Source: Solirubrobacterales bacterium (GTDB taxonomy: Bacteria > Actinomycetota > Thermoleophilia > Solirubrobacterales > 70-9). From it: a stretch of DNA of 58,127 nt. Each line of letters opens with the position of its first letter. Positions within the stretch are counted from its first letter, which is position 1. Position numbers and translations under genes: made by a program. Shown here piece by piece: positions 1 through 58,127 of the stretch. The notes below the pieces were generated by a model. The model did not search any database, was not told the origin of the DNA, and was given only the letters and a program-made list of their open reading frames with translations. Location of the stretch: positions 1 to 58,127 of the forward strand of contig JBAQZI010000147.1 in the NCBI GenBank assembly GCA_049790835.1. The letters run 5' to 3'.

Positions 1-554
1 GCTCCGCGCCCGTCGCCGATCCGCGGTCCCCAGCGGCCAACGATGCGGCGCTCGATCGTGACCGCGCGCTGGGCCTCGATCAGCTGCCCAACCACCGCGG
101 CCGCCAGCGCCTCCCAGGGCCAGACCCGGCGCCGGGGGCGGAAGCTCGGCATGCGGCGGATCAGCGGCCCGACCAGCGGGTCACGGCGAAAACGGCGGTG
201 AAACTCGCCGAGGTCGTAATCGAGCCCGAGCACGAAGCGCATCCGCTCGATCGCCAGCTCCAGCTCGGCCGTGCCCGCCGGAACAGGGTCGCGATCGCGG
301 GCGAGCGGCAGCGTCACCCGGCCCGGATCGACCGCCTCAGCCCGTACGACGACGCGGTCGGGGGCCGGCTGCCAGGCCCGCACCAGCACCGGGCTGGCCT
401 CGACGTGCAGCAGCCGCGTCGCCACCCCACCCTGAATCCAAAGCGTCCGATCCTCACTCCCCCGCGGCAGCGCATAGGGCGAAGCCGGCCGCACCTCGAC
501 CTCCAGCGGGCCCGTGGGCCGATATGTCGAGTCAGCCGCGACTTTTCGGCCCAT
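1..554 (-). CDS. HhH-GPD base-excision DNA glycosylase (AlkA / 3-methyladenine glycosylase II-like); 3' end lies outside the window
   Basis: Own minus-strand translation from ATG 554: MGRKVAADSTYRPTGPLEVEVRPASPYALPRG...FRPRRRVWPWEALAAAVVGQLIEAQRAVTIERRIVGRWG. The PWEAL-AV-GQ-I-A-I-RI stretch is typical of the HhH-GPD fold. The ORF is not in the track because it has no stop in the window. Alternative in-frame GTG start at 494. Confidence 0.6.
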   Translation of the reverse strand, partial: MGRKVAADSTYRPTGPLEVEVRPASPYALPRGSEDRTLWIQGGVATRLLHVEASPVLVRAWQPAPDRVVVRAEAVDPGRVTLPLARDRDPVPAGTAELELAIERMRFVLGLDYDLGEFHRRFRRDPLVGPLIRRMPSFRPRRRVWPWEALAAAVVGQLIEAQRAVTIERRIVGRWGPRIGDGRG

Positions 555-559
555 CGGCC
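509..559. repeat. 51-nt nested palindromic repeat, copy 1 (family GGCCGAYGGGCCG-N25-CGGCCCRTCGGCC)
   Basis: GGCCCGTGGGCCG ATATGTCGAGTCAGCCGCGACTTTT CGGCCCATCGGCC. About 40/51 nt match the reverse complement of the glpK copy, with the same length and architecture. It overlaps the ATG (554) of the AlkA-like ORF. Confidence 0.8.
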
Positions 560-564
560 GGCGG

Positions 565-879
565 TTAGCGGCCGAGGAGGTGGACGTCTACGAGGAAGGA
601 GCGGCTGGCGACGACGTTCTGGCGGTCGCGGCGACGGCTGAGACGCCGCGGCGCACGAGACTTCGAGCCGACCGCGCTGACCGCCCGCACGGCGGCGACG
701 GTCGCGGCGCCGGCCAAGACTCCACCGGCGGCGGCGATAGCGGCGCTGCGAACCTCGGCACGCAGCACCGGCAACGGCGGCTCCTCATAAGGCAGCGGCA
801 ACGCCCGCACCGGCTCAGCGTCCCGCGCCTCACCGTCTTCCTCAGCCACGATCTCACCGTCTAGGTCGAGGTCACTCAC
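565..879 (-). CDS. hypothetical small protein (acidic N-terminus, Ala/Gly-rich hydrophobic segment, basic C-terminus)
   Basis: 104-aa ORF with GTG start and good third-position GC. It ends 10 nt upstream of the AlkA-like start, so it is probably co-transcribed. No recognisable family. Confidence 0.4.
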   Translation of the reverse strand: MSDLDLDGEIVAEEDGEARDAEPVRALPLPYEEPPLPVLRAEVRSAAIAAAGGVLAGAATVAAVRAVSAVGSKSRAPRRLSRRRDRQNVVASRSFLVDVHLLGR

Positions 880-957
880 CCCTTCGACTCTAGCGACGGT
901 CGGGGTCGCCTCCCCCCGCGCTCACCGCAAATAGCGAACATTGGGGAACGCCACGTG

Positions 958-1077
958 AGGAGGGGTTGGGTGTCCCTGTAGCGCGCGGCGTCCCGATTTT
1001 CGCCCCTCCCGGTCGGCGAGAGAGGCGAGGCTCCCGGCGAAAATCCCAGCAAGCGAAAGGGACACCCAACCCCTCCC
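958..1077. repeat. about 120-nt nested palindromic element (possible terminator or REP-like element)
   Basis: Outer arms GGAGGGGTTGGGTGTCCC (958-976) and GGGACACCCAACCCCTCC (1059-1077). Inner arms GATTTTCGCC / GGCGAAAATC. Lies between the 3' end of the GNAT gene and the 5' end of the 565..879 gene. Confidence 0.7.
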
Positions 1078-1090
1078 CCAAGCCTTCGTC

Positions 1091-2227
1091 CTACAACGCC
1101 CGCTCGTACAGCCGGTACTTCTTGACGACCTCTCCGCCCATCCCTTCCATGGCGCGGTTCATCGGCTTGTTCGTCTCCAGGATCCAGCCCATCTCGCCGC
1201 CGATGATGCCGCCGGGGACCGCCGCCTCCTCCAGGTGCCGGAGATAGAGCCCGGCGGCGATGCCGGAGTGGCGGTACTCGTCCTTCACTCCCAGCGCGAA
1301 GACGCGGCACTGGTCGATCTTGCCCTTGCCAAACAGGAACTTGGCCCAACCGAAGGGCAGCAGGCGCCCATTCAGCTTCGCCATCACCTGGTTGATGTCG
1401 GGCAGGGTAAGAGCGGCGCCAACCACCTCGCCCTCTTTCTCGGCCATGTAGGCCCAGTTCTCGTCGATCACCTGCTTCAGGTTCTTGGCCTGGAACTCGA
1501 CCTCGGCGTCGGTGATCGGGACGAAGCCCCAGTTATCTCCCCAGGCCTCGTTGTAGACGTCGGTGAAGCGCCGCACCTCGGCCGCCATTTCGCTCTTGCG
1601 CAGATTGCGGATGACGATCCCTTCGTCCTCGAGCGCCTTCTTGGCGGCGGCGTGGATCGAGGGATCGAAGCTCGTCCCCTCTTTGAGGTTGCCGAACTGC
1701 AGCTCCCACATCAGCACGTCCATCGTCTTCGCGAAGCCCTCGGCCTCGATCAGCTCCTTGTAGAAGGGCGGGTGCCAGGGCTCGAGGATCATCGGCCGCC
1801 GCTCGTAGCCCTCGATCAGGACCCCGATCTCGTCGTTGGTGGTGAAGTCCATCGGTCCGAGGATGCGGGTGCGGCCATGGGCCGCCGCCCACTCGCTAGC
1901 GGCGTCGAGCAGGGCCTTTGCCACGGCAGCGTCCTCGGCGGTCTCGAAGAAGCCGAACATCGCGTCGCCGCCGCCCTGGTACTCGTCCCAGCGGTGATCG
2001 ATCTGGGCGCTGATCCGGCCGACCGGTTCGCCGTCGCGCTCGGCGACGAACAGCTCCACCTCGGCATGATCGAAGTAGGGGTTCTTCTTCGGATCGAGGA
2101 ACTGCATCCGCTCGAAGACCAGTGGCGCCACCCACTGCGGGCGGGCGCGATGAAGTGCGAACGGAACCTTGACGAAGCGCTTGCGCTCGCGGCGCGTTCG
2201 CACCGGCCGGATCGACACGCTTGCCAT
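1091..2227 (-). CDS. GNAT-family N-acyltransferase (large, 378 aa, uncharacterised subfamily)
   Basis: Clean ORF. The C-terminal part (VFALGVKDEYRHSGIAAGLYLRHLEEA) resembles a GNAT acyl-CoA binding core. ATG start at 2227. Confidence 0.6.
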   Translation of the reverse strand: MASVSIRPVRTRRERKRFVKVPFALHRARPQWVAPLVFERMQFLDPKKNPYFDHAEVELFVAERDGEPVGRISAQIDHRWDEYQGGGDAMFGFFETAEDAAVAKALLDAASEWAAAHGRTRILGPMDFTTNDEIGVLIEGYERRPMILEPWHPPFYKELIEAEGFAKTMDVLMWELQFGNLKEGTSFDPSIHAAAKKALEDEGIVIRNLRKSEMAAEVRRFTDVYNEAWGDNWGFVPITDAEVEFQAKNLKQVIDENWAYMAEKEGEVVGAALTLPDINQVMAKLNGRLLPFGWAKFLFGKGKIDQCRVFALGVKDEYRHSGIAAGLYLRHLEEAAVPGGIIGGEMGWILETNKPMNRAMEGMGGEVVKKYRLYERAL

Positions 2228-2253
2228 GGGGGCCGCAACCTACACTCTGCTCG

Positions 2254-3510
2254 ATGAGCGAGACCGCGAAGGCCCCGGTCGACGTCTTCGAGAAGGCCCG
2301 CAGCCACGACCGGCTCGAGCAGCTCGAAGCGGCGAAGGAGCACGACCTCCTCCCCTACTTCCGCCTGCTCACCTCGGAGGCTGGCCCGGTGGTCGAGATG
2401 GAGGGGCGAGAGACGATCATGCTCGGCTCCAACAACTACCTCGGCCTGACCGGCGACGAGCGCGTCAAGGGCGCCGCCCGCGACGCGCTCGAGACCTACG
2501 GCACCGGCGTCACCGGCTCGCGGCTGCTCAACGGCACCACTCCCTTGCACGTCGACCTCGAGCGCGAGCTGGCCGAGTGGATGCGGACCGAGGACGCGAT
2601 CGTCTTCACCACCGGCTACCAGGCCAACGTCGGCTGCATCGGCACCATCCTCGGCCCCGCCGACACCGTCATCTGCGACTCCGGCGACCACGCCTCGATC
2701 CTCGACGGCTGCCGCCTCTCCGGCGCCAAGCTGCGCCCCTTCCGCCACAACCGCATGGACAAGCTGGAGAAGATGCTGCAGCGGGCGGCAGAGGACGGCG
2801 GCGGCGTGCTCGTCGTCGTCGACGGCGTCTTCTCGATGGAGGGCGATGTCTGCGACCTGCCGCGAATCGTCGAGCTCTGCAAGGCGCACGGGGCGCGGCT
2901 GATGGTCGACGAGGCGCACGGGGCCGGTGTGCTCGGCGCCCGCGGCGCCGGCGCCAGCGAGCTCTTCGGCCTCGAGGGCGAGGTCGACCTGCGGATGGGC
3001 ACCTTCTCCAAGAGCCTGGCTTCCTGCGGCGGCTTCATCGCCGGCCCGGCCGACGTGATCGAGTACCTGCGGATCAGCTCGCGCTCCTTCGTCTTCAGCG
3101 CCTCGGCGGTGCCGGCGGCGGTCGGCGCGGCGCTGGCGGCGCTGCGGGTGATCCGCGCGGACGGCCCGCGGCTGTTCGAGGCGCTGCTCGCGAACTCCGA
3201 GTACCTGCGCGAAGGGCTGCGGCACCTTGGCCTTCAGCTGATTGAGCCGGGCACGCTGCCCGACGGCACCGTCGCCACCACCCCGGTGGTGCCGGTGATG
3301 GTCGGCGACGACTGGCAGGCGGTGCTGCTCTGGAAGGCCCTCTTCGACGCCGGCGTCTACACCAACGTCGCGATCCACCCGGCCGTGCCGCCGGGCGGGG
3401 CGTTGCTGCGGACCAGCCTGATGGCGACCCACGAGCGCGAGCATCTCGACGGCGCCCTCGCCACGATCGCCCAGGTGATCGAGGACTTCCCGGAGCTGCC
3501 GCGATCGTAA
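2254..3510 (+). CDS. alpha-oxoamine synthase family PLP enzyme (8-amino-7-oxononanoate synthase / serine palmitoyltransferase-like)
   Basis: Motifs LGSNNYLGL, GSRLLNGT, DEAHGAGVLG and GTFSKSL (PLP lysine) are typical of the AONS/KBL/SPT family. ATG 2254 is preferred over the track TTG 2221, which would overlap the divergent GNAT start. Confidence 0.85.
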   Translation: MSETAKAPVDVFEKARSHDRLEQLEAAKEHDLLPYFRLLTSEAGPVVEMEGRETIMLGSNNYLGLTGDERVKGAARDALETYGTGVTGSRLLNGTTPLHVDLERELAEWMRTEDAIVFTTGYQANVGCIGTILGPADTVICDSGDHASILDGCRLSGAKLRPFRHNRMDKLEKMLQRAAEDGGGVLVVVDGVFSMEGDVCDLPRIVELCKAHGARLMVDEAHGAGVLGARGAGASELFGLEGEVDLRMGTFSKSLASCGGFIAGPADVIEYLRISSRSFVFSASAVPAAVGAALAALRVIRADGPRLFEALLANSEYLREGLRHLGLQLIEPGTLPDGTVATTPVVPVMVGDDWQAVLLWKALFDAGVYTNVAIHPAVPPGGALLRTSLMATHEREHLDGALATIAQVIEDFPELPRS

Positions 3511-3535
3511 CTCGCCGGTAACCGATTCTTGACAT

Positions 3536-3548
3536 CCCCCGTCGGGGG
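3536..3548 (+). terminator. short GC hairpin CCCCC-GTC-GGGGG followed by TAGTTT (candidate terminator of the AONS-like gene)
   Basis: Seen 26 nt after stop 3510. The stem is only 5 bp and the T-tract is weak. Confidence 0.3.
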
Positions 3549-3643
3549 TAGTTTCAGGCTTGTCGGATCGGGAACGAGGTTCGGCTGAACCCGAAATTGA
3601 TGCTCTTAGCGGGTGCGCCGAGGCGCGCGGTCCTCACCGCGGG

Positions 3644-3673
3644 TTGACGGCCGCTACCCCCACGGCATAGCTT
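3644..3673 (+). promoter_or_regulatory. candidate sigma-A type promoter TTGACG-N18-TAGCTT upstream of the mIHF-like gene
   Basis: -35 TTGACG at 3644-3649 and -10 TAGCTT at 3668-3673. This would give a leader of about 130 nt. Confidence 0.3.
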
Positions 3674-3810
3674 GAGCTTCTCGCCGAGCACCCCGGGCGG
3701 GGTGGACGAATTGAGAACTCGATCCGACCCGGGCCACGGTCCCCAAGCCAGTGGTCCTCGGTCCGAAGCGAGATACCCAGTTAACCGATTCCTTGAAGGG
3801 AGGAGTCCCA

Positions 3811-4182
3811 GTGGACGCTGCCTCTACGGCACCCGCAACGACGATCGCATCTTCGGTGGAGGCCCCGCAGCACATGAGGGCACTCGAGCGAGCAAACCTG
3901 GTCCGGCTCGCACGGGCGGAGCTGAAGCGCTCGATAGCGCGGGGAGACGCCGACCCGTCGGAGGTGATCCGCGATTGTCCGTGGGAGACGGAGAGCATGA
4001 CCATCGCCGAGCTGCTGACCAGCCAGCGCCGCTGGGGACGCACCCGCGCCCGCAAGTTCCTGCTGCCGCTTTCGCTGAACGAGAACAAGCAGCTGGGCAC
4101 GCTGACCTCACGCCAGCGCCGGCTGCTCTCGGCCGAGCTCGCCTCCCGCTCCTCGAGCGGGCGTGAGGCGCTGACCGCGTAG
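3811..4182 (+). CDS. mihF: actinobacterial integration host factor (mIHF/MihF-like nucleoid protein)
   Basis: ALERANLVRLARAELKRSIARGDADPSEVIRD...MTIAELLTSQRRWGRTRARKFL...LGTLTSRQRRLLSAEL aligns along its length with my recollection of M. tuberculosis mIHF. GTG 3811 is preceded by GGGAGGAG. Confidence 0.7.
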   Translation: MDAASTAPATTIASSVEAPQHMRALERANLVRLARAELKRSIARGDADPSEVIRDCPWETESMTIAELLTSQRRWGRTRARKFLLPLSLNENKQLGTLTSRQRRLLSAELASRSSSGREALTA

Positions 4183-4189
4183 AAGGACC

Positions 4190-4675
4190 TCAGCCGCGCA
4201 TTCCACCGACCCGGAAGCTGAGGCCTCCGGAGGCGCGCTGGAATGCGCGGCGCGCGAGGTAGAAGGCGATCGCGAAGGCGACCGCGCCGACCGCGAGCGC
4301 CACCGCCAGGATCTGGTCGGCGAGGTAGAAGAGCCCGCCGACCGTGAAGACGAAGACCGCCCCCGCCAGCAGGGTGGTGTGGGAGCGGTAGCCGGCGAGG
4401 TGCTCGCGGATCGCGACCTCGATGCCGCCGAGCCCGGCCAGGGCGACGCCGATCCCGATCGCGGTCGGGTGCCCGCCGACGACGCCGATGATCAGCGAGA
4501 CGATGCCGGCGAGGATCGTCAGCTCGGCAAGAGGCACTTTTCCCCACGGAGCGGGTGGGCGATCGTCGGGAGTGGCGACGCGTAGCGCCGGCTTCGGCGC
4601 GCCGACCGCCGCCTTCTCGGGCGGCGCCGCTCGCTTCGGTCGCTTTCCCTTGCGCTTCTTGCTCAACGGCCGCAA
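4190..4675 (-). CDS. hypothetical integral membrane protein (basic N-terminus, 4 predicted TM segments)
   Basis: 161-aa ORF with TTG start, hydrophobic helices and good GC3. Confidence 0.6.
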   Translation of the reverse strand: MRPLSKKRKGKRPKRAAPPEKAAVGAPKPALRVATPDDRPPAPWGKVPLAELTILAGIVSLIIGVVGGHPTAIGIGVALAGLGGIEVAIREHLAGYRSHTTLLAGAVFVFTVGGLFYLADQILAVALAVGAVAFAIAFYLARRAFQRASGGLSFRVGGMRG

Positions 4676-4684
4676 GCCGCCCGG

Positions 4685-5150
4685 CTAACGGGCATCCCGA
4701 CGAGACCTTGACCCGCCACCAGCCCATCAGCATCCCGAGCGGACCGAGGCGGGGGCGGGAATGCCAGTGGCCGCAACCCGGCAGACCGAGGTCGTCACGG
4801 CTCACCTGGACCCACTTGAAGTCCGCCGGCGAGGCCAGCATCTGACTCAGCAGCTCGTGGTTGGCGGTCTCGAACCGGGCCCGCTCGCGCAGGGCCAGCC
4901 GCGCCTCGGCGACGCGCTCGGCGAGGTCGTCGCGCAGCTGCTCGAGGTCGCCGAGACCAAGCACCCTGGGCTCGCCGCTGACGGCGGCAACCCGGTGTGG
5001 GATCTCAACCCGGCCGAAAGCCTCGGCGAAGAGACCGGCGAGCGCGCGCTCGAGGCGGCCGACCTGCCGCCGCAGCTCGACCCGGGCAAGGCGCTCGTCG
5101 ACCTCGACGTGGAGCCCGTTCAGGCTGTCTCTTTCGAGCAGATCCGGCAT
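4685..5150 (-). CDS. hypothetical coiled-coil protein ending ...GWWRVKVSSGCP; its stop codon is apparently displaced by 1 nt
   Basis: The first 154 codons are protein-like with high GC3. After CCG (4691-4689) GC3 collapses, and the frame stays open to 3654 as Arg-rich junk crossing two other genes. A TAG (4687-4685) is 1 nt out of frame. Confidence 0.5.
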
Positions 5151-5215
5151 CGGCCTGGCTCTGAGTGTAGATCACCGCCCAGCCGCGGCAAGCCAAAAAC
5201 CGGTTAAGGCCGCGG

Positions 5216-5890
5216 CTAAGGGCTGGCCGCCTCGACCGTAGCCGCGGCCATCCAGAGCGCCTCGGAGACCGCGATCTGCGGCACCCCGTTGACCTGCACC
5301 GCGACGATCGCCAGGCGGCGGCTCTCCGGCTCGACCCCATAGCCCTCGCCGGTGGTCCCGAACAGCAGCCCCACCGGGCTCTGCTCGTCGGCGATCGTCA
5401 GCGTCCCCTGCGAGAGCTCGCCGGGCCGGCCAGGCAGCGCCTCGCCGGGAGCCGAGTCGCGGATGCAGAGGCTGCCATTGAGCCGGTCCGCGTCGAAGGC
5501 GCGCAGGGCGACGCCGGTCTCCACGGTGGCGACGGTGAGCGCGTCGGCGGGCAGGCCGTTGCTCTTGAACGCACCCTCGCGGATGCGTTCGAAGGCAAGC
5601 TGCTCGATCGGGGTCCGGGTGCGATCGGGGTCGAGCCCGATCTGACGGTAGAAGACCCGGTAGGCCCAAGGGATCGGTCGTTCGCGCATGCGGATCGCCT
5701 GGGCGCCGTAGAAGCGATCGGAGAGGTCACGAAGGCGGCGGCGGACCGGCTCGGAGCTGCGGCCGGGACGGGCGTCGACCTCGACCCAGGCAATCCCCAG
5801 GCCGGGAAACTCGGCTGCGATGCGCGGCGCCACCCAGCCCTGCTCCGGCGCCGGGTCCCAGCCCATCCGCGGCTCGGACACGGGGCTCAC
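5216..5890 (-). CDS. B3/B4 (PheT-like tRNA-binding) domain protein
   Basis: IPWAYRVFYRQIGLDPDRTRTPIEQL...LPADALTVATVETGVALRAFDADRL.GSLCIR.A.PGE matches the pattern of stand-alone B3_4 domain proteins. The GTG start overlaps the upstream stop (GTGA). Confidence 0.6.
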   Translation of the reverse strand: MSPVSEPRMGWDPAPEQGWVAPRIAAEFPGLGIAWVEVDARPGRSSEPVRRRLRDLSDRFYGAQAIRMRERPIPWAYRVFYRQIGLDPDRTRTPIEQLAFERIREGAFKSNGLPADALTVATVETGVALRAFDADRLNGSLCIRDSAPGEALPGRPGELSQGTLTIADEQSPVGLLFGTTGEGYGVEPESRRLAIVAVQVNGVPQIAVSEALWMAAATVEAASP

Positions 5891-6552
5891 CGGCTCCCTG
5901 CCGCCGCCGCCCGGCTGGCGTCCAGCAACCGCTCCACACGGGCCGCAAGCTGCGCCTCGGTGAGATCGCCGATGCTGGCGCTGTCGAGGGTTCCACCGGG
6001 GTAGACGTAGGCGAAGGTCGGGCAGCCGCCGACCTTGTAGAGGCTGGCGACAGCGCCATCGCGGTCATATCCGACCGGCAGCTGCCAGCCATGCTGGCGG
6101 ACCAGGTCGCGAACGGTGTCGGGGTCGTCGCGCACGTTCAGCGAGAGGAAGTTCACCCGTCCACGGTAGCGCCGGTAGACCGCATCGACGATGTCCTGCT
6201 GGTCGGCGCAGTCGCCGCCTTTGGTGAACCAGAACGAGATCACCAGCGGCCGCTCGAAGAAGTCGCAGACGCGGATCGCGCCGGCGCTGTCGATCTGGCA
6301 GGCGGGCGTCCGGCGGGCGTCCTCGGGGCAGGGCAGGGCCGAGCTTTCGCAGTCGTCCTGGGCGACGTTGGCATCGCCTTCGAGATCGCCCGGGGTGGCC
6401 GGAACGGCGAACTCCGGCAGCGGCCAGCGCGGCGGCTGGCGATCGAGGCCGAGCGTCCCCTCGCCGCCGCCGCTGTTCAGCGTCCCGATCGTGGCGACGA
6501 CGATCACGGTGAGGAAGAGCAGGCCGACGATGACCGAGTAGCGGTCCCTCAT
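5887..6552 (-). CDS. membrane-anchored thioredoxin-fold (TlpA/redoxin-like) protein with a degenerate active site
   Basis: Internal start MRDRYSVIVGLLFLTVIVV (signal anchor). It has FWFTKGGDCADQQ in place of the usual WC-x-x-C motif, plus a later GCPTFAY. ATGA overlap with the MMPL stop. Confidence 0.6.
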   Translation of the reverse strand: MRDRYSVIVGLLFLTVIVVATIGTLNSGGGEGTLGLDRQPPRWPLPEFAVPATPGDLEGDANVAQDDCESSALPCPEDARRTPACQIDSAGAIRVCDFFERPLVISFWFTKGGDCADQQDIVDAVYRRYRGRVNFLSLNVRDDPDTVRDLVRQHGWQLPVGYDRDGAVASLYKVGGCPTFAYVYPGGTLDSASIGDLTEAQLAARVERLLDASRAAAAGSR

Positions 6553-9152
6553 CGCTGCTCGATCCAGGTCAGGGTCGCGGGCAGCACCAGCATCACTCCG
6601 GCCAGGGCGACGGCGAGGTCGATGACCGTGACGAAGCCGAAGTCGCGCAGCATCTGGATGTCGCTGGCGATCAGCACCGCGAAGCCGGCGATCGCGGTCG
6701 CCCCGGAGGCGAGCACCGCCGCGCCGGTACGGCCGTAGGCCCGCCGCAGCGCCTCCTCCACCCCGCGCCCGCCGTGACGTTCCTGGTGGAAGCGGCCGGC
6801 GAGGATGACGCCGAACTCGGTCGCGATCGCGATCGTCAACGCCCCCAATGCCGCTGACATCGGGTTGAGCGGGATGCCGGTCAGCCAGATGATCAACGAG
6901 GCCCAGCCAGTCGCCAGCAGGGTCGGCACCAGCGGCACCAGCGCCCGGGCGAGCGAGCGGTAGACGGCGAGCAGCGCCAGGGCTACCGCCAGCAGGCCGG
7001 CAAGCGTCAGCCAGTAGCGGCTGGCGGCGAGATCGGTGGCCGATTCGGCCGCGATCACCGAGAGGCCTGCCAGCCGGACCTCGACTCCCGCCGGCGGCCC
7101 GGTCGGCGAGCCGGGCTCGCCGATCCCGGCGCGGACCCCGTCGATCAGCGCCTGCTGATTCTCCAGCGACTCGGTGCGGATGCCGAAGGAGAGCAGCGCC
7201 TCCTGCCCGACCTCGCCCGTCTCCGGGTCGAGCGGCGCCACCTGCCGCAGCGCGTACGGCGACAGCGCCGCCAGCGTCGCATCGATCTCGGCTCGGGTCA
7301 GCTCGCCGCCGCCGCGGGTGAGGAAATCCGAGAGCGCCGGGCCGGGGCAGACGCCGGCTTCGAGGCAGCTCGGGTTTTCGCCGCTGAAGCCGTTGTCGCG
7401 AAGCACGCGCTGCTTGAACTCGTCCATCCACTCGATCGTCGCCGGATCGGTCAGGTCGGGGGCTTGGACGCTGACGTCGAGCTGGCCGGAGACGCCGGTG
7501 GTGTCCTGGAGGTCGTTTAGGTCTTCGATGGCGGTCAGGTTTTGGGGGGCCAGCGAGCGGATGTCGGCGGCGGTCTCGATCTGGGTGCCTACGCCCCAGC
7601 CGACGATTGCCAGGGCCAGGCTGACTCCCAGTACAAGTTGCGGGCGGGAGATGGCTAGGGACAGGGGGCGTTCCAGCGCGCGGGTCCTGTCACGGGGGGA
7701 AGGGCCTGCGGGCTTCACCCCGTGTGAGCCCCGGGGGGAGGGTCCTGCGGGCGGGGGCTGCGCCTCCGTTCTCGGACCCTCCCCCCGGGTCTTCCAGGCG
7801 CGGAGCCTGCTTCCAGCAGAGCCGACGGGACGCAGGCTCAGGGCTGCGAAGCCGGCGGTGAGGGCCAAGAAGAAAGCGATGGTGAGGCCGATCAGGAGCA
7901 GGAGGCCGAAGCTGCGGACCATCGGGGTTGGGGAGAGCTGGAGGGCGAGGATGCCGGCGGCGGTGGCTAGGAACGCAGCGGCGATGGTGGGGCCGCCGTT
8001 GGTTGCCGCCGCTCGCGCAGCCTCGATGCCCTCGGCTCCCCCGGCGACCGCCTCGTCGAAGCGGGCTTGGAATTGGATCGCGTAGTCGACGGCGAGGCCG
8101 ATCAGGATTGGCAGGACGGCGATCGAGGCCATGGTCAGGGAGCCGCCGAAGAGGGCGAGGAGGCCGAAGACGAGGGCGGCGGCGGCGAGGGCGATGGCCA
8201 GGGGCAGCAGGCGCAGGCGGGAGCGGAAGACCAGGAGCAGGGTCGCGGCCATCACCACCAGGGCGACGGCGAAGAGGATCACGAGGGCGTCCTTCAGGGC
8301 CCGTTCGACCCCGTCGACGACGACAGGAGCGCCGGAGACGACGTAGCTGCCTCCCTGCAGCTCGAAGCAGGGAGCCGGGGCGCCTCGCTCGGCGCAGGCC
8401 TGGCGCGGGGTCGCGTCGTTGACCGCGGCTTCGATCAGGGCGAGAGCACGACGCCGCTCGCCGCTGCTGAGATCCGGCTTGAGCCTGACCAGGATCTGGG
8501 CCGAGTGGCTGTTGGGGAAGAGGTAGGCGAGCCGCGCCTTCGGCGTGCCACGGGCGCGGGCCAGATCGAAGACCACGGTGGCGACGAATTCTTCGTTGTC
8601 GAGGCTGGGGGCGCTGGTGATGCCGTAGCGGGTCGCCACCGAGAGCAGGAATTCGCGGAATCGCGCTGGCGGCACCCGCTGCGCCAGGCGCCGCAGCTGC
8701 GCTTCGATCTGGACCACCGACTCGTTGAGGAAGGTGGCCGGACCGACGAGGAACTCGACCGGGTCGAGCTCGGCCAGTTCCGCGCAGGGGCCGGGAATCG
8801 GCTTCGCTCCCTCGGGCACGTTGCCCGAGAGGCAGCCCTCCAGTCGCAGCAGCCGGAAGACGTCGGTGCTCAGGACCAACTCCTGCAGATCCCCCTTGAC
8901 GAGCACGACCACGGGTTCCTCGCCAAAGGACTCCCGCACCTGCTGGGTCGCCCCGTAGGTCGGGCTGTCGCGATCGACCAGGGTGCCGACGCCGGCATCG
9001 CTGGGGATCCGCGTCGCCCCGATCCCGGCGGCAAGTGCCAGCACGAAGCTGAGCGCCAGCACTACCCGGGCGTGCCCAGCGGCCCACGCCGCAACGCGGC
9101 CGAACCACTTCCCCAGGCTCAACTCAGTCCATCGAGAGCGGGCCGGTGACAT
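6549..9152 (-). CDS. MMPL/RND-superfamily (HAE3/HpnN-like) membrane transporter
   Basis: 867 aa with two TM bundles, each preceded by a large extracytoplasmic domain, and a typical MMPL N-terminus. The start (ATG 9152 or TTG 9122) overlaps or abuts the Mkl stop. Confidence 0.85.
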   Translation of the reverse strand: MSPARSRWTELSLGKWFGRVAAWAAGHARVVLALSFVLALAAGIGATRIPSDAGVGTLVDRDSPTYGATQQVRESFGEEPVVVLVKGDLQELVLSTDVFRLLRLEGCLSGNVPEGAKPIPGPCAELAELDPVEFLVGPATFLNESVVQIEAQLRRLAQRVPPARFREFLLSVATRYGITSAPSLDNEEFVATVVFDLARARGTPKARLAYLFPNSHSAQILVRLKPDLSSGERRRALALIEAAVNDATPRQACAERGAPAPCFELQGGSYVVSGAPVVVDGVERALKDALVILFAVALVVMAATLLLVFRSRLRLLPLAIALAAAALVFGLLALFGGSLTMASIAVLPILIGLAVDYAIQFQARFDEAVAGGAEGIEAARAAATNGGPTIAAAFLATAAGILALQLSPTPMVRSFGLLLLIGLTIAFFLALTAGFAALSLRPVGSAGSRLRAWKTRGEGPRTEAQPPPAGPSPRGSHGVKPAGPSPRDRTRALERPLSLAISRPQLVLGVSLALAIVGWGVGTQIETAADIRSLAPQNLTAIEDLNDLQDTTGVSGQLDVSVQAPDLTDPATIEWMDEFKQRVLRDNGFSGENPSCLEAGVCPGPALSDFLTRGGGELTRAEIDATLAALSPYALRQVAPLDPETGEVGQEALLSFGIRTESLENQQALIDGVRAGIGEPGSPTGPPAGVEVRLAGLSVIAAESATDLAASRYWLTLAGLLAVALALLAVYRSLARALVPLVPTLLATGWASLIIWLTGIPLNPMSAALGALTIAIATEFGVILAGRFHQERHGGRGVEEALRRAYGRTGAAVLASGATAIAGFAVLIASDIQMLRDFGFVTVIDLAVALAGVMLVLPATLTWIEQR
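7730..7789. repeat. 60-nt palindromic element lying in frame in the MMPL inter-domain linker
   Basis: Perfect 16-nt arms CCCGGGGGGAGGGTCC (7730-7745) and GGACCCTCCCCCCGGG (7774-7789). The left arm plus flank is duplicated directly at 7694-7713 (GGGGGGAAGGGCCTGCGGGC versus GGGGGGAGGGTCCTGCGGGC at 7733-7752). Confidence 0.75.
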
Positions 9153-10134
9153 CGGCCCGGAGGAACTGGGACACGAACTGGTTTTCGGAGTCGAACAATT
9201 CTTCTTTCGGCCCCGACTCGACGATCTTCCCGTTCCAGAGCACGGCGAGGAAGTCAGCGATCCGGCGCGCCGTGTTGAGGTCGTGGCTGATCACCAGGTA
9301 GCAGCCGCCGTTCTCAGCGTGGACCTCGCGGATCAGCTCGCAGAGCAGCGCCGTGCGGACCGGGTCGAGGCCGGAATCGGGCTCGTCGAACATCACGATC
9401 GCCGGTTCCAGCACCAGCGCCCGGGCGAAGCCGGCGCGCTTGCGCATGCCGCCGGAGAGCTCGTTCGGCATCTTGTAGGTCGCCTCGGTAAGGCCGACCT
9501 CGCGGAGGCGGCGGTTGACGATCTCGCCGATCTCTTCCTCGCTTTTGTCGGTGTGCTGGCGCAGCGGGAAGCAGGTGTTGTCGTAGATGTTCATCGAGCC
9601 GAAGAGAGCGCCGTCCTGGAACAGCAGGCCGAACTTTTTGCGCACCTCGAAGAGTTCGTCGTCGGTCATGTTCGGGATCGACTCGCCGTGGACCAGGACG
9701 TCGCCGGAATCCGGGTAGAGCAGGCCCACGATGTGCTTGATCAGCACGCTCTTGCCGGTTCCCGAGGGGCCGAGCACCATCGAAACCTGGTCTTCGGGCA
9801 GGCCGAGGTTGAGGCCGTTGAGGATGCGGGCGCGGCCGAACTGTTTGACCAGATCGATGATCTCGATCGCGTCTTCGCCGCCGTGGTCGAGTTTCTTGCC
9901 GGTGTGGAACCGGTAGGGATCGTGCTCACTGGGGTCGACACCCGGGATGACGAAGTCGCGGCCCATGACCGCGCCGTCCTCGCTCACATAAGGACCGCTG
10001 GCCTTGGCGCTCTGGGGATGACCGGGCTCTTCGCCGGCCTGAGCGCCGACCGGCTCGGCCAGCTCGGCGCTGGTCTCGGCCTCCGGCTCGAAGTCGTTGC
10101 CCGCGGTCTCGTTGATGCGCTCTTGCTCGTCCAT
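9124..10134 (-). CDS. ABC transporter ATP-binding protein, MlaF/Mkl (MceG) type
   Basis: Internal ATG 10134 (MDEQERI...). Walker A GPSGTGKS, signature LSGGMRKRAGFARAL and Walker B VMFDEPDSGLDP are present. The long acidic N-terminal extension resembles actinobacterial Mkl. Confidence 0.85.
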   Translation of the reverse strand: MDEQERINETAGNDFEPEAETSAELAEPVGAQAGEEPGHPQSAKASGPYVSEDGAVMGRDFVIPGVDPSEHDPYRFHTGKKLDHGGEDAIEIIDLVKQFGRARILNGLNLGLPEDQVSMVLGPSGTGKSVLIKHIVGLLYPDSGDVLVHGESIPNMTDDELFEVRKKFGLLFQDGALFGSMNIYDNTCFPLRQHTDKSEEEIGEIVNRRLREVGLTEATYKMPNELSGGMRKRAGFARALVLEPAIVMFDEPDSGLDPVRTALLCELIREVHAENGGCYLVISHDLNTARRIADFLAVLWNGKIVESGPKEELFDSENQFVSQFLRADVTGPLSMD

Positions 10135-10142
10135 CGACACTG

Positions 10143-10940
10143 TCAGCCTCCTATTGGCGCCCTCGGGTTGGCCCCCCAGAAGACAAGGGTCCCAAGCATC
10201 CCGATGATGTGGACTAAGACGATGTTGAGGACCATCGACTTGGCGGTCGCGGTCCCCACCCCAACCGGCCCCCCGGAGGCCGTGTAGCCGTAGTAGCAAC
10301 CGACCAGCACGATCGCCGTGGCCATGGTCATGCCCTTGATCAGGCTGAAGATCAGGTCGGGAGGGTTCTGGAACATCCAGAAGATCAGGAAGTAGCCGCC
10401 GGAGGAGACGTCGGCGATCTGTTTGACCACCGCCAGGTAGCTGGCCAGGTACATGATCCCGATCCCGGCCAGGTACATGAAGGGGAAGGTGATCCAGGCG
10501 GCGAGCAGCCGGGTGGCGCAGAGGAAGGTGATCGGCGGCACTCCCATCACCTCGAGCGCGTCGATCTCGTCGGAGATCCGCATCGCCCCGAGCTCGGCGA
10601 CGATCCCGGTCCCAACCTTGGCCGCCAGCATGTAGCCGAAGGCGTAGGGCATGATCTCGCGCAGGTCGCACCAGGCGGCGAAGACGCCCGCGTAGGCGGG
10701 AGCGCCCTGAGCACGCAGCAGGTAGGCCCCCTCGATCCCGCACTGCAGGCCGAGGGTGAAGACCAGGCCCCAGATGATCAGGGCCGAGCCGAGGATCAGG
10801 ATCCCGGCCTGGCGCAGGCTCTCGCCGAAGAAGCGCAGGACCCGTCCCGTGTAGACCTGGCCGGCGACCATCGAGCCGAAGCGGGCGATCTCCCCGAGCG
10901 AGTCGAGCCAGCCGCGCGGAACCGCAAGCCAGGGATTCAT
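10143..10940 (-). CDS. MlaE/YrbE-family ABC permease (YrbEB-like)
   Basis: Internal start MNPWLAV. The motif ELGAMRISDEIDALEVMGV is typical of MlaE/YrbE. ATGA overlap with the upstream gene. Confidence 0.8.
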   Translation of the reverse strand: MNPWLAVPRGWLDSLGEIARFGSMVAGQVYTGRVLRFFGESLRQAGILILGSALIIWGLVFTLGLQCGIEGAYLLRAQGAPAYAGVFAAWCDLREIMPYAFGYMLAAKVGTGIVAELGAMRISDEIDALEVMGVPPITFLCATRLLAAWITFPFMYLAGIGIMYLASYLAVVKQIADVSSGGYFLIFWMFQNPPDLIFSLIKGMTMATAIVLVGCYYGYTASGGPVGVGTATAKSMVLNIVLVHIIGMLGTLVFWGANPRAPIGG

Positions 10941-11743
10941 CGGATCGTCTGCAGCTCTGGGTTGGTGGCGAGCATGGTCTGGGTGAAGACGTAGTTGAAG
11001 GCGAAGACCCCCATGAAGGAGATGACGACGGCCTCGTTGACGGCGCGGCCGACACCGGCGGCGCCACCGGACGCAGTCATCCCTTTGTAGGAGCAGACGA
11101 CCGCGATCAGGGCCCCGAAGAGGGTGCACTTGATCACCGAGCCGGCGAGGTCGGTGATCGAGGCATTGGAGAAGAGGGTGGCGAAGAAGCCGCCGAGCGG
11201 CTGGTTGTAGAGCATCTCGGTGAGGATGCCGCCGCTGATCCCGAAGACCAGGGCGTAGATGTCGAGCAGGCCGGTGATCAGCATCAGCGCCAGGAAGCGC
11301 GGCACGACCAGGTTCTTGATCGGGTCGACGCCGAGCACCTGCAGGGCGTCGAGCTCCTCGCGGATCTTGCGTGCTCCCAGATCGGCAGTGATCGCGGTGC
11401 CGGCGACGCCGGCGACGACGACGGCGGTGACGAAGGGCGCGAACTCACGGATCGAGGCGAGCACGAAGAAGCCGCCGAGCCGGTCCAGCGCCCCGAACAG
11501 CGAGAGGAAGTTGGCCGCCTGCAGGCCGGGCGCGCCGAAGCCGAAGGCGACGGTCGAGACCAGCAGCGGGAACCAGCAGAGCTGCAGGGCGAAGAGGAAC
11601 TGGCCGATGAACTCCTCGCCGTATGGATACGGCGGCTTGACCGCGGACACGAGCGTACGCGCGGTGAGGATCATCATGTCCCCCACCACTTCGAACAGTG
11701 ACTTGGCGGGCAAGAATGCCCTGTTGACCGCGGATCCGACCAT
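10937..11743 (-). CDS. MlaE/YrbE-family ABC permease (YrbEA-like)
   Basis: DLGARKIREELDALQVLGVDP motif. ATG 11743 is preceded by GGAGGAG. The track start at 11821 would add a non-conserved extension. Confidence 0.8.
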   Translation of the reverse strand: MVGSAVNRAFLPAKSLFEVVGDMMILTARTLVSAVKPPYPYGEEFIGQFLFALQLCWFPLLVSTVAFGFGAPGLQAANFLSLFGALDRLGGFFVLASIREFAPFVTAVVVAGVAGTAITADLGARKIREELDALQVLGVDPIKNLVVPRFLALMLITGLLDIYALVFGISGGILTEMLYNQPLGGFFATLFSNASITDLAGSVIKCTLFGALIAVVCSYKGMTASGGAAGVGRAVNEAVVISFMGVFAFNYVFTQTMLATNPELQTIR

Positions 11744-11913
11744 TCGCTCCTCCGACGAGCTGCGCCGCACGCACGCGGCGCCCCACTCGTGATCTGAGTC
11801 TATGGGATGGGTCAGCCCCAACCGTTAGCCAAGTGTTGAGATCCGGCTAACCCACCCCGCGGCCACGAAAAGCGCATGGATGCGGGGAAAGCCCGTGGTA
11901 TGTTCCGGCCGCT

Positions 11914-12603
11914 TTGCGGGGTACCGGCAGACATTCCCGGGGTACCCGCCTTCGAGCCACCGCGACTGGGGTTGCCGCCGTGGCCATGGCGGTGCTGCTG
12001 GCCGCCTGCGGCGGCGACTCCTCCTCGGACGCGAACGAGCCCGCCGGCACCTATGACGTGCGCGTGACCGAGGCCAGCTTCCCGACCGAGCAGCGCCTCG
12101 GCCAGACCTCGCTGATGCGGCTGGCGGTGCGCAACACCGACGACAAGGCGCTGCCGGCGCTGACCGTGACGATCTCGATCGCCGGCAAGGAAGGCCAGAC
12201 CTCATCGCTGCCGTTCGGCATCCGCGACCCCACGGCTGGCCTCGCCCGGCCCGATCGCCCGGTCTGGGTGCTGGCCCAGGGCTACCCGCGCCTGGCCGAC
12301 TCCTCCGACCCGGGCGGGGCCTCGACCTCGAACCAGAAGACCTTCTCCTTCGGCCCGCTGAAACCGGGCGCGACGACCGAAGCCGTCTGGAAGCTGAGCG
12401 CCGTCAAAGCCGGCGAGTTCACCGTCCTCTACCGCATCGACGCCGGCCTCAGTGGCAGCGCCAAGGCCGAGACGAACGGCGTTGCCGCCGGCGGCTCCTT
12501 CGCCACCGAGATCTCCGCCGCGCTTCCCGACACCGAAGTGACCGACGACGGCGAAGTCGTCGAAAAGAAGATGCAACGCCAGCGCGACGAGCCCGGCGCA
12601 TAG
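11914..12603 (+). CDS. hypothetical lipoprotein (beta-rich)
   Basis: Signal peptide with lipobox LLAAC-GG. The exact start is uncertain (TTG 11914). Confidence 0.6.
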   Translation: MRGTGRHSRGTRLRATATGVAAVAMAVLLAACGGDSSSDANEPAGTYDVRVTEASFPTEQRLGQTSLMRLAVRNTDDKALPALTVTISIAGKEGQTSSLPFGIRDPTAGLARPDRPVWVLAQGYPRLADSSDPGGASTSNQKTFSFGPLKPGATTEAVWKLSAVKAGEFTVLYRIDAGLSGSAKAETNGVAAGGSFATEISAALPDTEVTDDGEVVEKKMQRQRDEPGA

Positions 12604-12633
12604 CCGCAACGACTTGCGGGTAGCTCTTCTCGC

Positions 12634-13821
12634 GTGCCACGCCTCATCGCCGCCACCCTGACCGCCGCCCTGCTGGCCCTTGGCCTGCCCGCCTGCGGGT
12701 CCGCCGGCGAGCCCGGGCGAAGCGAGAGGGTCGCTGGCGCCGAGGGCGGAGTGGCCCTGAAGAAGATCGGCCAGTTCGACCAGCCGGTCTACGTCACCGC
12801 GGCGCCGGGGTTCCCGAAGCTGCTGTTCGTGGTCGAGCAGCCCGGCCGGGTGGTGGTGGTGAACGGCGGCAAGCGCCTCCCCCGTCCCTTCCTCGACCTT
12901 CGTGGCGAGGTCGGATACGGCGGCGAGCAGGGGCTGCTCTCGGTCGCCTTCCCCCCGGACTACCGGCAGAGCGGCAGCTTCTACGTCTATTACAACGACA
13001 ACGCCGGCAACATCCGCATCGACGAATTCAAGCGCCGCGGCGCCACCGGGGCGGCGGCCGGCTCGCAGCGGCGGGTGATCGAGATCCCGCACCCGGTCAA
13101 CTCCAATCACAACGGCGGCCAGATGCAGTTCCTCGACGAGCTCCTCTACTTCGGCACCGGCGACGGTGGCTCCGGCGGCGATCCGCCCAACAACGCGCAG
13201 AGCAAAGACGTTCTATTGGGCAAGCTGCTGCGGATCGACCCGCGGCCGTCCGCGGGCCAGCCCTACTCGTCTCCGGCCTCGAACCCCTTCGTCGGCAAGC
13301 CCGGACGCGACGAGATCTACAGCTACGGCCTGCGCAACCCCTTCCGCTTTTCCTTCGACACGGTCAGCGCCCGCCAGCCCCGAATCGCGATCGGCGACGT
13401 TGGACAGAGCCAGTTCGAGGAGATCGACTACACGAGCGTCGCCGCCGCGAGCGGCGCCAACTTCGGCTGGGACGCGCTCGAGGGCTTCGCGCCCTACACC
13501 GACGAGAACAGCGGCACCCCGAACCCCGGCGGCACGATCAAGCCGATCTTCGCCTTTCCCCACAGCCGCGGCGGCAGCTGCTCCGTAACCGGCGGCTACG
13601 TCGTCAGCGACCCCAGCCTGCGCACTCTCTATAAACGCTACGTCTACGCCGACTTCTGCGAGGGCGAGCTGCGCAGCCTCGTCCCGCACCTGAAGCGGGC
13701 CAGCGGCGACCGCAAGCTCGGACTCGCGGTCGCCAGCCCGAGCTCCTTCGGGGAAGACCTCGCCCACCGTCTCTACGTCGCCTCTTTGGAAGGTCCCGTC
13801 TTCCGCCTCGTGCAAAAGTGA
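12634..13821 (+). CDS. PQQ-dependent sugar (glucose/sorbosone) dehydrogenase, lipoprotein
   Basis: GEQGLLSVAFPPDY, HNGGQMQF, FGTGDGG, LLGKLLRIDP and YSYGLRNPFRFSFD are typical of the soluble GDH (GSDH) beta-propeller. Lipobox LPAC. Confidence 0.85.
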   Translation: MPRLIAATLTAALLALGLPACGSAGEPGRSERVAGAEGGVALKKIGQFDQPVYVTAAPGFPKLLFVVEQPGRVVVVNGGKRLPRPFLDLRGEVGYGGEQGLLSVAFPPDYRQSGSFYVYYNDNAGNIRIDEFKRRGATGAAAGSQRRVIEIPHPVNSNHNGGQMQFLDELLYFGTGDGGSGGDPPNNAQSKDVLLGKLLRIDPRPSAGQPYSSPASNPFVGKPGRDEIYSYGLRNPFRFSFDTVSARQPRIAIGDVGQSQFEEIDYTSVAAASGANFGWDALEGFAPYTDENSGTPNPGGTIKPIFAFPHSRGGSCSVTGGYVVSDPSLRTLYKRYVYADFCEGELRSLVPHLKRASGDRKLGLAVASPSSFGEDLAHRLYVASLEGPVFRLVQK

Positions 13822-13880
13822 CACTTTTTTGGCAGTTTGCTCACACCCGACCGCAACGTCTTGTCTACAGTGACATCATC

Positions 13881-14327
13881 ATGGAGGCGATGAGAGAACA
13901 CTGGACCGACGACCGCATGGACGACCTCGTCCAGCGCGTGGACACCGGGTTCGCCCAGGTGGACACCCGCTTTGCCCAGGTGGACGCCCGCTTCGCCGAG
14001 GTCCACGAAGACATCGCCGCGCTGCGCGTCGACAACAAAGAACTGCGGAGCGACATGGCCACACTCGAAGGCGGCCTGCGGAGCGACATGGCCAAGCTCG
14101 AAGGCAACCAGCGGAACGAGATGGCCAGGCTCGACCACGATCTCCGGATCGAGATAAGCCACCTCGCCACTCGCGAGGAACTGTGCGCCGAGATCAAAGC
14201 CGTGCGTTCGGAGATGCGCGAAGGCTTCGACCAAGTCATCGCGATGTTCAATCGCCGGTTCGACACGCTCATCCTCGCCTTGATTGCCGCGATGATCGCT
14301 GCCGTCGTCAGCCTGATCGCCAGCTGA
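13881..14327 (+). CDS. tail-anchored coiled-coil protein with in-frame tandem repeats
   Basis: VDTGFAQ/VDTRFAQ/VDARFAE (3 x 21 nt) and LRSDMATLEGG/LRSDMAKLEGN (2 x 33 nt). C-terminal TM LILALIAAMIAAVVSLIAS. ATG 13881 is preferred to the track start 13818. Confidence 0.6.
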   Translation: MEAMREHWTDDRMDDLVQRVDTGFAQVDTRFAQVDARFAEVHEDIAALRVDNKELRSDMATLEGGLRSDMAKLEGNQRNEMARLDHDLRIEISHLATREELCAEIKAVRSEMREGFDQVIAMFNRRFDTLILALIAAMIAAVVSLIAS

Positions 14328-14420
14328 GCTCGCCCCGCACCCGCGATGATTTCTCGCTCGCGCCGCCCTCGGCCGGGTACAGTTGGCTGACCAGCCAAGG
14401 GTCGACGAAGGGAGCACCCA

Positions 14421-15995
14421 GTGGAGAGTGGCACCGCCGAGACCAGCACGCAGGCGAACGAGGTCACGAACGGCGCTGGAGCGCCCGCGGCCGAGACGCT
14501 CGACGTCCACAACCCGGCGACCGGCGCGCTGATCGAGACGATCGCGGTCGACTCACCCCAGGTCGTTGCCGACACCGTCGCCCGGGTGCGCGCCAACCAG
14601 GCCGAGTGGGAGGCGATCGGGCTCGAGGGCCGCTACCACTGGCTCGGCAAGCTGCGCGACTGGATGCTCGACAACGCCGGGCGGATCGGCGACACGATGC
14701 AGGCCGAGACCGGCAAGGTCCGCGCCGACGCGACCACCGAGACGATCTACCTGACCGACCTGATCAACTTCTACGGCAGCAAGGCGGAGAAGTTCATCGG
14801 CGACGAAAGCGTCCGACCCCACTCGCCGCTGATGGCCGCGAAGAAGCTGACGATCCAGTACCGCCCCTACCCGGTGGTCGGGATCATCAGCCCCTGGAAC
14901 TTCCCCCTGACGCTCGCCCTCGGCGACGCGATTCCGGCCCTGCAGGCCGGCGCCGCGATGGTGATCAAGCCCTCCGAGTTCACGCCGCTGGGCCTGGCCG
15001 AGGTGGTCAAGGCCTGGAAGGAGGAGATCGGCGGCCCCGACGTGCTCGACTGCGTGCAGGGGATCGGCGCGACCGGTGGCGCCCTGGTCGACGCGGCCGA
15101 CTTCATCCAGTTCACCGGCTCCGACCGCACCGGCCGCAAGGTGATGGCGCGCGCCGCCGAGACGCTGACCCCGGTCAGCCTCGAGCTCGGCGGCAAGGAT
15201 CCGATGATCGTCCTCGCCGACGCCGACCTCGACCGCGCCGCCAACGCCGCGGCCTACGGCGGGATGATGAACTCCGGCCAGATCTGCATGTCGGTGGAGC
15301 GGATCTACGTCGAGGAGCCCGCCTACGACGAGTTCGTGCGGAAGCTGACCAAGGAGGTCAGCGGCCTGCGCCAGGGGGCCGACGGCAAGACGCCGGAAAA
15401 GGACGTCGGCGCGATGACCTCGCCGAACCAGACCGCGATCGTCGAGGACCACGTCGACGACGCCCTCGCCTCCGGCGCCAGGGCGCTGACCGGCGGCAAG
15501 CGGGTCGAGGGACCCGGCGACTACTTCGAACCGACCGTGCTGGTCGACGTCGACCACTCGATGAAGGTGATGCGCGACGAGACCTTCGGGCCGGTCGTCG
15601 GGGTGATGAAGGTGCGCGACTCCGAGGAGGCGCTGCGCTTCGCCAACGACACCCGCTACGGCCTCTCAGGCTCCGTCTTCGGTGAGAAGGAGCGAGCCGA
15701 GAAGGTCGCCCGCCGGGTCGAGTGCGGCGCCGTCAACGTCAACGACGTCCTCGTCAACTACCTGGCGATGGACGTGCCGATGGGCGGCTGGAAGGAGTCC
15801 GGCATCGGCTTCCGCCACGGCGAGTACGGGATCAAGAAGTATTGCCGGCCGGAGTCGATCGTGGCGACCCGCTTCGGCGGCAAGCGCGAGCCATCCTGGT
15901 TCCCCTACACGAAGACCCGCCGCGGGCTGGTCGGGCGGATCGCGCAGGCGTTCAATGCGCGGGACCTGAAGCGGCGGCTGGGGATGCGCGGCTGA
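14421..15995 (+). CDS. NAD(P)-dependent aldehyde dehydrogenase (succinate-semialdehyde dehydrogenase GabD2-like)
   Basis: ALDH motifs FTGS, ELGGKDP, MNSGQICMSVERIYV and ETFGPV, with a long GabD2-type C-terminal extension. Confidence 0.85.
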   Translation: MESGTAETSTQANEVTNGAGAPAAETLDVHNPATGALIETIAVDSPQVVADTVARVRANQAEWEAIGLEGRYHWLGKLRDWMLDNAGRIGDTMQAETGKVRADATTETIYLTDLINFYGSKAEKFIGDESVRPHSPLMAAKKLTIQYRPYPVVGIISPWNFPLTLALGDAIPALQAGAAMVIKPSEFTPLGLAEVVKAWKEEIGGPDVLDCVQGIGATGGALVDAADFIQFTGSDRTGRKVMARAAETLTPVSLELGGKDPMIVLADADLDRAANAAAYGGMMNSGQICMSVERIYVEEPAYDEFVRKLTKEVSGLRQGADGKTPEKDVGAMTSPNQTAIVEDHVDDALASGARALTGGKRVEGPGDYFEPTVLVDVDHSMKVMRDETFGPVVGVMKVRDSEEALRFANDTRYGLSGSVFGEKERAEKVARRVECGAVNVNDVLVNYLAMDVPMGGWKESGIGFRHGEYGIKKYCRPESIVATRFGGKREPSWFPYTKTRRGLVGRIAQAFNARDLKRRLGMRG

Positions 15996-16010
15996 GGGTT
16001 CGGGGCCCGC

Positions 16011-16368
16011 GGGGAGGGAGGTCGGTACCCCTCCGCGTGAATTTGTCGCTCCGCGCCCATAGATGAGTAGTTCCGCGGTTCCTTATCCACGCATATCGTC
16101 GGAAACGAACCGCGGAACGCGGCCGGATGGTTCCGCGGTTCGCTATCCACGCATATGGTGGGAAAGGAACCGCGGAACTCGTTCGCTCGGCGCGCTGGCT
16201 GGGCCCCGCCAGATCCTTCAGAGGCGGTGCTAGTGAGCACCGCCGACTTCGACCGCGTTGCTCAATCCACCTTCCGCCCCTCTTGGCCGGGTGGTTCGTG
16301 GAACTGCTCGTCTAGCTAGGGCGCGGAGCGACAAATTCGAATGGAGGGCAACCAGACCCCTCCCTCGC
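16011..16368. mobile_element. MITE-like non-coding element (358 bp) with about 48-bp imperfect terminal inverted repeats
   Basis: Left end GGGGAGGGAGGTCGGTACCCCTCCGCGTGAATTTGTCGCTCCGCGCCC. Reverse complement of the right end GCGAGGGAGGGGTCTGGTTGCCCTCCATTCGAATTTGTCGCTCCGCGCCC. The terminal 20 nt are identical (16039-16058 versus 16319-16338). No ORF and lower GC inside. No clear target-site duplication. Confidence 0.6.
16070..16178. repeat. two tandem 49-nt hairpin units (period 60 nt) inside the MITE-like element
   Basis: GTTCCGCGGTTC-N25-GAACCGCGGAAC at 16070-16118 and 16130-16178. The loops share ATCCACGCATAT. A degenerate box GTTCGTGGAAC sits at 16293-16303. Confidence 0.85.
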
Positions 16369-16411
16369 ACGCGATTCGCGCAACTGGGCGCCCCGGTAGC
16401 CTCCTAAGTTC

Positions 16412-19400
16412 ATGCCCGACCGAGATTTCATAGCCGCGACCAAGGAGCGCGTTGTCGTCTTCGACGGCGGCATGGGCGCCACCCTGGAGATGTTCGACCT
16501 CAGCCAGGAGGACTACGGCGGCCTGCAGGGCAAGTGCCACGAGGCCCTGGTGCTGAACCGCCCCGACGTGATCGAGGGCGTCCACGGCTCGATGCTCGAG
16601 GCCGGCGCCGAGGTGGTCGAGACCGACACCTTCCAGGCCTCGCGGCTGAAGCTCGAGGAGTGGGGCCTCGGCGAGCACACGCTGGAGATCAACGTCAAGG
16701 CGGCTGAAATCGCCCGCAAGGCGGCCGGCGAGAACCGCTTCGTCGCCGGCTCGATCGGGCCAACCGGCTTCCTGCCGGCCTCGACCGACCCGACCCTGGG
16801 CGACATCTCCTTCGCCACCCTGGTCGAGGTCTTCGCCGAACAGGCCCGCGGCCTGGTCGAAGGCGGGGCCGACCTGATCATCGTCGAGACCGCGCAGGAC
16901 ATCCTCGAGGTCAAGGCGGCGATCTTCGGCGCCCGTGAGGCCTTTGCCCAGAGCGGCCGCACGCTGCCGATCCAGACCAGCGTCTCCCTCCTCCCCAACG
17001 GCGGCAAGATGCTGCTCGGGACCGATATCCAGGCGGTGCTGACGACGTTGCGGGCGCTCGACGTCGACGTGATCGGGCTCAACTGCTCGACCGGGCCCGA
17101 GGACATGCGCGACGCGATCCGCTTCCTCGGCGAGACCAGCCCGCTGCCGGTCCACTGCATTCCCAACGCCGGCCTGCCCCTGCAGGGCCCCGACGGCGAG
17201 ACGATCTTCCCCGAAAAGCCGGGCCCGCTGGCGGCGACGCTGGGTGAGTTCGTCGAGCGCTACGGCGTCGGCATCGTCGGCGGCTGCTGCGGGACCACGC
17301 CCGAGCACATCGCCGCGATCGCCGCCGAGGTCAAGGGCAAGGTCCCCGGCGAGCGCCCCGCCCCGGGCCCGATCGAGGTCTCCTCGATGATGACCTCGAC
17401 CGCCCTGGTGCAGGAGCCGCGCCCGACCTTGGTCGGCGAGCGGGTCAACTCGCAGGGCTCGCGCAAGGCCAAGGAGCTGCTGCTCGCCGACGACTACGAC
17501 GGCCTCGTCCAGGTCGCCGAAGACCAGGTCGAAGGCGGCGCCCACGTGCTCGACCTCTGCGTGGCGCTGACCGAGCGCCAGGACGAGGACGAGCAGATGA
17601 GCGCGATCGCGAAGCGGGTCTCGCTGACCCAGCCGACGCCAATCCAGATCGACTCGACCGAACCGGAGGTGCTGAAGGCGGCGCTGGAGACGATCCCCGG
17701 GCGGGCGATCGTCAACTCGATCAACCTCGAGGCCGGGCGCGACAAGGCCGACAAGGTGATTCCGCTGGCCAAGGCCCACGGCGCGGCGCTGATCGCGCTG
17801 ACGATCGACGAGGTCGGGATGGCGAAGACGGCGCAGCGCAAGGTCGAGATCGCCGAACGGCTGCGCGACATCGCCTGCGGCGAGCACGGCCTCGACCCGG
17901 AGGCGCTGATCTTCGACGCCCTCACCTTCACCCTGACCACCGGCGACGAGGAGTGGCGGCCCTCGGCGGTGGAGACGATCGAGGGGATCCGCCGGATCAA
18001 GGCCGAGATCCCCGGCGTCAAGACCTCGCTCGGCGTCTCCAACGTCTCCTTCGGCGTCTCGCCGCGGCCGCGCGCCGTGCTCAACTCGGTCTTCCTGCAC
18101 CACTGCGTCGAGGCCGGGCTCGACCTGGCGATGGTCAACCCGAACCACATCACGCCCTATAGCGAGATCTCCGACGAGGAGCGCGCGCTGACCGACGACC
18201 TCGTCTTCAACCGCAGCGAGGACGCGCTGGAGAAGTTCATCGCCCACTTCGAGTCCCAGGGCGAGGAGGCCGAGGCCGAGGTCGCCGACCCGACCGCCGG
18301 CATGGAGCCCGAGGAGGCCCTGCACTGGCACATTCTGCGCCGCAAGAAGGACGGAGTAGAGGACCAGATCGAGCGCTCAGTCGGGAAGATCGGCGCCGTC
18401 CCGACCCTGAACGAGGTGCTGCTGCCGGCGATGAAGGAGGTCGGCGACAAATTCGGCGCCGGCGAACTGATCCTGCCCTTCGTCCTGCAGTCGGCCGAAG
18501 TGATGAAGCGCGCCGTCGCCCAGCTCGAGAACCACCTGGACCGGATCGACGGACACACCAAGGGCAAGGTCGTGATCGCGACCGTCTTCGGCGACGTCCA
18601 CGACATCGGCAAGTCGCTCGTCAACACGATCCTCACCAACAACGGCTACACCGTGATCGACCTCGGCAAGCAGGTCCCGATCGACACGATCATCGAGGCC
18701 GCGGTCGAGAACGAGGCCGACGCGATCGGCCTCTCGGCGTTGCTGGTCTCGACCTCGAAGCAGATGCCGGCCTGCATCCAGGAGCTGCACCAGCGCGGGC
18801 TCGAGTTCCCGGTGCTGATCGGCGGCGCCGCGATCAACCGCGACTTCGGCCGCCGCACCCTCTACCCCAAGGGCCGCGAGTCCGACGACATCTACGAGCC
18901 CGGTGTCTTCTACTGCAAGGACGCCTTCCAGGGCCTCGACACGATGGACGCGCTGGTCGACGAGCCGGCCCGCGCCGCGCTGGTCGAGCGGATCCGGGCC
19001 GAGGCCAAGCAGCTGCGCGAGAAGCCGGTCGTGGTCGACGACTCGCCGCCGGTCACCGACGCCAGCGTGCGCTCGGCCACCGCCACCGACAATCCGATTC
19101 CCGAGCCCCCCTACTGGGGCGTGCGCGAGCGGCCGGTCGGCTTCGACGAGTTCTTCCCCTACCTCGATCGCCACGTCCTCTTCAAGCTGCACTGGGGCGG
19201 GCGCGGGGTCAAGGGCGAGGCCTGGCGCGAGCTGGTCGAGGGGACCGACGAGGAGGAGGGCTTCGCGCCGCGGCTGGAGCGGATGTGGCGGGAGCAGGAC
19301 TACCTCCACCCGCGGGTCCGGCTCGGCTTCTTCCCCTGCAATTCCGACGGCAACGAGCTGGTCGTCTTCGACCCCGAGGACCCCGAGCGCGAGCTCGAGC

Positions 19401-19975
19401 GCCTGGTCTTCCCGCGCCAGCCCAAGCACGACCGCATCTGCCTCGCCGACTTCTACCGGCCGCTCGACTCCGGCGAACGCGACGTCGTCGCCCTGCAGGG
19501 AGTGACCGTGGGGCCCGAGGTGACCGAGCTGATCGAACGCCTCGAGCGCGAGGGCGAGTTCGCCGAACAGCTCTACGTCCACGGCCTCGGCGTGCAGTCG
19601 GCCGAGGGACTGGCCGAGTGGACGCACTCGGAGGCGCGTCGCGAGCTCGGCATCGACGCCGACCAGGGCCGCCGCTACTCCTGGGGCTACCCCGCCTGCC
19701 CGGAGCAGTCCGAGCACGAGAAAGTCTGGCGCCTGCTCGACCTCGAAGAGATCGGGATGACCCTCTCCGGCGGCTACGCCGTGATGCCCGAGCAGTCGAC
19801 GGTGGCGATCGTCGCCCATCATCCCCAGGCCGTCTACTTCGGCATGAAGTCCGGCTTCATCCCGGCGGAGAAGGCGCCGGACGAGCTGATCGCCGGCACC
19901 GACCGCGGTGGCGAGCTGCCGCCGGAGGTCGATCCGGACGAGGACGCGGCCGAGCCGGCCACGGCCAGCGCCTAA
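16412..19975 (+). CDS. metH: cobalamin-dependent methionine synthase
   Basis: 1187 aa with the full domain order: Hcy-binding (GLNCSTGP), pterin-binding, B12-binding (GDVHDIGK) and the AdoMet activation domain. Confidence 0.95.
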   Translation: MPDRDFIAATKERVVVFDGGMGATLEMFDLSQEDYGGLQGKCHEALVLNRPDVIEGVHGSMLEAGAEVVETDTFQASRLKLEEWGLGEHTLEINVKAAEIARKAAGENRFVAGSIGPTGFLPASTDPTLGDISFATLVEVFAEQARGLVEGGADLIIVETAQDILEVKAAIFGAREAFAQSGRTLPIQTSVSLLPNGGKMLLGTDIQAVLTTLRALDVDVIGLNCSTGPEDMRDAIRFLGETSPLPVHCIPNAGLPLQGPDGETIFPEKPGPLAATLGEFVERYGVGIVGGCCGTTPEHIAAIAAEVKGKVPGERPAPGPIEVSSMMTSTALVQEPRPTLVGERVNSQGSRKAKELLLADDYDGLVQVAEDQVEGGAHVLDLCVALTERQDEDEQMSAIAKRVSLTQPTPIQIDSTEPEVLKAALETIPGRAIVNSINLEAGRDKADKVIPLAKAHGAALIALTIDEVGMAKTAQRKVEIAERLRDIACGEHGLDPEALIFDALTFTLTTGDEEWRPSAVETIEGIRRIKAEIPGVKTSLGVSNVSFGVSPRPRAVLNSVFLHHCVEAGLDLAMVNPNHITPYSEISDEERALTDDLVFNRSEDALEKFIAHFESQGEEAEAEVADPTAGMEPEEALHWHILRRKKDGVEDQIERSVGKIGAVPTLNEVLLPAMKEVGDKFGAGELILPFVLQSAEVMKRAVAQLENHLDRIDGHTKGKVVIATVFGDVHDIGKSLVNTILTNNGYTVIDLGKQVPIDTIIEAAVENEADAIGLSALLVSTSKQMPACIQELHQRGLEFPVLIGGAAINRDFGRRTLYPKGRESDDIYEPGVFYCKDAFQGLDTMDALVDEPARAALVERIRAEAKQLREKPVVVDDSPPVTDASVRSATATDNPIPEPPYWGVRERPVGFDEFFPYLDRHVLFKLHWGGRGVKGEAWRELVEGTDEEEGFAPRLERMWREQDYLHPRVRLGFFPCNSDGNELVVFDPEDPERELERLVFPRQPKHDRICLADFYRPLDSGERDVVALQGVTVGPEVTELIERLEREGEFAEQLYVHGLGVQSAEGLAEWTHSEARRELGIDADQGRRYSWGYPACPEQSEHEKVWRLLDLEEIGMTLSGGYAVMPEQSTVAIVAHHPQAVYFGMKSGFIPAEKAPDELIAGTDRGGELPPEVDPDEDAAEPATASA

Positions 19976-19989
19976 CCCCCGGACGTCCG

Positions 19990-20853
19990 CTACTCGATGA
20001 CCTCGGCGGGGTGCAGCGCCGGGCGCTGCCAGTTGCGGCTCTTGTAGGCCTCCTCGAAACCGGCCCGTCGCAGGTTGCGATAGGCACGCGAGATGCCCTC
20101 CGGCTCACCTTCGCCCAGTTCGACGAAGACCGTGTGGCAGCCCGCCTCGACCGCGTCGAGCAGCCGGCGCCGCAGCAGCTCCGTGTTGCAGCCGCGACCG
20201 CGCCCGTGCTCGAGCGTGGTGTCGGGGCCGAACTGGGCCACGCCCTCGTCGATCAGCATCGAGCCGGCAGCGACGATCTCGCCCTCCGGAGCGAGGGCGG
20301 CCGTGTAGCAGCGCCAGCGCTCTTCCTGCGGCAGCGAGAAGAAGAGGGTTCCCGCGGTCACCGGCAGATCGAGCGCCTCGGCGACGATCGAGCTGAAGCC
20401 TTCGCCGTCGGCTTCATGCTCGCCGAGCTCGAAGACCGTCACGTCGGGGTTGGCCGGAAGGTCGGGCGGCGACACCTCACGGACCAGTTTCGCCCAACCG
20501 CTGCCGCGCTCGTAGCCGCGGGTGCTGAGCCAGGACTCCGCCTCCTCCGCCCCCGGCCGGCACTCGGCTACCGGCACCCGGTAATCGACCTCCCAACCCC
20601 GCATCCATTCGATGGCTTCCGACAGGTAACCGCCCTCGATCGCCCCGGGCTCCGCCGCCCCCTGGATCTGGTTGAGGCTGTGAACCTGAGGCAGGTCGCC
20701 GAAAGCGGCCGCCTGGACGGGTCCGAAACTCCTGATTTCGACACCGGATTCGACTACCGCGTCAGGCGTAACCGACTTCCAGGTGTCGCGCCAAAACCGC
20801 TGCGCGACGCGCTCCAGCAAAGCGGCGTCGTATTCCAATTCACCCCACCCCAA
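19990..20853 (-). CDS. GNAT-family N-acetyltransferase
   Basis: The C-terminal half has LEHGRGRGCNTELLRRRLLDAVEAGCHTVFV (Q/R-x-x-G-x-G/A acetyl-CoA motif). TTG start. Confidence 0.6.
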   Translation of the reverse strand: MGWGELEYDAALLERVAQRFWRDTWKSVTPDAVVESGVEIRSFGPVQAAAFGDLPQVHSLNQIQGAAEPGAIEGGYLSEAIEWMRGWEVDYRVPVAECRPGAEEAESWLSTRGYERGSGWAKLVREVSPPDLPANPDVTVFELGEHEADGEGFSSIVAEALDLPVTAGTLFFSLPQEERWRCYTAALAPEGEIVAAGSMLIDEGVAQFGPDTTLEHGRGRGCNTELLRRRLLDAVEAGCHTVFVELGEGEPEGISRAYRNLRRAGFEEAYKSRNWQRPALHPAEVIE

Positions 20854-20876
20854 ATCGAAGTCTGTACTCGTTGGTG

Positions 20877-20906
20877 ACTCTATGCGTACGTCTCGTTATT
20901 CGTCAA
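20877..20906 (-). promoter_or_regulatory. candidate promoter TTGACG-N18-TAGAGT for the GNAT gene (short leader)
   Basis: Read on the minus strand in an AT-richer intergenic island. The -10 ends about 22 nt upstream of the TTG start. Confidence 0.3.
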
Positions 20907-20968
20907 GGAATTACCGCTTGAGACTCGATTTTTTGCGCACCTCGCTGTTTACCGGTGCCGAACGGGCC

Positions 20969-21979
20969 TCAGCGATCGCCAAAAAGGGCGAAGTGCATGC
21001 CGGTGACGAGGTCGAGAGCGAGCTGAGGATTGACGCCGCCGATCCGCAGGTCCTCGATCCGGCCGTCGATGACGACATCGAGCCAGGTCTCTGGGGCGCC
21101 AACCGCCCAAGTAGTCGGTTCGGCGCCGATCTCGGGCGTACACGAGGCAACCTGACCGCGGTCGACCTCAACCGTGACTCCGGCGAGCCTCGGCTCCTCC
21201 TCACCAGGCTCCCGCGGGTCGGTCTGCACGGCCAGCATGCAGCTGCCGCGGGCGCTCCTGCGCAGGGGAGCCAGCGAAACCACCAGCAGAAACGAGGCCT
21301 CGACCTCGATCGCGGTTATCGGGCCGCTCTCCTCCTCCAGATGCCGGCGCTCGCAGCGGCCGGCGGCGCAGAGCGGCGCGATCGAGTACCGCAGCCAATC
21401 GGTCACCACATAGGGGGTGCCCCTCCCCGCCTTTCTCACCGGCTCGATCTGGCCGGTCGCTCGCATCCAGGAGACGCGACGCTCCAACGAGGCATAGCTG
21501 ACGCCGGGAATGAAGCTGTCGAGCTCGGCCAGGGTGAAGGGCCGGTTGGCCAGCCCGTGCATCAGGGTCGAGCTCCAGCCACCGCCAAGCGCCTTGACCG
21601 CTTCCCTGGCCTCCTCGCTGTCGGGGGCGATCGGGCCAGCCGGGCAGCGCGCCAGCCAAGCCTCTACCTCGGCGGCCACGAACAGCATCCCCTCGCCCGC
21701 CCGGCTGAGAACCGTGGCGGCGGAGGTCGAGTTCCCAGCCGAGGGCCTGGCCAGCGCACCGTTGGCGCGCAGGTTGGCGACGGCGGCCCGCACGGTGCTG
21801 GGCGCGGACGGGCCGACCGACTCCTGCAACTCGCCGAGGCGCATCGGTCCGTCGATGTGGGCGCGAAGGAGCCGCGCGTTCAACGGGTTCTCGAAGAGCG
21901 ACAGCACGCGGCTGCCAGCGCGAATCTCGCCGTCGGGCCAGGCGGTGGCGCTGACCGTTGCCATCTGCTGCGGAGCCAC
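20969..21979 (-). CDS. winged-helix (HxlR-like) transcriptional regulator with a C-terminal SCP2-like domain
   Basis: Two wHTH-like segments (PMRLGELQESVG..; FTLAELDSFIPGVSYASLERRVSWM..). The C-terminus WLDVVIDGRIEDLRIGGVNPQLALDL resembles an SCP2 fold. The start is GTG 21979 or ATG 21964. Confidence 0.5.
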   Translation of the reverse strand: MAPQQMATVSATAWPDGEIRAGSRVLSLFENPLNARLLRAHIDGPMRLGELQESVGPSAPSTVRAAVANLRANGALARPSAGNSTSAATVLSRAGEGMLFVAAEVEAWLARCPAGPIAPDSEEAREAVKALGGGWSSTLMHGLANRPFTLAELDSFIPGVSYASLERRVSWMRATGQIEPVRKAGRGTPYVVTDWLRYSIAPLCAAGRCERRHLEEESGPITAIEVEASFLLVVSLAPLRRSARGSCMLAVQTDPREPGEEEPRLAGVTVEVDRGQVASCTPEIGAEPTTWAVGAPETWLDVVIDGRIEDLRIGGVNPQLALDLVTGMHFALFGDR

Positions 21980-22057
21980 CCCTTCCGGTCGGTTTTGCGC
22001 AACTCCGAAACATCCTAAATCAATGCATAAGATTCTTAACGTATAGACATTTGTTGC

Positions 22058-24382
22058 CTAAATAACGCCCTCGCGACTGGAGCCGGGGCGCTCACGCGGC
22101 TTCGACTCGAGATGCACCGGCGCGGCTGAAAGGGCCTGCACCCGCAGGTCGCTCCAGGTGAGGCCCTCGCGAACGAGGGCGGGAAGGCCCAAGGCAACGG
22201 CGGTGGCGATCTCGACCGCCTGCAGGATCACCCCATATGCGAGCGCGTCGGCGGTGCTGACGTCGAAGCCGGTGTGGAGGACGCTGATCACAGCCAGCTG
22301 GAAGACGCCGATGTTCGACGGGGTCGCCGGCACGACCGCCGTGACGTTGACCGCGAAGAGAACGGCCGCGGCGGCGCCGACCCCGGCCTTGCCGTCGAGC
22401 CCCAGCGCGTAGAGCAGCGCCCAGCAAGCGGCGAGCTGGATCGCCCAGGCACCGAGCTGGGCGGCCGCGGCGGCGGTACCGCGGCGCGGATCGCGGAAGA
22501 CGGCGAGTCCGGCCCGAACCTGGACCAGCGCCCGGTGCAGAGTGGCGCCGGCGCGGGCGAGGCGGCCGTTGCCGTTGCGCCGCATCAGCATCGGCGCGAC
22601 CAGGACGACGACCAGCAGCAGTAGCGGCACGAGGCTGAAGACGAAGATCTTCTGGGTGCCGGAATGGAAGAGCGGCGTCGAGGAGACGATGATCACTCCG
22701 AGCAGCGCCAGCGCCACCAAGTTGAGCATCGTCTGCGAAACCAGGGTCCCGAGCAGGACCGGGAAGGTTTCGCGCATGCGGCCCGTACGGCGGGCGAGGG
22801 CGAGGGCGCGCGCCGGCTCCCCGAGGCGAGCCGGCAGGGTCGCCGACATCAGCACGCCGATCATCGTCGCCGAGGTCACGTCGCGGCGGCGGACGGAACG
22901 GTTGGGCAGTGCCGCGCGGGCGATCCAGTACCAGGAGGCCGCACGGAAGAAGAGCGAGGAGGCCATCAGGGCACAGGCGATCAACACCCAGGTGAGGTTC
23001 GAGCGAACGATGCTCTCGACCACGTTGTCGACCCCGATCTTCTGCGCGGCGAGCACGGTCAGGCCGATCCCGAGGCCGCCGGCGACGACCAGTCCGACCC
23101 GCCGGGCGACCGCTCGGCCGCGCTTGCCCGTCTGGGCCGGTGCCGGGTCCAGCGACGGCAGCTTCTGAGCCGGACGGCGGGGCCCGCCGTCAGCGGGCCG
23201 AATACCGGCCCAGTGGGTGGCGCGCTCGGCGACCCCGAATGGCTGCGGCGTCGCGATCGCCCGCTCGTAGACCTTGGTCACCTGGTCGGCGACGTTGGTC
23301 CAGGCGTAGCGCTGGGCGCTGCGCCTGGCGGCCTCTCCCATCGCCGCCAGGCGATCGGGTTCGTGATGAGCGCGCTGCAGCTCCTCGGCCAACCGCTGCG
23401 GATCCCCGGGCGGTACCAGCAGGCCGTCGACGCCATCGCTGACGACATCGCTGTAGCCGGCGATGTTGGAGGCGATCACCGGCGTGCCGGCGGCGAAGGC
23501 CTCGGTCAGCACCATGCCGAAGCTCTCGCCCGAGAGCGAGGGCGCGCAGAGGACGTCGGCCCCGTGCAACTCGGCCCAGAGGCTGTCGCCGGAGACGCGA
23601 CCGCGGATGTCGATCCAGCGCAGCAGCTCGGGATCGGCGAGGTAGCGCAACACGTCCTCGCGATCGGCGCCGATCACGGTGAGCCGGCAGGGGACGTGCT
23701 CGACCAGGGCGCCGAAGGCGGTCAGCAGGATCGGCAGGCCCTTGCGCTCCTCCGGGCGGCCGACGAAGAGGATGCGCAGCTCGCCGGCCGTCGTCGACGG
23801 CGCGCTCGGCGCCGCGTCGACGTCGACCCCATTGGGAATGATCGTGTAGTCGCCGCCGTACCAGCGGCGGCCGGTCCAGGCGGCCGCCTCGGAGACGGCG
23901 ATCCGGGCCGCGAGGCGGTTGAACATGCGGCGGGCGCCGAGCGAGTTCGCGATGTAGTTGGGCATCGGCTTGGTCGAGTAGGCGTGGAAGGTGCCGACGA
24001 CCGGCGTCCTCGCCCCGAGGGTCGCGTTCCAGCCGACCAGCGGCGCCAGCGGCTCGTGGACGTGGATGAGGTCGAATTCCTCCCGGCGCACCTCGCGGCG
24101 GGGCGCCACCACTCCACCGGCCGGGAACGGCGCCAGGTTGCCCACGGAGCCATTGACGCCGAAACCCATCGTCCGCCCCAGCGGCGTCACGTAGTCCGGC
24201 AGCGGGCGCGGTTCGGGCGCCGCTCGGTGCAGGGCCCGACTGACCCGGCCTGGCGGGTCGTAGGGAGCGAGCACGCGAACGTCGTGGCCACGGCCGAGAA
24301 ACTCCTCGGCAAGCGCCTCCACGTGCCGGTTCACGCCCCCCTGGTAAGACCAGGAATATGGCGAGACGAGAGCTATGCGCAC
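22058..24382 (-). CDS. fusion protein: GT4 glycosyltransferase (PimA-like) plus a lysyl-PG-synthase-TM / flippase-like (UPF0104) membrane domain
   Basis: N-terminus MRIALVSPYSWSYQGGVNRHV...ESFGMVLTEAFAAGTPVIAS is a GT4 E-x7-E region. The C-terminal 350 aa or so form about 8 TM helices with the RAASWYW... pattern of the flippase-like domain. Confidence 0.75.
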   Translation of the reverse strand: MRIALVSPYSWSYQGGVNRHVEALAEEFLGRGHDVRVLAPYDPPGRVSRALHRAAPEPRPLPDYVTPLGRTMGFGVNGSVGNLAPFPAGGVVAPRREVRREEFDLIHVHEPLAPLVGWNATLGARTPVVGTFHAYSTKPMPNYIANSLGARRMFNRLAARIAVSEAAAWTGRRWYGGDYTIIPNGVDVDAAPSAPSTTAGELRILFVGRPEERKGLPILLTAFGALVEHVPCRLTVIGADREDVLRYLADPELLRWIDIRGRVSGDSLWAELHGADVLCAPSLSGESFGMVLTEAFAAGTPVIASNIAGYSDVVSDGVDGLLVPPGDPQRLAEELQRAHHEPDRLAAMGEAARRSAQRYAWTNVADQVTKVYERAIATPQPFGVAERATHWAGIRPADGGPRRPAQKLPSLDPAPAQTGKRGRAVARRVGLVVAGGLGIGLTVLAAQKIGVDNVVESIVRSNLTWVLIACALMASSLFFRAASWYWIARAALPNRSVRRRDVTSATMIGVLMSATLPARLGEPARALALARRTGRMRETFPVLLGTLVSQTMLNLVALALLGVIIVSSTPLFHSGTQKIFVFSLVPLLLLVVVLVAPMLMRRNGNGRLARAGATLHRALVQVRAGLAVFRDPRRGTAAAAAQLGAWAIQLAACWALLYALGLDGKAGVGAAAAVLFAVNVTAVVPATPSNIGVFQLAVISVLHTGFDVSTADALAYGVILQAVEIATAVALGLPALVREGLTWSDLRVQALSAAPVHLESKPRERPGSSREGVI

Positions 24383-24399
24383 GAGTGGCTAAGGGTAGA

Positions 24400-26160
24400 T
24401 CATCGACCGGCCTCGCCCTCGCCGGCGCAACCGCTCTCAGCCCAAGCGAAGCCGACGAAGACGAGTAGATAGGCGGCTCCGATCTCCGCCACCAAGGCGC
24501 CGGAGTCGTTGGCGAGAGCGCCGACCGCGGTGGCGATGGCGGCCCCGATCAGCCCGGCCCGCATCGGTGGGTGGGGCTGCAGCCAGGCACGGAGCCGGTC
24601 ACGACGCACCGCCGCAAGCGCAACGAGAAGAGCGACGAGGGGCAGGAAGACGAAGCTGAGCGGACGCTGAAGGCTGCTGGCCGAGAGCCGGAGGCGGCGC
24701 TCGGCGACATCGCCGAGATCGCCTAGGCCACCGGCGTCCAGGACGGAGCGGGTGAGGTGGGCGTTGGCCCCCGACAGCAGGTCGCCAAGAGCCAACAGGG
24801 CCAGTGCCGCGAAGGGCACGGCGACGACCAGCAGCGCCGCCCGGCGCCTACGCGCCGCGATCGCCGCGGCCGCGGCGGCAGCCCCGACCGGCATCACGAT
24901 CGCCGCACCGACGTCGGCGCCAAAGCGCCCGGCCGCGAAGACGATGGCGGCGCAGACGCCGACGGCGACGAAGACGGCGGCGGCGGCACGAGGCGCCAGG
25001 CGCGGTGCGAACCCGGTCAGGGCCGCCCCCGTGCCAGCCACGGTCAGCACTGCCAACGGCGCCTCGAGCTCGTTGCCGATCCCGTAGAAGCGAGCCCCCA
25101 GCCCAGGATTCGGGCCCATCAGCGAGAGCGCCGTCAGCGGCGACCCGACGATCATGTCGAGCGCGCAAGCGAGCACGGTCAGCGCCGAGCCAATGGCCAG
25201 AGCCCGGTAGCCGCCGAGCAGCGCCAGCGTGGCCGCCGCCAGCGCCGGCGCGCCGAGCATCACCAAGAGCATTTCCAGCGTCTCTCCTGGCTCGAGCGCC
25301 GCTCCGACTAGAAGCACCAGTGGTACGTAGACCACCGCCAGTCCCACCACCCGGATCGCGACTCGCGCCCCGGCGGCACCCGCCAGACCAGCCGTCAGGC
25401 CGAGCACCAGGACCCAGGCCAGCAGGCTCAACCCAATCACCGGCCCCCGCCGGTCCGCCACCACCGCCATCCGCTCCCCGAGCGCGACCACCGCGGCCGG
25501 GTCGGCTTCGCCCTCAGCGCGGATCGGCTCCCCTGACATCTGCGAGGGCACCCCCATGCCCAGGCGCTCCAAGATCGTCGGCGCCACATCGGTGGCGAGG
25601 ACATAGCCGTCGAGTCGAGTGCTGTCCGAGGTCAGATTGCCGTCGTAGCCAGCCCCGGCCAACCCGATGGCCAGGCCCCGGTCCTTGGCAGGCGGCGGCC
25701 TCTCGATCGCGATCAGCAGGTCGTTCCCGCGCAGGCCCGCGACGAGGCTCCGGAGCCGGGGCACGGAAGCGGTGCGAACCTCGAACGACCTGCCCGCCCG
25801 CGCCAGCGTCTTCGCCAGCAGCCCCGGCACGATCTCGGCCGGAGCCGATTCCGCCCGCCGCAGCACCGCGGCATCGGTCACCGGGCGATCGAGCGGCACC
25901 GCCGCCGGCGGCAGGTCCGAGTCGTAGAGCGAATCGAAGACCCGGTTGCCCTGGCCGATGTCCAGGTAGGTCTGCTCCGCCGGCACCAAGCCCAGTCCCG
26001 CGCTCATCAACCCCGGCGACATCCCAGCCGCCGCCACTTCCTCCACGGAGGTCCCCTGGGGAAGCAGGACCAAGGAGACCCGGGCGCCCGCCGGCGCCGC
26101 CGCGACCAGCAGGACGACGGCCGCTATCGTGACCGCGATGGCTGATCGGACGTTCGCCAA
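24400..26160 (-). CDS. membrane protein with an N-terminal extracytoplasmic alkaline-phosphatase/sulfatase-like domain and a C-terminal polytopic domain
   Basis: Signal peptide ANVRSAIAVTIAAVVLLVAAAPAGA. GYVLATDVAPTILERLGMGVP resembles the conserved D-x-APTIL-LG motif of AP-superfamily transferases, followed by about 10 TM helices. The start is uncertain (TTG 26160 or ATG 26262). Only 17 nt from the downstream GT4-fusion gene. Confidence 0.55.
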   Translation of the reverse strand: MANVRSAIAVTIAAVVLLVAAAPAGARVSLVLLPQGTSVEEVAAAGMSPGLMSAGLGLVPAEQTYLDIGQGNRVFDSLYDSDLPPAAVPLDRPVTDAAVLRRAESAPAEIVPGLLAKTLARAGRSFEVRTASVPRLRSLVAGLRGNDLLIAIERPPPAKDRGLAIGLAGAGYDGNLTSDSTRLDGYVLATDVAPTILERLGMGVPSQMSGEPIRAEGEADPAAVVALGERMAVVADRRGPVIGLSLLAWVLVLGLTAGLAGAAGARVAIRVVGLAVVYVPLVLLVGAALEPGETLEMLLVMLGAPALAAATLALLGGYRALAIGSALTVLACALDMIVGSPLTALSLMGPNPGLGARFYGIGNELEAPLAVLTVAGTGAALTGFAPRLAPRAAAAVFVAVGVCAAIVFAAGRFGADVGAAIVMPVGAAAAAAAIAARRRRAALLVVAVPFAALALLALGDLLSGANAHLTRSVLDAGGLGDLGDVAERRLRLSASSLQRPLSFVFLPLVALLVALAAVRRDRLRAWLQPHPPMRAGLIGAAIATAVGALANDSGALVAEIGAAYLLVFVGFAWAESGCAGEGEAGR

Positions 26161-26830
26161 GTTTTCTTTCTTCAAGATCGATCCCGCCTGGCGCCGACGC
26201 GACGCCGAGCTGCGCGACGCCGATAAGCAGGAGTTCCTCGCCGCCTGCGAGGACTTCGGCATCGACCGCTCGCTGCGGGCCTACTCAACCATAGGCACGC
26301 GTGGCGACGTCGATCTCGTCCTGCTCAACCAGAGCCCCAACCTCGACGACATCCATACCTTCCACGTCGTTCTCGGCCAGAGCGGCCTGGCCAAGTGGGC
26401 CGAGACGCCCCACTCGTTCCTCTCGATGACCAAACGCTCTCCCTACTCCGAGGAGGGGGCGCGGCCGCAGATCTGCACCTCCGAGCGCAAGTACCTCTTC
26501 CTCTACCCGATGGTCAAGCAGCGTCGCTGGTACGGGCTGGCGGCGGAGGAGCGCGGGCGGATCATGAAAAGCCACATTGAGGTCGGCCGCCGCTATCCGG
26601 AGATCACGATCAACACGACTTACTCCTTCGGCATCGACGACCAGGAGTTCGTCGTCTGCTTCGAGGGCGACGACCCGGGGATGTTCCTCGACCTGGTCAA
26701 CGAGCTGCGGCCGACCGAGTCGAGCGAGTACACCGAGCGCGAGACGCCGATCTTCACCTGCGTGGCGATGTCGGTCCGCAAGGCACTCGACGCGCTCGAC
26801 GGCACCGCCACCGCGGTTTCGGTCGCGTAG
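26138..26830 (+). CDS. chdC: coproheme decarboxylase / hydrogen peroxide-dependent heme synthase (HemQ, chlorite dismutase family)
   Basis: FSFFKIDPAWRR, YLFLYPMVKQRRWY and MKSHIEVGRRYPEI.INTTYSFGIDDQEFVV are typical of actinobacterial HemQ. Confidence 0.85.
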   Translation: MADRTFAKFSFFKIDPAWRRRDAELRDADKQEFLAACEDFGIDRSLRAYSTIGTRGDVDLVLLNQSPNLDDIHTFHVVLGQSGLAKWAETPHSFLSMTKRSPYSEEGARPQICTSERKYLFLYPMVKQRRWYGLAAEERGRIMKSHIEVGRRYPEITINTTYSFGIDDQEFVVCFEGDDPGMFLDLVNELRPTESSEYTERETPIFTCVAMSVRKALDALDGTATAVSVA

Positions 26831-26868
26831 TCGCTCCGCTTCCCGAATTCCCTATTCTTCCGCGTCCA

Positions 26869-28275
26869 ATGAGCAAGATCGGCAGCCCCGAGAACCCACT
26901 TCGCGTCGCCATCGTCGGCGCCGGCCCGTCCGGCTTCTACGCCGCCGAGCACATCCTCAAGGGCGAGGACCTGCACGCCCAGGTCGACCTCTTCGACCGC
27001 CTCCCCACCCCCTTCGGCCTCGTCCGCGGCGGCGTCGCGCCCGACCACCCGAAGATCAAGTCGGTCACCCGGGTTTATGAAAAAACCGCCGCCCGCGAGG
27101 GATTCCGCTTCTTCGGCAACGTCAAGATCAGCCACGACCTCGAGGTCGAGGACCTGGAACGGCTCTACCACGCGATCGTCTTCACGGTCGGCTGCGAGAC
27201 CGACCGCCAGCTCGGCGTGCCCGGCGAGGAGCTGCCGGGCAGCGCCGCCGCGACCGCCTTCGTCGGCTGGTACAACGCCCATCCCGACTACGCCGACCAT
27301 GACTTCGACCTCTCCAGCGAGCGCGCGGTGGTGATCGGCAACGGCAACGTGGCGATGGACGTCGCCCGGATGCTGGCCCTGACCGACCACGAGCTGCGCC
27401 AGACCGATACCGCCGACCACGCGATCGAGCTGCTCGACGCGAGGAAGATCCGCGAGATCGTCGTGCTCGGCCGCCGCGGACCGGTGCAGGCGGCCTTCAC
27501 CAACCCCGAGATCAAGGAGCTGGGCGAGATGGAGGACGCCGACGTGATCGTCGATCCCGCCGAGGTCGAGCTCGATCCCGCCAGCGCCGCCTTCCTCGAA
27601 TCCGACGAGGTCGACAAGACGACCCGGGTCAACGTCGAGACCCTGCGCGAGTTCTCCCAGCGCACGCCAGAGGGCAAGCGCCAGCGGATCGTCCTCCGCT
27701 TCCTCGCCTCGCCGGTCGAGATCAAAGGCGACGGCAAGGTCGAAAGCATCGTCATCGGCCGCAACGAACTGGTCGAGGAAGGCGGCACGCTGCGGGCCAA
27801 GGACACCGGCGAGCGCGAAGAGCTCGAGTGCGGCCTGATCCTGCGTTCGGTCGGCTACACCGGCATCCCGATCGAGGGCGTCCCCTTCGACGAGAAGCGC
27901 GGGCTGATCCTCAACGAGGGCGGCCGCGTGCTCGACTCCCACGACTCCGGCCACAAAGTCGGTCATTACACCGCCGGCTGGATCAAGCGCGGCCCCTCAG
28001 GCGTCATCGGCACCAACAAGAAAGACGCCCTGGAGACCGTCACCCACCTGCTCGACGACGTCGAGTCGCAGACCCTGCTGGCGCCGGAGAATCCGGATCC
28101 CGCCGCCGTCGAGGCACTGCTGACCGAGCGCGGCACCCGCTACGTCAGCTTCGAGGACTGGCAGGCGATCGACCAGGCCGAGGTCGGCCGCGGCGAGCCC
28201 CACGGCCGTCCCCGCGTCAAGTTCGTCAGGGTCGAGGAGATGCTCGACACCCTCGGCGAGAAGCTCCCGGGCTAG
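26869..28275 (+). CDS. fprA: NADPH-ferredoxin reductase (FprA / adrenodoxin reductase type)
   Basis: VAIVGAGPSGFYAA, GLVRGGVAPDHPKIK, VIGNGNVAMDVAR and GWIKRGPSGVIGTNK. Confidence 0.85.
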   Translation: MSKIGSPENPLRVAIVGAGPSGFYAAEHILKGEDLHAQVDLFDRLPTPFGLVRGGVAPDHPKIKSVTRVYEKTAAREGFRFFGNVKISHDLEVEDLERLYHAIVFTVGCETDRQLGVPGEELPGSAAATAFVGWYNAHPDYADHDFDLSSERAVVIGNGNVAMDVARMLALTDHELRQTDTADHAIELLDARKIREIVVLGRRGPVQAAFTNPEIKELGEMEDADVIVDPAEVELDPASAAFLESDEVDKTTRVNVETLREFSQRTPEGKRQRIVLRFLASPVEIKGDGKVESIVIGRNELVEEGGTLRAKDTGEREELECGLILRSVGYTGIPIEGVPFDEKRGLILNEGGRVLDSHDSGHKVGHYTAGWIKRGPSGVIGTNKKDALETVTHLLDDVESQTLLAPENPDPAAVEALLTERGTRYVSFEDWQAIDQAEVGRGEPHGRPRVKFVRVEEMLDTLGEKLPG

Positions 28276-28280
28276 AGCCC

Positions 28281-28517
28281 ATGGCCGCGGACCTGGCAGA
28301 GTTGAAGGGAATGATCGAGTCGGCGCTGCCCGGCGCCGAGGTCGAGGTCAGCGACGAAACCGGGACCGGCGACCACCTGCGGGCGGTCGTCAACGCCGCC
28401 CAGTTCGAGGGCCTCTCGCGGATCGACCAGCACCGCCTGGTCAAGGCCGCGGTCAAAGAGCGCTTCGACGACGGCACGATCCACGCGCTGTCGGTCAAGA
28501 CCAGCGTCACCGGCTGA
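28281..28517 (+). CDS. BolA-family protein
   Basis: 78 aa: EVEVSDETGTGDHLRAVVNAAQFEGLSRIDQHRLV...IHALSVKT. Confidence 0.75.
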   Translation: MAADLAELKGMIESALPGAEVEVSDETGTGDHLRAVVNAAQFEGLSRIDQHRLVKAAVKERFDDGTIHALSVKTSVTG

Positions 28518-28605
28518 CGGCGACAGCCGTCCGCCGATCACCGCTGGCGGCGATGATCGGCCTGCTCGCCACCCAGCTCTGAGCCGACGAGCGCCGCTCC
28601 ATACA

Positions 28606-29001
28606 ATGTGGGCCATGGCCGACCCAGAGTTGAAATCCAAAGTCCAGGAGCTGATCGCCGCCAACCCGGTGCTGCTCTTCATGAAAGGGACCCCGGAGAC
28701 GCCGCGCTGCGGCTTCTCGGCGCGCGTCGTCCAGGTCCTCGACCAGGTCGACGTCGAGTACGGCGCGATCGACGTGCTGCCGGCGCTGCAGCCGCTGCGC
28801 GAAGTCACCGCCGAGCTCTCCGACTGGCAGACCTTCCCCCAGCTCTACGTCAACGGCCAGCTGCTCGGCGGGGCCGACATCGTCGAGGAGATGTTCGAGT
28901 CCGGCGAACTCGCCGAAGCGCTCGGCGTCGAGCAGCCCGAAGTCACCGCGGTACCCCCTGAGGGCCCGCCGGCGCAGTCCCCGCCACTGCAGATCGAATA
29001 G
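28606..29001 (+). CDS. monothiol glutaredoxin (Grx4/GrxD family, CGFS active site)
   Basis: PVLLFMKGTPETPRCGFS and WQTFPQLYVNGQLLGGADIV. Confidence 0.85.
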   Translation: MWAMADPELKSKVQELIAANPVLLFMKGTPETPRCGFSARVVQVLDQVDVEYGAIDVLPALQPLREVTAELSDWQTFPQLYVNGQLLGGADIVEEMFESGELAEALGVEQPEVTAVPPEGPPAQSPPLQIE

Positions 29002-29028
29002 CCCCAGCGCCGCTCGCGCTAAGAGGGA

Positions 29029-29403
29029 CTAAACCGCGGCGGCAGCCTCGGCGTCGTCTTTGACCTGGAAGGACGATCCACAGCCGCAGGCCGCAACTAC
29101 GTTCGGGTTATTGACCTGGAAGCCCGCCCCCTGAAGCCCTTCCACGTAATCGACCTCCGAGCCGAAGACGAACTGCATGCTGACCTTGTCGACGACGACG
29201 GCGACGCCATCGACCTCGAAGACGTTGTCGTCGTCCTTGGGCTTGTCGAAGGCGAGCGCGTACTGGAAGCCGGAGCAGCCGCCGCCGCGAACCGCGACGC
29301 GAAGGGCCTGCTCGGCGCCCTCGGGCTGTCCACCGAGCAGCTCGCCGATCTTCTCGGCGGCCTTGTCGGTAAGGGTGATCGCGGCGTTTGGGGTATCCGT
29401 CAC
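29029..29403 (-). CDS. Fe-S cluster insertion protein (ErpA/IscA/HesB family)
   Basis: LRVAVRGGGCSGFQY and the C-terminal CGCGSSF motif. Confidence 0.85.
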   Translation of the reverse strand: MTDTPNAAITLTDKAAEKIGELLGGQPEGAEQALRVAVRGGGCSGFQYALAFDKPKDDDNVFEVDGVAVVVDKVSMQFVFGSEVDYVEGLQGAGFQVNNPNVVAACGCGSSFQVKDDAEAAAAV

Positions 29404-29438
29404 TTCACAAAGTGTAGCTGGGCAGCGGCGGCAGCTCC

Positions 29439-30350
29439 ATGCGCGGTCGGTCTGCGAGAATCGCCGAGTTGAATTCGAGCGCCCAGACGGCCGTCGTCTG
29501 TGACACCACCGCCTACCTTCCCTGTGACCTGGTCAAGGAGCGGGGCATCGAGACGATCAGCCTTTACGTCTCGGTCGATGGTCAGCAGGAGCGCGAGCGG
29601 GAGATCTCCGACTACGCCGCCTTCTATGAGCGGCTGCGAGCCTCCGAGAGCGGCGCCACCACTTCCCAGCCCTCGATCGGGGACTTCATCTCCGTCTACG
29701 AGCCGCTGCTCGCGGCCGGCGGGGAGATCGTCTCGATCCACATCTCCGCCGGCATCTCCGGAACCTACGAGGCGGCCAACCAGGCGCGCCAGCGGCTGAT
29801 CGACGAAGACAAGGGCGGGGAGCGCATCCACGTCATGGACTCACGCTCGGCGGCGGGGGGCATGGGCCTTGCCGTCCTCGGCGCCTCGGCGGCGGCGATC
29901 GAGGGCGGCGATGCCGCGACCTGTCTCGCTCGTGCCGAGAAGACCCGGCAAGAGCTGAAGATGTGGTTCGCGATCGACACTCTCGAGTACCTGCGCCGCG
30001 GCGGCCGCATCGGCGGCGCCCGCGCCTGGATCGGCAGCGCCCTGAAGATCAAGCCGATCCTCACGCTCGAGGAGGAGATCACCCCGGTTGAGCGGGTCCG
30101 CACCCGCGCCCGCTCGCTCGAGCGGTTGCGCGACTACGCCCGCCAGCGTCATGAGCAGGGCGCCGACGGCTGGGTCGTCCAGTACATCCAGGACGAGGAG
30201 ACTGCCAACGGCCTGATCGACGATGGCCGCGAGATCTTCGGTTGCGAGCCGGTCTTCGTCTCCGAGATCGGTGCCGTGCTCGGTGCGCACGTGGGCCCGG
30301 GGCTGCTCGGCATCGGCAGCGTGCCGACCGAGTTGGTTCAGCCGCGCTAG
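29439..30350 (+). CDS. DegV-family fatty-acid-binding protein
   Basis: VVCDTTAYLP, TTSQPSIGDF, SIHISAGISGTYEAA and FAIDTLEYLRRGGRIG. The start may be a later TTG. Confidence 0.8.
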   Translation: MRGRSARIAELNSSAQTAVVCDTTAYLPCDLVKERGIETISLYVSVDGQQEREREISDYAAFYERLRASESGATTSQPSIGDFISVYEPLLAAGGEIVSIHISAGISGTYEAANQARQRLIDEDKGGERIHVMDSRSAAGGMGLAVLGASAAAIEGGDAATCLARAEKTRQELKMWFAIDTLEYLRRGGRIGGARAWIGSALKIKPILTLEEEITPVERVRTRARSLERLRDYARQRHEQGADGWVVQYIQDEETANGLIDDGREIFGCEPVFVSEIGAVLGAHVGPGLLGIGSVPTELVQPR

Positions 30351-30592
30351 CGGCGGCGCTTCAGCATCGCCCGAACGCCGATCGCGAATCCCACGACGGC
30401 GGCGGCGGCGATCAGCTGCGTGCGGTGCTCGTCGACCTGACGGCGCCAGTCGGTCAGCTCGGTGACCCGGCCGCGCAGCGCTTCGACGGAGCTGCCCAGC
30501 TGCACGCGCTGGATGTCGATGTCGCGGCGTATCTCGGCCGCGGAGCGGCCGGGCATCCCGGCGGTCGCGGGGCGGGTGGGGTCGACGCTCAT
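30347..30592 (-). CDS. DUF3618-like small protein (C-terminal TM)
   Basis: 81 aa: RSAAEIRRDIDIQRVQLGSSVEALRGRV..., then a TM segment and KRRR. ATGA overlap with the holin-X gene. Confidence 0.6.
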   Translation of the reverse strand: MSVDPTRPATAGMPGRSAAEIRRDIDIQRVQLGSSVEALRGRVTELTDWRRQVDEHRTQLIAAAAVVGFAIGVRAMLKRRR

Positions 30593-31110
30593 TTCCCGCC
30601 TCCTTTGACGACGCTGTGCTGGACGTTCTCGGCGGTGCTCTCGGCCTCGCGCTCGAACATCGTCTTGGTCAGCTTCGCCTCTTCGATCGCCTGCTCGGGA
30701 ACCGGCGGCGAGCCGGCCTTGACGGCCTTGTAGGCGATCGCGCCGGCGGCGGCCGCGATCAGCAGGAAGACGGCGGCCTCGATGAAGAAGCCGGGCCAGG
30801 CCTTGCCGTCGAAGACCTCTTCGTTGAGCAGCCAGGCGATTCCCTCCATGACCAAGATCAGAGCGAGGAAGGCGAAGACTCCGGCGGCGATTCCGACGAC
30901 CGAGCCGCGCAGCAACTTGCCGACTTTTTCGGTCACCTCGGCCTTGGCGAGCTCGAGCTCCTCGCGGATCAGCGAAGAGGTGCCCTGAGAGACGTCGAAG
31001 ACGAGGTCGGCGACCGACTTCTCGTCCGCGGCGGGGCCCGGCGGCGTCTGCGGCGGACTCGGGGGGACCGGCGGTGGCGTCGTCGGTGGCGTCTGGCTCG
31101 GGTCGGGCAT
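30589..31110 (-). CDS. actinobacterial Holin-X family (holin superfamily III-like) membrane protein
   Basis: Pro-rich N-terminus, LIREELELAKAEVTEKV amphipathic helix and 2 TM segments. AGGAGG RBS. Confidence 0.6.
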   Translation of the reverse strand: MPDPSQTPPTTPPPVPPSPPQTPPGPAADEKSVADLVFDVSQGTSSLIREELELAKAEVTEKVGKLLRGSVVGIAAGVFAFLALILVMEGIAWLLNEEVFDGKAWPGFFIEAAVFLLIAAAAGAIAYKAVKAGSPPVPEQAIEEAKLTKTMFEREAESTAENVQHSVVKGGGK

Positions 31111-31118
31111 GGTTCCTC

Positions 31119-31253
31119 CTACTCGGGCGGATCTTCGTCGAAGACGCGGCGCCAGACGATCGCGGCGATGCGTGCCGCGGCGATGCTGGCGAGGGCGCTG
31201 CTGCCGGCAAGCACCCCACTCCAGAGCAATCTTTTGACCATCTCGTTGTCCAT
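31119..31253 (-). CDS. unannotated 44-aa membrane peptide (DUF4235-like N-terminal half)
   Basis: Own translation: MDNEMVKRLLWSGVLAGSSALASIAAARIAAIVWRRVFDEDPPE. The stop TAG lies immediately before the AGGAGG of the holin-X gene. Too short for the ORF track. Confidence 0.4.
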   Translation of the reverse strand: MDNEMVKRLLWSGVLAGSSALASIAAARIAAIVWRRVFDEDPPE

Positions 31254-31272
31254 ACCCAGTTCGCGACCTTAC

Positions 31273-31872
31273 CTATCGCGGCTCGAGCCCGTCGCAGATC
31301 GTCGTCACCACAAGTTCCTTGGCCTGGTCGAAGTCCGTGTCGGAGGCGGGGATGACGTCGAAGATCCAGCCCGAGAGCAGCTGCTCGATGGCGCCATAGA
31401 AGGACATCGAGGCGAACATCGGCGCGACGTCGTCGCGGAAGGCGCCCGCCTTCTGCCCGTCCTCGACGATCTTGGCGATCGACTGGTAGGCGCGGCGGAT
31501 CTCCGGCAGGTGAGTGCGCCCGAAGGAGTTGGCGGCGCGGGTGACCTCGACGATGATCACCTTCATCAGTTCCGGGTCGTGGCGGTAGGAGTCGACGATG
31601 AAGGCCGCCACCGCGGCCATCTTCTCGCGCGGCGTCCCCCCCGTCCGGTCGGTCTCGTCGATCGCGCTGAGCAGCAACGACCAGCGCTCGACGAAGAGCT
31701 CGTTCAGCACCTCGTCCTTGGAGCGGAAGTAGTGGTAGACGAGCCCGTAGGCGACGCCGGCCTCGTCGGCGATGTCGGAGACCCGGGTCGCGTGGAAGCC
31801 CTGGCGGGCGAAGACGCGGATCGCCGCGTCGAGGATCTGGCGGCGCTTGTCGACCGGTGGAGCCTTCGCCAT
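31273..31872 (-). CDS. TetR-family transcriptional regulator
   Basis: Internal start MAKAPPVDKRRQILDAAIRVFARQGFHATRVSDIADEAGVAYGLVYHYFRSK (classic TetR HTH). TGATG overlap with the upstream gene. Confidence 0.85.
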   Translation of the reverse strand: MAKAPPVDKRRQILDAAIRVFARQGFHATRVSDIADEAGVAYGLVYHYFRSKDEVLNELFVERWSLLLSAIDETDRTGGTPREKMAAVAAFIVDSYRHDPELMKVIIVEVTRAANSFGRTHLPEIRRAYQSIAKIVEDGQKAGAFRDDVAPMFASMSFYGAIEQLLSGWIFDVIPASDTDFDQAKELVVTTICDGLEPR

Positions 31873-32705
31873 CAGGCTCGCGCCTCCGCCAGCTGTGGCC
31901 AGGTGTAGGCGCGGGGGCGGCGGTTGACCAGTGAGGGCAGCTCCTCGCGGACGCGATCCTGCGCCGCCAGGTCGAGCTCGGCGGCGACGAAGCACTCCTC
32001 CTCGGGCGCCAGCGCCAGCACCGTCCCCCAGGGATCGACGATCGCCGAGTGGCCGAAGGAGTTGAAGTGTGGGGCCGCCGCGCCGACCTGATTGGGCGCC
32101 AGTACGAAGGCCTGGTTCTCGATCGCCCGTGCCCGCAGCAGCACCTCCCAGTGATCGCGGCCGGTGGCCGCGGTGAAGGCGGAGGGCACGGTGAGGATGC
32201 GGGCGCCGCGCAGGGCGAGGATGCGGAAGAGCTCCGGGAAGCGCAGGTCGTAGCAGACGCTGAGGCCGGCGACGAGCTCGCCGACCGGGGCGGTGACGAT
32301 CTCCTGGCCCGGCTGCTCGTGCTCGGACTCGCGGTAGGAGACGCCGCCGGCGTCGACGTCGAACATGTGGATCTTGCGATAGACGGCGAGGTCCTCGCCC
32401 CCGGGGCCGATCAGGACCGAGGTGTTCGAGGCGAGCTCGGCCTCGCCACGCTCGGCGATGCTGCCGGCGAGCAGGTGGATCCCGAGATCGCGCGCCCAGG
32501 CACGGGCGGCGCTGAGGCTGGGCCCGTCGAGCCCCTCCGCCCCGGCCACCAGCTCCTCCCCCGCCGCCAGCAGGTTCCACTTCTCCGGCAGCGCGACGAG
32601 CTCGGCGCCGTCAGCGGCAGCGGCGCGCACGAGGCGCTCGGCCACGGCGAGGTTCCGGGCCTTGTCTGCGCTCGAGTTGAGCTGTACCGCGGCTGCTCGC
32701 AACAA
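31872..32705 (-). CDS. carbon-nitrogen hydrolase (nitrilase superfamily, Nit1/Nit2-like amidase)
   Basis: LPEKW, YRKIHMFD and SVCYDLRFPELFR (catalytic E-K-C). The start is probably TTG 32705/32702 after GGAGGA. The track start is 32744. Confidence 0.8.
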   Translation of the reverse strand: MLRAAAVQLNSSADKARNLAVAERLVRAAAADGAELVALPEKWNLLAAGEELVAGAEGLDGPSLSAARAWARDLGIHLLAGSIAERGEAELASNTSVLIGPGGEDLAVYRKIHMFDVDAGGVSYRESEHEQPGQEIVTAPVGELVAGLSVCYDLRFPELFRILALRGARILTVPSAFTAATGRDHWEVLLRARAIENQAFVLAPNQVGAAAPHFNSFGHSAIVDPWGTVLALAPEEECFVAAELDLAAQDRVREELPSLVNRRPRAYTWPQLAEARA

Positions 32706-32730
32706 CTTCCTCCAAGGTCGGACGCTGGCT

Positions 32731-32746
32731 GATTGACCAGTCAATC
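32731..32746. promoter_or_regulatory. palindrome GATTGAC-CA-GTCAATC (candidate TetR operator of the nitrilase-TetR operon)
   Basis: Perfect 7-nt arms about 25 nt upstream of the likely nitrilase start. Confidence 0.4.
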
Positions 32747-32799
32747 GGCTCGCTCAGTATAGGACGGGATCGTGCGCCCCCGAACCGGGGTCGAGCCTA

Positions 32800-32846
32800 T
32801 TGCGGCAGTCCTTTGGGCCGTATAGCGACCGAAAGGACTGCCGCAA
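32800..32846. promoter_or_regulatory. 47-nt hairpin TTGCGGCAGTCCTTT-N17-AAAGGACTGCCGCAA in the divergent intergenic region
   Basis: Perfect 15-nt arms (32800-32814 and 32832-32846), upstream of the cyclase GTG 32878. Confidence 0.6.
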
Positions 32847-32877
32847 CCCGGGAAAAGACCGGCGTAAGCTAGATCGG

Positions 32878-35800
32878 GTGAGTCCGACGACGAGGGACGA
32901 TGCCGAGCGCAAGCAGGTAACGGTGCTGTTCGCCGACGTCAGCGGCTCGATGGACCTGGCGGAGCAGCAGGACCCAGAGGAGTGGCGCAAGATCATGCAA
33001 CGCTTCTTCTCGATCCTGGCCGACGCCGTGGCCAAGTTCGAGGGCACCGTCGACAAGTTCACCGGCGACGGGATCATGGCCGTCTTCGGGGCGCCGATCG
33101 CCCACGAGGACCACGCGCGGCGCGCCTGCTACGCCGCCCTGCAGATGCTCGACGACGTCTCCGACTACGCGGCCGAGCTGCGGCGCGGGCCGGGGCTCAA
33201 CTTCTCCACCCGGATCGGGATCAACTCCGGCGAGGTGGTCGCCGGGGCGATCGGCGAGAAGCGCGAGGGCGACTACACGGCGATCGGCCACACCGTCGGC
33301 CTGGCGCAGCGGATGGAGGCGCTGGCCGAGCCCGGCAAGGCCTACGTGACCGAGCACACGGCCGAGCTCGCCGGCGGCTTCCTCGACCTCGATGACCTCG
33401 GCGAGTTCGAGATCAAAGGGGCGAGCCGCCCGGTCAGGGTCTTCGAGCTGGCCGGAGTCGGGCAGCCGCGCTCACGACTCGATCTCTCGCGCGAGCGCGG
33501 CTTCTCCAGCTTCGTCGGCCGGGCCGAGGAGGTGGCGGCCCTGAAAGCGGCACTCGACGACGCGCGGGCGGGCAAGGGCGGTGCCGTCGGCCTGGTGGCC
33601 GAACCGGGCGTCGGCAAGAGCCGGCTCTGCCTCGAGTTCACGCAGCGCTGCCGCGCGGAGGGGCTCGAGGTCCTCGAGGCGCAGGCGCAGGCGCACGGAA
33701 CGTCGATCCCCTTCATGCCGGTGCTGCAGATGCTGCGGGCCTTCTTCGGGATCGGCGAGCGCGACCCCGAGCAGCTGGCGCGGGAGAAGATCGCCGGCCG
33801 GTCGCTGCTGCTGGATCCCAGCTTTGCCGAGGACCTGCCGTTGCTTTTCGACTTCCTCGGCGTGCCCGACCCCGAGCGGCCGGTGGCGCAGATGAGCCCG
33901 GACGCGCGGCAGCGGGCGCTGGGGCGAGTCGTCTGCCGGCTCACCAACGCCCCCAGCCGCCGCAAGACGCTGGTCCTGCTGATCGAGGACCTGCACTGGA
34001 TCGACGAGGGCAGCAACGCGATGCTTTCCGACCTCGTCGACGCGATCGAGGGCACCAACACGCTGGCGGTGGTCAACTTCCGGCCCGAGTACACGCCGCC
34101 CTGGCAGAGCTCGAAGGCCTACCGCGAGCTCCCCCTCGAACCGCTCGGGCGCGAGGACACGCGCGACCTGCTCCGCGATTTGGCCGGCGAGGACCCATCC
34201 CTGGACGGCCTCGACGAGGCGATCCACGAACGCAGCCAGGGCAACCCGTTCTTCATCGAGGAGATCGTGCGAGAGCTCGACGAGGCCGGCTACCTCGAGG
34301 GCGAGCGCGGGGCCTACCGCCTGGCGCGACCGATCGAGGGCGCGCGGGTGCCGGTCACGGTGCAGGCCGTCCTCGCCGCCCGCATCGACCGTCTCGACCC
34401 GGCCGCGAAGCAGCTGCTGCAGGTCGCCTCGGTGGTCGGCAAGGAGATCAGCGGTCGGGCGCTGGGGATGACCGCCGGGCTCGACCGCGAGCGGATCGAC
34501 CCGGTGCTCTGCGAGCTGATCGAGGCGGGCTTCCTCTACGAAGCCGAGCTCTACCCGGAGCGGGTGCTCGCCTTCCGCCATCCGCTGACCCGCGAGGTCG
34601 CCTACGGCACCCAGCTCGCCGACGGCCGTTCGGCGACCCACGCGGCGGCGGCACGGGCGCTGATCGAGCTCGAACCCGACCGCCACGACGAGCTGGCGGC
34701 GCTGATCGCCCACCACATGGAGGAGGGCGGCGAAACCCTGGAAGCGGCGCGCTGGTCGGCGCGCGCCGCCTACTGGACCGGCAGCAGCCGGCCGGGCGAC
34801 GCGATGCGACTCTGGCGGCGGGTGATGGAGCTGAGCGCACGGCTCGAGCAGGACGAGGAGGCGACGGCGCTGGCGGTGATGTCGCGGCTGCTGCAGCTCG
34901 ACTTCGCCTGGCGCCTGGGAATGGACGGCGACGAGGAAGCTCGGCTGACCGCGGAGGCCGAGGAGATCGCGACGCGGACCGGCGACCTGCGCTCGCTGGC
35001 GCTGCTGCGGATGGCGACCTCGGCCAGGCCGGGGATGCCGCACCAGGGCGAGACCTGGCTCGCCGCGGTGGCAGAGACGAACCGCCTTGCCGACGAATCG
35101 GGTGACCTCCACCTGCGGATCGCGATCCGCGCGGCCGGCTCCTACGCGTACCTCTGCGTCGCCGACTTCGACGGCTTCGAACGGGCGCTGGACCAGGTGA
35201 TCGAGCTCTGCGGCAGCGACCGCCGCGCCGGGGCCGGGATCGTGATCGGCAACCCGCTCGCCTGGGCGATCATGGGCAAGGGCGTGGCCCGGCGCGAGCG
35301 TGGCAGGCTCGAGGAGGCCGAAGAGCTGTTCGACGCGGCATTGCGAATCGCCTCCGAGGAGGGGGATCCGGAGATCGAGAGCTGGACCCGCAGCAACCAG
35401 TCGCTGATGCTGGCAATGCGGGGCGACACCGAGGCGGGGATCGCCCTGGCGCGGCGCAACTGCGAGCTGACCGAACGCCTCGGCGACGTCTTCTCCCGCA
35501 GCCTCGCCCTCTCCAACGTCGGCGCCACGCAGCTCCTCGCCGGCGACCACGAGTCGGCGCTGGAATCGCTGCAGGAGTCGGAGCGGGTCTACCGGGCGGC
35601 GATCGACGGCGGCGACGAGATGGAGTGCTGGCGGGCGGCCCTGCGCGCCGAAGCACTGGCCGGGGTCGGTCGCGCCGAGGAGGCGCTCGACCTTGCCGCC
35701 TGGGCCGCCGACCTCGCCCGCGAGCGCGGCATGCTGTGGTCGCTGCCCCTGACGCTGCGCGCGCTCGCCCTCGCGCTCGACGCGAACGACCGCGAAGGCG

Positions 35801-35910
35801 CCCCCGAGGCGCTCGACGAGGGCGCGGCGGTTGCCGAGCGGACCGGGGCGATGACCAGCCTTGAGGGGATCGAGGCAACCCGGCAGCTGATCGGCGCCGG
35901 CGCCCGCTAG
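32878..35910 (+). CDS. class III adenylate/guanylate cyclase fused to a STAND/AAA ATPase and a TPR-like helical repeat domain
   Basis: VTVLFADVSGSM..FTGDGIMAVFGAP..GINSGEVVAG is the cyclase domain. Walker A EPGVGKSRL and LLIEDLHWID mark the NTPase. A helical repeat C-terminus of about 450 aa follows, with no LuxR HTH. Confidence 0.85.
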   Translation: MSPTTRDDAERKQVTVLFADVSGSMDLAEQQDPEEWRKIMQRFFSILADAVAKFEGTVDKFTGDGIMAVFGAPIAHEDHARRACYAALQMLDDVSDYAAELRRGPGLNFSTRIGINSGEVVAGAIGEKREGDYTAIGHTVGLAQRMEALAEPGKAYVTEHTAELAGGFLDLDDLGEFEIKGASRPVRVFELAGVGQPRSRLDLSRERGFSSFVGRAEEVAALKAALDDARAGKGGAVGLVAEPGVGKSRLCLEFTQRCRAEGLEVLEAQAQAHGTSIPFMPVLQMLRAFFGIGERDPEQLAREKIAGRSLLLDPSFAEDLPLLFDFLGVPDPERPVAQMSPDARQRALGRVVCRLTNAPSRRKTLVLLIEDLHWIDEGSNAMLSDLVDAIEGTNTLAVVNFRPEYTPPWQSSKAYRELPLEPLGREDTRDLLRDLAGEDPSLDGLDEAIHERSQGNPFFIEEIVRELDEAGYLEGERGAYRLARPIEGARVPVTVQAVLAARIDRLDPAAKQLLQVASVVGKEISGRALGMTAGLDRERIDPVLCELIEAGFLYEAELYPERVLAFRHPLTREVAYGTQLADGRSATHAAAARALIELEPDRHDELAALIAHHMEEGGETLEAARWSARAAYWTGSSRPGDAMRLWRRVMELSARLEQDEEATALAVMSRLLQLDFAWRLGMDGDEEARLTAEAEEIATRTGDLRSLALLRMATSARPGMPHQGETWLAAVAETNRLADESGDLHLRIAIRAAGSYAYLCVADFDGFERALDQVIELCGSDRRAGAGIVIGNPLAWAIMGKGVARRERGRLEEAEELFDAALRIASEEGDPEIESWTRSNQSLMLAMRGDTEAGIALARRNCELTERLGDVFSRSLALSNVGATQLLAGDHESALESLQESERVYRAAIDGGDEMECWRAALRAEALAGVGRAEEALDLAAWAADLARERGMLWSLPLTLRALALALDANDREGAPEALDEGAAVAERTGAMTSLEGIEATRQLIGAGAR

Positions 35911-36650
35911 CGCCGGCTGTCGCGCTGGCGCTCGAGCTCGGCCACCATCAGCTTGGTGTGCAGCGCCGCGATCAGGTCCTTGAGCGGCTGGGCTCCGGCT
36001 TCGAGCATCTCGACCACGCGCTCGGGCGAGACCTCGCCGGCCAGCCGGGTCATCACCATGTCGACCTCCTGGTGGACCAGGGCCTCGAGCGCCTCCTTGT
36101 AACGCAGGGTGTCGTAGACGGTGAAGCCGATCTGCTCGTCGTAGCCACCGGCGCGGAAGCGGCTGATCGCCTCGATGATGGTGACGTCGGAAGGCGAGTA
36201 GCCGCGGCTGTTCGGGGTCAGGATCTCCAGCTCGGCGAGGCGGTCGAGGGCCTCCTGGGGGACGCCGTAGCGCTTGCGTACCTCGCTGGCGCTGGTTCGC
36301 GAACGTTCGCCGGCCAACGCGCGGTCGAGGATGCGGTCCTCCAGCTCGAGCAGTGCCCTGGCTCGCTCCGGGTCCTCGTCGAGCACCGACTTGATCGCCT
36401 TCAGCGGCATGAAGCGCTCCTCCTGCAGGCGCTTGATCAGCTTGATCCGGTCGATGAACTCGGGTGGGTAATAGGCCATGTTGCGGCTGGTCTTGACCGG
36501 CTCCGGCAGCAGCCCCTCGCGCAGGTAATGCTTGATCGTCGGCGCCGGCACCCCAGACGCCTCGGCCAGCTCCCCCATCCGCAGCAGCTCCTGGGGTCGA
36601 TGGGCCGAAATGTCGACCCTGGCTGGACTTATCGGCCCGTCGGCGGTCAT
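35907..36650 (-). CDS. MerR-family transcriptional regulator (last gene of the acyl-CoA operon)
   Basis: LLRMGELAEASGVPAPTIKHYLREGLLP is a MerR HTH. The N-terminal 24 aa preceding it are largely encoded by a 51-nt palindromic repeat. ATGA overlap with the CoA-transferase stop. Confidence 0.8.
   Translation of the reverse strand: MTADGPISPARVDISAHRPQELLRMGELAEASGVPAPTIKHYLREGLLPEPVKTSRNMAYYPPEFIDRIKLIKRLQEERFMPLKAIKSVLDEDPERARALLELEDRILDRALAGERSRTSASEVRKRYGVPQEALDRLAELEILTPNSRGYSPSDVTIIEAISRFRAGGYDEQIGFTVYDTLRYKEALEALVHQEVDMVMTRLAGEVSPERVVEMLEAGAQPLKDLIAALHTKLMVAELERQRDSRR
36595..36645. repeat. 51-nt nested palindromic repeat, copy 2
   Basis: GGTCGATGGGCCG AAATGTCGACCCTGGCTGGACTTAT CGGCCCGTCGGCG. 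Same length, arms and inner ATGTCG..CGAC core as the copies at 509 and 51525. Confidence 0.8.
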
Positions 36651-37909
36651 GCGCGGAACTCGGTTGGCTTGGCGCCCGACTGGGGGCCGGCGGCGGCGCC
36701 GGAGGCGAGCATCGCTTCGATCTCCGCGGGCGCGTAGCCGGCCTCGCGCAGGACCTCCTCGGTGTGCTCGCCGAGGGCGGGCGCCGGACGGGTCGGGTCG
36801 GCGGGAGTGCGGCTGAGCTTGACCGGGGCGCCGAGCTGGCGCACCGTGCCCAGCTCCGGCTGCTCGATCTCCACCACCATCTCACGCGCCCGCACCAGCT
36901 CCGAGTCGAGTGCCTCGTCGAGGTCGAGAACCGGCTCGATGCAGCAGTCGTGCTCGTCGTTGAAGGCGAGCCACTCGGCGCGCGTGCGGGAGCGGAAGAC
37001 GTCGGCGACATCGCGCCAGGCATCGGAGCCCGGCGGCTCGAACTGCTTCTCGATCAGGTCCGGCCTCCCCACCCCATTACAGAGAGCAGCCCAGAACTTC
37101 GGCTCCAGGGCGCCACAGCTGACCCAGCCGTCGGCGACTTCATAAGGGAGGTAGCAGAGCAGCCCGCCGGCCAACTGCTGCTCGCCGCGCTTCGGCACCT
37201 CGCCGTCGCAGAAGTAGCGGCCAGCGACCATCGCCAGCCAGGAGAGGGCGCCGTCGGCCATCGAGACGTCGACCATCTGGCCCTCGCCGGAGCGGCGGCG
37301 CTCGTGCAGCGCCGCCATCACCCCGAAGGCTGCCATCAGGGCGCCGCCGCCGAGGTCGGCGATCTGGCCGGCCGACTGCACCGGCGGCCCGTCCTTGGCC
37401 CCGGTCAGCCCCAGCAGCCCGACCAGGCCGAGGTAGTTCATGTCGTGCCCGGCGCGCTGCGCGTAGGGACCGTCCTGGCCGTAGCCGGTGATCGCGCAGA
37501 AGACGATCGCCGGGTTCGCCTCGCGCATGCGCTCGTAGCCAACCCCAAGCCGGTCGAGGACGCCGGGGCGGAAGCCGTCGAGGACGACGTCGTGGCGCTC
37601 GACCAGGCGCAGCAGCGCCTCCCTCCCGGCCTCGCCCTTGAGGTCGAGGCGGACCGAGCGCTTGCCGCGGTTGAGCGCCAGGTAGAGCGAGGAGCGGGTG
37701 CCGAGCGCCTGCTGCTCGTCGCTGCCGTAGTACGGCGGCGCCCAGCGGATGTAGTCGCCCATGCCGGTGTCCTCGACCTTCAGTACCTCGGCGCCGAGGT
37801 CGGCCAAGAGCAGCGAGCAGAAGCCGCCCGGCAAGAGCCGGGTCAGGTCGAGGACCTTGACGTCGCTAAGCGGGAGGCTGGCCCCGGGCTGGGGTCGCTT
37901 GGCACTCAT
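36647..37909 (-). CDS. family III CoA-transferase (CaiB/BaiF/alpha-methylacyl-CoA racemase family)
   Basis: LSDVKVLDLTRLLPGGFCSLLLADLGAEVLKVE and GHDMNY. Internal ATG 37909 overlaps the OsmC stop (ATGA). Confidence 0.85.
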   Translation of the reverse strand: MSAKRPQPGASLPLSDVKVLDLTRLLPGGFCSLLLADLGAEVLKVEDTGMGDYIRWAPPYYGSDEQQALGTRSSLYLALNRGKRSVRLDLKGEAGREALLRLVERHDVVLDGFRPGVLDRLGVGYERMREANPAIVFCAITGYGQDGPYAQRAGHDMNYLGLVGLLGLTGAKDGPPVQSAGQIADLGGGALMAAFGVMAALHERRRSGEGQMVDVSMADGALSWLAMVAGRYFCDGEVPKRGEQQLAGGLLCYLPYEVADGWVSCGALEPKFWAALCNGVGRPDLIEKQFEPPGSDAWRDVADVFRSRTRAEWLAFNDEHDCCIEPVLDLDEALDSELVRAREMVVEIEQPELGTVRQLGAPVKLSRTPADPTRPAPALGEHTEEVLREAGYAPAEIEAMLASGAAAGPQSGAKPTEFRA

Positions 37910-38325
37910 TGGGGCTCGACCGCCACCGGGAAATCCACTGACCTGGCGATGAAGCAACGCTCGTGAGCGCCGTGGTGGAACGCCTCGATCGCCTCCGGGG
38001 CGGGGGGATCCCCCGCCCAGCGGACACGCGGCCGCAGCGTCGCCGCGGTGAACTTCTTGCCGTCGAGCACTCCATCGGCGTCGTCTTCATAAGAGGCGAC
38101 CTCGAAGCCCTTTTTCCTCGCAAGCGCCAGGAACCAAAGCATGTGGCAGCTGGCGAGGGCGCCGATCAGCAGCGCCTCCGGATTCGACTTCGAGTCGTCG
38201 CCGCCGAACTCGATCGCCGACGAGCTGGGCAGCGACTGGGCGCCGAGGAGAACGTCGTGGGCGCGAACGTCCTCCCCCTCGCCGCCATTCCAGGAGACAC
38301 CGGCGCGGTGGATCGACGTCGCCAT
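37906..38325 (-). CDS. OsmC/Ohr-family peroxiredoxin-like protein
   Basis: NPEALLIGALASCHML...AHERCFIARS (two conserved Cys). Confidence 0.75.
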   Translation of the reverse strand: MATSIHRAGVSWNGGEGEDVRAHDVLLGAQSLPSSSAIEFGGDDSKSNPEALLIGALASCHMLWFLALARKKGFEVASYEDDADGVLDGKKFTAATLRPRVRWAGDPPAPEAIEAFHHGAHERCFIARSVDFPVAVEPQ

Positions 38326-38329
38326 CTGC

Positions 38330-39217
38330 CTAGGCCTCTGCCCGCCTCGGAACTCCCAGCAGCTCGCGAGCCTCGGCCACGGTGGCGGCGCGGCGGCCGA
38401 CGTCCTCGGCCATCTGCCGCGCCTTGGCGATCAGATCGCCGTTGGAGCGGCACATCTCCCCGTTCGGCAGGTAGAGGTTGTCCTCGACCCCGGCGCGGAC
38501 GTTGCCGCCCAGCACCAGCGCCGCGCCGAGCAGTTTCCACTGGTCGCGGGAGATGCCGATCGCCTGCCACTGGTTGGGGCCCTCCGGCCCGCCGGGCAGC
38601 TGGTCCGACATCAGGGTGACGTTGCGGGGAGTCGGCCGGATGCCGCCGGTGACGCCCATCACCAGCGAGACCTGCAGCGGCTCCTCGAGCAGGCCCATGT
38701 CGATCAGCGGGTCGAGGTTGGCGACGTGCCCGGCATCGAAGCACTCGTTCTCGGGCTTGATCCCCAGCTCCCGCATCGCCGTCAGGAACTCGACGATCGT
38801 GTCGAAGCTGTTCTCGAAGACGGTTTTGAAGACGAAGTCCTTGCGTCGTTTGGAGTACTTGGCGTAGTTCATCGAGCTCATGTTCAGCGCCGCCACATCG
38901 GGCTTCAGCGCCCGCAGGTACTCGATCCGCTTCTCGATCGGGATCCCGATCGCGCCGGTCGAGTAGTTGACGATGACGTCGCCGACCTCGCCCAGAATCG
39001 CCTCGGTGATCGCCTGGAAGTCCTCGATCTCATAGGACGGCGTGCCGTCGGGGGTGCGGGCGTGGATGTGGATCTGCGAGGCGCCCTCGTCGACGGCGCG
39101 CCGAGCCTCGGCCGCGTACTCCTCCGGCGTGTAGGGGATCGCCGGGCACTGATCGCGATTGGCGATCACGCCCGAGATCGAGCAGCTGATGACGACGGGG
39201 TCCTCGAAGCGACTCAT
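38330..39217 (-). CDS. beta-keto acid cleavage enzyme (BKACE / 3-keto-5-aminohexanoate cleavage enzyme family, DUF849)
   Basis: PVVISCSISGV, PYTPEEYAAEARRAVDEGASQIHIHAR and ENECFDAGH are hallmark BKACE TIM-barrel motifs. Confidence 0.8.
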   Translation of the reverse strand: MSRFEDPVVISCSISGVIANRDQCPAIPYTPEEYAAEARRAVDEGASQIHIHARTPDGTPSYEIEDFQAITEAILGEVGDVIVNYSTGAIGIPIEKRIEYLRALKPDVAALNMSSMNYAKYSKRRKDFVFKTVFENSFDTIVEFLTAMRELGIKPENECFDAGHVANLDPLIDMGLLEEPLQVSLVMGVTGGIRPTPRNVTLMSDQLPGGPEGPNQWQAIGISRDQWKLLGAALVLGGNVRAGVEDNLYLPNGEMCRSNGDLIAKARQMAEDVGRRAATVAEARELLGVPRRAEA

Positions 39218-39275
39218 CCCTCCCCCTTCCGTGGTTCTTTTTCCGCGAAATACGTGGGTATCGAACCGCGCAACC

Positions 39276-40886
39276 TCATACCGGCATCACGCCGTGGCGT
39301 TTGCGCGGCTTACGGACCTGCTTGTCCTTCGCCATTCGCAGCGCCTTGACGATCGTCGGGCGGGTCTCACGCGGGTCGATGATGTCGTCGATCACGGCGT
39401 TGCCGGCGGCGATGTAGGGGTCGATCTGCTCGCGCACCGCGTTCAGCATCGCCTCGCGGGTGGCCTCTGGGTCGTCGGAGGCCTCGATCGCCGAGCGGCC
39501 GATGATTTCGACCGCTCCCTCGGCTCCCATCACCGAGATCTCGGCCCCGGGCCAGGCGACGATCAGGTCCGGCTCGTACGCTTTTCCGCACATCACGTAG
39601 TAGCCGGCGCCGTAGGCCTTGCGAACGATCACCGTCACCTTCGGCACCGTCGCGCGGCTGACCGCGTAGAGCATCTTCGCCCCGTGGCGGATGATCCCGG
39701 TGTGCTCCACCTTGGAGCCGACCATGAAGCCGGGCACGTCCTGGAGGAAGACCAGGGGGATGTTGAAGGCGTCGCAGAGGTTGATGAAGCGAGCCGCCTT
39801 GTCGGCCGAGTCGTTGTCGAGGATCCCGGCCAGCTGCTTGGGCTGGTTGGCGACGATCCCGACCGGCTGGCCGCCGAAGCGGGCGAAGCAGGTGATCAGC
39901 GTCTTGGCGAATTTCGGCTTGAGGTCGAACCACTCGCCGTCGTCGACGATCTCGCCGATCACGTCGTACATGTCATACGGCTGGCGCGAGGAGTCGGGGA
40001 CGATCTCCATCAGCTTCTCCGACATGCGGTCGTCGAGGTCGTCGGTCTCTATAACCGGCGGCTTCTGCTCGCAGTTGGCGGGGAAGTAGGAGAGGTACTG
40101 CTTGATCGCGGCGATGCAGGCCTCGTCGTCGGGCACCTCGAGGTCCCCCACTCCCGATTTGCGGCAGTGCACCTTGGCGCCGCCGAGGTCCTCCATCGAG
40201 ATGTCCTCGCCGGTCACGGCTTTGACCAGGTGTGGCCCGGCCAGGGCCATCGCCCCCTGGCCGGAGACCATCGGCACGAAGTCGGCGAGGGCGGGGATGT
40301 AGGCGGTGCCGGCCGCGCAGGGCCCCATCATCGCCGCCACCATCGGGACGACGCCCGACATTTCGACCTCCTCGCGGAAGAGGAAGCCGGAGCCGGCGAA
40401 GAGCGACCCGGTCGCCTCCTGGATGCGGGCGCCGGCGGAGTCGAGCAGCCAGACGAACGGCATCCGCTTCGAGAGCGCCATCTCGCGCAGGCGGGTGACC
40501 TTGAGCTCGCCGGTCATCCCCATCGAGCCGGCCATCACGGTGAAGTCATAGGCGGCGATGCAGGTGGGGCGGCCGTCGACGTCGCCCCAGCCGGTGATGA
40601 CGCCGTCGGCGGGAGCCTCGACCCCGTCCATCGCCCGCTGGGCGAAGTGGGGGCGGCCCTGGATGCCGAGCTCGACGAAGGTGCCCGCGTCGACCAGTAG
40701 GTCGAGCCGCTCGCGGGCGGTCAGCTTGCCGCGGTCGTGCTGCTTGGCGATCTTCTCCTCGCCGCCGCCCAGTTTCGCCTTGGCGCGGCGCTGGTGCAGC
40801 TGCTCGTTCAGCTCCGCCAGCGTGGCGGTGCCGGGAAGTAGGTGCTTCGACTCTTGCTCGGTGCTGGCCACTAACGCCCTTTCCAT
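39276..40886 (-). CDS. acyl-CoA carboxylase carboxyltransferase (beta) subunit (MccB/PccB-like)
   Basis: GKLTARERLDLLVDAGTFVELG, AAYDFTVMAGSMG, GPCAAGTAYIPAL, GIVANQP and VIVRKAYGAGYYVM. Internal start ATG 40886 (or GTG 40871). Confidence 0.85.
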   Translation of the reverse strand: MERALVASTEQESKHLLPGTATLAELNEQLHQRRAKAKLGGGEEKIAKQHDRGKLTARERLDLLVDAGTFVELGIQGRPHFAQRAMDGVEAPADGVITGWGDVDGRPTCIAAYDFTVMAGSMGMTGELKVTRLREMALSKRMPFVWLLDSAGARIQEATGSLFAGSGFLFREEVEMSGVVPMVAAMMGPCAAGTAYIPALADFVPMVSGQGAMALAGPHLVKAVTGEDISMEDLGGAKVHCRKSGVGDLEVPDDEACIAAIKQYLSYFPANCEQKPPVIETDDLDDRMSEKLMEIVPDSSRQPYDMYDVIGEIVDDGEWFDLKPKFAKTLITCFARFGGQPVGIVANQPKQLAGILDNDSADKAARFINLCDAFNIPLVFLQDVPGFMVGSKVEHTGIIRHGAKMLYAVSRATVPKVTVIVRKAYGAGYYVMCGKAYEPDLIVAWPGAEISVMGAEGAVEIIGRSAIEASDDPEATREAMLNAVREQIDPYIAAGNAVIDDIIDPRETRPTIVKALRMAKDKQVRKPRKRHGVMPV

Positions 40887-41662
40887 TGCGGGTCGCGCTT
40901 CTCGAAGAAGGCGGTGACGCCCTCGACGATGTCCTCGGTGCTGAAGGTCAGGGAGAGCTGGGAGCGGAGGAACTCGAGCGCGTCGTCGAGCGCCATGTCC
41001 TGCTGGCGGTACATCGCGTCGTGACCGAGCCGCATCAGCACCGGGCTCTTCGCGGCCAGCTTGCCGGCCCACTCGGCGACCGCGGCATCGAACTCGCCCA
41101 CCGGGACGACCTTGTTGGCAAGCCCGTACTCGACCGCTTCTGGAGCGCTGAGCCGCTCGCCCAGCAGCATCATCTCGTTGACCTTCTTGCGCGGGACGTT
41201 GCGGTAGATGATCGACATGATCATGTAGGGGAAGGCGCCGACGTTGATCTCCGGCGTGCCGAAGGTCGCGCCCTCTTTGGCGATCACCAGGTCGCAGGAG
41301 AGCGCCAGCCCCATCCCCCCCGCCAGCACGTGGCCGTTGGCGGCGCAGAGCGAGGGCTTGCCGAGCCGCGGCATCAACCGGAAGAACTCGAGGAAGAGGT
41401 CGGAGGCGAAGTGTTTCTGGACCAGCGAGGCGTCGGCGGCGAATCCGCCGAGGTCGGCGCCGGCGCAGAAGACCTTGTCGCCGGCCCCGGTGAGGACGAC
41501 CGCGCGGACCTCCTCCGAGGCCTTGGCCGCCTTCATCGCGTCGACCAGCTCGGCCAGCATCTGCCCGGAGAGCATGTTGCGCTTCTCCGGGTTGTTCAGC
41601 GTCACCGTGGCGACGCCGTCGGCGACCTCGTAGGCGACCAGCTCGTAGCTCCCTTCGCTCAT
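40871..41662 (-). CDS. enoyl-CoA hydratase/isomerase (crotonase family)
   Basis: VVLTGAGDKVFCAGADL and ANGHVLAGGMGLALSCDL. Confidence 0.85.
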   Translation of the reverse strand: MSEGSYELVAYEVADGVATVTLNNPEKRNMLSGQMLAELVDAMKAAKASEEVRAVVLTGAGDKVFCAGADLGGFAADASLVQKHFASDLFLEFFRLMPRLGKPSLCAANGHVLAGGMGLALSCDLVIAKEGATFGTPEINVGAFPYMIMSIIYRNVPRKKVNEMMLLGERLSAPEAVEYGLANKVVPVGEFDAAVAEWAGKLAAKSPVLMRLGHDAMYRQQDMALDDALEFLRSQLSLTFSTEDIVEGVTAFFEKRDPQWKGR

Positions 41663-41721
41663 CGAGCGGCACCATAGCCGACTTTCGCTGAAAGTAGGAA
41701 GTGCTACTGTCCACGCCGCAT

Positions 41722-41771
41722 GGCGTGTCTGACTTTAGGCCCCCTATATGGCCGGAAAAGTCAGACACGCC
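41722..41771. promoter_or_regulatory. perfect 15-nt inverted repeat GGCGTGTCTGACTTT-N20-AAAGTCAGACACGCC between the divergent crotonase and ACAD genes
   Basis: Seen directly. The left arm also pairs with an upstream CACGCC (41712-41717). A second palindrome, GACTTTCGCTGAAAGT, lies at 41680-41695. Confidence 0.7.
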
Positions 41772-41810
41772 TTGATTGGGACACCGACCCGCGAACGAGG
41801 AGAGACACCA

Positions 41811-43025
41811 GTGGCAACCGCGACCAACGGCTCCAGCGTCATCAAGCCCGACCATGCAGCCGGGCGCAAGCACTTCATCTTCAGCCAGGAGCACGAAGAC
41901 CTGCGCGAGTCGATGGAGTCATGGGTGAAGAAGGAGCTGTGGCCCCACCGCAACGAGTGGGAGGACACCTACTGGCCGACCTCGGCAATGCAGCGGGCGG
42001 GCGAGCTCGGCTTCCTCGGCCTCTGCTTCCCGGAGGAGTACGGCGGCCAGGGCGGCGACTACTTCTACTCGCTGGTCCGCGCCGAGTGCATGAGCTACTC
42101 CGGCTCCGGCGGCACCAACATGGGCTTCGCCGTCCAGACCGACATGGTCCTGCCCCCGATCCACCTGCTCGGCACCGAGGAGCAGAAGGAGAAGTACCTC
42201 AAACCGGGCCTCAAGGGCGAGAAGATCGGCAGCCTCGGGATCACCGAGCCCGGCGCCGGCTCCGACGTCGCCGGCATCCGCACCACGGCGATCCGCGACG
42301 GCGACGAATACGTCATCAACGGCTCCAAGACCTTCATCACCAACGGCCCGCGGGCCGACTTCATCGTCCTCGTCTGCAAGACCGACCCCGACGAGCGCCA
42401 CGCCGGCATCACCCTCTTCGTCGTCGACCTGCGCGACGAGAAGGGCGAGACGGTCCCCGGCTTCACCGTCTCGGCCGAGCTGGAGAAGATGGGGATGCAC
42501 GCCTCCGACACCGGCGAGCTCGCCTTCGAAGACGTCCGCGTCCCGGCCAGCGCCGTGCTCGGCGAGGTCGGCAAAGGCTTCTACCACATCGCCTGGGAGC
42601 TCCAGGGCGAGCGCCTGGTCGCCGCCGCCGGCTCCCACGCCGGCTGCGAACGGATGATCGAGAAGACCCTCGAGTACGCCAAGGAGCGCGAAGCCTTCGG
42701 CCGCCCGATCGGCAAGTTCCAGGCGATCCGCCACAAGTTCGCCGAGATGGCGACCAAGACCGAGGCGGCGAAGCAGTTCACCTACGCGACCGCCTGGCGC
42801 TTCGGCAACGGCGAGTACCCGGTGCGCGAGATCACGATGGCCAAGCTCTTCGCCTCGCGGGTCGGCTGCGAGGTCGCCGACGAGTGCATCCAGATCCTCG
42901 GCGGCTACGGCTACATGAAGGAGTACGAGATCGAGCGCGCCTACCGCGACGTCCGCCTCAACCGCATCGGCGCCGGCACCGACGAGGTCATGCTCGACGT
43001 GATCGGCAAGAGCTACGGGCTCTAG
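41811..43025 (+). CDS. acyl-CoA dehydrogenase
   Basis: ACAD motifs GITEPGAGSD, TFITNG and IQILGGYGYMKEYEIERAYRD. GTG 41811 after GAGGAGAG is preferred to the track ATG 41748, which lies in the loop of the 15-nt inverted repeat. Confidence 0.85.
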   Translation: MATATNGSSVIKPDHAAGRKHFIFSQEHEDLRESMESWVKKELWPHRNEWEDTYWPTSAMQRAGELGFLGLCFPEEYGGQGGDYFYSLVRAECMSYSGSGGTNMGFAVQTDMVLPPIHLLGTEEQKEKYLKPGLKGEKIGSLGITEPGAGSDVAGIRTTAIRDGDEYVINGSKTFITNGPRADFIVLVCKTDPDERHAGITLFVVDLRDEKGETVPGFTVSAELEKMGMHASDTGELAFEDVRVPASAVLGEVGKGFYHIAWELQGERLVAAAGSHAGCERMIEKTLEYAKEREAFGRPIGKFQAIRHKFAEMATKTEAAKQFTYATAWRFGNGEYPVREITMAKLFASRVGCEVADECIQILGGYGYMKEYEIERAYRDVRLNRIGAGTDEVMLDVIGKSYGL

Positions 43026-44204
43026 TTGACGGTCGTCAAGGACAGCGGCGCGCGGGCGGTCCTCCCCCCCTTCGGCGATGAGCACGAGGAGCTGCGGGAG
43101 ACCGTCAGCCGCTTCGTCACGAAGGAGATCGCGCCGCACGTCGACGAGTGGGAGGAGGCGCGGGAATTCCCGCGTGAGCTCTACCGGCGCTGCGCCGAGC
43201 TCGGCTTCCTCGGGCTGAAGTTCCCGGAGGAGTACGGCGGCCAGGGCGGCACCCACCTGCACGACGCGATCTGGGTCGAAGAGCTGGCCCGCTCGGGTGG
43301 CTCCGGCGGCGTCGCCGCCGGGCTCAACGCCCACGCCTCGATCGCGATGCCGCCGATCTTCAATTTCGGCACCGAGGAGCAGAAGCAGCGCTGGCTGACT
43401 CCTGGCATCGCCGGCGAGAAGATCGGCGCCCTCGGCATCACCGAGCCCGGCGCCGGCTCCGACGTCGCCGGCATCACCACCACGGCAAAGCGGATCGACG
43501 GCGGCTACCTCGTCAACGGCGCCAAGACCTTCATCACCAACGGCGTCCGCGCCGACTTCCTCGTCTGCGCCTGCAAGACGACCCAGGAGGGCGGCCACGG
43601 CGGCATCTCCTTCCTCGTCCTCGAGCGCGAGATGCCCGGCTACGAGGTGGCCGCGAAGCTGGAGAAGATGGGCTGGCACTCCTCCGACACGGGTGAGCTC
43701 GCCTTCACCGACGTCGAGGTGCCCGCCGCGAACCTGCTGGGCGAGGAGAACGGCGGCTTCAAGCTGATCATGGCCAACTTCGCCTGGGAGCGGCTGCTGA
43801 TGGCGATCGGCGCCGTCGGCGGCATGCGGCGCCTGATCGAGACCACCGTCGCCTACGCCAAGGAGCGCGAAGCCTTCGGCCGCCCGATCGGCAGGTTCCA
43901 GGCGATCCGCCACCACGTCGCCGAGATGGCGGTCAAGGCCGAGACCTCCCGCGCCCTCACCTACAACGCCCTGCGCCTCTTCCACAGCGGTCAGGAGTGC
44001 ATCCGCGACGTCAGCATGGCCAAGCTCGTCACCCAGCGCTCCCTGCTCGAGATCGCCGACGCCTCCCTGCAGATCCACGGCGGCTACGGCTACATGCGCG
44101 AGTACGGCATCGAGCGTGCCGTCCGCGACGCCCGCCTCGGCCCGATCGGCGGCGGCACCGACGAGGTGATGAAGGAGATCCTCGGCAAGCAGATGGGGCT
44201 CTGA
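43026..44204 (+). CDS. acyl-CoA dehydrogenase (second paralogue)
   Basis: GITEPGAGSDVAG, TFITNG and LQIHGGYGYMREYGIERAVRD. TTG start directly after the upstream stop. Confidence 0.85.
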   Translation: MTVVKDSGARAVLPPFGDEHEELRETVSRFVTKEIAPHVDEWEEAREFPRELYRRCAELGFLGLKFPEEYGGQGGTHLHDAIWVEELARSGGSGGVAAGLNAHASIAMPPIFNFGTEEQKQRWLTPGIAGEKIGALGITEPGAGSDVAGITTTAKRIDGGYLVNGAKTFITNGVRADFLVCACKTTQEGGHGGISFLVLEREMPGYEVAAKLEKMGWHSSDTGELAFTDVEVPAANLLGEENGGFKLIMANFAWERLLMAIGAVGGMRRLIETTVAYAKEREAFGRPIGRFQAIRHHVAEMAVKAETSRALTYNALRLFHSGQECIRDVSMAKLVTQRSLLEIADASLQIHGGYGYMREYGIERAVRDARLGPIGGGTDEVMKEILGKQMGL

Positions 44205-44219
44205 GCAGCCCCGAGGGGC

Positions 44220-44939
44220 TCAGCGCCGCGGCCCGGCCTCGCAGGTGTGGGAGTAGCCCCACCCCGGCCCACCATCGCAGTAGTCGAAGCCTCCGCCGCC
44301 GTAGAGCTGATCGGGATCGTGCTCGCCGAAGAGACGGTCGTTGCCGGCGTCGCCGTGACAGCCGTCCTGGCCGGGGCCCATGAAGCAGACGTCATCGCCA
44401 GGGCCGCCCCAGCAGCCGTCGCTACCCGTGCTCGTCCGGCAGTAGTCGTCACCCGGGCCGCCGACGCAGTCGCTGTTGCGGGAGCCGGTGATGCAGACGT
44501 CGTCACCGCCTCCGCCGATGCAGCGGTTGCGGCGCGCGCCCTCGGGGAAGCAGACGTCCTTCTCGGCATTGCCGATGAACTTGTCTTCGCCGTCGCCGAG
44601 GTGAACGGTGAGCGCGAACGGCATTGGGTCGAGCACCTCGACGAGGTCATTGCCGTCCCCCATGTCGATCTCGATCCCGCCGACGCCGGCGATCGGGCAG
44701 ACGGCGACATGGCGGCCGACGGTGAAGCGACAGCCCTGCGGCGAGGCCGAGGCCATCGTCCCCTTGACGACGATCCCGCTGCCGCTCTCGCTCTTGCTCA
44801 CCTTCAGGTGCGCGCCGGAGGCGGTGCCGAAGATGACGATCCGCTCCGCGGGCGAGGCGACGCTGGGCAGCGACAGCAGCCCGACTACGCTCAGGAGCGC
44901 TATGAGCAGTCTGTGAGTTTTATTAGGGCGTGGAAACAA
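44220..44939 (-). CDS. secreted Cys-rich protein with RTX-like GG-x-G-x-D-x-C repeats
   Basis: Signal peptide, then GGGGDDVCI, GGPGDDYCR, GGPGDDVCF, GPGQDGCHG, DAGNDRLFG and GGGGFDYCDGGPG. Confidence 0.6.
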   Translation of the reverse strand: MFPRPNKTHRLLIALLSVVGLLSLPSVASPAERIVIFGTASGAHLKVSKSESGSGIVVKGTMASASPQGCRFTVGRHVAVCPIAGVGGIEIDMGDGNDLVEVLDPMPFALTVHLGDGEDKFIGNAEKDVCFPEGARRNRCIGGGGDDVCITGSRNSDCVGGPGDDYCRTSTGSDGCWGGPGDDVCFMGPGQDGCHGDAGNDRLFGEHDPDQLYGGGGFDYCDGGPGWGYSHTCEAGPRR

Positions 44940-45034
44940 CAGCGGCGCATCCTAGGGACTGGGAGAAGCCCGCACGCCGTCTTTAAGAGATCCTTATCCC
45001 AAAAGCCGGAAATAGCGGGGCGTAGGATCGGGGC

Positions 45035-45466
45035 ATGATCTATTTGCTCCGGCACGGAGACGCCGATGCTGGGGATGGCGACGACGCCGCGCGGCAGCTG
45101 ACGCCGAAGGGGGAGCGCCAGGCGCGCGCGGCGGGCAAGGCGCTCTTCGCCCTCCAAGCCGAAATCGAGTCCTGCCTCAGCAGCCCCAAGCTGCGGGCGG
45201 CGGAAACGGCGGGGCTCGCGTGCGAGCCGCTGGGGATCGAGCCGGACACCGTCAGCGAGCTGCGTGGCGGCGACTTCGACGCGCCGGCGCTGGCCGCGGG
45301 GCGCGGCAGCATCCTCCTCGTCGGCCACGAGCCCGACTTCTCCAACGAGGTCGCCCGACTCACCGGGGCCAGGGCCAAGCTGCGCAAGGGTGGGGTGGCG
45401 ATCGTCGACGGCTCAACGCTGCTGGCGCTGCTCCGGCCGGCCGATCTGGCGGCAATCGCCCGCTAG
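45035..45466 (+). CDS. histidine phosphatase superfamily protein (SixA-like phosphohistidine phosphatase)
   Basis: N-terminal MIYLLRHGDA (RHG motif), LTPKGERQA and LVGHEP. Confidence 0.7.
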   Translation: MIYLLRHGDADAGDGDDAARQLTPKGERQARAAGKALFALQAEIESCLSSPKLRAAETAGLACEPLGIEPDTVSELRGGDFDAPALAAGRGSILLVGHEPDFSNEVARLTGARAKLRKGGVAIVDGSTLLALLRPADLAAIAR

Positions 45467-45499
45467 GTTCTGCTCGACCAACGAGCGGAGGAGGCAGCG

Positions 45500-45922
45500 A
45501 TGCTGTCGTGGCTGGGCAAGAAGATGATCGCCCGCAACATGAAAGCGGCGAGCGCCGGGAACATCGCGCCGACGCTGAAATTGGACGCCGAGGACGTCAG
45601 GTTCCGCTTCCCCGGCGACAGCTCCTGGGCGACCGAGCTGCAGGGCAAGGAGAAGCTCGAGCAGTGGCTGCGGCGCTTCGCCGACGCCGGCATCCAGATC
45701 AGCCCGGACGAGGTCGTGCTCAAGGGCTTGCCCTGGAAGCAGACGATCTGCATTCGCGGCACCGACCACCTCGACTCGCCCACGGGGGAGCGGGTCTACG
45801 AGAATCGCTACGTGATCTGGGGCCACATCTCCTGGGGCCTGCTGCGCGACTACGAGGTCTACGAGGACACGCAGAAGAGCAAGGCGCTGGACGAGTACCT
45901 CGCCAGCGTCGGCAAGATCTGA
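45500..45922 (+). CDS. NTF2/SnoaL-like fold protein
   Basis: 140 aa with the size and pattern of the SnoaL-like family (DVRFRFPGD...YENRYVIWG). Weak. Confidence 0.45.
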   Translation: MLSWLGKKMIARNMKAASAGNIAPTLKLDAEDVRFRFPGDSSWATELQGKEKLEQWLRRFADAGIQISPDEVVLKGLPWKQTICIRGTDHLDSPTGERVYENRYVIWGHISWGLLRDYEVYEDTQKSKALDEYLASVGKI

Positions 45923-46020
45923 TCTCGTCGCTGGATCGGCGGCCAGGGCGGGTCTAAGATCGATTGATCGGCCCCCGTGCCGGACCCCCGGCCGGGAAGC
46001 CCAGACGAGAGGAGAGCCAG

Positions 46021-46323
46021 ATGCTCTGCGCACTGACCGTACGCAAGCTGAAACCGGGCGCGATGGAGGACTTCAAACGGGCCTTCGTCCCGCCGGAGGG
46101 CCAGGCGCCGCCGCCGGGATGGAAACGCTTCTATGCCCTGCGTGGCGTCGCCGACGAGAACGAAGTCATCACCTTCGGCTTCTTCGACGGCACCGTGGAG
46201 GAGATGCGCGCCAACAAAGACGACAACGAATACGACCAGCGCCGCGCGGCCGCCGACGAGTTCGTCGAATCGGTCGGGACCGACGGCGTCTTCGAGGTGG
46301 TCGAAGAACGATCAATGGAATAG
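46021..46323 (+). CDS. hypothetical small protein (possibly ferredoxin-like/ABM fold)
   Basis: ATG 46021 after GAGAGGAG. 100 aa. No confident family. Confidence 0.45.
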   Translation: MLCALTVRKLKPGAMEDFKRAFVPPEGQAPPPGWKRFYALRGVADENEVITFGFFDGTVEEMRANKDDNEYDQRRAAADEFVESVGTDGVFEVVEERSME

Positions 46324-46326
46324 CGG

Positions 46327-46488
46327 TTACGTCAGCAGCGCGATCACGCCACGGAGGACGAGCAGCGCCCCGATCGTCGCGGCCAGGATGGCCCCCGCCT
46401 TGCGCCCGTTGCGGCCGAGCCAGGCGCGGAAGCGCGTGGCCCGGTCCTGGGTCTGCTCCGGGGCGAGATCGCTCACGCCGCCATTCAT
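46327..46488 (-). CDS. possible 53-aa membrane peptide
   Basis: Own translation: MNGGVSDLAPEQTQDRATRFRAWLGRNGRKAGAILAATIGALLVLRGVIALLT. It fills an otherwise empty gap and is below the track size limit. Confidence 0.3.
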   Translation of the reverse strand: MNGGVSDLAPEQTQDRATRFRAWLGRNGRKAGAILAATIGALLVLRGVIALLT

Positions 46489-46505
46489 ATTGGAAGAATC
46501 AGCCT

Positions 46506-46925
46506 ATGAAGCAGCGCGTCAGCCTGATTACCCTCGGCGTCTCCGATCTGGAGCGCGCCCGCGGCTTCTACGAAGCGCTGGGCTGGACGACCGGCGCCGA
46601 GCCCGGCGACGACGTCGTCTTCTTTCAAGCCGGCGACATGGTGCTTGCCCTCTGGGACCGGGCGCGGCTGGCCGAGGACAGCTGCGTTGAGGATTCGCCG
46701 GGCTGGGGAGGCGTGACCTTGGCGCTCAACTTCGGCTCTCCGGCGGAGGTCGACGCTGCGATCGAGGAAGCCCGCGCGGCCGGCGCCACGATCGGCCGCG
46801 AGCCGGCCGAGACCTTCTGGGGCGGCTACAGCGGCGTCTTCGTCGATCCCGACGGCCACCCCTGGGAGGTCGCCCACAATCCTCACTGGCGAATCACCGA
46901 GGACGGCGGCCTCAAGCTCAACTGA
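46506..46925 (+). CDS. VOC/glyoxalase-family protein
   Basis: VSLITLGVSDLERARGFYEALGW and FVDPDGHPWEVAHNP. Confidence 0.8.
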   Translation: MKQRVSLITLGVSDLERARGFYEALGWTTGAEPGDDVVFFQAGDMVLALWDRARLAEDSCVEDSPGWGGVTLALNFGSPAEVDAAIEEARAAGATIGREPAETFWGGYSGVFVDPDGHPWEVAHNPHWRITEDGGLKLN

Positions 46926-47017
46926 GCGTCTCCGCAAAAACTGGCCAGTCAACCAGTACGCGGCCTATCCCTGTAGCCTCCGGCGCCGACTTCACGAACT
47001 AAAGGAGACGCAGACTG

Positions 47018-47848
47018 ATGGGACTTCTCGATGGGAAAGCGGCGATCGTCACGGGTTCCGCGCGGGGTATCGGGCGGGCGACCGCCGAGCTGTTCGCGGC
47101 CGAGGGCGCCAAGGTCCTGATCAACGATCTCGACGCCGACGTCGCCGAGCAGACCGCCGGTGAAATCGACGGCGAGACCGCTGTCTTCGCCGGCGACCTG
47201 ACCAAGACCGGCGCCGGCGACGAGCTCGTCGCCGCGGCCGTCGATGCCTTCGGCGCGGTCGACATCTGCGTCAACAACGCCGGCTACACCTGGGACGGCG
47301 TCGCCCACAAGATGAGCGACGAGCAGTTCCAGGCGATGCTCGACATCCACACCGTCGTCCCCTTCCGCGTCGCCCGAGCGCTCGCCCCCCACTGGCGCGA
47401 GGCTGCCAAGGCCGAGCGCGGCGAAGGCAAAGAGGTCTTCCGCAAGCTGATCAACATCTCCTCGACCTCGGGGACGATGGGCAACGCCGGCCAGGTCAAC
47501 TACTCGGCCGCCAAGATGGGCGTCGTCGGCGTCACCAAAACCCTCGCCAAGGAGTGGGGTCAGTTCAAGATCAACGTCAACGCGGTCGCCTTCGGCTTCG
47601 TCGACACCCGCCTCACCGCCGCCAAAGAGGAGGGCGGCGAGATGACCGCTCCCGGTGGCGAGAAGATCGAGCTCGGCATCCCCGAGCAGATGCGGGCGAT
47701 GGCCTCGGCGATCATCCCGGTCGGCCGCCCCGCCTCGCCCGAGGAGGCGTCCGGCCCGGTCCTCTTCCTCGCTTCGCCGCTGGCCAACTACGTGCACGGC
47801 CAGGTGCTCAACGTGACCGGCGGCATGTTCGGCGGGATGTACACCTGA
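47018..47848 (+). CDS. SDR-family oxidoreductase (FabG-like)
   Basis: TGSARGIG, NNAG and the S...YSAAK catalytic tetrad. Confidence 0.85.
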   Translation: MGLLDGKAAIVTGSARGIGRATAELFAAEGAKVLINDLDADVAEQTAGEIDGETAVFAGDLTKTGAGDELVAAAVDAFGAVDICVNNAGYTWDGVAHKMSDEQFQAMLDIHTVVPFRVARALAPHWREAAKAERGEGKEVFRKLINISSTSGTMGNAGQVNYSAAKMGVVGVTKTLAKEWGQFKINVNAVAFGFVDTRLTAAKEEGGEMTAPGGEKIELGIPEQMRAMASAIIPVGRPASPEEASGPVLFLASPLANYVHGQVLNVTGGMFGGMYT

Positions 47849-47849
47849 G

Positions 47850-48332
47850 ATGAGCAGCGCGAGGGAGAGCAGGCGCACCCCCCGCTACCTCGATGTGGCG
47901 GACAAGATCTGGCCCGCCACCCGTCGCTTCATGGGTGCCCACACGTTCCTCTACCAGAGGACGGGTGGGCGCCTCGGCCACACGATTCCCGGCGTGCCCG
48001 GCAAGATGCTCCTGCTCGACCACGTCGGCGCCAAGAGCGGCGTCAAGCGCACCTCGCCGCTGCTCTATATAAAGGACGGCGAGGACCTCGTCATCGTCGC
48101 CTCCAAAGGCGGCTTCCCCAAGAACCCGGCCTGGTTCCACAACCTCGTCGCCAATCCCGACACCACGGTGCAGGTCGGCTCCGAGCACCTGCCGGTCCAC
48201 GCCCGTGTCGCCAAACCGGAGGAGCGCGACCGGCTCTGGGCGATGGCGGTCAAGGCCTACCACGGCTACGAGGACTACGCGGTGCGCAGCAAAGGCCGCG
48301 AGATCCCACTGGTCGTACTCGAGCCACGCTGA
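47850..48332 (+). CDS. F420-dependent (deazaflavin) nitroreductase family protein (Ddn-like)
   Basis: LLLDHVGAKSGVKRTSPL, VASKGGFPKNPAWFHNL and REIPLVVLEP. Confidence 0.8.
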   Translation: MSSARESRRTPRYLDVADKIWPATRRFMGAHTFLYQRTGGRLGHTIPGVPGKMLLLDHVGAKSGVKRTSPLLYIKDGEDLVIVASKGGFPKNPAWFHNLVANPDTTVQVGSEHLPVHARVAKPEERDRLWAMAVKAYHGYEDYAVRSKGREIPLVVLEPR

Positions 48333-48339
48333 CCACCCC

Positions 48340-48389
48340 GCCGATGGGGCCTCAAACGTCCACGATTTGGACGTTTGAGGCCCATCGGC
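48340..48389. terminator. 50-nt bidirectional hairpin between convergent genes; its outer arms are related to the 51-nt repeat family
   Basis: GCCGATGGGGCCTCAAACGTCCA-cgatt-TGGACGTTTGAGGCCCATCGGC. The stem is about 22 bp with one bulge. It lies 8 nt after stop 48332 and 7 nt before stop 48396. Confidence 0.75.
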
Positions 48390-48395
48390 CTACGG

Positions 48396-49250
48396 TTACT
48401 TCGGGCGGCGCTCCTCGGCGACCGGGGTGCCCTCGGCGTTGGCGATCGCTTCCGGCGGCCAGGGGCCGGCCCAGTTGTCGCGGGCGCCGTCGATCGTGAT
48501 CGTCGTGCCGGAGTAGAAGTCGCCGGCGGGCGAGGCAAGGTAGGCGACCAGCCAGGCCATCTCCTCGGGCCGGCCGGCGCGGCCGACCGGGATCGAGCGC
48601 TCGAGGTTGTCGACGACGACCTGTGGATACTTGGTCAGCAGCGTCTCGGTCGCGAACTGGCCGGCGGCGAGGGCGACGGTCTTGACCCCGAAGCGCGACC
48701 ACTCGATCGCCAGCGTTCGCATCATGTTCTCGACCGCGGCCCGGGCGGCGCCGGAGTGGACCATGCCCGGCATCCCGTTGTGGGGGGAGAGGGTGACGCT
48801 CAGCACCTTGCCGCCCCCCTGCGGGATGAAGGCCTTGGTCGCGGCGGCGTGCGTCATCAGCCAGGTGCCCTGGACGTTGAGGTCGATCACGGTGCGGAAG
48901 CCTTTGGGAGTGATCGCCTCAGCCGGGCTGAGGAACTGCCCGCCGGCGTTGTTGACGAGCACGTCGAGGCGCCCGTGACGCTCCAGCAGCGCATCGAAGA
49001 AGCGGCCGACCGGCTCCTCCTCGCGGATGTCGAGGATCTCGTGCTCGAAGCTGCCGGCCATCCCGGCGGCCCGCCCTGCCGTCTCCGCCAGCGGCTCCTC
49101 GCGCCGGCCGCAGGCAACCACGGTTGCGCCGAGCCGGACCAGCTCCAGCGCCGTCTCCCGCCCCAGGCCACTGCCGGCGCCGGAGACGACACAGACCCGG
49201 CCGTCGAGCAAGCCGTCCCGGAACACCTGCGAATGCGAGCTTTCAGCCAT
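48396..49250 (-). CDS. SDR-family oxidoreductase (enoyl/dienoyl-CoA reductase-like)
   Basis: VSGAGSGLG and NNAGG. Catalytic region of peroxisomal trans-2-enoyl-CoA reductase-like SDRs. Confidence 0.75.
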   Translation of the reverse strand: MAESSHSQVFRDGLLDGRVCVVSGAGSGLGRETALELVRLGATVVACGRREEPLAETAGRAAGMAGSFEHEILDIREEEPVGRFFDALLERHGRLDVLVNNAGGQFLSPAEAITPKGFRTVIDLNVQGTWLMTHAAATKAFIPQGGGKVLSVTLSPHNGMPGMVHSGAARAAVENMMRTLAIEWSRFGVKTVALAAGQFATETLLTKYPQVVVDNLERSIPVGRAGRPEEMAWLVAYLASPAGDFYSGTTITIDGARDNWAGPWPPEAIANAEGTPVAEERRPK

Positions 49251-49285
49251 CGGCGCGCAAGCCTATAGGCGAGCGGTTCTGCGTA

Positions 49286-50209
49286 ATGTCACCCGCGATG
49301 AAGGTTCAGGTGGAGGCACGGCCCCTGCACGAGCCGCTCGCCGGGGGTACCCCGGGGGCGACTGTCGTCGTCGAACCGATGATCTCCGGCCACAGCGATT
49401 TCCCGGTGCCGATGATGGAGAGCCCGGGCGGGCGCTTCCTCACCATGAAGCTGCTGCGCGCATTGCTCAGCGGCAAACCGGCGCGGACGATCCCGATTCC
49501 CGCCTTCCTCATCCGCCACCCCAGCGCCGGTGCCATCCTGGTCGACACCGGCCTGCACCCGTCGATCGCCACCGATGGCCGCGAGAACTTCGGCCGGCTG
49601 GGCGAGCGCTTCGGCAAACCGCAGCTGCAGGTCGGCGAAGACGTCCCGGCGCAGCTGCGCAAGCGCGGCCTCGATCCAGGTGAGATCCCGGTCGTCGTGA
49701 TGACCCATATGCACAGCGATCACACCTCGGCGATCTCGGAGTTCTCGAAGTCGACCTTCGTCGTCAGCGAGACCGAGTGGAAGGCGGCCGCGACCGGGTC
49801 GCGCCCCACCCTCAACGGCTACAGGCGCCAGCACTTCGACTACGCCTTCGACTACCGCACCGTCGACTTCGACCGCGCCGGAATCGATTCCTACGCCAGC
49901 TTCGGCCGCACCTTCGACCTCTTCGGCGACGGCTCGATCCACCTCGCCTTCACCCCCGGCCACAGTGCCGGCCACATGTCGGTGATCTGCCGGCTCGAGC
50001 AGGACGACTTCGTGATCGGCGGCGACGCGATGTACGTGCTGGCCCAGTTGACCGGGGATGCGCCGCTGCCGCCACGGCCCTTCGACGCCCACAACTTTCG
50101 CCGCTCACTGCAGGAGCTGCGGCTCTTCCGCTCTCAGTTCCCCAACGCCACGATCACGCCGGGGCACGATCCCGAGTTCTACGCCCGCCTCGCTGCTCGC
50201 TACGAGTAG
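49286..50209 (+). CDS. MBL-fold metallo-hydrolase (lactonase-like)
   Basis: THMHSDH motif and TPGHSAGH. Start is ATG 49286 (or 49298). Confidence 0.8.
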   Translation: MSPAMKVQVEARPLHEPLAGGTPGATVVVEPMISGHSDFPVPMMESPGGRFLTMKLLRALLSGKPARTIPIPAFLIRHPSAGAILVDTGLHPSIATDGRENFGRLGERFGKPQLQVGEDVPAQLRKRGLDPGEIPVVVMTHMHSDHTSAISEFSKSTFVVSETEWKAAATGSRPTLNGYRRQHFDYAFDYRTVDFDRAGIDSYASFGRTFDLFGDGSIHLAFTPGHSAGHMSVICRLEQDDFVIGGDAMYVLAQLTGDAPLPPRPFDAHNFRRSLQELRLFRSQFPNATITPGHDPEFYARLAARYE

Positions 50210-50897
50210 CGATCCCCTCGTACATCTCCCGTACCACGGCGAAGACTTCGGTCGCGACCTCGAGCTGGCGCTCGCGGTTCGGCGCCGGCTCGACCGCGAA
50301 GGTCAGCGGCCTGCCGAACTCGACGGTGACCTTGGGGAACTGCAGTCGCTTCCAGCCGCGCACCCGGGCCGAGCCGTGGATCGCCACCGGCACGATCGAA
50401 GCCCCCGACTCCAGCGCGATCCGCCCGATCCCAGGTTTCGGTTCCCCCAGCTCCTGCGAGCGCGAGCGGCCGCCCTCGGCGTAGACCAACAGCATTTCCC
50501 CTTGGGCGAGCAGCTGATAGGCGGTCTCGAAGGCCTCCTCGTCGTGCTGACCACGGCGCACCGGGAAGACGCCGCCGTGCTTGTAGATGTAGGTGAGGAC
50601 GGGCGGGCCGAACATCTGCGATTTGGCCATGAAGCGAATCTTCCGCCGCAGGTAGACGCCGGCGAAGAAGTGATCCATCTGGCTGAAGTGGTTCGGGGCG
50701 AGGACCAGAGCCCCCTGGCGCGGCACGTTCTCGAGCCCGATCGCCCGGACCCGGTAGATCAGCAGCGTCGGCAGGGTGAGGACGATGCGGGCGAAGGCGT
50801 AGGTCCAGCCCACCCCCTTGCGGGCGGCCGTGTGGAACCGCGTGAAGTACTCCGCCGGGCGCGGATCCTTATAGGTCTGCGGCTTCATCTCTGCCAT
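50154..50897 (-). CDS. plsC: 1-acyl-sn-glycerol-3-phosphate acyltransferase (lysophospholipid acyltransferase)
   Basis: NHFSQMD (H-x4-D) and the YAEGGRS motif. Confidence 0.8.
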   Translation of the reverse strand: MAEMKPQTYKDPRPAEYFTRFHTAARKGVGWTYAFARIVLTLPTLLIYRVRAIGLENVPRQGALVLAPNHFSQMDHFFAGVYLRRKIRFMAKSQMFGPPVLTYIYKHGGVFPVRRGQHDEEAFETAYQLLAQGEMLLVYAEGGRSRSQELGEPKPGIGRIALESGASIVPVAIHGSARVRGWKRLQFPKVTVEFGRPLTFAVEPAPNRERQLEVATEVFAVVREMYEGIATRSEQRGGRRTRDRAPA

Positions 50898-50906
50898 GCA
50901 GAGACG

Positions 50907-52421
50907 CTACGCCGCAGGCCGTGCCCAGTTACGCGAGCGCTCCAGGGCGCGGCGCCAGTCGGCCAGCAGGCCCTCGCGCTCATCGGCGCCCATCCGTGGC
51001 TCATACCGCGTCGCCTCGCGCCACATCTCCCCCACCTGCTCGCGGGTCCAGCAGCCGGTCGCGATCCCGGCCAGGTAGGCGGCGCCCAGCGCGGTCGTCT
51101 CGGCGATCTCCGGCACCACCACGACGGCGTCGAGCACGTCGGCCTGGAATTGCATCAGCCAGCGGTTGGCGACGGCGGCGCCGTCGGCCTTCAGGACGTC
51201 CAGCCGCGCCCCGGCCGCGGCCTCCTGGGCGCGCACCGCGTCGACGGTCTCATACGCGATCGCCTCCAGCGCCGCCCGGGCCAGGTGGGCGCGGCCGCTG
51301 CCGCGGGTGAGGCCGAGGATCGTGCCGCGCGCGTAGGGATCCCAGTGCGGGGAGCCGAGACCAGTCAGCGCGGGGACGAAGTAGACGCCGTCGTTGGAAT
51401 CCAGCGAGGCGGCCAGCGCCTCCGTCTCCCCCGCCTCGTCGACGATCCCGAGCCCGTCGCGCAACCACTGCACGGCGGCGCCGGTGACGAAGATCGACGC
51501 CTCGAGCGCGTAGGTCACCTCCGCGGCCGACGGGCCGGAATGTCGAGCCTGAAGCGACATATCGGCCCGTCGGCCGGTGGTTGGGAGGCCCCAGGCGACG
51601 GTGGCTAGGAGGCCGTCGGGGGGGCGCGGGGCCTGGGCGCCGGTGTTGAGGAGGACGAAGCTGCCGGTGCCGTAGGTGTTCTTGGCCATGCCGGGGCTGT
51701 GACAGGCCTGGCCGAAGAGGGCGGCCTGCTGGTCGCCGGCGATTCCCGCCACCGGCACCTCGCCGCCGAACTCGCTCGTCGTCCCGTAGACATGCGCCGA
51801 GGGCAGCGGCTCCGGCAGCCGCGCCGGGTCGACTCCGAGCAGCTCGCACAGCTCCGGGTCCCACTCGAGCCGGCGGATGTCGAACAGCATCGTCCGCGAG
51901 GCGTTGGAGTAGTCGGTGACGTGACGGCCGGTCAGCTTGAAGAGCAGCCAGGCGTCGATCGTGCCGAAGACCGCCCGCTCCGCGCCCTCGGCGTTGCCCA
52001 GCAGCCACTCGATCTTGGTCGCCGAGAAGTAGGGGTCGATGGTGAGGCCGGTCCGCTCGCGCACCAGCGCCTCCTGCCCGGCCGCCCGCAGCTCGTCGCA
52101 GCGCTCGGCGGTGCGACGGTCCTGCCAGACCAGGGCGCGGTGGACCGGCTCGCCCGTCGCCCGGTCCCAGGCGACCACGGTCTCGCGCTGGTTGGTGATC
52201 CCGATCCCGTCGAGCTCGCCGCCCTCGATGCCGGCGGCGGCGATCGCCGCGGCCGCGACCCGCCGCGTCACCTCCCAGATTTCGGCGGCGTCGTGCTCGA
52301 CCCAGCCCGGCCGCGGGAAATGCTGCTCGAACTCGGCGTAGGCGCGACCGGCGACCCGCGCCTCGCCATCGAAGACGAGGCAGGTGGTGCCGGTGGTCCC
52401 CTGGTCGATCGCGAGGATCAC
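50907..52421 (-). CDS. glpK: glycerol kinase (carries a 17-aa in-frame insertion)
   Basis: ILAIDQGTTGT, GITNQRET, IAGDQQAALFGQ and MAKNTYGTG. Collinear with E. coli GlpK except for GRRADMSLQARHSGPSA between AWGLPTT and AEVTYALE. Confidence 0.95.
   Translation of the reverse strand: MILAIDQGTTGTTCLVFDGEARVAGRAYAEFEQHFPRPGWVEHDAAEIWEVTRRVAAAAIAAAGIEGGELDGIGITNQRETVVAWDRATGEPVHRALVWQDRRTAERCDELRAAGQEALVRERTGLTIDPYFSATKIEWLLGNAEGAERAVFGTIDAWLLFKLTGRHVTDYSNASRTMLFDIRRLEWDPELCELLGVDPARLPEPLPSAHVYGTTSEFGGEVPVAGIAGDQQAALFGQACHSPGMAKNTYGTGSFVLLNTGAQAPRPPDGLLATVAWGLPTTGRRADMSLQARHSGPSAAEVTYALEASIFVTGAAVQWLRDGLGIVDEAGETEALAASLDSNDGVYFVPALTGLGSPHWDPYARGTILGLTRGSGRAHLARAALEAIAYETVDAVRAQEAAAGARLDVLKADGAAVANRWLMQFQADVLDAVVVVPEIAETTALGAAYLAGIATGCWTREQVGEMWREATRYEPRMGADEREGLLADWRRALERSRNWARPAA
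51525..51575. repeat. 51-nt nested palindromic repeat, copy 3, in frame inside glpK
   Basis: GGCCGACGGGCCG GAATGTCGAGCCTGAAGCGACATAT CGGCCCGTCGGCC. It has perfect 13-nt outer arms and inner 6-nt arms ATGTCG/CGACAT. It starts on a codon boundary and spans exactly 17 codons. Confidence 0.9.
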
Positions 52422-52447
52422 GCGGGCGTCAACTCTCTGTTGCCCGC

Positions 52448-53239
52448 TCAGCCGCCCCGGACCCTGCAGCTGCGGGTCAGGGTCGAGGAGAGGGTGCGGC
52501 CGTCGGCGAAGGTCATCGAGGCGTTGGCGAAGGGGAAGGTGGCGCCGGGGAAGCCCGCGGGGGCGTCGCAGGCGGCGCTGAGGTAACTGCGACGCTGGCC
52601 CCTGTAGGTGAAATTGCGGTGCAGGCTGAGGCTGATGCGCCTCAGGTAGCCCCAGCGGTTGGCCGAGGCCGGCAGGGCGCCGGAGAGGATCGTCCCGTAG
52701 GTGCCGCGGCTTTCCTGGACGTGGAAGACGACGATGCGGGTGATCGGGATCGGATTCTCGCCATAGACGTGGGCGAGGATGGCGCGCTTGCCGCCGACCA
52801 CCGCGTTGAAGGCGAGCACGCGGCCATGCGAGGGAAAGGCCGACTGTTCGGGGAAGGCGACGTCGGCGTCGTAGCTGCCGCCGCCGACCAGAGCCTGGCC
52901 GCAGCGGGCGAGGGCTTCCTCGGTCGAAGACGGTTCGATCTGGCGCCGACCGCAGGTAGGCAGCCCGCGCGCGTCGAGCCGCCCGCCCTGGTTGATCGCA
53001 ATCTCGATCCGGCGCAGCGCCGGCGGCCGCTCTCCCGACAGAGTCCGGACCGTGCCGGCAACCTGAACCGTGATCGGCGCCCGCACATCCCGCGGCAGGG
53101 CGTCAGGGGTGATGCCGCCGCTGAACTTGACGAAGAGGTCGCCGCGCGCGATCAGCTCGGCCTGGGCGAGCGAAGCGGCCAAGGCGAAGACCAGGGCCAC
53201 GATGACCAGCACCCCGATCTTTCCGCTTCCTCCCGTCAT
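52448..53239 (-). CDS. secreted 4-Cys beta-rich protein, paralogue A (uncharacterised family)
   Basis: Signal peptide ending AQA. About 40% identical over its full length to the product of 55758..56537, with shared GLPTC, AAPAGFPGA.FPFA.AS and a C-terminal R.C.V. Confidence 0.65.
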   Translation of the reverse strand: MTGGSGKIGVLVIVALVFALAASLAQAELIARGDLFVKFSGGITPDALPRDVRAPITVQVAGTVRTLSGERPPALRRIEIAINQGGRLDARGLPTCGRRQIEPSSTEEALARCGQALVGGGSYDADVAFPEQSAFPSHGRVLAFNAVVGGKRAILAHVYGENPIPITRIVVFHVQESRGTYGTILSGALPASANRWGYLRRISLSLHRNFTYRGQRRSYLSAACDAPAGFPGATFPFANASMTFADGRTLSSTLTRSCRVRGG

Positions 53240-53276
53240 CCCCGGCTGAGGCTAGCGGAGGCCGCATGGCTCGCCG

Positions 53277-53966
53277 CTAGGAGGTCGCTTCGGCCACTCG
53301 GCGGGCCTCCTCGATACCGACGTACGGCATCAGGACGAGCTGAACCAGCTGCGGCCCGATCTCAACCAGCTGATCCACCTGACCGGAAAGCAGGCGCGTG
53401 CCGATCGTCGACGTCGTGGCGCCGATCAGCGCCCGCTCGGTCAGCTCCGGGAGCGCGGCTGCCCGCGGGCACTGTTCCCGTCCGTTCCGCAGCAGGCCGA
53501 CGAAATAGTCGTTGGAGGCGAGCACCCGCAACGCCAGCATCGGGTCCGCGGCGACCGCGTCCACGACCAGCAGCTGCGCCTCCTCCGGCCCCCGCACCGC
53601 GAAGTGGATGGCCGCGCCGATCCCGGCCGCGAGCTTCGCAGTCCACTCCGACTCCCCGGCGCAGGCGTGGAGCAACTCGCCGGCAAGGCGGTCGAATGCC
53701 GCCTCGTGGGCAACAAGCACGCAGTCGCGTTTGTTCTCGAAGTGTTGGTAGAAGGTGGCCCGGGAGATTCCGGCCTCGCCCAGCACATGCGCGACCGTCA
53801 TCTGGGCGTAGCCGTGCCTGGCGAGCGCTCCTGCCGCTCCCGCCAGCAGCCGCTGACGCTGGTGGGCGGCCACGACCTTCTGCGACAGCTTGTGGGGCCC
53901 GCGGGGAAGCCGCCAGTCGCCTTCGCGCTCGGAGGGGCCTTCGGCGGACAACGACCCCGGGCTCAC
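53277..53966 (-). CDS. TetR-family transcriptional regulator
   Basis: RLLAGAAGALARHGYAQMTVAHVLGEAGISRATFYQHFENK. Confidence 0.8.
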   Translation of the reverse strand: MSPGSLSAEGPSEREGDWRLPRGPHKLSQKVVAAHQRQRLLAGAAGALARHGYAQMTVAHVLGEAGISRATFYQHFENKRDCVLVAHEAAFDRLAGELLHACAGESEWTAKLAAGIGAAIHFAVRGPEEAQLLVVDAVAADPMLALRVLASNDYFVGLLRNGREQCPRAAALPELTERALIGATTSTIGTRLLSGQVDQLVEIGPQLVQLVLMPYVGIEEARRVAEATS

Positions 53967-54123
53967 GCCGCTCCTCCCCGCTGCCGGAGAGTGGGCGGGC
54001 CGGGCGCCGGAGATGGGACGTCCCCGGCGCCCTGCATTCGCCGTTTGGCCATGGCGTCGTCCCAGGGAATAAGACGACAGCCAGCTTTTTCGCGTCCCTT
54101 GCCCATGGCGCTTTGGTCCCTCT

Positions 54124-54158
54124 TGTAAACGGCAGTACAGAATGTAAGCGCTGGTACA
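54124..54158. promoter_or_regulatory. two tandem operator-like boxes TGTA-N8-TACA
   Basis: TGTAAACGGCAGTACA (54124-54139) and TGTAAGCGCTGGTACA (54143-54158), in a lower-GC stretch between two divergent TetR-type genes. Confidence 0.45.
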
Positions 54159-54268
54159 CCATTTGTCAAGCAGGGCTCCCGTTGGAATTTCTCACCGGCG
54201 ATGGGTAAAGTCTTCCGTCCTGGCAATGTGGATCGGCCGCGGGCGGGGGCGCCTGAAAGGCTGGAGAG

Positions 54269-54910
54269 ATGGAGCGAGCCGAAAGGCCCGTGATCGCAAG
54301 CAGTGAACGGGATCACCTGTTCCACGTAGTGCTGCTCGAGCTGGGACGAGGCGGGTCTGGTGCCCTCTCAATTGCCGATGTCCTCCCCGCTGCCGGCATC
54401 TCGCAGGCGGCGTTCGAGGCAGAATTCGAAGACCTCGACAGCTGCCTGTTCGCGGCCTTCGACCAGCTGACCGAGAAGCTGGCCAAAGCGGCGGGAACCG
54501 GCTGCGACATCGACGGCGAGTGGCGAGAACGGGTCCAGGCCGGCCTGGAGGCACTGCTGGAAGAGCTCGCGGCGCAGCCGGACATGGCCCGGGCGCTGAC
54601 CTGCTCCTTCCCGGCGATCGGACCCGCTGCGCAGCTGCGATACACGGAGCTCCTGGAATCCTTCACGCCGCTGCTGCGCGGGGGCCGGGCACTGTCCGCC
54701 GTGAAAAGCGAGCCGCCGGGGGAACTCGAGATGCTCGCGATCGGCGCCGCCGAGGCGATCGTCCGCGAGGAGATTCAGGCGGGCCGGGCGGCTCAGCTGC
54801 CCGCGATGTCGGCGACGATCCTCTTCGCGCTGCTAGCCCCGTTCCTGGGGGTCGAGCACGTCCTGGCCACGGTCACGGGTGAGACCGGGCCCCGCGGGGG
54901 CGGATCCTAG
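54269..54910 (+). CDS. TetR-like regulator (divergent, degenerate HTH)
   Basis: LLELGRGGSGALSIADVLPAAGISQAAFEAEFEDLDSC resembles a TetR N-terminal domain, followed by a helical C-terminus. RBS GGAGAG. Confidence 0.55.
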   Translation: MERAERPVIASSERDHLFHVVLLELGRGGSGALSIADVLPAAGISQAAFEAEFEDLDSCLFAAFDQLTEKLAKAAGTGCDIDGEWRERVQAGLEALLEELAAQPDMARALTCSFPAIGPAAQLRYTELLESFTPLLRGGRALSAVKSEPPGELEMLAIGAAEAIVREEIQAGRAAQLPAMSATILFALLAPFLGVEHVLATVTGETGPRGGGS

Positions 54911-55039
54911 ACCGGCCCGCACCACCCGCGCAAAGGCAGCCCTCGGGAGCAAAGCAAGCCGCCGCTGCCTGCGAGTCCCCGGTCCGCAGAGCGGCGGTGC
55001 AGCGTTCGATTGCCCCCTCGGGCTCCTCGCCGGCCATCC

Positions 55040-55717
55040 TCAGCGATAAAGCTCCACATAGAAGGGGGCGTCGACCGGAGCCAACGCCGCTTCGGGGGTT
55101 GCTTTGAGGGTCCAGGTCGAGACCTGGACCGCCGGGTAGGGGCAGCTGGCGGTGCCGCCGACCGCGAGTTGGGCGATCGCGGGTTCGCTGGTGCCATGGA
55201 CGCTGACCTGACCCCCGCGTGGGACGAAGGCGGGCACGCTGAGGCAGTAGACGCCTTTGACCGGGTGGGCGACGTTGGGGCTGTTGAGGCCCTTGGAGTT
55301 TCCTGCATCGACGCCGCCGCCGAGGTTGACCCGGGCGAAGACCACGGGGTTGGCCGAGTTGGCCGACGGCACCTCCGAGAGGGTCGACTCGTTGACTTTG
55401 TCGCCGGTCACGGCGTCGCCCGCGAGCTTCGCGGTGCCCACCGAGCCGTCGGCGAGGCTGGCGGCGCCGACCGCGCCGACGCCGAGCTTGGCGGCGGTCA
55501 CCGCGGCGTCCCTCAGCTTCGAGGTGTCGACCGCTCTGTTCTTGATTTTGGCCGTGGTCACGGCGCTGGCCTTGATCTGGGTGGTGCCGATCTTCTTGGT
55601 CTGATGCTTGTTGGTCTGCTTCTTTGCCGCATAGGCGCTGGCGCCTCCCAGCAACAGGAAGACCGCCAGGCTCGACATCACGTTGGCGTAGGTGAGGTGG
55701 GTGCGGATCTGCTTCAT
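55040..55717 (-). CDS. secreted protein with six decapeptide repeats (AVT-x-AKL-type) and a C-terminal beta domain
   Basis: Internal start MKQIRTHLTYANVMSSLAVFLLLGGASAYA after GAGGAG. Repeats are AVTTAKIKNR, AVDTSKLRDA, AVTAAKLGVG, AVGAASLADG, SVGTAKLAGD and AVTGDKVNES. Confidence 0.65.
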   Translation of the reverse strand: MKQIRTHLTYANVMSSLAVFLLLGGASAYAAKKQTNKHQTKKIGTTQIKASAVTTAKIKNRAVDTSKLRDAAVTAAKLGVGAVGAASLADGSVGTAKLAGDAVTGDKVNESTLSEVPSANSANPVVFARVNLGGGVDAGNSKGLNSPNVAHPVKGVYCLSVPAFVPRGGQVSVHGTSEPAIAQLAVGGTASCPYPAVQVSTWTLKATPEAALAPVDAPFYVELYR

Positions 55718-55757
55718 CGGAATCTCCTCGGGGTTGAGAGGTGGATCGGGAGCGCCA

Positions 55758-56537
55758 TCAGTCGGCCACCTTGCAGTGGCGGTTGATCTTGGTCGTGACG
55801 ACGTCGCCGGTGCTGAACTCATATGAGGCTTTGGCGAAGGGGAAGAGGGCTCCGGGGAACCCGGCCGGCGCCGCGCAGGAGGCCGAGACGAAGGAGCGCT
55901 GCTTGCCGCGGTAGGTGTAGGTGCGGCCGAGGGTCATGTCGAACTGGGTCAGGTAGGCCCAGCCTTCGGCGTAGTCGGGCAGCGTGGTTTCGATCACGTT
56001 GCCGTAGAGGCCCTTGCTGCGGTTGACCGTGAAGGTGAGGACGATCGCCCCGGGCGGGTTCTTGGAGTAGATCTGGGCCAAGATCAGCTTCTTGCCGTCC
56101 TTGCGGGGGCCGTTGAAGGCGAGCAGGTTGTTGCGCGAGATGTAGTCGCTTTGGGAGGGCAGCCGCACGACCAGGGTGACGTGGCCCGAGCCGACGATCG
56201 AGCTCGCGCAGCGCTTCTTGGCCACCGCTTCGGTCGCCGGCTGGATCGAGGCGACCCGGCAGGTCGGCAGGCCCTTGTCATAGAGACGGCCGGAGCGGTT
56301 GATCGCGACCGCGATCGTGCGCAGCTGCGGCAGCCGCAGGCCGTTGCTCGTTTTGACGTTGCCGGCGACGCGGACTGAGACCGGCACCGGCTTGGCCCGG
56401 GGCAGCTCGCTGGGGCTGATCTCGCCCTGGAAGGAGACGATCAGGTCCCCCTTGCGGTTGAGCTCGGCCTGGGCCAGGGCGGCGAGGGCCCCCAGCCCCA
56501 GCGCCGCCAGCAGGCAGAGCTTCAGGACCCGGCCCAT
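55758..56537 (-). CDS. secreted 4-Cys beta-rich protein, paralogue B
   Basis: Internal start MGRVLKLCLLAALGLGALAALAQA. Paralogous to 52448..53239. TGATG overlap with the upstream gene. Confidence 0.65.
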   Translation of the reverse strand: MGRVLKLCLLAALGLGALAALAQAELNRKGDLIVSFQGEISPSELPRAKPVPVSVRVAGNVKTSNGLRLPQLRTIAVAINRSGRLYDKGLPTCRVASIQPATEAVAKKRCASSIVGSGHVTLVVRLPSQSDYISRNNLLAFNGPRKDGKKLILAQIYSKNPPGAIVLTFTVNRSKGLYGNVIETTLPDYAEGWAYLTQFDMTLGRTYTYRGKQRSFVSASCAAPAGFPGALFPFAKASYEFSTGDVVTTKINRHCKVAD

Positions 56538-57031
56538 CAGCTGAACTTCGAGGGGTCGATCCGGCAGTGCTTGAAGTCGAGCGCCAAGATCGCGTTGTTG
56601 GCGAGGTTGGAGTTGCGGTTCAGCTTCACCGAGAGGTTCTGGGCCTTGTACTTGTCCCCGGCGGCGAGGGCGGCGCCGATCTTGTGGAAGTAGCGCTGCT
56701 CGCTGCCCAGCAGCCCGATCCAGCGGGTCAGCTTGGCCGCGTCGGCGGCCGGCAGCGGCACCGCCTCGATCTGCCTGATCGTCTTGGCGAGCGCGGTGGC
56801 GGCGCGGAAGAAGTGCTTGGAGCCCTTCTTCAGCTCGCCCGCCTTGACCTCCGCCTTGGCGCCCTTGAAGATCCGCGAGTTGGCCTCGACGTTGGTCTTG
56901 CAGATCGGCTCGACCCGGGCGATGTATTCCTCGCGGGTGGTTTCCGCGGCGCCGGCGAGGGGTGCGGCGAGCGCCAGGCAAAGGGCCAGCGCCCCGATCG
57001 TTCCCAGCCATCTCGATTTGTCCCATCTCAT
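56537..57031 (-). CDS. secreted helical protein with 2 Cys (uncharacterised)
   Basis: Signal peptide ALALCLALAAPLAGAAE. GGGAGG RBS. Lies 37 nt downstream of the MMPL gene. Confidence 0.6.
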   Translation of the reverse strand: MRWDKSRWLGTIGALALCLALAAPLAGAAETTREEYIARVEPICKTNVEANSRIFKGAKAEVKAGELKKGSKHFFRAATALAKTIRQIEAVPLPAADAAKLTRWIGLLGSEQRYFHKIGAALAAGDKYKAQNLSVKLNRNSNLANNAILALDFKHCRIDPSKFS

Positions 57032-57068
57032 GCGAACCTCCCTGTTTGTCCTTGGTTGTGAAACACGG

Positions 57069-58127
57069 CTACGCGGGGTGAAGAGCGACTTTCGGCAGCG
57101 CCCTGGCCAGCGGCTTGGGCAGCCACCAGACGCGCTCGCCGATCAAGAGCATCAGCGCCGGCAAGAGCAGGATCCGCACCACCGTGGCGTCGAGGGCGAC
57201 CGCGACGGCGAGGCCGACGCCGAGCTGGGAGACGGTGGATATAGGCGCCGCCGCGAAGACGACGAAGACGGCCATCATGATCGCCGCGGCACCGGTGATC
57301 ACCCGCGCGGTCTTCTCGAGCCCGAAGGAGATCGCCGCCTCGTGGTCGCCGGTCTCGTCGTAGGCCTCGCGCATCCGCGCGAGGAGGAAGACGGCGTAGT
57401 CGACCGAGAGCCCGAAGACGATCCCGAAGATCCCCGCGGCGCCGATCGCATCGACGTAGTCGTGGCCCCCGAGCGGCCAGCCGGCGGGGACGTTGAAGAG
57501 GAGGACGAGGACGCCGAAGGCGACGCCGACCGTCATCAGGTTGAGGAGGACGGCCAGAGCGGCGAGGATCACCGCCCGCAGCAAGAAGACGAGGGCGAGG
57601 AAGGTGACCACGGTCATCGCCGCGATCACCAGCGGCACCCTGCTCCTCGTCACCTGGTTGTAGTCGGTCAGTTCGGCGGCGCCGCCGGCGAGGCCGACCC
57701 GCAGCCCGGTCTTGGCCCCGAAGCGCTCGGCGAGGTGGCCGAGGCGGTGGTAGACGGCTTCGGAGCCCTCGGTGTTGAAGGTGTAGCGGGGGACGACGAG
57801 GATGCTGGCGGCCTGGCCGCCGCGGTCGAGGTCGATCGCCTGGGCGGCGCGGGCGCGCGGGCCCGGCTCGGCGCCGTCGAGAGCCGAGAGGACGAAGTAG
57901 CCGGAGTCAAAGAGGTGCGGGGAGGCGGCCTCGAGCTGGGTGCGCTGGCGGGCCAGGCCCGAGGCCTGGGCGGAGATCTTGACCCCGGCCGCGCCCAGCC
58001 GCGACTGCAGGGGCTCAGAGCGGGCATAGCCCTCCGACAGGCCCGAGGCCAGCGCTTGGCTGCCGCCCTGCAGGCGGGTCAGCCCGGCGGCGAGGGCGGC
58101 CGAGCCGCCGGCCAGGCGCCCCAGCCC
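57069..58127 (-). CDS. MMPL-family transporter, C-terminal part (5' end outside the window)
   Basis: The frame is open to the window edge by my own translation (...AELTDYNQVTRSRVPLVIAAM...). The C-terminal TM bundle has GLSVDYAVFLLARMRE, typical of MMPL. Confidence 0.8.
   Translation of the reverse strand, partial: GLGRLAGGSAALAAGLTRLQGGSQALASGLSEGYARSEPLQSRLGAAGVKISAQASGLARQRTQLEAASPHLFDSGYFVLSALDGAEPGPRARAAQAIDLDRGGQAASILVVPRYTFNTEGSEAVYHRLGHLAERFGAKTGLRVGLAGGAAELTDYNQVTRSRVPLVIAAMTVVTFLALVFLLRAVILAALAVLLNLMTVGVAFGVLVLLFNVPAGWPLGGHDYVDAIGAAGIFGIVFGLSVDYAVFLLARMREAYDETGDHEAAISFGLEKTARVITGAAAIMMAVFVVFAAAPISTVSQLGVGLAVAVALDATVVRILLLPALMLLIGERVWWLPKPLARALPKVALHPA

Follow-up and report, generated by a model that had tools for sequence, protein, structure and literature searches.

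The window analysed here, a 58-kb stretch of DNA (58,127 nucleotides; contig C147) from a bacterium of the order Solirubrobacterales, carries a tightly coupled minus-strand operon and, divergent from it, two acyl-CoA dehydrogenase genes. This arrangement had been proposed in an earlier note and was confirmed by a Pfam search, which recovered 8/8 genes of the locus at the coordinates below.

31872..32744, minus strand: CN-hydrolase, Nit1/amidase-like (Pfam CN_hydrolase, 197 bits)
35907..36650, minus strand: MerR-family regulator, 247 aa as called (Pfam MerR_1, 86.5 bits, E 1e-24)
36647..37909, minus strand: family III CoA-transferase-fold protein with a racemase-type catalytic dyad (Pfam CoA_transf_3, 374 bits, E 1e-111)
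37906..38325, minus strand: OsmC/Ohr-like protein (Pfam OsmC, 57.8 bits, E 1e-15)
38330..39217, minus strand: BKACE, beta-keto acid cleavage enzyme (Pfam BKACE, 299.7 bits, E 2e-89)
39276..40871, minus strand: acyl-CoA carboxyltransferase (CT), beta subunit (Pfam Carboxyl_trans, 562 bits, E 1e-168)
40871..41662, minus strand: ECH1, crotonase-fold enzyme (Pfam ECH_1, 205 bits, E 2e-60)
41690..41711, no strand assigned: conserved element with the dyad AGTAG-N6-CTACT in the ECH1/ACAD1 control region (six-locus intergenic alignment)
41811..43025, plus strand: ACAD1, acyl-CoA dehydrogenase, complete, three ACAD Pfam domains
43026..44204, plus strand: ACAD2, acyl-CoA dehydrogenase, complete, three ACAD Pfam domains
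47018..47848, plus strand: FabG/3-hydroxybutyrate-dehydrogenase-like SDR (Pfam adh_short)

Within the operon, the ECH1 stop codon is overlapped by the GTG start of the CT gene, 4 nt separate OsmC from BKACE, and the ATG codons of the family III and MerR genes each overlap the stop of the gene upstream (ATGA in both cases). Every part of the operon is covered by soil RNA-library contigs that are 90-99% identical to it, which is weak evidence for expression of the operon in relatives. Synteny extends to 16 loci, drawn from six families of the order, and the arrangement is not due to chance: ECH1-CT-BKACE-(family III)-MerR, together with the divergent ACAD1/ACAD2 pair, is kept throughout these families. 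The MerR gene closes the operon in 15/16 of these loci and the CN-hydrolase lies downstream of it in all 16, directly so in several families; in the window, an inserted cyclase-AAA-TPR gene separates the two. The CN-hydrolase scores 180 bits against the NCBIfam model for deaminated glutathione amidase, below its cut-off. The SDR, likewise below cut-off for the FabG-like NCBIfam model, directly follows ACAD2 in one relative (L136) and lies close to it in two others (L037 and L041); it is loosely associated with the module and is a candidate supplier of a 3-oxo group. OsmC, which the earlier note had counted as a component of the locus, is a genus-specific insertion outside the conserved module, being present in two of three same-genus loci examined (L029 and L030) and nowhere else among the loci examined; RNA-library contigs of relatives skip it, joining 37876 directly to 38343.

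Outside the order, ECH1, CT and BKACE remain linked in 12/16 loci examined, despite unrelated insertions, and CT and BKACE in 14/16. A 71-aa biotin carboxyl carrier protein (BCCP) with an ESMKME motif directly follows BKACE in 12 of the 16, and a second crotonase, ECH2, comes next in eight. The MerR gene is absent from these clusters, as are the racemase-like gene and the ACADs, with one locus (L126) keeping the ACAD pair; the conserved chemistry thus does not need the latter two. The conserved core, which recurs in other actinobacterial families, therefore consists of ECH1, CT and BKACE with the 70-aa BCCP and ECH2, and the two ACADs, the racemase-like protein, the MerR regulator and the CN-hydrolase are additions by this order. 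On a metagenome contig of 54% GC (L150), biotin carboxylase (BC), BCCP, ECH1 and BKACE are encoded in a row, the BKACE being 56% identical to that of the window; the presence of BC beside the module points to an ATP-dependent carboxylase system. The gene set is very common in soil actinobacteria, of which the window holds one copy, and is biochemically uncharacterised; a literature search turned up no description of this combination.

In agreement with the earlier note, whole-genome family searches found no biotin carboxylase, BCCP or HMG-CoA lyase in the window, all matches falling on contigs other than C147. The sole Biotin_carb_C match lies on C207, which encodes one shared BC-BCCP alpha subunit, and Biotin_lipoyl matches lie on C76, C208, C227, C162, C207 and C70. 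C227 carries a 70-aa stand-alone BCCP together with ECH2, a pair located 17-36 kb from BKACE in four of five complete relatives. No dedicated BC for the small BCCP is present in these genomes: there is one BC per genome for five CT genes, and only one BC is likewise present in each of the complete genomes G010 and G032. Several beta subunits served by one alpha subunit is the usual actinobacterial pattern. The sole HMGL-like match, on C170, passes the HMG-CoA lyase cut-off (362 bits vs 246) and adjoins another CT; the actual leucine pathway may reside in this pair, which would leave the window module a different substrate. The earlier note had considered that an alpha subunit and a lyase encoded just outside the window or co-regulated elsewhere, with BKACE and the CoA-transferase as unrelated passengers, would undo its proposal. 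Both proteins are indeed encoded elsewhere; the BKACE is no passenger.

BKACE is single-copy in the genome, and no other member of the module is as constant: identities are 44-94%, over at least two GC backgrounds that differ greatly. Its orthologues share 63-94% identity with it within the order and 52-61% in other actinobacterial families, and a BKACE at 44% identity likewise overlaps a 70-aa Biotin_lipoyl gene. It is clearly a conserved member, in line with the earlier note's treatment of it as part of the locus. The zinc ligands H50, H52 and E245 are conserved, as are the base E158 and R241 (E171 and R254 in BKACE15). Ile18 occupies the position of the amine-binding Glu14 of Kce, a hydrophobic replacement shared with 3lot and with BKACE15, which takes uncharged beta-keto acids. 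The scores for three NCBIfam BKACE equivalogs all fall below cut-off, and the enzyme belongs to an uncharacterised clade.

The comparison with the Liu set had put the CT in the place of MCC beta, but comparisons with PDB chains do not bear out an MccB-like placement. It scores 515 bits against the PccB-type chain 1vrg, 486 against 12S, 341 against AccD1, 303-328 against MCC beta, 262 against GCC and 129 against GcdA. The specificity residue Asp422 of canonical PccB is replaced by Tyr (Tyr/Phe across orthologues), and the surrounding motif YGAGY[YF]VM is found in 29/29 orthologues; the canonical PccB of the same genome, with GGAYDVM, is encoded on C76 and is 46% identical. The CT forms a distinct PccB/12S-like branch of the acyl-CoA carboxyltransferases.

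ECH1 had been likened to methylglutaconyl-CoA hydratase. In 27/27 aligned orthologues it has Gly at the position of rat ECH Glu144 and retains that of Glu164 (TPE[IV]), a signature that also marks ECH1 in L150, L151 and L166. It is a crotonase-fold enzyme with a single hydratase glutamate, not of the two-glutamate type, and simple hydration is not assured because the first glutamate is absent. ECH2 is a second non-canonical crotonase: its glutamates depart from the hydratase pattern, and it scores 181 bits against a methylmalonyl-CoA decarboxylase model, below the curated cut-off of 257.

The family III protein, earlier called a CaiB-type CoA-transferase, is found only within this order and, among PDB chains, scores best against the Far racemase 2g04 (221 bits; SUGCT 203, MCR 185). 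Its motifs AGHDMNY and ADLGGG align with His126 and Asp156 of MCR, whereas SUGCT and a formyl-CoA transferase have GYD and TD(L/I)(A/V)(T/A)G at these positions; AGHDxNY is present in 14/15 copies examined (the window and 14 orthologues). The protein probably acts as a racemase or epimerase on 2-methylacyl-CoA and not as a CoA-transferase; its C-terminal LGEHT stretch is transferase-like, so this assignment is not certain.

ACAD1, whose GTG start at 41811 is indicated by a conserved N-terminus and an RBS, has ERL on helix G and IGAGT in place of YEGT. ACAD2, a paralogue of 53.5% identity (blastp) kept beside it through the order, shows the same features (WERL and IGGGT). Both are predicted to place the catalytic base as in isovaleryl-CoA dehydrogenase (IVD), the branched-chain type, the residue roles following published knowledge of IVD and MCAD. 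The MerR-family regulator matches the NCBIfam models FtsR, MerR and CueR weakly, all below cut-off. Its HTH starts at residue 24, and the coding sequence of the N-terminal extension is a 51-nt palindromic element; translation may therefore truly start at Met25. The element at 41690..41711 is the sole conserved block in the ECH1/ACAD1 intergenic alignment and occurs once in the 2.64-Mb assembly with 5 mismatches allowed; its dyad is a candidate operator for this regulator.

From the gene identities, core conservation, missing-subunit locations and active-site signatures observed, the best reading is of a Liu/Atu-like, carboxylation-dependent module with unsolved chemistry. We give a probability of roughly 0.45 to the locus being the form taken in Solirubrobacterales by a catabolic module that is linked to biotin carboxylase, widespread and uncharacterised, and that probably breaks down methyl-branched fatty acyl-CoAs. 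We infer which substrate is used, where it is carboxylated and in what order the steps run, as follows. A methyl-branched acyl-CoA would be desaturated by the ACADs and CO2 added to the enoyl- or acyl-CoA by the carboxylase, the ATP-dependent carboxylation of biotin having to come from the single alpha subunit on C207. ECH1 would then either isomerise the carboxylated thioester or hydrate it, with or without a retro-aldol cleavage. The product would be a free beta-keto acid whose side chain is uncharged, and BKACE would convert this acid and acetyl-CoA to acetoacetate and a shortened acyl-CoA. Counted against this reading are the PccB-like CT, the one-glutamate ECH1, the lyase-CT pair on C170 and the small BCCP without a dedicated BC; the racemase-like gene fits 2-methyl-branched beta-oxidation equally well as removal of a 3-methyl branch.

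Such beta-oxidation, of 2-methyl-branched or odd-chain acyl-CoAs, is an unlikely alternative, in which the racemase would supply (2S)-methylacyl-CoA to the ACADs, the CT would carboxylate the released propionyl-CoA or another short saturated acyl-CoA at C2, and BKACE would be an independent entry that supplies these ACADs with acyl-CoAs made from free beta-keto acids. The PccB/12S/MmdA affinity of the CT, the MCR/Far dyad, the branched-chain ACADs and the acyl-CoA and acetoacetate produced by BKACE chemistry all suit it. However, an Asp422-type PccB already exists on C76 and the cluster CT is invariably Tyr/Phe, the core persists outside the order without racemase and (L126 excepted) ACADs, and the tight ECH1-CT and BKACE-BCCP coupling is left unexplained. 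It is improbable that BKACE instead cleaves a dicarboxylic, 3-oxoglutarate-type substrate with acetyl-CoA to acetoacetate and malonyl- or methylmalonyl-CoA, the CT/BCCP and MMCD-like ECH2 interconverting or decarboxylating the malonyl-type thioester. Some BKACE groups are known to accept beta-keto acids with a negative charge, the nearest relations of the CT are the (methyl)malonyl-CoA enzymes 12S and MmdA, and ECH2 has its decarboxylase match and non-hydratase glutamates; yet that match is below cut-off, the Glu14 position is hydrophobic, the order's ACADs and racemase do not fit and no dehydrogenase making 3-oxoglutarate is conserved in the module.

The earlier note had also raised a decarboxylase role for a lone CT. 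A BC-independent system, in which CT and small BCCP form a soluble decarboxylase or a 12S + 1.3S-like transcarboxylase, with the zinc TIM-barrel BKACE perhaps replacing the keto-acid-binding 5S subunit, would account for the lack of any BC within 10 kb of the 30 actinobacterial clusters examined and for a minimal 70-aa stand-alone BCCP coupled directly to BKACE. Among the solved chains nearest to the CT are the 12S subunit and chains of the decarboxylase type, and the best match comes from Thermotoga maritima, where a control search found no BC. We nevertheless hold it very improbable: the core recurs and, on L150, complete BC and BCCP lie directly upstream of same-clade ECH1 and BKACE, so the CT, with its dedicated BCCP, is unlikely to be a decarboxylase. 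Moreover, a search of the genome, which is 89% complete, found no OAD_beta membrane pump, there is no 5S-type subunit (the only HMGL-like protein being the lyase) and BKACE keeps all residues for its normal acetyl-CoA-dependent reaction. Least probable of all is an ordinary leucine/isovalerate operon with BKACE, family III protein and OsmC as unrelated passengers. The alpha subunit on C207, the lyase on C170, the IVD-like ACADs and the passenger status of OsmC agree with it, but the constancy of BKACE, a CT that is not MccB-like, the glutamate missing from ECH1 in all orthologues and the pairing of the lyase with a different CT do not.

Compared with known systems, the likeness to the Liu operon drawn in the earlier note thus holds in part. 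The Liu/Atu-like elements are the MerR regulator, the IVD-type ACADs and a biotin CT translationally coupled to a crotonase, in a cluster that lacks both lyase and alpha subunit; the crotonase is not of the two-glutamate type, and the CT groups with the alpha-carboxylating PccB/12S/MmdA enzymes, not with the gamma-carboxylating MccB/GccB that Liu/Atu chemistry requires. In the mechanism that we favour, BKACE would replace HMG-CoA lyase, keto-acid activation and thiolysis.

The locus lies on contig C147 of a 2.64-Mb assembly (232 contigs, 89% complete, ~69% G+C). Pfam searches recovered every gene that the earlier note had named, each in the place where that note had read it.

Genes of the locus on contig C147, as assigned with Pfam
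35907-36650, minus strand, MerR regulator
36647-37909, minus strand, CoA_transf_3 (family III) protein
37906-38325, minus strand, OsmC protein
[quoted passage not shown]
39276-40871, minus strand, Carboxyl_trans protein, the carboxyltransferase beta subunit (CT)
40871-41662, minus strand, ECH_1 crotonase (ECH1)
41811-43025, plus strand, acyl-CoA dehydrogenase 1 (ACAD1)
43026-44204, plus strand, acyl-CoA dehydrogenase 2 (ACAD2)

Neighbouring start and stop codons within the minus-strand operon overlap or almost touch. Orthologues of BKACE are present in 39 of 41 related genomes, and the order ECH-CT-BKACE-family III-MerR, together with the divergent ACAD1/ACAD2 pair and a downstream CN-hydrolase, recurs in 16 fetched loci belonging to six families of the order Solirubrobacterales. 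It is the differences among these 16 loci that identify some of the genes as accessory. OsmC is confined to the genus of the window, where two of three examined loci carry it, the family III gene is missing from two of the 16, and extra oxidoreductases are inserted in the loci of one family (f4). The family III gene is joined directly to BKACE, with OsmC skipped, on RNA-library contigs from relatives; such soil metatranscriptome contigs attest the presence of related sequences only, as transcript boundaries and levels are not readable from them.

In one f4 locus (L032, 8359-9501 and 3578-4963), an MDR/zinc-type dehydrogenase separates CT from BKACE, and the gene after the ACADs encodes a pyridine-nucleotide-disulphide oxidoreductase. 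Possibly these insertions represent lineage-specific redox steps of the same pathway; as core members both were rejected as variable insertions, as were the genes that intervene in distant clusters (K+ channel, hydrolase, two-component systems). The CN-hydrolase directly follows MerR in several other families of the order. In the window, a gene for a 1036-aa adenylate cyclase-AAA_16-TPR protein of STAND type (32800-35910) is inserted between the two, an arrangement that one same-genus locus (L029) shares.

A BKACE of this clade was detected in 46 of 301 sampled genomes of the phylum (E <= 1e-60), a count that includes three unpublished genomes (G041, G087, G127) and is the only one to rest on them. 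In 16 loci from outside the order, where BKACE is 52-61% identical, CT and BKACE are linked in 14 and ECH1, CT and BKACE in 12, despite the unrelated genes inserted between them. None of the 16 carries the family III gene or MerR, and the ACAD pair is absent from all except one (L126, G043:C5:260000-279900). There, orthologues of ACAD1 and ACAD2 directly follow BKACE, with no CT, ECH1 or biotin carboxyl carrier protein (BCCP) within 10 kb, which shows that these three genes can also group without the rest of the module. Two metagenome contigs (L151, L166) carry an overlapping ECH1-type crotonase and BKACE (51-52% identical) beside serine-biosynthesis-like genes, with no CT or biotin carboxylase (BC) within 8 kb.

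The conserved core of the module has five parts, namely ECH1, a CT of a new branch, BKACE, a small stand-alone BCCP and a second non-canonical crotonase (ECH2), the last two being encoded away from the operon in the genome of the window. The tightest functional pair is suggested to be ECH1 and BKACE. Isovaleryl-CoA dehydrogenase (IVD)-type ACADs, the racemase-like family III protein, MerR and the CN-hydrolase are order-specific accessories.

The lack of BC, BCCP and HMG-CoA lyase in the locus, on which the earlier note had remarked, is real for the whole window, because genome-wide family searches place the sole BC (Biotin_carb_C) on contig C207 and the sole HMGL-like gene on contig C170, and find no biotinyl domain on C147. 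An alpha subunit and a lyase encoded just outside the window or co-regulated elsewhere, with BKACE and the CoA-transferase as unrelated passengers, had been named in advance as evidence against the proposal; both proteins are encoded in the genome, on contigs other than C147, and BKACE is clearly no passenger. The BC is a 592-aa BC-BCCP fusion with unrelated neighbours, and serves a genome with one BC versus five CT genes. Complete genomes of the order likewise possess a single BC, and no BC was found within 10 kb of the module in 30 related loci. One alpha subunit serving several beta subunits is an actinobacterial pattern, and the BC of the module is supplied in trans.

Outside the order, the gene immediately after BKACE in 12 of the 16 loci is a 71-aa ORF whose biotinylation motif (ESMKME) is perfect, and in eight loci this BCCP ORF is followed by ECH2. 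A metagenomic BKACE that is only 44% identical similarly overlaps a 70-aa Biotin_lipoyl gene. The genome of the window encodes a 70-aa BCCP, 52-60% identical to the cluster-linked ones, and then an ECH_1 gene (ECH2), on contig C227.

Small BCCP and ECH2 pair of the same genome
G000:C227:15155-16178 (L145:6156-7179), small BCCP followed by ECH2

A biotin synthase gene (BioB-like radical SAM plus BATS; L145:10541-11713) lies ~4 kb from this pair. Of five complete relatives, four have their small BCCP 17-36 kb from BKACE. A 4.8-kb metagenome contig of 54% G+C (L150) encodes, consecutively, a BC with all three domains, a BCCP, an ECH1 with the same signature and a BKACE that is 56% identical. The genome (89% complete) yielded no match to OAD_beta (PF03977), for which Thermotoga and Bacteroides were positive as controls. 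Taken together, the BCCP linkage, the single BC, the gene row of L150 and the lack of OAD_beta indicate that the module is an ATP- and biotin-dependent carboxylase system, and make the decarboxylase role suggested earlier for a lone carboxyltransferase unlikely. The apparent lack of subunits thus reflects where their genes lie and not the biology. A complex prediction for BKACE and the small BCCP, from alignments of 28 and 14 rows, scored 0.00 in a run that had no controls, and speaks neither for nor against binding.

When compared with the PDB (phmmer), CT scores 480-515 bits against PccB/12S/MmdA-type chains, 341 against AccD1, 303-328 against MCC beta, 262 against GCC beta and 129 against GcdA. 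Because of this ranking, the MccB-like assignment implied by a Liu-like locus does not hold. The nearest sequence relatives are PccB/AccD5, 12S and MmdA, with which CT has in common the full-length two-domain Carboxyl_trans fold. The oxyanion-hole loop of PccB has a counterpart in CT in an altered form (GGA to GAG): CT reads GAGYY where Streptomyces PccB has GGAYD with the specificity residue Asp422 (S. coelicolor numbering), and Tyr or Phe occupies this position in 29 of 29 CT orthologues. The canonical PccB of the genome, with the motif GGAYDVM, is encoded on contig C76 and is 46% identical to the cluster CT. The difference at Asp422, and the existence of a canonical PccB elsewhere with only this identity, set the cluster CT apart as a separate branch. 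Propionyl-CoA carboxylase (PCC) differs in having no known genomic partners like ECH1, BKACE, the small BCCP and ECH2.

On contig C170 (L146, G000:C170:863-3426), an SDR gene at the contig end lies upstream of the HMG-CoA lyase gene, which is directly followed by a divergent CT. The lyase (331 aa) scores 362 bits against a cut-off of 246 for NF004283. Its neighbouring CT carries the motif GAGLYAM and is 44% identical to that of the window. It was rejected as a clear MccB, scoring 349-379 bits against PccB/MmdA-type chains versus 317 against AccD1 and 284-298 against MCC beta (PDB), and is another divergent branch, neither clear PccB nor clear MccB. This lyase-CT pair may be the real leucine end-game.

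Both crotonases of the core depart from canonical hydratases. In ECH1, Gly stands in place of the first hydratase glutamate and the second is retained, as it is in 27 of 27 orthologues aligned and also in three distant sequences; the roles of the two positions we take to be those in the rat ECH and AUH structures. To our knowledge, a single-glutamate pattern of this kind belongs to enoyl-CoA isomerases and to hydratase-lyases such as HCHL, and not to methylglutaconyl-CoA hydratases. In ECH2 the second glutamate is missing in the genome of the window, and both are missing in distant loci; methylmalonyl-CoA decarboxylase is its third-best NCBIfam match, below cut-off.

BKACE matches its Pfam family over the full length. 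Its Zn ligands (H50, H52, E245), catalytic E158 (E171 of BKACE15) and R241 (R254) align with those of solved enzymes, and all five are conserved across 28 sequences; the catalytic role of E171 in BKACE15 was shown by mutagenesis (PMC11961710). Known members of the family comprise Kce of lysine fermentation, BKACE15 and the enzymes cleaving dehydrocarnitine, 3-oxoadipate and triacetate, and the reaction expected here is likewise that of a beta-keto acid with acetyl-CoA to give acetoacetate and an acyl-CoA. Against the Kce, triacetate and 3-oxoadipate equivalogs of NCBIfam, the protein scores 234.6, 208.8 and 186.8 bits (cut-offs 382, 430 and 350), and local alignments to solved members reach at most 186 bits. 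Judged by these comparisons, neither BKACE nor CT appears to belong to any characterised subfamily. Where Glu14 of Kce binds the substrate amine, BKACE has Ile, and so resembles 3lot and BKACE15, the latter a Paracoccus denitrificans enzyme that accepts uncharged beta-keto acids. The best 120 homologues listed are near-identical (91-96%) soil sequences only. Three distant representatives were a 2.3-kb contig, one with a TetR neighbour only and one with a BKACE-BCCP overlap.

The racemases Far and MCR give the best alignments to the family III protein, which shares their His/Asp dyad (AGHDMNY and ADLGGG; His126/Asp156-type), versus Tyr in SUGCT and formyl-CoA transferase, as read from HMMER alignments to 2g04, 9i2t/1x74, SUGCT 9br6 and 10uh. 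The His motif is present in 14 of 15 copies examined and is conserved through the order. The label 'CaiB-type CoA-transferase' given to it at first reading is accordingly not retained. The family III fold and the motifs AGHDxNY and xDxGGG are common to this protein, to MCR/Far of Mycobacterium tuberculosis and to AMACR; unlike these, it is ~60 residues longer and has a transferase-like C-terminal segment, LGEHT, alignable with SUGCT as far as residue 391. A racemase is therefore the more likely assignment, although not a certain one because the C-terminus is transferase-like. ACAD1 and ACAD2 are paralogues (53.5% identical) with the motifs GERL and IGAGT, and WERL and IGGGT, respectively. Read in the light of published IVD and MCAD work, these motifs give both enzymes the catalytic Glu on helix G, as in isovaleryl-CoA dehydrogenase, and none at the position of MCAD Glu376.

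The regulator has a MerR helix-turn-helix (HTH). The intergenic region between ECH1 and ACAD1 contains one conserved block (41690-41711) with the dyad AGTAG-N6-CTACT, which is a natural candidate for the MerR operator. Its motif is absent from the C227, C170 and C207 loci, and as it occurs only once in the assembly it lends no support to a regulon. Between this block and the start of ACAD1 lies an inverted repeat (41719-41774) with 18-nt arms (CATGGCGTGTCTGACTTT / AAAGTCAGACACGCCTTG) and a 20-nt loop. As a conserved operator it was rejected, since five related genomes lack it in the orthologous intergenic region; for the same reason, a separate hairpin insertion specific to the strain seems likely. 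It was also rejected as a copy of a 51-nt palindromic element, with which it aligns poorly. A copy of that element (36595-36645), which aligns with another at 51525-51575, makes up the first 24 codons of the MerR ORF, upstream of the part that encodes the HTH. The real start of the regulator may be Met25.

A sequence of reactions can be proposed for the module. The ACADs would desaturate a methyl-branched acyl-CoA, the carboxylase would then add CO2 and ECH1 would act on the carboxylated thioester, yielding a free, uncharged beta-keto acid. With acetyl-CoA, BKACE would convert this acid to acetoacetate and a shorter acyl-CoA. Cleavage of a 3-hydroxy-3-alkylglutaryl-CoA in the manner of HMG-CoA lyase gives acetyl-CoA and such a beta-keto acid, and so BKACE would close the sequence without loss of CoA. 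On a further, more far-reaching reading, to which we give a probability of about 0.3, the constant set would form an undescribed carboxylation-dependent route of C-C cleavage, in which the crotonase-fold enzyme would act on the carboxylated thioester as a hydratase-lyase or isomerase, and BKACE would recycle the acetyl-CoA set free and deliver acetoacetate and a shortened acyl-CoA. If true, some of the most abundant soil actinobacteria would use non-homologous enzymes in place of methylglutaconyl-CoA hydratase, HMG-CoA lyase and keto-acid activation.

The chief weakness of the proposed mechanism is that CT resembles alpha-carboxylating enzymes. That resemblance suits a role in 2-methyl-branched or propionyl-CoA metabolism, a rather unlikely alternative given alongside the altered Asp422 position and the canonical PccB on C76. 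It also suits a route for dicarboxylic beta-keto acids by way of (methyl)malonyl-CoA, which we regard as improbable; the likeness of BKACE to BKACE15 at the Glu14 position of Kce points to uncharged substrates. A transcarboxylase (12S/5S/1.3S) working independently of BC would find equivalents of two of its parts in this genome, a 12S-like CT and a 1.3S-like BCCP. No 5S-type subunit (HMGL-like plus PYC_OADA) is present, the sole HMGL-like protein being HMG-CoA lyase, and L150 places a BC beside ECH1 and BKACE; such an enzyme is very improbable here. The chances are slimmer still for a plain Liu operon with passengers. The module works most like Liu/Atu, yet fails to show four of six features of membership (an MccB-clade beta subunit, an alpha subunit in the cluster, a two-glutamate crotonase and HMG-CoA lyase), while having the IVD-type ACAD.

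Solving the carboxylation-dependent module would provide functions for a large BKACE clade, a new CT branch and two atypical crotonases. At least 7,998 proteins of this BKACE family were counted at E <= 1e-40 among 8,000 candidates scored, 594 relatives came from a scan of species-representative genomes, and the soil metagenomes sampled are rich in Solirubrobacterales and their relatives. A possible new way of taking methyl branches off isoprenoid or fatty acids, or of handling beta-keto acids, is also at stake.

Among known systems, the Liu/Atu clusters of Pseudomonas (liuRABCDE, atuCDEF) and the actinobacterial AccD1-AccA1 clusters likewise combine a MerR regulator with one or more IVD-type ACADs. 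In all of them, as here, a crotonase-fold enzyme is coupled directly to the beta subunit of a biotin-dependent acyl-CoA carboxylase, and the pathway is expected to end in acetoacetate. The module differs from them in that its beta subunit is PccB-like rather than MccB/GccB-like, its crotonase has one glutamate instead of two and its alpha subunit is encoded outside the cluster, with a separate 70-aa BCCP. In addition, BKACE is a constant partner, the cluster has no HMG-CoA lyase and the set includes a further non-canonical crotonase. The literature searched yielded no account of a BKACE in a biotin-carboxylase context, and the sole combination of these enzyme types in it is the synthetic CORE cycle. 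This cycle places a PCC-type carboxylase, a BKACE and a CoA-transferase step in series, its BKACE converting malonate semialdehyde and acetyl-CoA to acetoacetate and formyl-CoA (PMC11961710). CORE, however, is engineered and needs a malonyl-CoA reductase, which the module does not contain, and the family III protein of the module is racemase-like and restricted to the order. The module is real and conserved and appears to be a new form of carboxylation-dependent acyl-CoA catabolism, in which a PCC-type carboxylase and a BKACE occur as natural parts like those assembled by hand in synthetic CO2-fixation cycles (PMC11961710).

Follow-up and report, generated by a model that had tools for sequence, protein, structure and literature searches.

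An in-frame nested palindrome in the glycerol kinase gene of a Solirubrobacterales bacterium belongs to a dispersed, probably mobile repeat family

The window analysed here is a stretch of 58,127 nucleotides from a Solirubrobacterales bacterium (contig JBAQZI010000147.1). Its minus strand carries glpK, encoding glycerol kinase (50907..52421), as an intact gene of 504 amino acids with the FGGY_N and FGGY_C domains. Exact-protein look-up of this GlpK gave no identical record. Inside the gene lies a nested palindrome of 51 nt (51525..51575, minus strand). Its outer arms are perfect over 13 nt (GGCCGACGGGCCG / CGGCCCGTCGGCC), exactly as quoted in the preliminary description of this DNA, and its inner arms are ATGTCG/CGACAT. 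The in-frame position claimed there is also confirmed in the intact ORF. The hairpin starts exactly on a codon boundary, at codon 283, and spans 17 codons corresponding to residues 283-299 with the peptide GRRADMSLQARHSGPSA. A covariance model trained on 111 copies of the family presented below scores it at 61.5 bits (E = 9e-12). The folding energy of its RNA is -38.7 to -39.8 kcal/mol (z ~ -7.2), and 0 of 200 shuffles are as stable.

Solved glycerol kinases have no counterpart of the 17 residues. The flanking strands in these structures are joined by two residues only; in 2zf5 the last residue of AWGL is 287 and the first of RVSYALEG is 290. The proposal that deletion of the 17 codons restores the canonical alignment is right in that the segment is absent from the solved kinases, and falls short in extent: relative to the closest empty-site orthologues the gene is longer by a net 19 codons (57 nt), with PTT, the 17 residues and A replacing ED. 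In the DNA the differing stretch (51522..51584, minus strand) is composed of CCAACCACC (PTT), the hairpin and GCG (A), 63 nt in place of the 6 nt GAGGAC (ED). Hence, the inserted unit is larger than the 51-nt hairpin. The CAACCRCC head of the insert resembles the TAACCGCC / TGAACCGCC flank of the intergenic family copies. In the AlphaFold2 model of filled GlpK the predicted strands 274-278 and 303-307 border a coil, in a model with a mean pLDDT of 42 that is too poor for placing the loop in three dimensions, because the alignment of 69 close homologues is too shallow. The integrity of the ORF suggests that the insert is transcribed and translated as part of the enzyme.

The comparison with orthologues, which had been proposed as a check, supports an insertion: among 121 close GlpK orthologues (85-92% identity) 83 are without the segment (AWGL-ED-EV), 35 are filled and 3 contain remnants. 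All filled DNA copies examined are nested palindromes with the same arms. The inner peptide is unconstrained among filled GlpKs (DMSLQARHS, ENPRTSWEI, SNVHMPDVS, DKLTPGQLS). Third-codon positions of the arms are modestly more conserved than the rest of glpK in a small sample (0.89 vs 0.70-0.75). Decaying or internally deleted copies are found in L007, L006, P0024 and P0033. We give almost no credence to an assembly or binning artefact, or to glpK being a pseudogene; nothing speaks for this except the probable derivation of the window from a metagenome-assembled genome. The same insertion is present in dozens of independent JGI, ENA and NCBI assemblies, including contigs of 2.5 Mb, and thus the insert is not an assembly artefact. 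Moreover, the frame is intact in 35/35 filled alleles, and the dN/dS of 0.10-0.28 indicates purifying selection on filled and empty alleles alike.

The arm-spacer pattern quoted for the element matches the window at 509-559, 36595-36645 and 51525-51575, where 0 matches are expected from 100 shuffles of the window. The covariance model finds exactly four copies, in agreement with the three further ones described previously, and places the diverged one at 48339-48390. The copy at 509..559 has the inner-stem type of the glpK copy and is intergenic between minus-strand ORFs, 5 nt past the stop of the ORF 565..879 and directly 5' of an ORF across 1-508 (at the window end), which is open in the composition-favoured minus-strand frame. 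The copy at 36595..36645 also has the inner-stem type of the glpK copy and is located 1 nt past the TGA of a CoA-transferase gene (36647..37957, minus strand). It lies within a possible N-terminal extension of a MerR-family ORF (35907..36650, minus strand), whose HTH begins only at residue 24, and it is the only copy with an ATGA stop/start overlap. The copy at 48339..48390 is 52 nt long with one bulge and has a different inner-stem type, AAACGTCCA/TGGACGTTT. It is found between convergent genes, 6 nt past the stop of F420H2-quinone reductase and 5 nt from the stop of an SDR gene; among relatives, L001 and L002 have a copy at this site and L005 has none. A T-run 3' of the hairpin is absent for all four window copies on either strand, and with no U-tract after them these hairpins do not fall into the class of intrinsic (Rho-independent) terminators. 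The Rfam search of the entire window returned no family matches. For a second palindrome family, at 16069-16179, the related loci compared contain no copies.

The scan of genome contigs gives at least 119 loci among the matches listed, almost all of them in Solirubrobacterales or Thermoleophilia MAGs, and in Solirubrobacterales genomes the family comprises well over 100 copies. The covariance model detects none in L005 and none in L006, against the four in the window. The arms are spaced by 27 nt in 117/138 pattern matches listed, and nearly all other spacings are chance matches in other taxa or nested copies. With few exceptions the hairpin measures 51 nt. A multiple-of-three length characterises the entire family, also where copies are intergenic.

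The unit is a single continuous 22-bp stem with a loop of 5-7 nt, and its arms are not palindromic REPs themselves. The outer stem is invariant and GC-rich, (G/C)GCCGAYGGGCC, and is followed by an A/T-rich collar. The inner stem of 8-11 bp is hypervariable; its covariation score is 0.336 vs 0.134 in shuffles (reached by 0 of 500) and at most 0.093 when the partners are slid. With few flanking bases the unit amounts to ~60 nt, and the GC content of the element is ~67%. There is no GTAG tag in the element; C(G/A)TC is invariant but paired with GA(C/T)G within the outer stem. The flanks are merely C-rich or G-rich, plus an A-rich patch. Orienting the element by a one-sided GGNGGTT tail was abandoned, as the analysis was circular and the signal weak; what stands after it is the A-rich patch followed by C-rich flanks and the preferred stop-codon registers. 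The idea that the outer arms are a pre-existing landing pad and only the inner hairpin is mobile was rejected, since no arm pair at 0-24 nt spacing occurs in 1.1 Mb. A literature search on palindromic repeats in Solirubrobacterales found nothing.

In the sample of 99 copies 27 (~27%) are in frame within long coding ORFs, with all three phases used (12/6/9). Pfam domains extend through the inserts of glpK, of lipB and a Mur ligase (two genomes each), of pheT, of the dnaE product in its PHP domain and of a GT87 glycosyltransferase. The dxs insert is between two domains, and the ORFs of dxs and bioD read through. L001 and L004 carry the insert in bioD; L005 and L007 have the empty site. The earlier view of a dispersed REP/MITE-like palindrome, which tolerates in-frame residence, therefore holds with more than 100 copies, these in-frame positions and the domains that span the insert. 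The variant in which such residence is selected for does not: the family is about three-fold depleted in coding sequence (27% of copies vs ~81% of sequence), and so in-frame residence is tolerated, not favoured.

Intergenic copies occupy 18 convergent, 25 co-directional (in a different phase) and 8 divergent contexts, and at 40/69 incoming gene ends there are 1-13 nt between the end of the stop codon and the hairpin. This spacing, the enrichment between convergent and co-directional genes and the high stability of the hairpins would suit a host device, i.e., factor-independent terminators or 3' mRNA stabilisers after stop codons with the coding copies being accidental. REPs elsewhere are placed alike and sometimes supply stop codons (PMC3733652). 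However, the hairpins are not followed by a T-run, 27% of the copies are within essential genes, where termination would harm, and related genomes have empty orthologous sites. Insertion of the element into itself, described below, is also the behaviour of a mobile element. We therefore consider a host device quite unlikely as the explanation of the family; the terminator or stabiliser reading would describe a secondary role, compatible with mobility.

The inner 27 nt of orthologous glpK copies have a bimodal distribution of identity. Pairs of the same type have an identity of 0.63-0.81, near the neutral expectation, whereas pairs of different type are at the random level of 0.19-0.48 vs 0.62-0.78 expected from dS. 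The inner-stem types of filled glpK copies differ completely between genomes, and the type of each glpK copy agrees with that of the remaining copies of its own genome. Identity is 0.61 within genomes vs 0.44 between genomes, and 0 of 2000 permutations reach the observed value. These data bear on the possibility of one ancient insertion in glpK, where selection for a structure in DNA or RNA that serves the host (translational pause, mRNA stability or protein binding) preserves the hairpin and the inner stem is changed in place by compensatory substitutions. Such a history would agree with the junctions common to all filled alleles (CTCC-CAACCRCC ... GCGGAGGTG) and with the columns best associated with the filled status, which adjoin the insert (positions 303 and 278). 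It would also agree with the graded series ATGTCG, AAGTTG..CAACAT, AAGTTGAC among peptides and DNA, and with the strong covariation across the family. However, point mutation is far too slow for the divergence of the different-type pairs. The inner type follows the copies of the same genome and not the glpK tree, 83 close relatives lack the insert while some copies are decaying or internally deleted, and the same element also resides in unrelated genes and in intergenic DNA. We regard this history as very improbable.

Alternatively, the same nucleotide in glpK, bioD, lipB and Mur ligase might be a hot spot, hit independently by different subfamilies in many lineages, with no replacement in place. 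The NJ tree of GlpK intersperses filled and empty alleles, and the allele with the lowest dS to the window glpK is an empty one (L005, 0.247). The interspersion is weak evidence, because the tree has little resolution, too poor for counting gains and losses. Insertion is demonstrably site-specific for hairpin apexes, and the empty glpK site contains a small palindrome, CTCGAG. The CAACCRCC head could be part of the element, so that shared junctions need not imply common ancestry. Nevertheless, many independent hits at an identical position would be required in five genes or more, the replaced flanks at both junctions are common across inner types, and the association with neighbouring columns better fits one origin. 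Repeated hits are thus an unlikely explanation, although less so than the single ancient insertion.

Nested copies are found at five loci, two of them within the coding genes lipB and dnaE. In each case a full copy lies exactly in the loop of another one, the added length is 60 nt and the split is symmetric (21/21). No collapsed intermediate of such a nested structure was directly seen. IS1397 and ISKpn1 are autonomous insertion sequences aimed at REP loops. The palindrome loop is likewise the target here, but the inserting unit is another 60-nt copy of the family. A regular-expression search for RAYT/Y1 motifs over 1.1 Mb (~8 kb per genome), a crude test, gave no match, and in the ~8-kb blocks around the copies no autonomous IS with matching ends was seen. 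By ORF clustering and Pfam, which is also crude at ~8 kb per genome, the gene families recurring beside the copies are ordinary metabolic paralogues (SDR, ECH, ACAD, ABC and MFS). Target-site duplication is not visible at the filled/empty sites of glpK, bioD and the adh/F420 spacer; 6-15 nt of the flank are replaced instead. No clean junction is definable; glpK gains 57 nt net, bioD 51 nt and a nested copy 60 nt. The outer arms may be viewed as terminal inverted repeats.

Hence, we suggest that the element is probably a non-autonomous REP/RPE-like mobile palindrome, specific to Solirubrobacterales, which is tolerated and translated in GlpK as a beta-turn extension and renewed in place. It would have inserted at the two-residue beta-turn of GlpK with the reading frame preserved. 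The insert would be transcribed and translated as a loop extension of 17-19 residues, which the enzyme tolerates; the peptide presumably has no function of its own and the insert is presumably neutral. Most other copies would be kept just 3' of stop codons, with about one quarter in frame at permissive sites of proteins. Fresh copies, presumably placed by an enzyme, would enter the loop apex of older copies precisely. Then the nested structure may collapse between the repeated arms, or the copies may convert one another. As copies would be renewed in place, the orthologous site keeps its outer arms and frame and gains the prevailing inner stem of the genome.

A stronger version of this mechanism is more tentative, and we regard it as possible rather than probable. 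Here the 60-nt palindrome is self-homing: an unknown non-RAYT activity would insert it at hairpin apexes, including its own loops, and nesting followed by collapse would swap the inner stem, resulting in concerted evolution even in the essential glpK, dnaE and pheT. If so, a stretch of 9 residues in the protein is continually rewritten, while frame and position are kept. This would be a route to the upkeep of palindromes in coding sequence and to the diversity of protein loops that is undescribed for REPs or RPEs.

Among known systems, the preliminary analogy with the Rickettsia palindromic elements (RPEs) holds, as the element is in frame in unrelated genes with intact ORFs. RPEs (Ogata et al. 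2000, via PMC10969869 and PMC3733652) are described in these accounts as AT-rich, of ~100-150 bp and with conserved peptides, RPE-4 and RPE-6 being short CGTC REPs; their hosts are given as the reduced genomes of obligate intracellular Alphaproteobacteria (PMC10969869, PMC3733652). As far as these accounts go, both are dispersed palindromes with a large in-frame fraction in unrelated housekeeping genes and an apparently tolerated extra peptide, presence or absence varies among related genomes, and a dedicated transposase is not known. In contrast, the Solirubrobacterales element is 51-60 nt long and ~67% GC, has a hypervariable inner peptide and resides in soil-metagenome Actinomycetota with genomes of ~2.5-3 Mb. 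The element thus appears to work like an RPE and, judged by size, host and peptide, lies outside the RPE sequence families, to which similarity in sequence is not expected. The analogy with MIRUs is weak, because tandem arrays are absent: MIRUs are tandem units of 40-100 bp in operon spacers with overlapping stop/start codons, whereas Solirubrobacterales copies are single or nested.

Like REPs and REPINs, which are associated with RAYT transposases (PMC3116915, PMC3337134, PMC3733652), the family consists of short GC-rich palindromes whose copies number tens to hundreds, mostly <20 bp from the 3' ends of ORFs in co-directional or convergent spacers and sometimes supplying or abutting stop codons. 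Genome-specific sequence populations, vertical inheritance at orthologous positions and some intragenic copies, including those in replication and repair genes, are also common to both. However, the unpaired GTAG is missing here and CGTC/CATC is paired within the outer stem; the length is 51 nt instead of the usual 20-40 bp, one long nested hairpin takes the place of the two inverted REPs around a spacer in REPINs, and the intragenic fraction of ~27% greatly exceeds that of classical REPs. CGTC-tagged REPs (PMC3733652) are similar in the inner stem of 8-11 bp beginning with A/T pairs, the loop of 5-7 nt, the CGTC motif at the flank, the lack of an associated transposase and the common intragenic copies. 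Their tag is unpaired and abuts the stem, and they have a CCA tail and head-to-head dimers (PMC3733652), whereas here 5-6 nt separate CGTC from the inner stem, and it pairs with GACG of the opposite arm. Di Nocera, De Gregorio and Rocco 2013 (PMC3733652) reported no CGTC REP families from Actinobacteria. The enterobacterial MITEs ERIC and RU-1/2/3 (Delihas 2007, PMC2759123) are also small non-autonomous repeats with open frames and occasional in-frame fusions, but their length is 100-170 bp, they have terminal inverted repeats and duplicate the target, and they seldom lie within genes (PMC2759123).

The type of phenomenon is thus known already: selfish palindromes in proteins were initially reported from Rickettsia and also occur in a few Proteobacteria and Verrucomicrobia. 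The Solirubrobacterales family represents a new bacterial group for it and extends it to high-GC soil-metagenome Actinomycetota with small genomes. The intragenic fraction of about one quarter rivals that in Rickettsia, and the hosts include dnaE, pheT, dxs, lipB, bioD and glpK. Filled, empty, remnant and nested states across related MAGs form a natural experiment on the movement of transposase-less REP-like elements and their persistence in coding sequence, and may show which protein sites accept 17-37 additional residues. The inserts also inflate or split protein alignments, and can mislead gene callers and homology annotation in the clade.

The glpK gene of the window (50907–52421, minus strand; 504 aa, FGGY_N and FGGY_C domains, matching solved glycerol kinases at E = 1e-158) carries at 51525–51575 the nested palindrome GGCCGACGGGCCG-GAATGTCGAGCCTGAAGCGACATAT-CGGCCCGTCGGCC, with perfect outer arms of 13 nt and inner arms of 6 nt. 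As claimed in the preliminary description, the element starts at the boundary of codon 283 and is in frame; it encodes the peptide GRRADMSLQARHSGPSA. Its single-strand folding energy is about −39 kcal/mol (z = −7.2), and none of 200 shuffles is as stable. The G+C content of the window is 69.4%. With the originally proposed pattern, the window gives three copies and shuffles give none; a covariance model finds exactly four (509–559, 36595–36645, 48339–48390 and 51525–51575), which bears out the three further copies reported.

A scan with CCGAYGGGCC-N25-29-GGCCCRTCGG, using one genome per species, gives at least 119 loci, almost all of them in Solirubrobacterales or Thermoleophilia MAGs of ~2.5–3 Mb. 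Among the matches listed, 117 in this clade have their arms 27 nt apart and a handful have them 26 or 28 nt apart, and the few matches in Streptomyces and other taxa, with other spacings or an all-GC interior, look like chance hairpins. Three zones can be told apart in the alignment of 111 copies: the outer stem is invariant, the collar is A/T-rich, and the inner stem varies freely in sequence with its pairing kept. At pair 18:34, 52 copies have CG and 47 have GC; at pair 19:33, 33 have UA, 29 GC and 28 CG. Covariation scores 0.336, whereas shuffles score 0.134 (0/500 get as high) and slid partners no more than 0.093. No Rfam family matches anywhere in the window, and a literature search found no description of palindromic repeats in Solirubrobacterales.

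In the glycerol kinase structure of Thermococcus kodakarensis (2zf5) the last residue of the segment DNLLTTIAWGL is 287 and the first of RVSYALEG is 290; hence, two conserved segments are joined at the insertion site by a turn of two residues. We compared the window protein with 120 homologues of uncultured Solirubrobacterales at 85–92% identity. In this set 83 alleles are empty (AWGL-ED-EVAYALE; 485–487 aa), 35 are filled, all at exactly the same position, and three hold short remnants (PTAG-GPSA, PAA-GPSA). The 17-aa segment taken earlier for an insertion is thus absent from 83 close relatives as well as from 2zf5. Relative to the empty gene, GAGGAC is exchanged for CCAACCACC, the 51 nt and GCG, a net gain of 57 nt. 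Filled alleles occur with conserved synteny in independent JGI, ENA and NCBI assemblies, including 2.5-Mb contigs, which excludes the assembly artefact that the preliminary description had considered as an alternative. Both states are under purifying selection (dN/dS 0.10–0.28 at dS 0.25–0.54). The AlphaFold model of GlpK is too poor for use (pLDDT 42).

Filled and empty alleles are interspersed in the GlpK tree, and the alignment columns adjoining the insert have the strongest association with filled status. This suggests, not decisively, one origin of the glpK insert followed by recombination. The remnant alleles (L006:832–2307 and the homologues P0033 and P0069) resemble products of an in-frame deletion of 39 nt between GGCC microhomologies in the two arms, which would be a route of copy loss from coding sequence that does not restore the ancestral ED.

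The outer arms are kept in all filled glpK copies, and the inner stems are wholly different: ATGTCG/CGACAT in the window and the related locus L007, AAGTTGAC/GTCAACTT in L003, CCCACG/CGTGGG in L001, and AACGTCC/GGACGTT in L002 and L004. Identity over the inner 27 nt is bimodal. Pairs of the same type share 0.63–0.81, in line with their synonymous divergence, and pairs of different types only 0.19–0.48 versus the expected 0.62–0.78; hence, the inner stem is replaced and does not drift gradually. The glpK inner type agrees with the other copies of its own genome. Inner-region identity is 0.61 within genomes versus 0.44 between them (0/2000 permutations reach the within-genome mean), and 42% versus 7% of copy pairs are at least 70% identical. 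The same turnover is found at the Mur ligase, lipB and adh/F420 sites and in an 817-aa ORF of L013, L026 and L068. This ORF (L013:4331–6781, minus strand) has no Pfam matches and holds two in-frame copies (residues 190–206 and 406–422); in its apparent orthologues of L026 and L068 a copy occupies the DLDRRRA...GPSAGWWW site, and the inner stems differ.

At five loci (L036:4726–4830, L047:1540–1644 in lipB, L057:1799–1903 in the dnaE PHP domain, L069:99–203 and L104:7681–7785) one copy is interrupted precisely in its loop by a second, complete copy. The increase is 60 nt every time, and the interior of the outer copy is split into 21 nt to the left and 21 nt to the right of the inner one. The doubly nested hairpins that result reach about −85 to −104 kcal/mol, and in lipB and dnaE ~37 residues are added in frame. 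This geometry suggests that the inserted unit is 60 nt long and is targeted to the hairpin apex, and such insertions are a direct sign of mobility. After nested insertion the arms would be directly repeated, and deletion or slippage between them would leave a single 51-nt element carrying the incoming inner stem, i.e. an in-place replacement. Alternatively, conversion between copies would give the same outcome. Arm pairs without an interior ("landing pads") are not found in 1.1 Mb, and no transposase is found by Y1/RAYT motif search or among recurrent neighbour genes in ~8 kb per genome.

Of the 99 copies whose flanks are long enough, 27 are inside long ORFs that show the GC3 pattern of coding sequence, in one and the same frame, to the left and right of the copy. 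The three phases all occur, at 12/6/9 and without bias (p = 0.37), and yield the peptide types GRRA...GPSA, RPTG...RPVG and ADGP...ARRP. A Pfam domain spans the insert in glpK of another genome, lipB (two genomes), pheT, dnaE (PHP domain), the Mur ligase C-domain (two genomes) and a GT87 glycosyltransferase; the dxs insert falls between two domains. The dethiobiotin synthase gene bioD is filled in L001 (1865–1915) and L004 (1361–1411) and empty in L005 and L007; the insert is in frame (PPADGP...AHRP, net +17 aa), and its inner stem differs between L001 and L004 and in each matches the glpK copy of that genome. Coding-like sequence makes up ~81% of the sample; genes therefore hold three-fold fewer copies than expected (p ~1e-30). 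This speaks against the earlier idea of selection for in-frame residence; such residence is tolerated rather than favoured. The main interpretation, a dispersed REP-like palindrome tolerating it, stands.

Most of the other copies have co-directional or convergent genes on either side, and in 40 of 69 cases the hairpin is 1–13 nt from the stop codon of the incoming gene. No T-run follows the hairpins, so they are not canonical intrinsic terminators. At window 36595–36650 an ATG (36650–36648) shares bases with the TGA that ends the CoA-transferase gene upstream (ATGA), and the frame of this ATG runs through the element into a MerR-family gene whose HTH domain starts only at residue 24. The ATGACCGCCGACGGGCC junction is also present in L027 and L099, and the element may be translated as an N-terminal extension or serve as a 5′ leader.

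This behaviour is closest to that of the Rickettsia palindromic elements (RPEs) and the intragenic REPs of the GTAG/CGTC type in the catalogue of Di Nocera et al. (PMC3733652; also PMC10969869). The likeness covers dispersed palindromes, post-stop placement, which is as described for REPs in PMC3733652, and the frequency with which copies sit in frame within housekeeping genes; CGTC REPs and RPEs, like the present element, also have no known transposase. However, the phylum is different, the encoded peptide is hypervariable, an unpaired GTAG or CGTC tag is absent (CGTC is paired inside the stem), and there is one nested 51-nt hairpin instead of a REP doublet. The proposed MIRU analogy is weak, as MIRU-like tandem arrays are absent. 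The palindrome belongs to none of the RPE or GTAG/CGTC REP sequence families and is a new family of a known element kind. Three features stand out: a large share of its copies is intragenic, nested insertions add exactly 60 nt, and inner stems turn over discretely and in concert at fixed positions in essential genes.

Further hairpins are present. The intergenic window region 16069–16179 holds two nested palindromes of 50 nt in tandem, separated by 11 nt; their outer arms (GTTCCGCGGTTC...GAACCGCGGAAC) differ from those of the 51-nt family, and the inner hairpin ATCCACG-CATAT-CGTSGGAAA resembles its CCCACG/CGTGGG type. No copies of these palindromes are found in the 126 loci retrieved; the pair may represent a sister family or operator sites of a regulator. 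A longer, different palindrome (L004:14131–14228; arms of ~20 bp, AACCCGCCCCCGATAGGGG...CCCCTATCGGGGGCGGGTT, ~60 nt apart) lies in the same convergent adh/F420H2-reductase spacer as window copy 48339–48390, and hairpin elements have thus occupied this spacer repeatedly. Window 32800–32846, 41719–41774 and 7727–7792 hold other strong hairpins, unrelated to the family, whose arms of 18–21 nt are 90–95% complementary.

Follow-up and report, generated by a model that had tools for sequence, protein, structure and literature searches.

Gene order in related genomes suggests that the end of the 58,127-nt stretch of DNA analysed here (the window) covers the downstream half of an envelope gene cluster that is conserved in Solirubrobacterales (Thermoleophilia, Actinomycetota) and the core of which, as judged by the same comparison, is an MMPL transporter gene followed by the genes for two secreted proteins, p164 and p259. 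The two secreted proteins come from families outside those already known. The reading favoured here, although tentatively, is that p164 and p259 act outside the cytoplasm as lineage-specific accessory proteins to an MmpL exporter of the coiled-coil type.

Gene content and comparison set

The host is an uncultured soil or sediment actinobacterium of the order Solirubrobacterales. All seven genes named in the preliminary description of this region were present in the ORF listing and in homologue alignments, and the junctions it gave (37 nt, a 1-nt overlap and 40 nt) were exact, the overlap being a TGATG in which the start codon of p259 overlaps the stop codon of p164 by 1 nt. That description had treated the genes as a single MMPL-linked cassette; comparison with 82 related loci, chosen by similarity to p259, indicates that the cassette separates into distinct parts. 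Its statement that the four exported proteins belong to no described family was borne out in Pfam, NCBIfam, PDB sequence and Foldseek searches: p164, p259, p225 and p263 gave no match in Pfam, NCBIfam or PDB sequences, and neither of the two AF2 models submitted to Foldseek, those of p259 and p164, resembled a known fold. All four had been described as secreted, and p164, p259 and p225 as Sec-signal proteins; secretion stands for p164, p259 and p263, with their ordinary A-x-A signal peptides; p225 is probably anchored instead, by the conservation of its N-terminus.

The MMPL-p164-p259 core

The transporter gene (57069..>58127, minus strand) is cut by the window end and encodes the C-terminal 352 aa of an MMPL protein (Pfam MMPL, E 8.9e-31), which is also matched by the NCBIfam MMPL/MmpL3 domain models. 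Over its first ~100 aa this part shows heptad repeats of the xxxLxxG type, which belong to the second extracytoplasmic domain and are matched weakly by the heptad-repeat model TIGR03057 (NCBIfam, E 0.073); the second MMPL membrane domain follows. The full-length orthologue in locus L080 has 999 aa and two MMPL domains, and its second loop of ~440 aa includes ~260 aa of heptad-like sequence, presumably a coiled coil. This MmpL4/5-like insertion had not been seen in the preliminary description. In the window's other MMPL (6549..9152) the loop is short, at ~185 aa, and no further match to the families of p164 (f164) or p259 (f259) was found elsewhere in the window, including near that gene.

The proposed conserved linkage to MMPL holds for p164 and p259. 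Among the related loci an f164 gene lies directly upstream of 35 of 36 p259-clade genes and an MMPL gene lies within 800 bp of 28 of the 36, counts that are inflated because the loci were picked by p259 similarity. The f164 stop and f259 start are -4 to +4 nt apart in 25 of 31 pairs, and f164 copies adjoin an f259 gene in 43 of 47 cases and an MMPL gene in 35 of 47. Second, diverged MMPL/f164/f259 sets are present in the L006, L008, L009 and L032 genomes; in L078 the order is rearranged to f225-f259-f259-f164-MMPL, and in L080 and L004 the genes of the series MMPL-p164-p259-p225-p263-glpK-plsC share a strand and are separated by short gaps.

The AF2 model of p164 (56537..57031, minus strand) is a bundle of four long helices (pLDDT 86.3, pTM 0.75), for which Foldseek returned generic helical bundles only (E >= 0.1); the protein had no PHROG match either. 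Its two cysteines are invariant in the family alignment; C44 belongs to helix 1, and C156 to the C-terminal tail. The model of p259 (55758..56537, minus strand; MMPL-linked clade of f259) is all-beta (pLDDT 80.7, pTM 0.76), with no structural match by Foldseek in the PDB or BFVD (best E 8e-3, TM <= 0.37). The start of p259 at MGRV is backed by homologues of 259-262 aa. Its four cysteines, C93, C110, C221 and C255, are invariant in 30 close relatives, and among 100 diverse family members each is kept in 97-100; the GLPTC and APAGFPGA.FPFA motifs noted earlier are real and conserved in close relatives. Every one of the 1,003 homologues of p259 is labelled hypothetical, and a deep search gave 1,812 representative clusters. 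In both proteins the N-terminus is less conserved than the remainder (mean column identity 0.46 vs 0.77 for p164 and 0.51 vs 0.74 for p259), as is expected for cleaved signal peptides.

Proposed function and comparison with mycobacterial exporters

Under the favoured reading, the core of the cluster would be an MmpL-type RND exporter with a long heptad-repeat insertion in its second extracytoplasmic domain, and the two translationally coupled genes after it would supply Sec-exported, presumably disulfide-stabilised proteins. In p164 the two cysteines, one close to either terminus of the mature protein, could tie the ends of the four-helix bundle like a 'cinch'; p259 would contribute an all-beta module with four cysteines. 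Both proteins would associate with the exporter and assist export, docking on its porter domain or stalk and either stabilising it or taking over the exported amphiphile as it crosses the wall. By analogy with MMPL family members, which typically export lipids (PMC11850643), the substrate is by default guessed to be a lipid.

The role so proposed is likened to that of MmpS and Rv0455c for MmpL4/5, although the protein families are unrelated. MmpL4/5 require a coiled-coil insertion as well as MmpS and Rv0455c, a secreted helical protein cinched by a disulfide (PMC9042941, PMC11850643, PMC12501195); Rv0455c (MSMEG_3494; DUF5078; PDB 7REF) is a 'periplasmic cinched protein' needed for MmpL4/5-dependent siderophore secretion (PMC9042941). 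MmpL4 and MmpL5 (cluster I), like the present MMPL, are RND proteins of ~1,000 aa with a long heptad insertion in the second extracytoplasmic domain (PD2), and as siderophore and drug exporters they depend on small extracytoplasmic proteins encoded nearby, a dependence that is proposed here by analogy. There are differences: no MmpS (PF05423) was found here, whereas MmpL4/5 have MmpS4/5; the putative accessory genes come after the transporter gene, and their products are soluble and secreted, whereas MmpS combines an Ig-like domain with a TM anchor; and the present host belongs to the non-mycolate actinobacteria and is presumably monoderm.

Rv0455c (148 aa) and p164 (164 aa) are both small, Sec-exported, all-helical bundles associated with a coiled-coil MmpL, each with two conserved cysteines near the start and end of the mature chain. 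They share no sequence similarity, however, p164 having no Pfam match at E <= 1 and no PDB sequence match, and 7REF was not found among the best 50 Foldseek matches listed for p164; moreover, p164 has four long helices and 7REF nine, and the p164 gene, unlike that of Rv0455c, stands immediately after that of the transporter, with coupling to p259. Since similarity to Rv0455c/DUF5078 was not detectable, the analogy rests on architecture, and p164 is to be regarded as analogous, not homologous, to Rv0455c.

The repeat protein p225 and the wider f259 family

The gene for p225 (55040..55717, minus strand) appears from the related loci to be only sometimes present in the cluster, following a p259-clade gene in 8 of 36 cases; in relatives it is joined directly to p263 with no TetR pair between them. 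Its start at MKQIR is backed by homologues of 203-240 aa, and its layout comprises a conserved N-terminus, a Lys-rich linker, 6-7 decapeptide repeats and a C-terminal domain of ~100 aa with two conserved cysteines. The 10-residue repeats reported earlier are genuine (~aa 47-116; TRF period 30 nt), and the indels that distinguish homologues are exactly 10 or 20 residues long. The protein is not wholly unrecognisable, as had been supposed, in that aa 42-121 match PHROG tail-fibre families (phrog_892, E 2.5e-14; phrog_28766, E 6e-10). Because the N-terminus is more conserved than the remainder (0.81 vs 0.69 mean column identity), unlike those of p259 and p164, p225 is probably membrane-anchored rather than released. 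It is taken to be an optional, probably trimeric fibre with repeats of the phage-tail-fibre decapeptide type; it differs from phage tail-fibre proteins in being chromosomal and 225 aa long, with its own C-terminal 2-Cys domain and predicted N-terminal anchor, and in lying in conserved non-phage synteny.

The f259 family extends well beyond the MMPL-linked clade, with 110 copies in 83 sequences, 67 of them lacking an f164 neighbour. Other clades occur after a large 4-module protein, as NHL beta-propeller fusions upstream of ftsEX, or before glpK. In NHL/SBBP propeller proteins that also have InlB-B-repeat (Flg_new_2) and Big_13 domains, the module makes up the C-terminus; clade C copies adjoin ftsE-ftsX-ctpA; and the module is probably present fourfold in a 'BIG' secreted protein of ~1,000-1,100 aa with a Lys-rich tail, the gene for which lies upstream of MMPL in relatives, where it was out of sight of the preliminary description. 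Since the family occurs in non-MMPL contexts too, the domain may be a general envelope module. These contexts, the great expansion of the family and the fibre-type repeats of p225 all speak for the leading alternative, that the f259-module proteins, p225 and p164 are structural parts of a lineage-specific surface layer or wall scaffold, with the MMPL a mere neighbour in an 'envelope island' or a supplier of lipid anchors, and no complex formed. We consider this somewhat unlikely, because the p259 clade almost invariably follows MMPL-f164 with conserved stop/start coupling and the triad has been duplicated as a unit; a coat protein would hardly track one transporter paralogue so closely.

The p263-glpK-plsC operon

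The preliminary description had included p263 (52448..53239, minus strand), a four-Cys paralogue of p259, in the MMPL-linked cassette. The paralogy is upheld, and the identity given, about 40%, was slightly low because BLASTP gives 45% over 230 aa (E 2e-70). Membership of the cassette does not hold as a rule: by its clade and its neighbours, p263 is a paralogue from a separate, glpK-linked clade and the first gene of a p263-glpK-plsC operon, an arrangement found, with p263 directly upstream of glpK, in 21 of 23 copies. In the window it is followed after 26 nt, on the same strand, by an ORF for an FGGY-family glycerol kinase (50907..52421, minus strand; L080 orthologue with FGGY_N and FGGY_C) and then by the gene for a PlsC-type acyltransferase (50154..50897, minus strand; L080 orthologue with PF01553 Acyltransferase). 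The f259-glpK gap has an approximate median of 22 nt over 22 pairs, the glpK orthologues are 81-89% identical in 24 loci, and plsC follows glpK in 24 of 24 cases.

This neighbourhood hints weakly at a glycerolipid substrate. It has its fullest expression in the idea that p259 and p263 are soluble carriers that take glycerolipids made by GlpK and PlsC and moved by MmpL across the wall, in the manner of LprG/LppX, mycobacterial lipoprotein carriers of lipids that are extracytoplasmic, mainly beta and ~230 aa long and work together with MmpL transporters (PMC9042941). The constancy of the operon, the unbroken array from MMPL to plsC in L080 and L004 and the lipid export typical of the family (PMC11850643) are in keeping with such a role, but a lipobox is missing from p259 and p263, the signal-peptide Cys is not conserved, both proteins carry two conserved Cys pairs, Foldseek gave no match to LolA-, LppX- or LprG-type folds (all TM <= 0.37), and the glpK-linked and MMPL-linked clades usually occupy different places in the genome, so that we regard it as improbable.

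TetR-type regulators

TetR1 (53277..53966, minus strand) matches Pfam TetR_N at 40.5 bits against a cut-off of 24 (E 2.3e-10) and precedes p263, in the same orientation, by 37 nt; L033, L037 and L072 are the only loci in which an orthologue with ~70% identity was found immediately before the p263 orthologue. The divergent TetR2 (54269..54910, plus strand) is placed in the family as a paralogue of TetR1 (27-30% identity over ~195 aa, E ~1e-17). Its helix-turn-helix signature is degenerate, its matches to Pfam TetR_N (E 0.31) and NCBIfam BetI (E 1.3e-4) are below cut-off, and no orthologue (>32% identity) was found in any of the 82 related loci. The twin regulators had been presented as part of the system, but in the closest relatives, L080 (85% identity), L004 and L001, the same cassette lacks them, and the pair appears to be lineage-specific.

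A sigma-70 consensus scan of the intergenic region gave one site vs 0.2 expected, the candidate promoter TTGACA-17-TACATT (54141..54169, minus strand), which faces TetR1-p263-glpK-plsC and the spacer of which is overlapped by the imperfect palindrome TGTAAGCGCTGGTACA. Control of the MMPL and its secreted partners as one unit by two ligand-sensing TetRs, which the preliminary description implied, would be in keeping with this site and palindrome, with the TetR genes that adjoin 16 of the 110 f259 copies and with the one that precedes MMPL in L081. It is nevertheless very improbable: the three otherwise identical cassettes lack the pair, TetR2 has neither an orthologue nor an above-threshold HTH match, and the sole promoter-like site faces away from the MMPL genes, the promoter of which lies outside the window. 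TetR1 precedes the p263-glpK-plsC operon in this genome and so probably controls it.

Sequence comparison and clustering

Gene limits in the region under study were taken from the ORF list together with the lengths and alignments of homologues. One genome per species was scanned for related regions, which returned 256 relatives, of which 79 loci (L numbers) were kept; three more were added from look-ups of the encoding contigs. Six-frame ORFs of 83 sequences were searched with HMMs of the homologue families of p259, p164 and p225 (f259, f164 and f225) and by phmmer for MMPL, TetR, GlpK and PlsC. Clades were obtained by average-linkage clustering of 107 f259 domains.

Gene organization and conservation

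The system is an MmpL exporter with proposed accessory proteins. Their families are missing from Pfam, NCBIfam, and the PDB, and neither of the two proteins that were modelled matches a solved fold. The minus strand carries the C-terminal 352 aa of the MMPL transporter (57069..>58127) and the exported proteins p164 (56537..57031), p259 (55758..56537), and p225 (55040..55717), each named by its length in amino acids. Beyond the plus-strand gene TetR2 (54269..54910) lie, again on the minus strand, TetR1 (53277..53966), p263 (52448..53239), a glycerol kinase gene (glpK; 50907..52421), and a gene for a PlsC-type acyltransferase (50154..50897). The preliminary description had given the three junctions as 37 nt, a 1-nt overlap, and 40 nt, and had read p259 and p263 as paralogues with four conserved cysteines. 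Its observations are confirmed, since all three junctions agree with the ORF list (the overlap reads TGATG), the paralogues are 45% identical across 230 aa (E 2e-70), and the cysteines are invariant in 30 relatives and kept in 97-100 of 100 diverse family members. The G+C content of the window is about 69%; its exact sequence is present in one sediment metagenome run, and no RNA runs are listed among the sequencing runs containing the region.

Every related locus came from a MAG assigned to Solirubrobacterales, Conexibacteraceae, or Thermoleophilia, or from one labelled no further than Actinomycetes, Actinomycetota, or 'uncultured bacterium'. Across the 83 sequences, 110 copies of f259, 47 of f164, 16 of f225, and 40 of MMPL were found. 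The closest long relative, L080, has the order BIG (a large secreted protein, 1117 aa)-MMPL (999 aa)-p164-p259-p225-p263-glpK-plsC on a single strand, with a p259 that is 85% identical and with no TetR genes; L004 is arranged in the same way, and L001 lacks p263 as well. At L081:11462-16545, beta-oxidation genes (3-hydroxyacyl-CoA dehydrogenase, thiolase, and acyl-CoA dehydrogenases) follow MMPL-p164-p259-p225 in place of glpK-plsC.

Three large f259 clades were resolved, each with its own context. In the p259 clade (n=36), f164 is directly upstream in 35 cases and MMPL lies within 800 bp in 28. Members of the p263 clade (n=23) are directly upstream of glpK in 21 cases and have TetR upstream in only 5, and glpK is followed by plsC in 24/24 cases. 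The third, Clade C (n=24), has BIG upstream in 12 cases, an NHL propeller fusion in 5, and ftsE downstream in 5. Of the cassette for which MMPL linkage had been proposed, p164 and p259 are so linked, whereas p263 goes with glpK-plsC and the TetR pair is not MMPL-linked either; the earlier interpretation is in part supported.

The f164 stop lies -4 to +4 nt from the f259 start in 25 of 31 evaluated pairs, which indicates that translational coupling of the two genes is conserved. A second, diverged MMPL/f164/f259 set occurs in L006, L008, L009, and L032, and L078 has the order f225-f259-f259-f164-MMPL; the re-association of these families in varied arrangements argues for a functional unit.

The transporter and p164

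The transporter fragment in the window matches Pfam MMPL (PF03176) with 107.5 bits against a cut-off of 20.5 (E 8.9e-31), and its full-length orthologue in L080 gives 210 bits in two stretches, that is, two MMPL domains. A domain above the gathering score and two MMPL membrane domains in the full-length protein were taken as the test of family, and by this sequence test the gene is a member of the MMPL family of RND transporters. Curated thresholds were passed in the cassette only by this transporter and by TetR1 (TetR_N, 40.5 bits). For cluster I (MmpL4/5-like) transporters, the distinguishing feature used was a long coiled-coil insertion in the second periplasmic (PC/PD2) domain. The second extracytoplasmic loop of the orthologue is about 440 aa long, of which about 260 aa are Ala/Gly/Leu-rich heptad-like sequence; the window fragment begins within this heptad-like region, and its match to TIGR03057 (NCBIfam) is weak (E 0.073).

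The other MMPL/HAE3-like transporter of the window (6549-9152, minus strand; 867 aa) has a short second loop of only about 185 aa and a weak sterol-sensing-domain match, and an ABC ATPase gene (9124-11067) adjoins it. Elsewhere in the window, including the surroundings of this gene, f164 and f259 gave no match, and a search for additional family members or a second MMPL of the cassette type was negative.

The AF2 model of p164 is a four-helix bundle (pLDDT 86.3, and >90 across most of the bundle, aa 31-150). C44 and C156 are invariant in the family alignment A2, and the N-terminus is variable and signal-peptide-like, with a column identity of 0.46 against 0.77 for the rest. The protein gave no match in Pfam, NCBIfam, or PHROG, with nothing in Pfam at E <= 1. 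The PDB sequence/profile search with A2 returned chance-level matches only, with 7REF (Rv0455c) absent. Foldseek searches of the AlphaFold models, a check put forward in the preliminary description, found no known-fold relative of p259, and for p164 solely generic or designed four-helix bundles, 4HB sensor domains, and cytochrome b562/c'; 7REF was absent from the best 50 matches listed for p164.

Coiled-coil-stalk MmpL transporters are known chiefly from mycobacteria. The cluster I proteins MmpL4/5 carry, at the same position, a coiled-coil insertion of about 196 aa that is essential and has been modelled as a trimeric 13-nm tube; they also require MmpS, whose Ig-like domain is a proposed stalk stabiliser, and the secreted Rv0455c, a helical bundle in which an essential disulfide between Cys near its two ends acts as the 'cinch' (PMC9042941, PMC11850643, PMC12501195). 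The mycobacterial partners that move substrates past the stalk are still unidentified (PMC12501195).

With its signal-peptide-like N-terminus, predicted helical structure, conserved Cys pair, and gene beside an MmpL with a putative stalk, p164 is like Rv0455c by architecture. Rv0455c-type proteins were defined by a signal peptide and a helical bundle with Cys near the N- and C-ends that form the cinch, a disulfide that in p164 is only predicted. On this likeness p164 is an architectural analogue of Rv0455c and not a member of its family (DUF5078), since every homology test (Pfam, PDB profile, Foldseek) failed. MmpS, for which the criteria were a Pfam match, an N-terminal TM helix with an Ig-like domain, and a gene upstream of mmpL, was rejected as the identity of p164, p259, or p225, none of which matches PF05423 (Mycobact_memb) or any other Pfam family at E <= 1. 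No MmpS-like gene was called upstream of MMPL in L080 or L081, and p259 differs from MmpS in having neither an anchor nor the MmpS signature.

The 4-Cys family and BIG

The AF2 model of p259 is all-beta (pLDDT 80.7, pTM 0.76). The best Foldseek E-values for it were 8e-3 in the PDB and 1e-2 in BFVD, with TM <= 0.37, so that there is no significant match and a LolA-like half-barrel fold is not supported. Neither p259 nor p263 matched Pfam, NCBIfam, or PHROG, and PDB sequence searches with p164, p259, p225, and BIG as queries gave only chance-level matches. The earlier statement that p164, p259, and p263 belong to no known family therefore holds for Pfam and NCBIfam.

A deep search of f259 yielded 1,812 representative clusters, many of them fusions of 450-1,000 aa in which the module is C-terminal to NHL/SBBP propellers, InlB-B-repeat, or Big_13 domains. 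The 4-Cys domain, as delimited and modelled here, is modular and has no match in the PDB or BFVD. This modularity is the main argument for regarding p259-type proteins as general envelope or surface proteins, a rather unlikely alternative for a family whose p259 clade accompanies f164 and MMPL. A p259-type module forms the C-terminus of NHL/SBBP beta-propeller proteins at L047:6804-8699 and L060:6717-8699 (also in L058 and L064). The fusion genes immediately precede ftsE-ftsX-ctpA(S41)-rnr-smpB, a hint that one f259 clade is linked to cell-division and wall-hydrolase machinery.

BIG is a secreted protein of about 1,000-1,100 aa whose gene immediately precedes an f259 gene or MMPL in many loci (L080:3063-6416, 1117 aa; L067:4785-7949; also L056, L074, and others). 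ORFs matched it 45-46 times in the 83 sequences, and it is on the same strand upstream of MMPL in 14 loci; in the source genome its gene is expected beyond position 58127, outside the window. It has a signal peptide, a Lys-rich C-terminal tail, and 16 conserved Cys, with no match in Pfam or PHROG and none to PDB sequences for the copy tested. Its internal repeats (hhalign self-comparison, E ~2e-25) are most simply read as four modules, each with two Cys pairs of p259-like spacing. Homology between p259 and BIG was supported only by profile-profile comparison (hhalign) of a diverse f259 alignment with all four merged modules (E 3.2e-5, probability 73%; 202 colinear columns); direct HMM search of BIG proteins with the f259 profile gave nothing, and hhalign with the shallow p259-family alignment A1 was not significant (E 0.05-0.3). 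The match, with all four Cys in register, suggests that p259 and p263 are probably single-module relatives of BIG. Upstream of BIG, L080:1-3066 encodes a 1,942-aa protein with only faint fn3 and PD40 matches. About 14 other loci have weak relatives of this protein upstream, and it is perhaps a further large surface protein of the MMPL cluster.

p225 and the form of the exported proteins

Indels that separate the homologues of p225 measure exactly 10 or 20 residues, which bears out the decapeptide repeat noted earlier. Its repeat region alone (aa 42-121) matches tail-fibre families of PHROG (phrog_892, E 2.5e-14; phrog_28766, 6e-10), with six PHROG families besides phrog_892 at E < 1e-6, so that the repeat is genuine and belongs to a known fibrous type. 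The claim that p225 has no known family is accordingly correct for Pfam and NCBIfam, where it has no match, but not for the repeat region and the phage tail-fibre PHROGs; the PDB sequence search gave none. A prophage origin was rejected on the ground of its conserved chromosomal synteny.

The hydrophobic N-terminal segment of p225 shows higher conservation than the remainder (0.81 vs 0.69), whereas the p259 signal peptide falls below the rest of its protein (0.51 vs 0.74) and the p164 N-terminus is likewise variable. From these patterns p225 is read as membrane-anchored and p164, p259, and p263 are read as cleaved and released. Lipoproteins of the LppX/LprG carrier type were rejected since no lipobox is present and the signal-peptide Cys is not conserved in A1 or A2.

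Proposed role of the exported proteins

In the tentative reading that we favour, at close to but under an even chance, p164 and p259 would be lineage-specific extracytoplasmic accessory subunits of the MMPL exporter; we infer both their association and their disulfides. The beta module of p259 would have a stabilising or hand-over role, comparable to that of the MmpS Ig-like domain, and p225 would be an optional anchored fibre. A further proposal, which we consider improbable, is that p164, the 4-Cys beta module (p259 and BIG), and anchored p225 together might extend a trimeric coiled-coil MmpL pump across the wall of non-mycolate actinobacteria; if true, they would represent a new class of RND accessory proteins whose fold has no solved relative. 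On the subunit reading, a deep-branching, non-mycolate actinobacterial order has combined what may be the same kind of transporter with secreted partners that differ from the mycobacterial ones, and one of these appears to converge on Rv0455c in its 'cinched helical bundle' architecture. Three protein families absent from Pfam and NCBIfam, with hundreds to thousands of members, are defined, and the cluster supplies testable partners for structural studies of MmpL export machines. The significance would be less if the proteins were ordinary surface proteins. The host organisms are uncultured, with no attached phenotype, and it is from the genomes that we infer function.

The TetR pair

TetR1 exceeds the TetR_N (PF00440) cut-off of 24 bits and is assigned to the TetR family of regulators. 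TetR2 scores 11.3 bits, under the cut-off, and is homologous to TetR1 over about 195 aa (E ~1e-17), which marks it as a diverged TetR-family protein whose HTH signature is degenerate. Its recognition-helix motif has acidic residues in place of the usual aromatic/basic ones (…SQAAFEAEFEDLD…), and it may no longer bind DNA.

Apart from one promoter-like site, scanning the intergenic regions for inverted repeats and terminators found nothing that exceeded background. This site, the sole one in 50,000-58,127, is sigma-70-like (TTGACA-17-TACATT, 54169..54141) and faces TetR1-p263-glpK-plsC. An imperfect palindrome (TGTAAGCGCTGGTACA) in the divergent TetR1/TetR2 intergenic region overlaps its spacer and could be a candidate TetR operator; both lie in an AT-richer island at 54100-54200. 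The pair had been taken as part of the cassette, which did not hold: it is absent from L080, L004, and L001, no locus has a TetR2 orthologue of >32% identity, and TetR1 orthologues (~70% identity) are upstream of p263 orthologues only in L033, L037, and L072. The absence from close relatives, the few orthologues, and the promoter direction argue that the pair is not a conserved part of the cluster; most plausibly it controls the p263-glpK-plsC unit and not the MMPL genes.

Other genes in the window

Another envelope-lipid gene, at 22058-24382 (minus strand), encodes a 774-aa fusion of a GT4 glycosyltransferase and LPG_synthase_TM (MprF-like flippase). A large signalling protein, a 1,036-aa adenylate/guanylate cyclase with AAA_16 ATPase and TPR domains, is encoded at 32800-35910 (plus strand). 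The 1,183-aa minus-strand ORF that overlaps the cyclase gene (33472-37023) has no Pfam match and is probably spurious.
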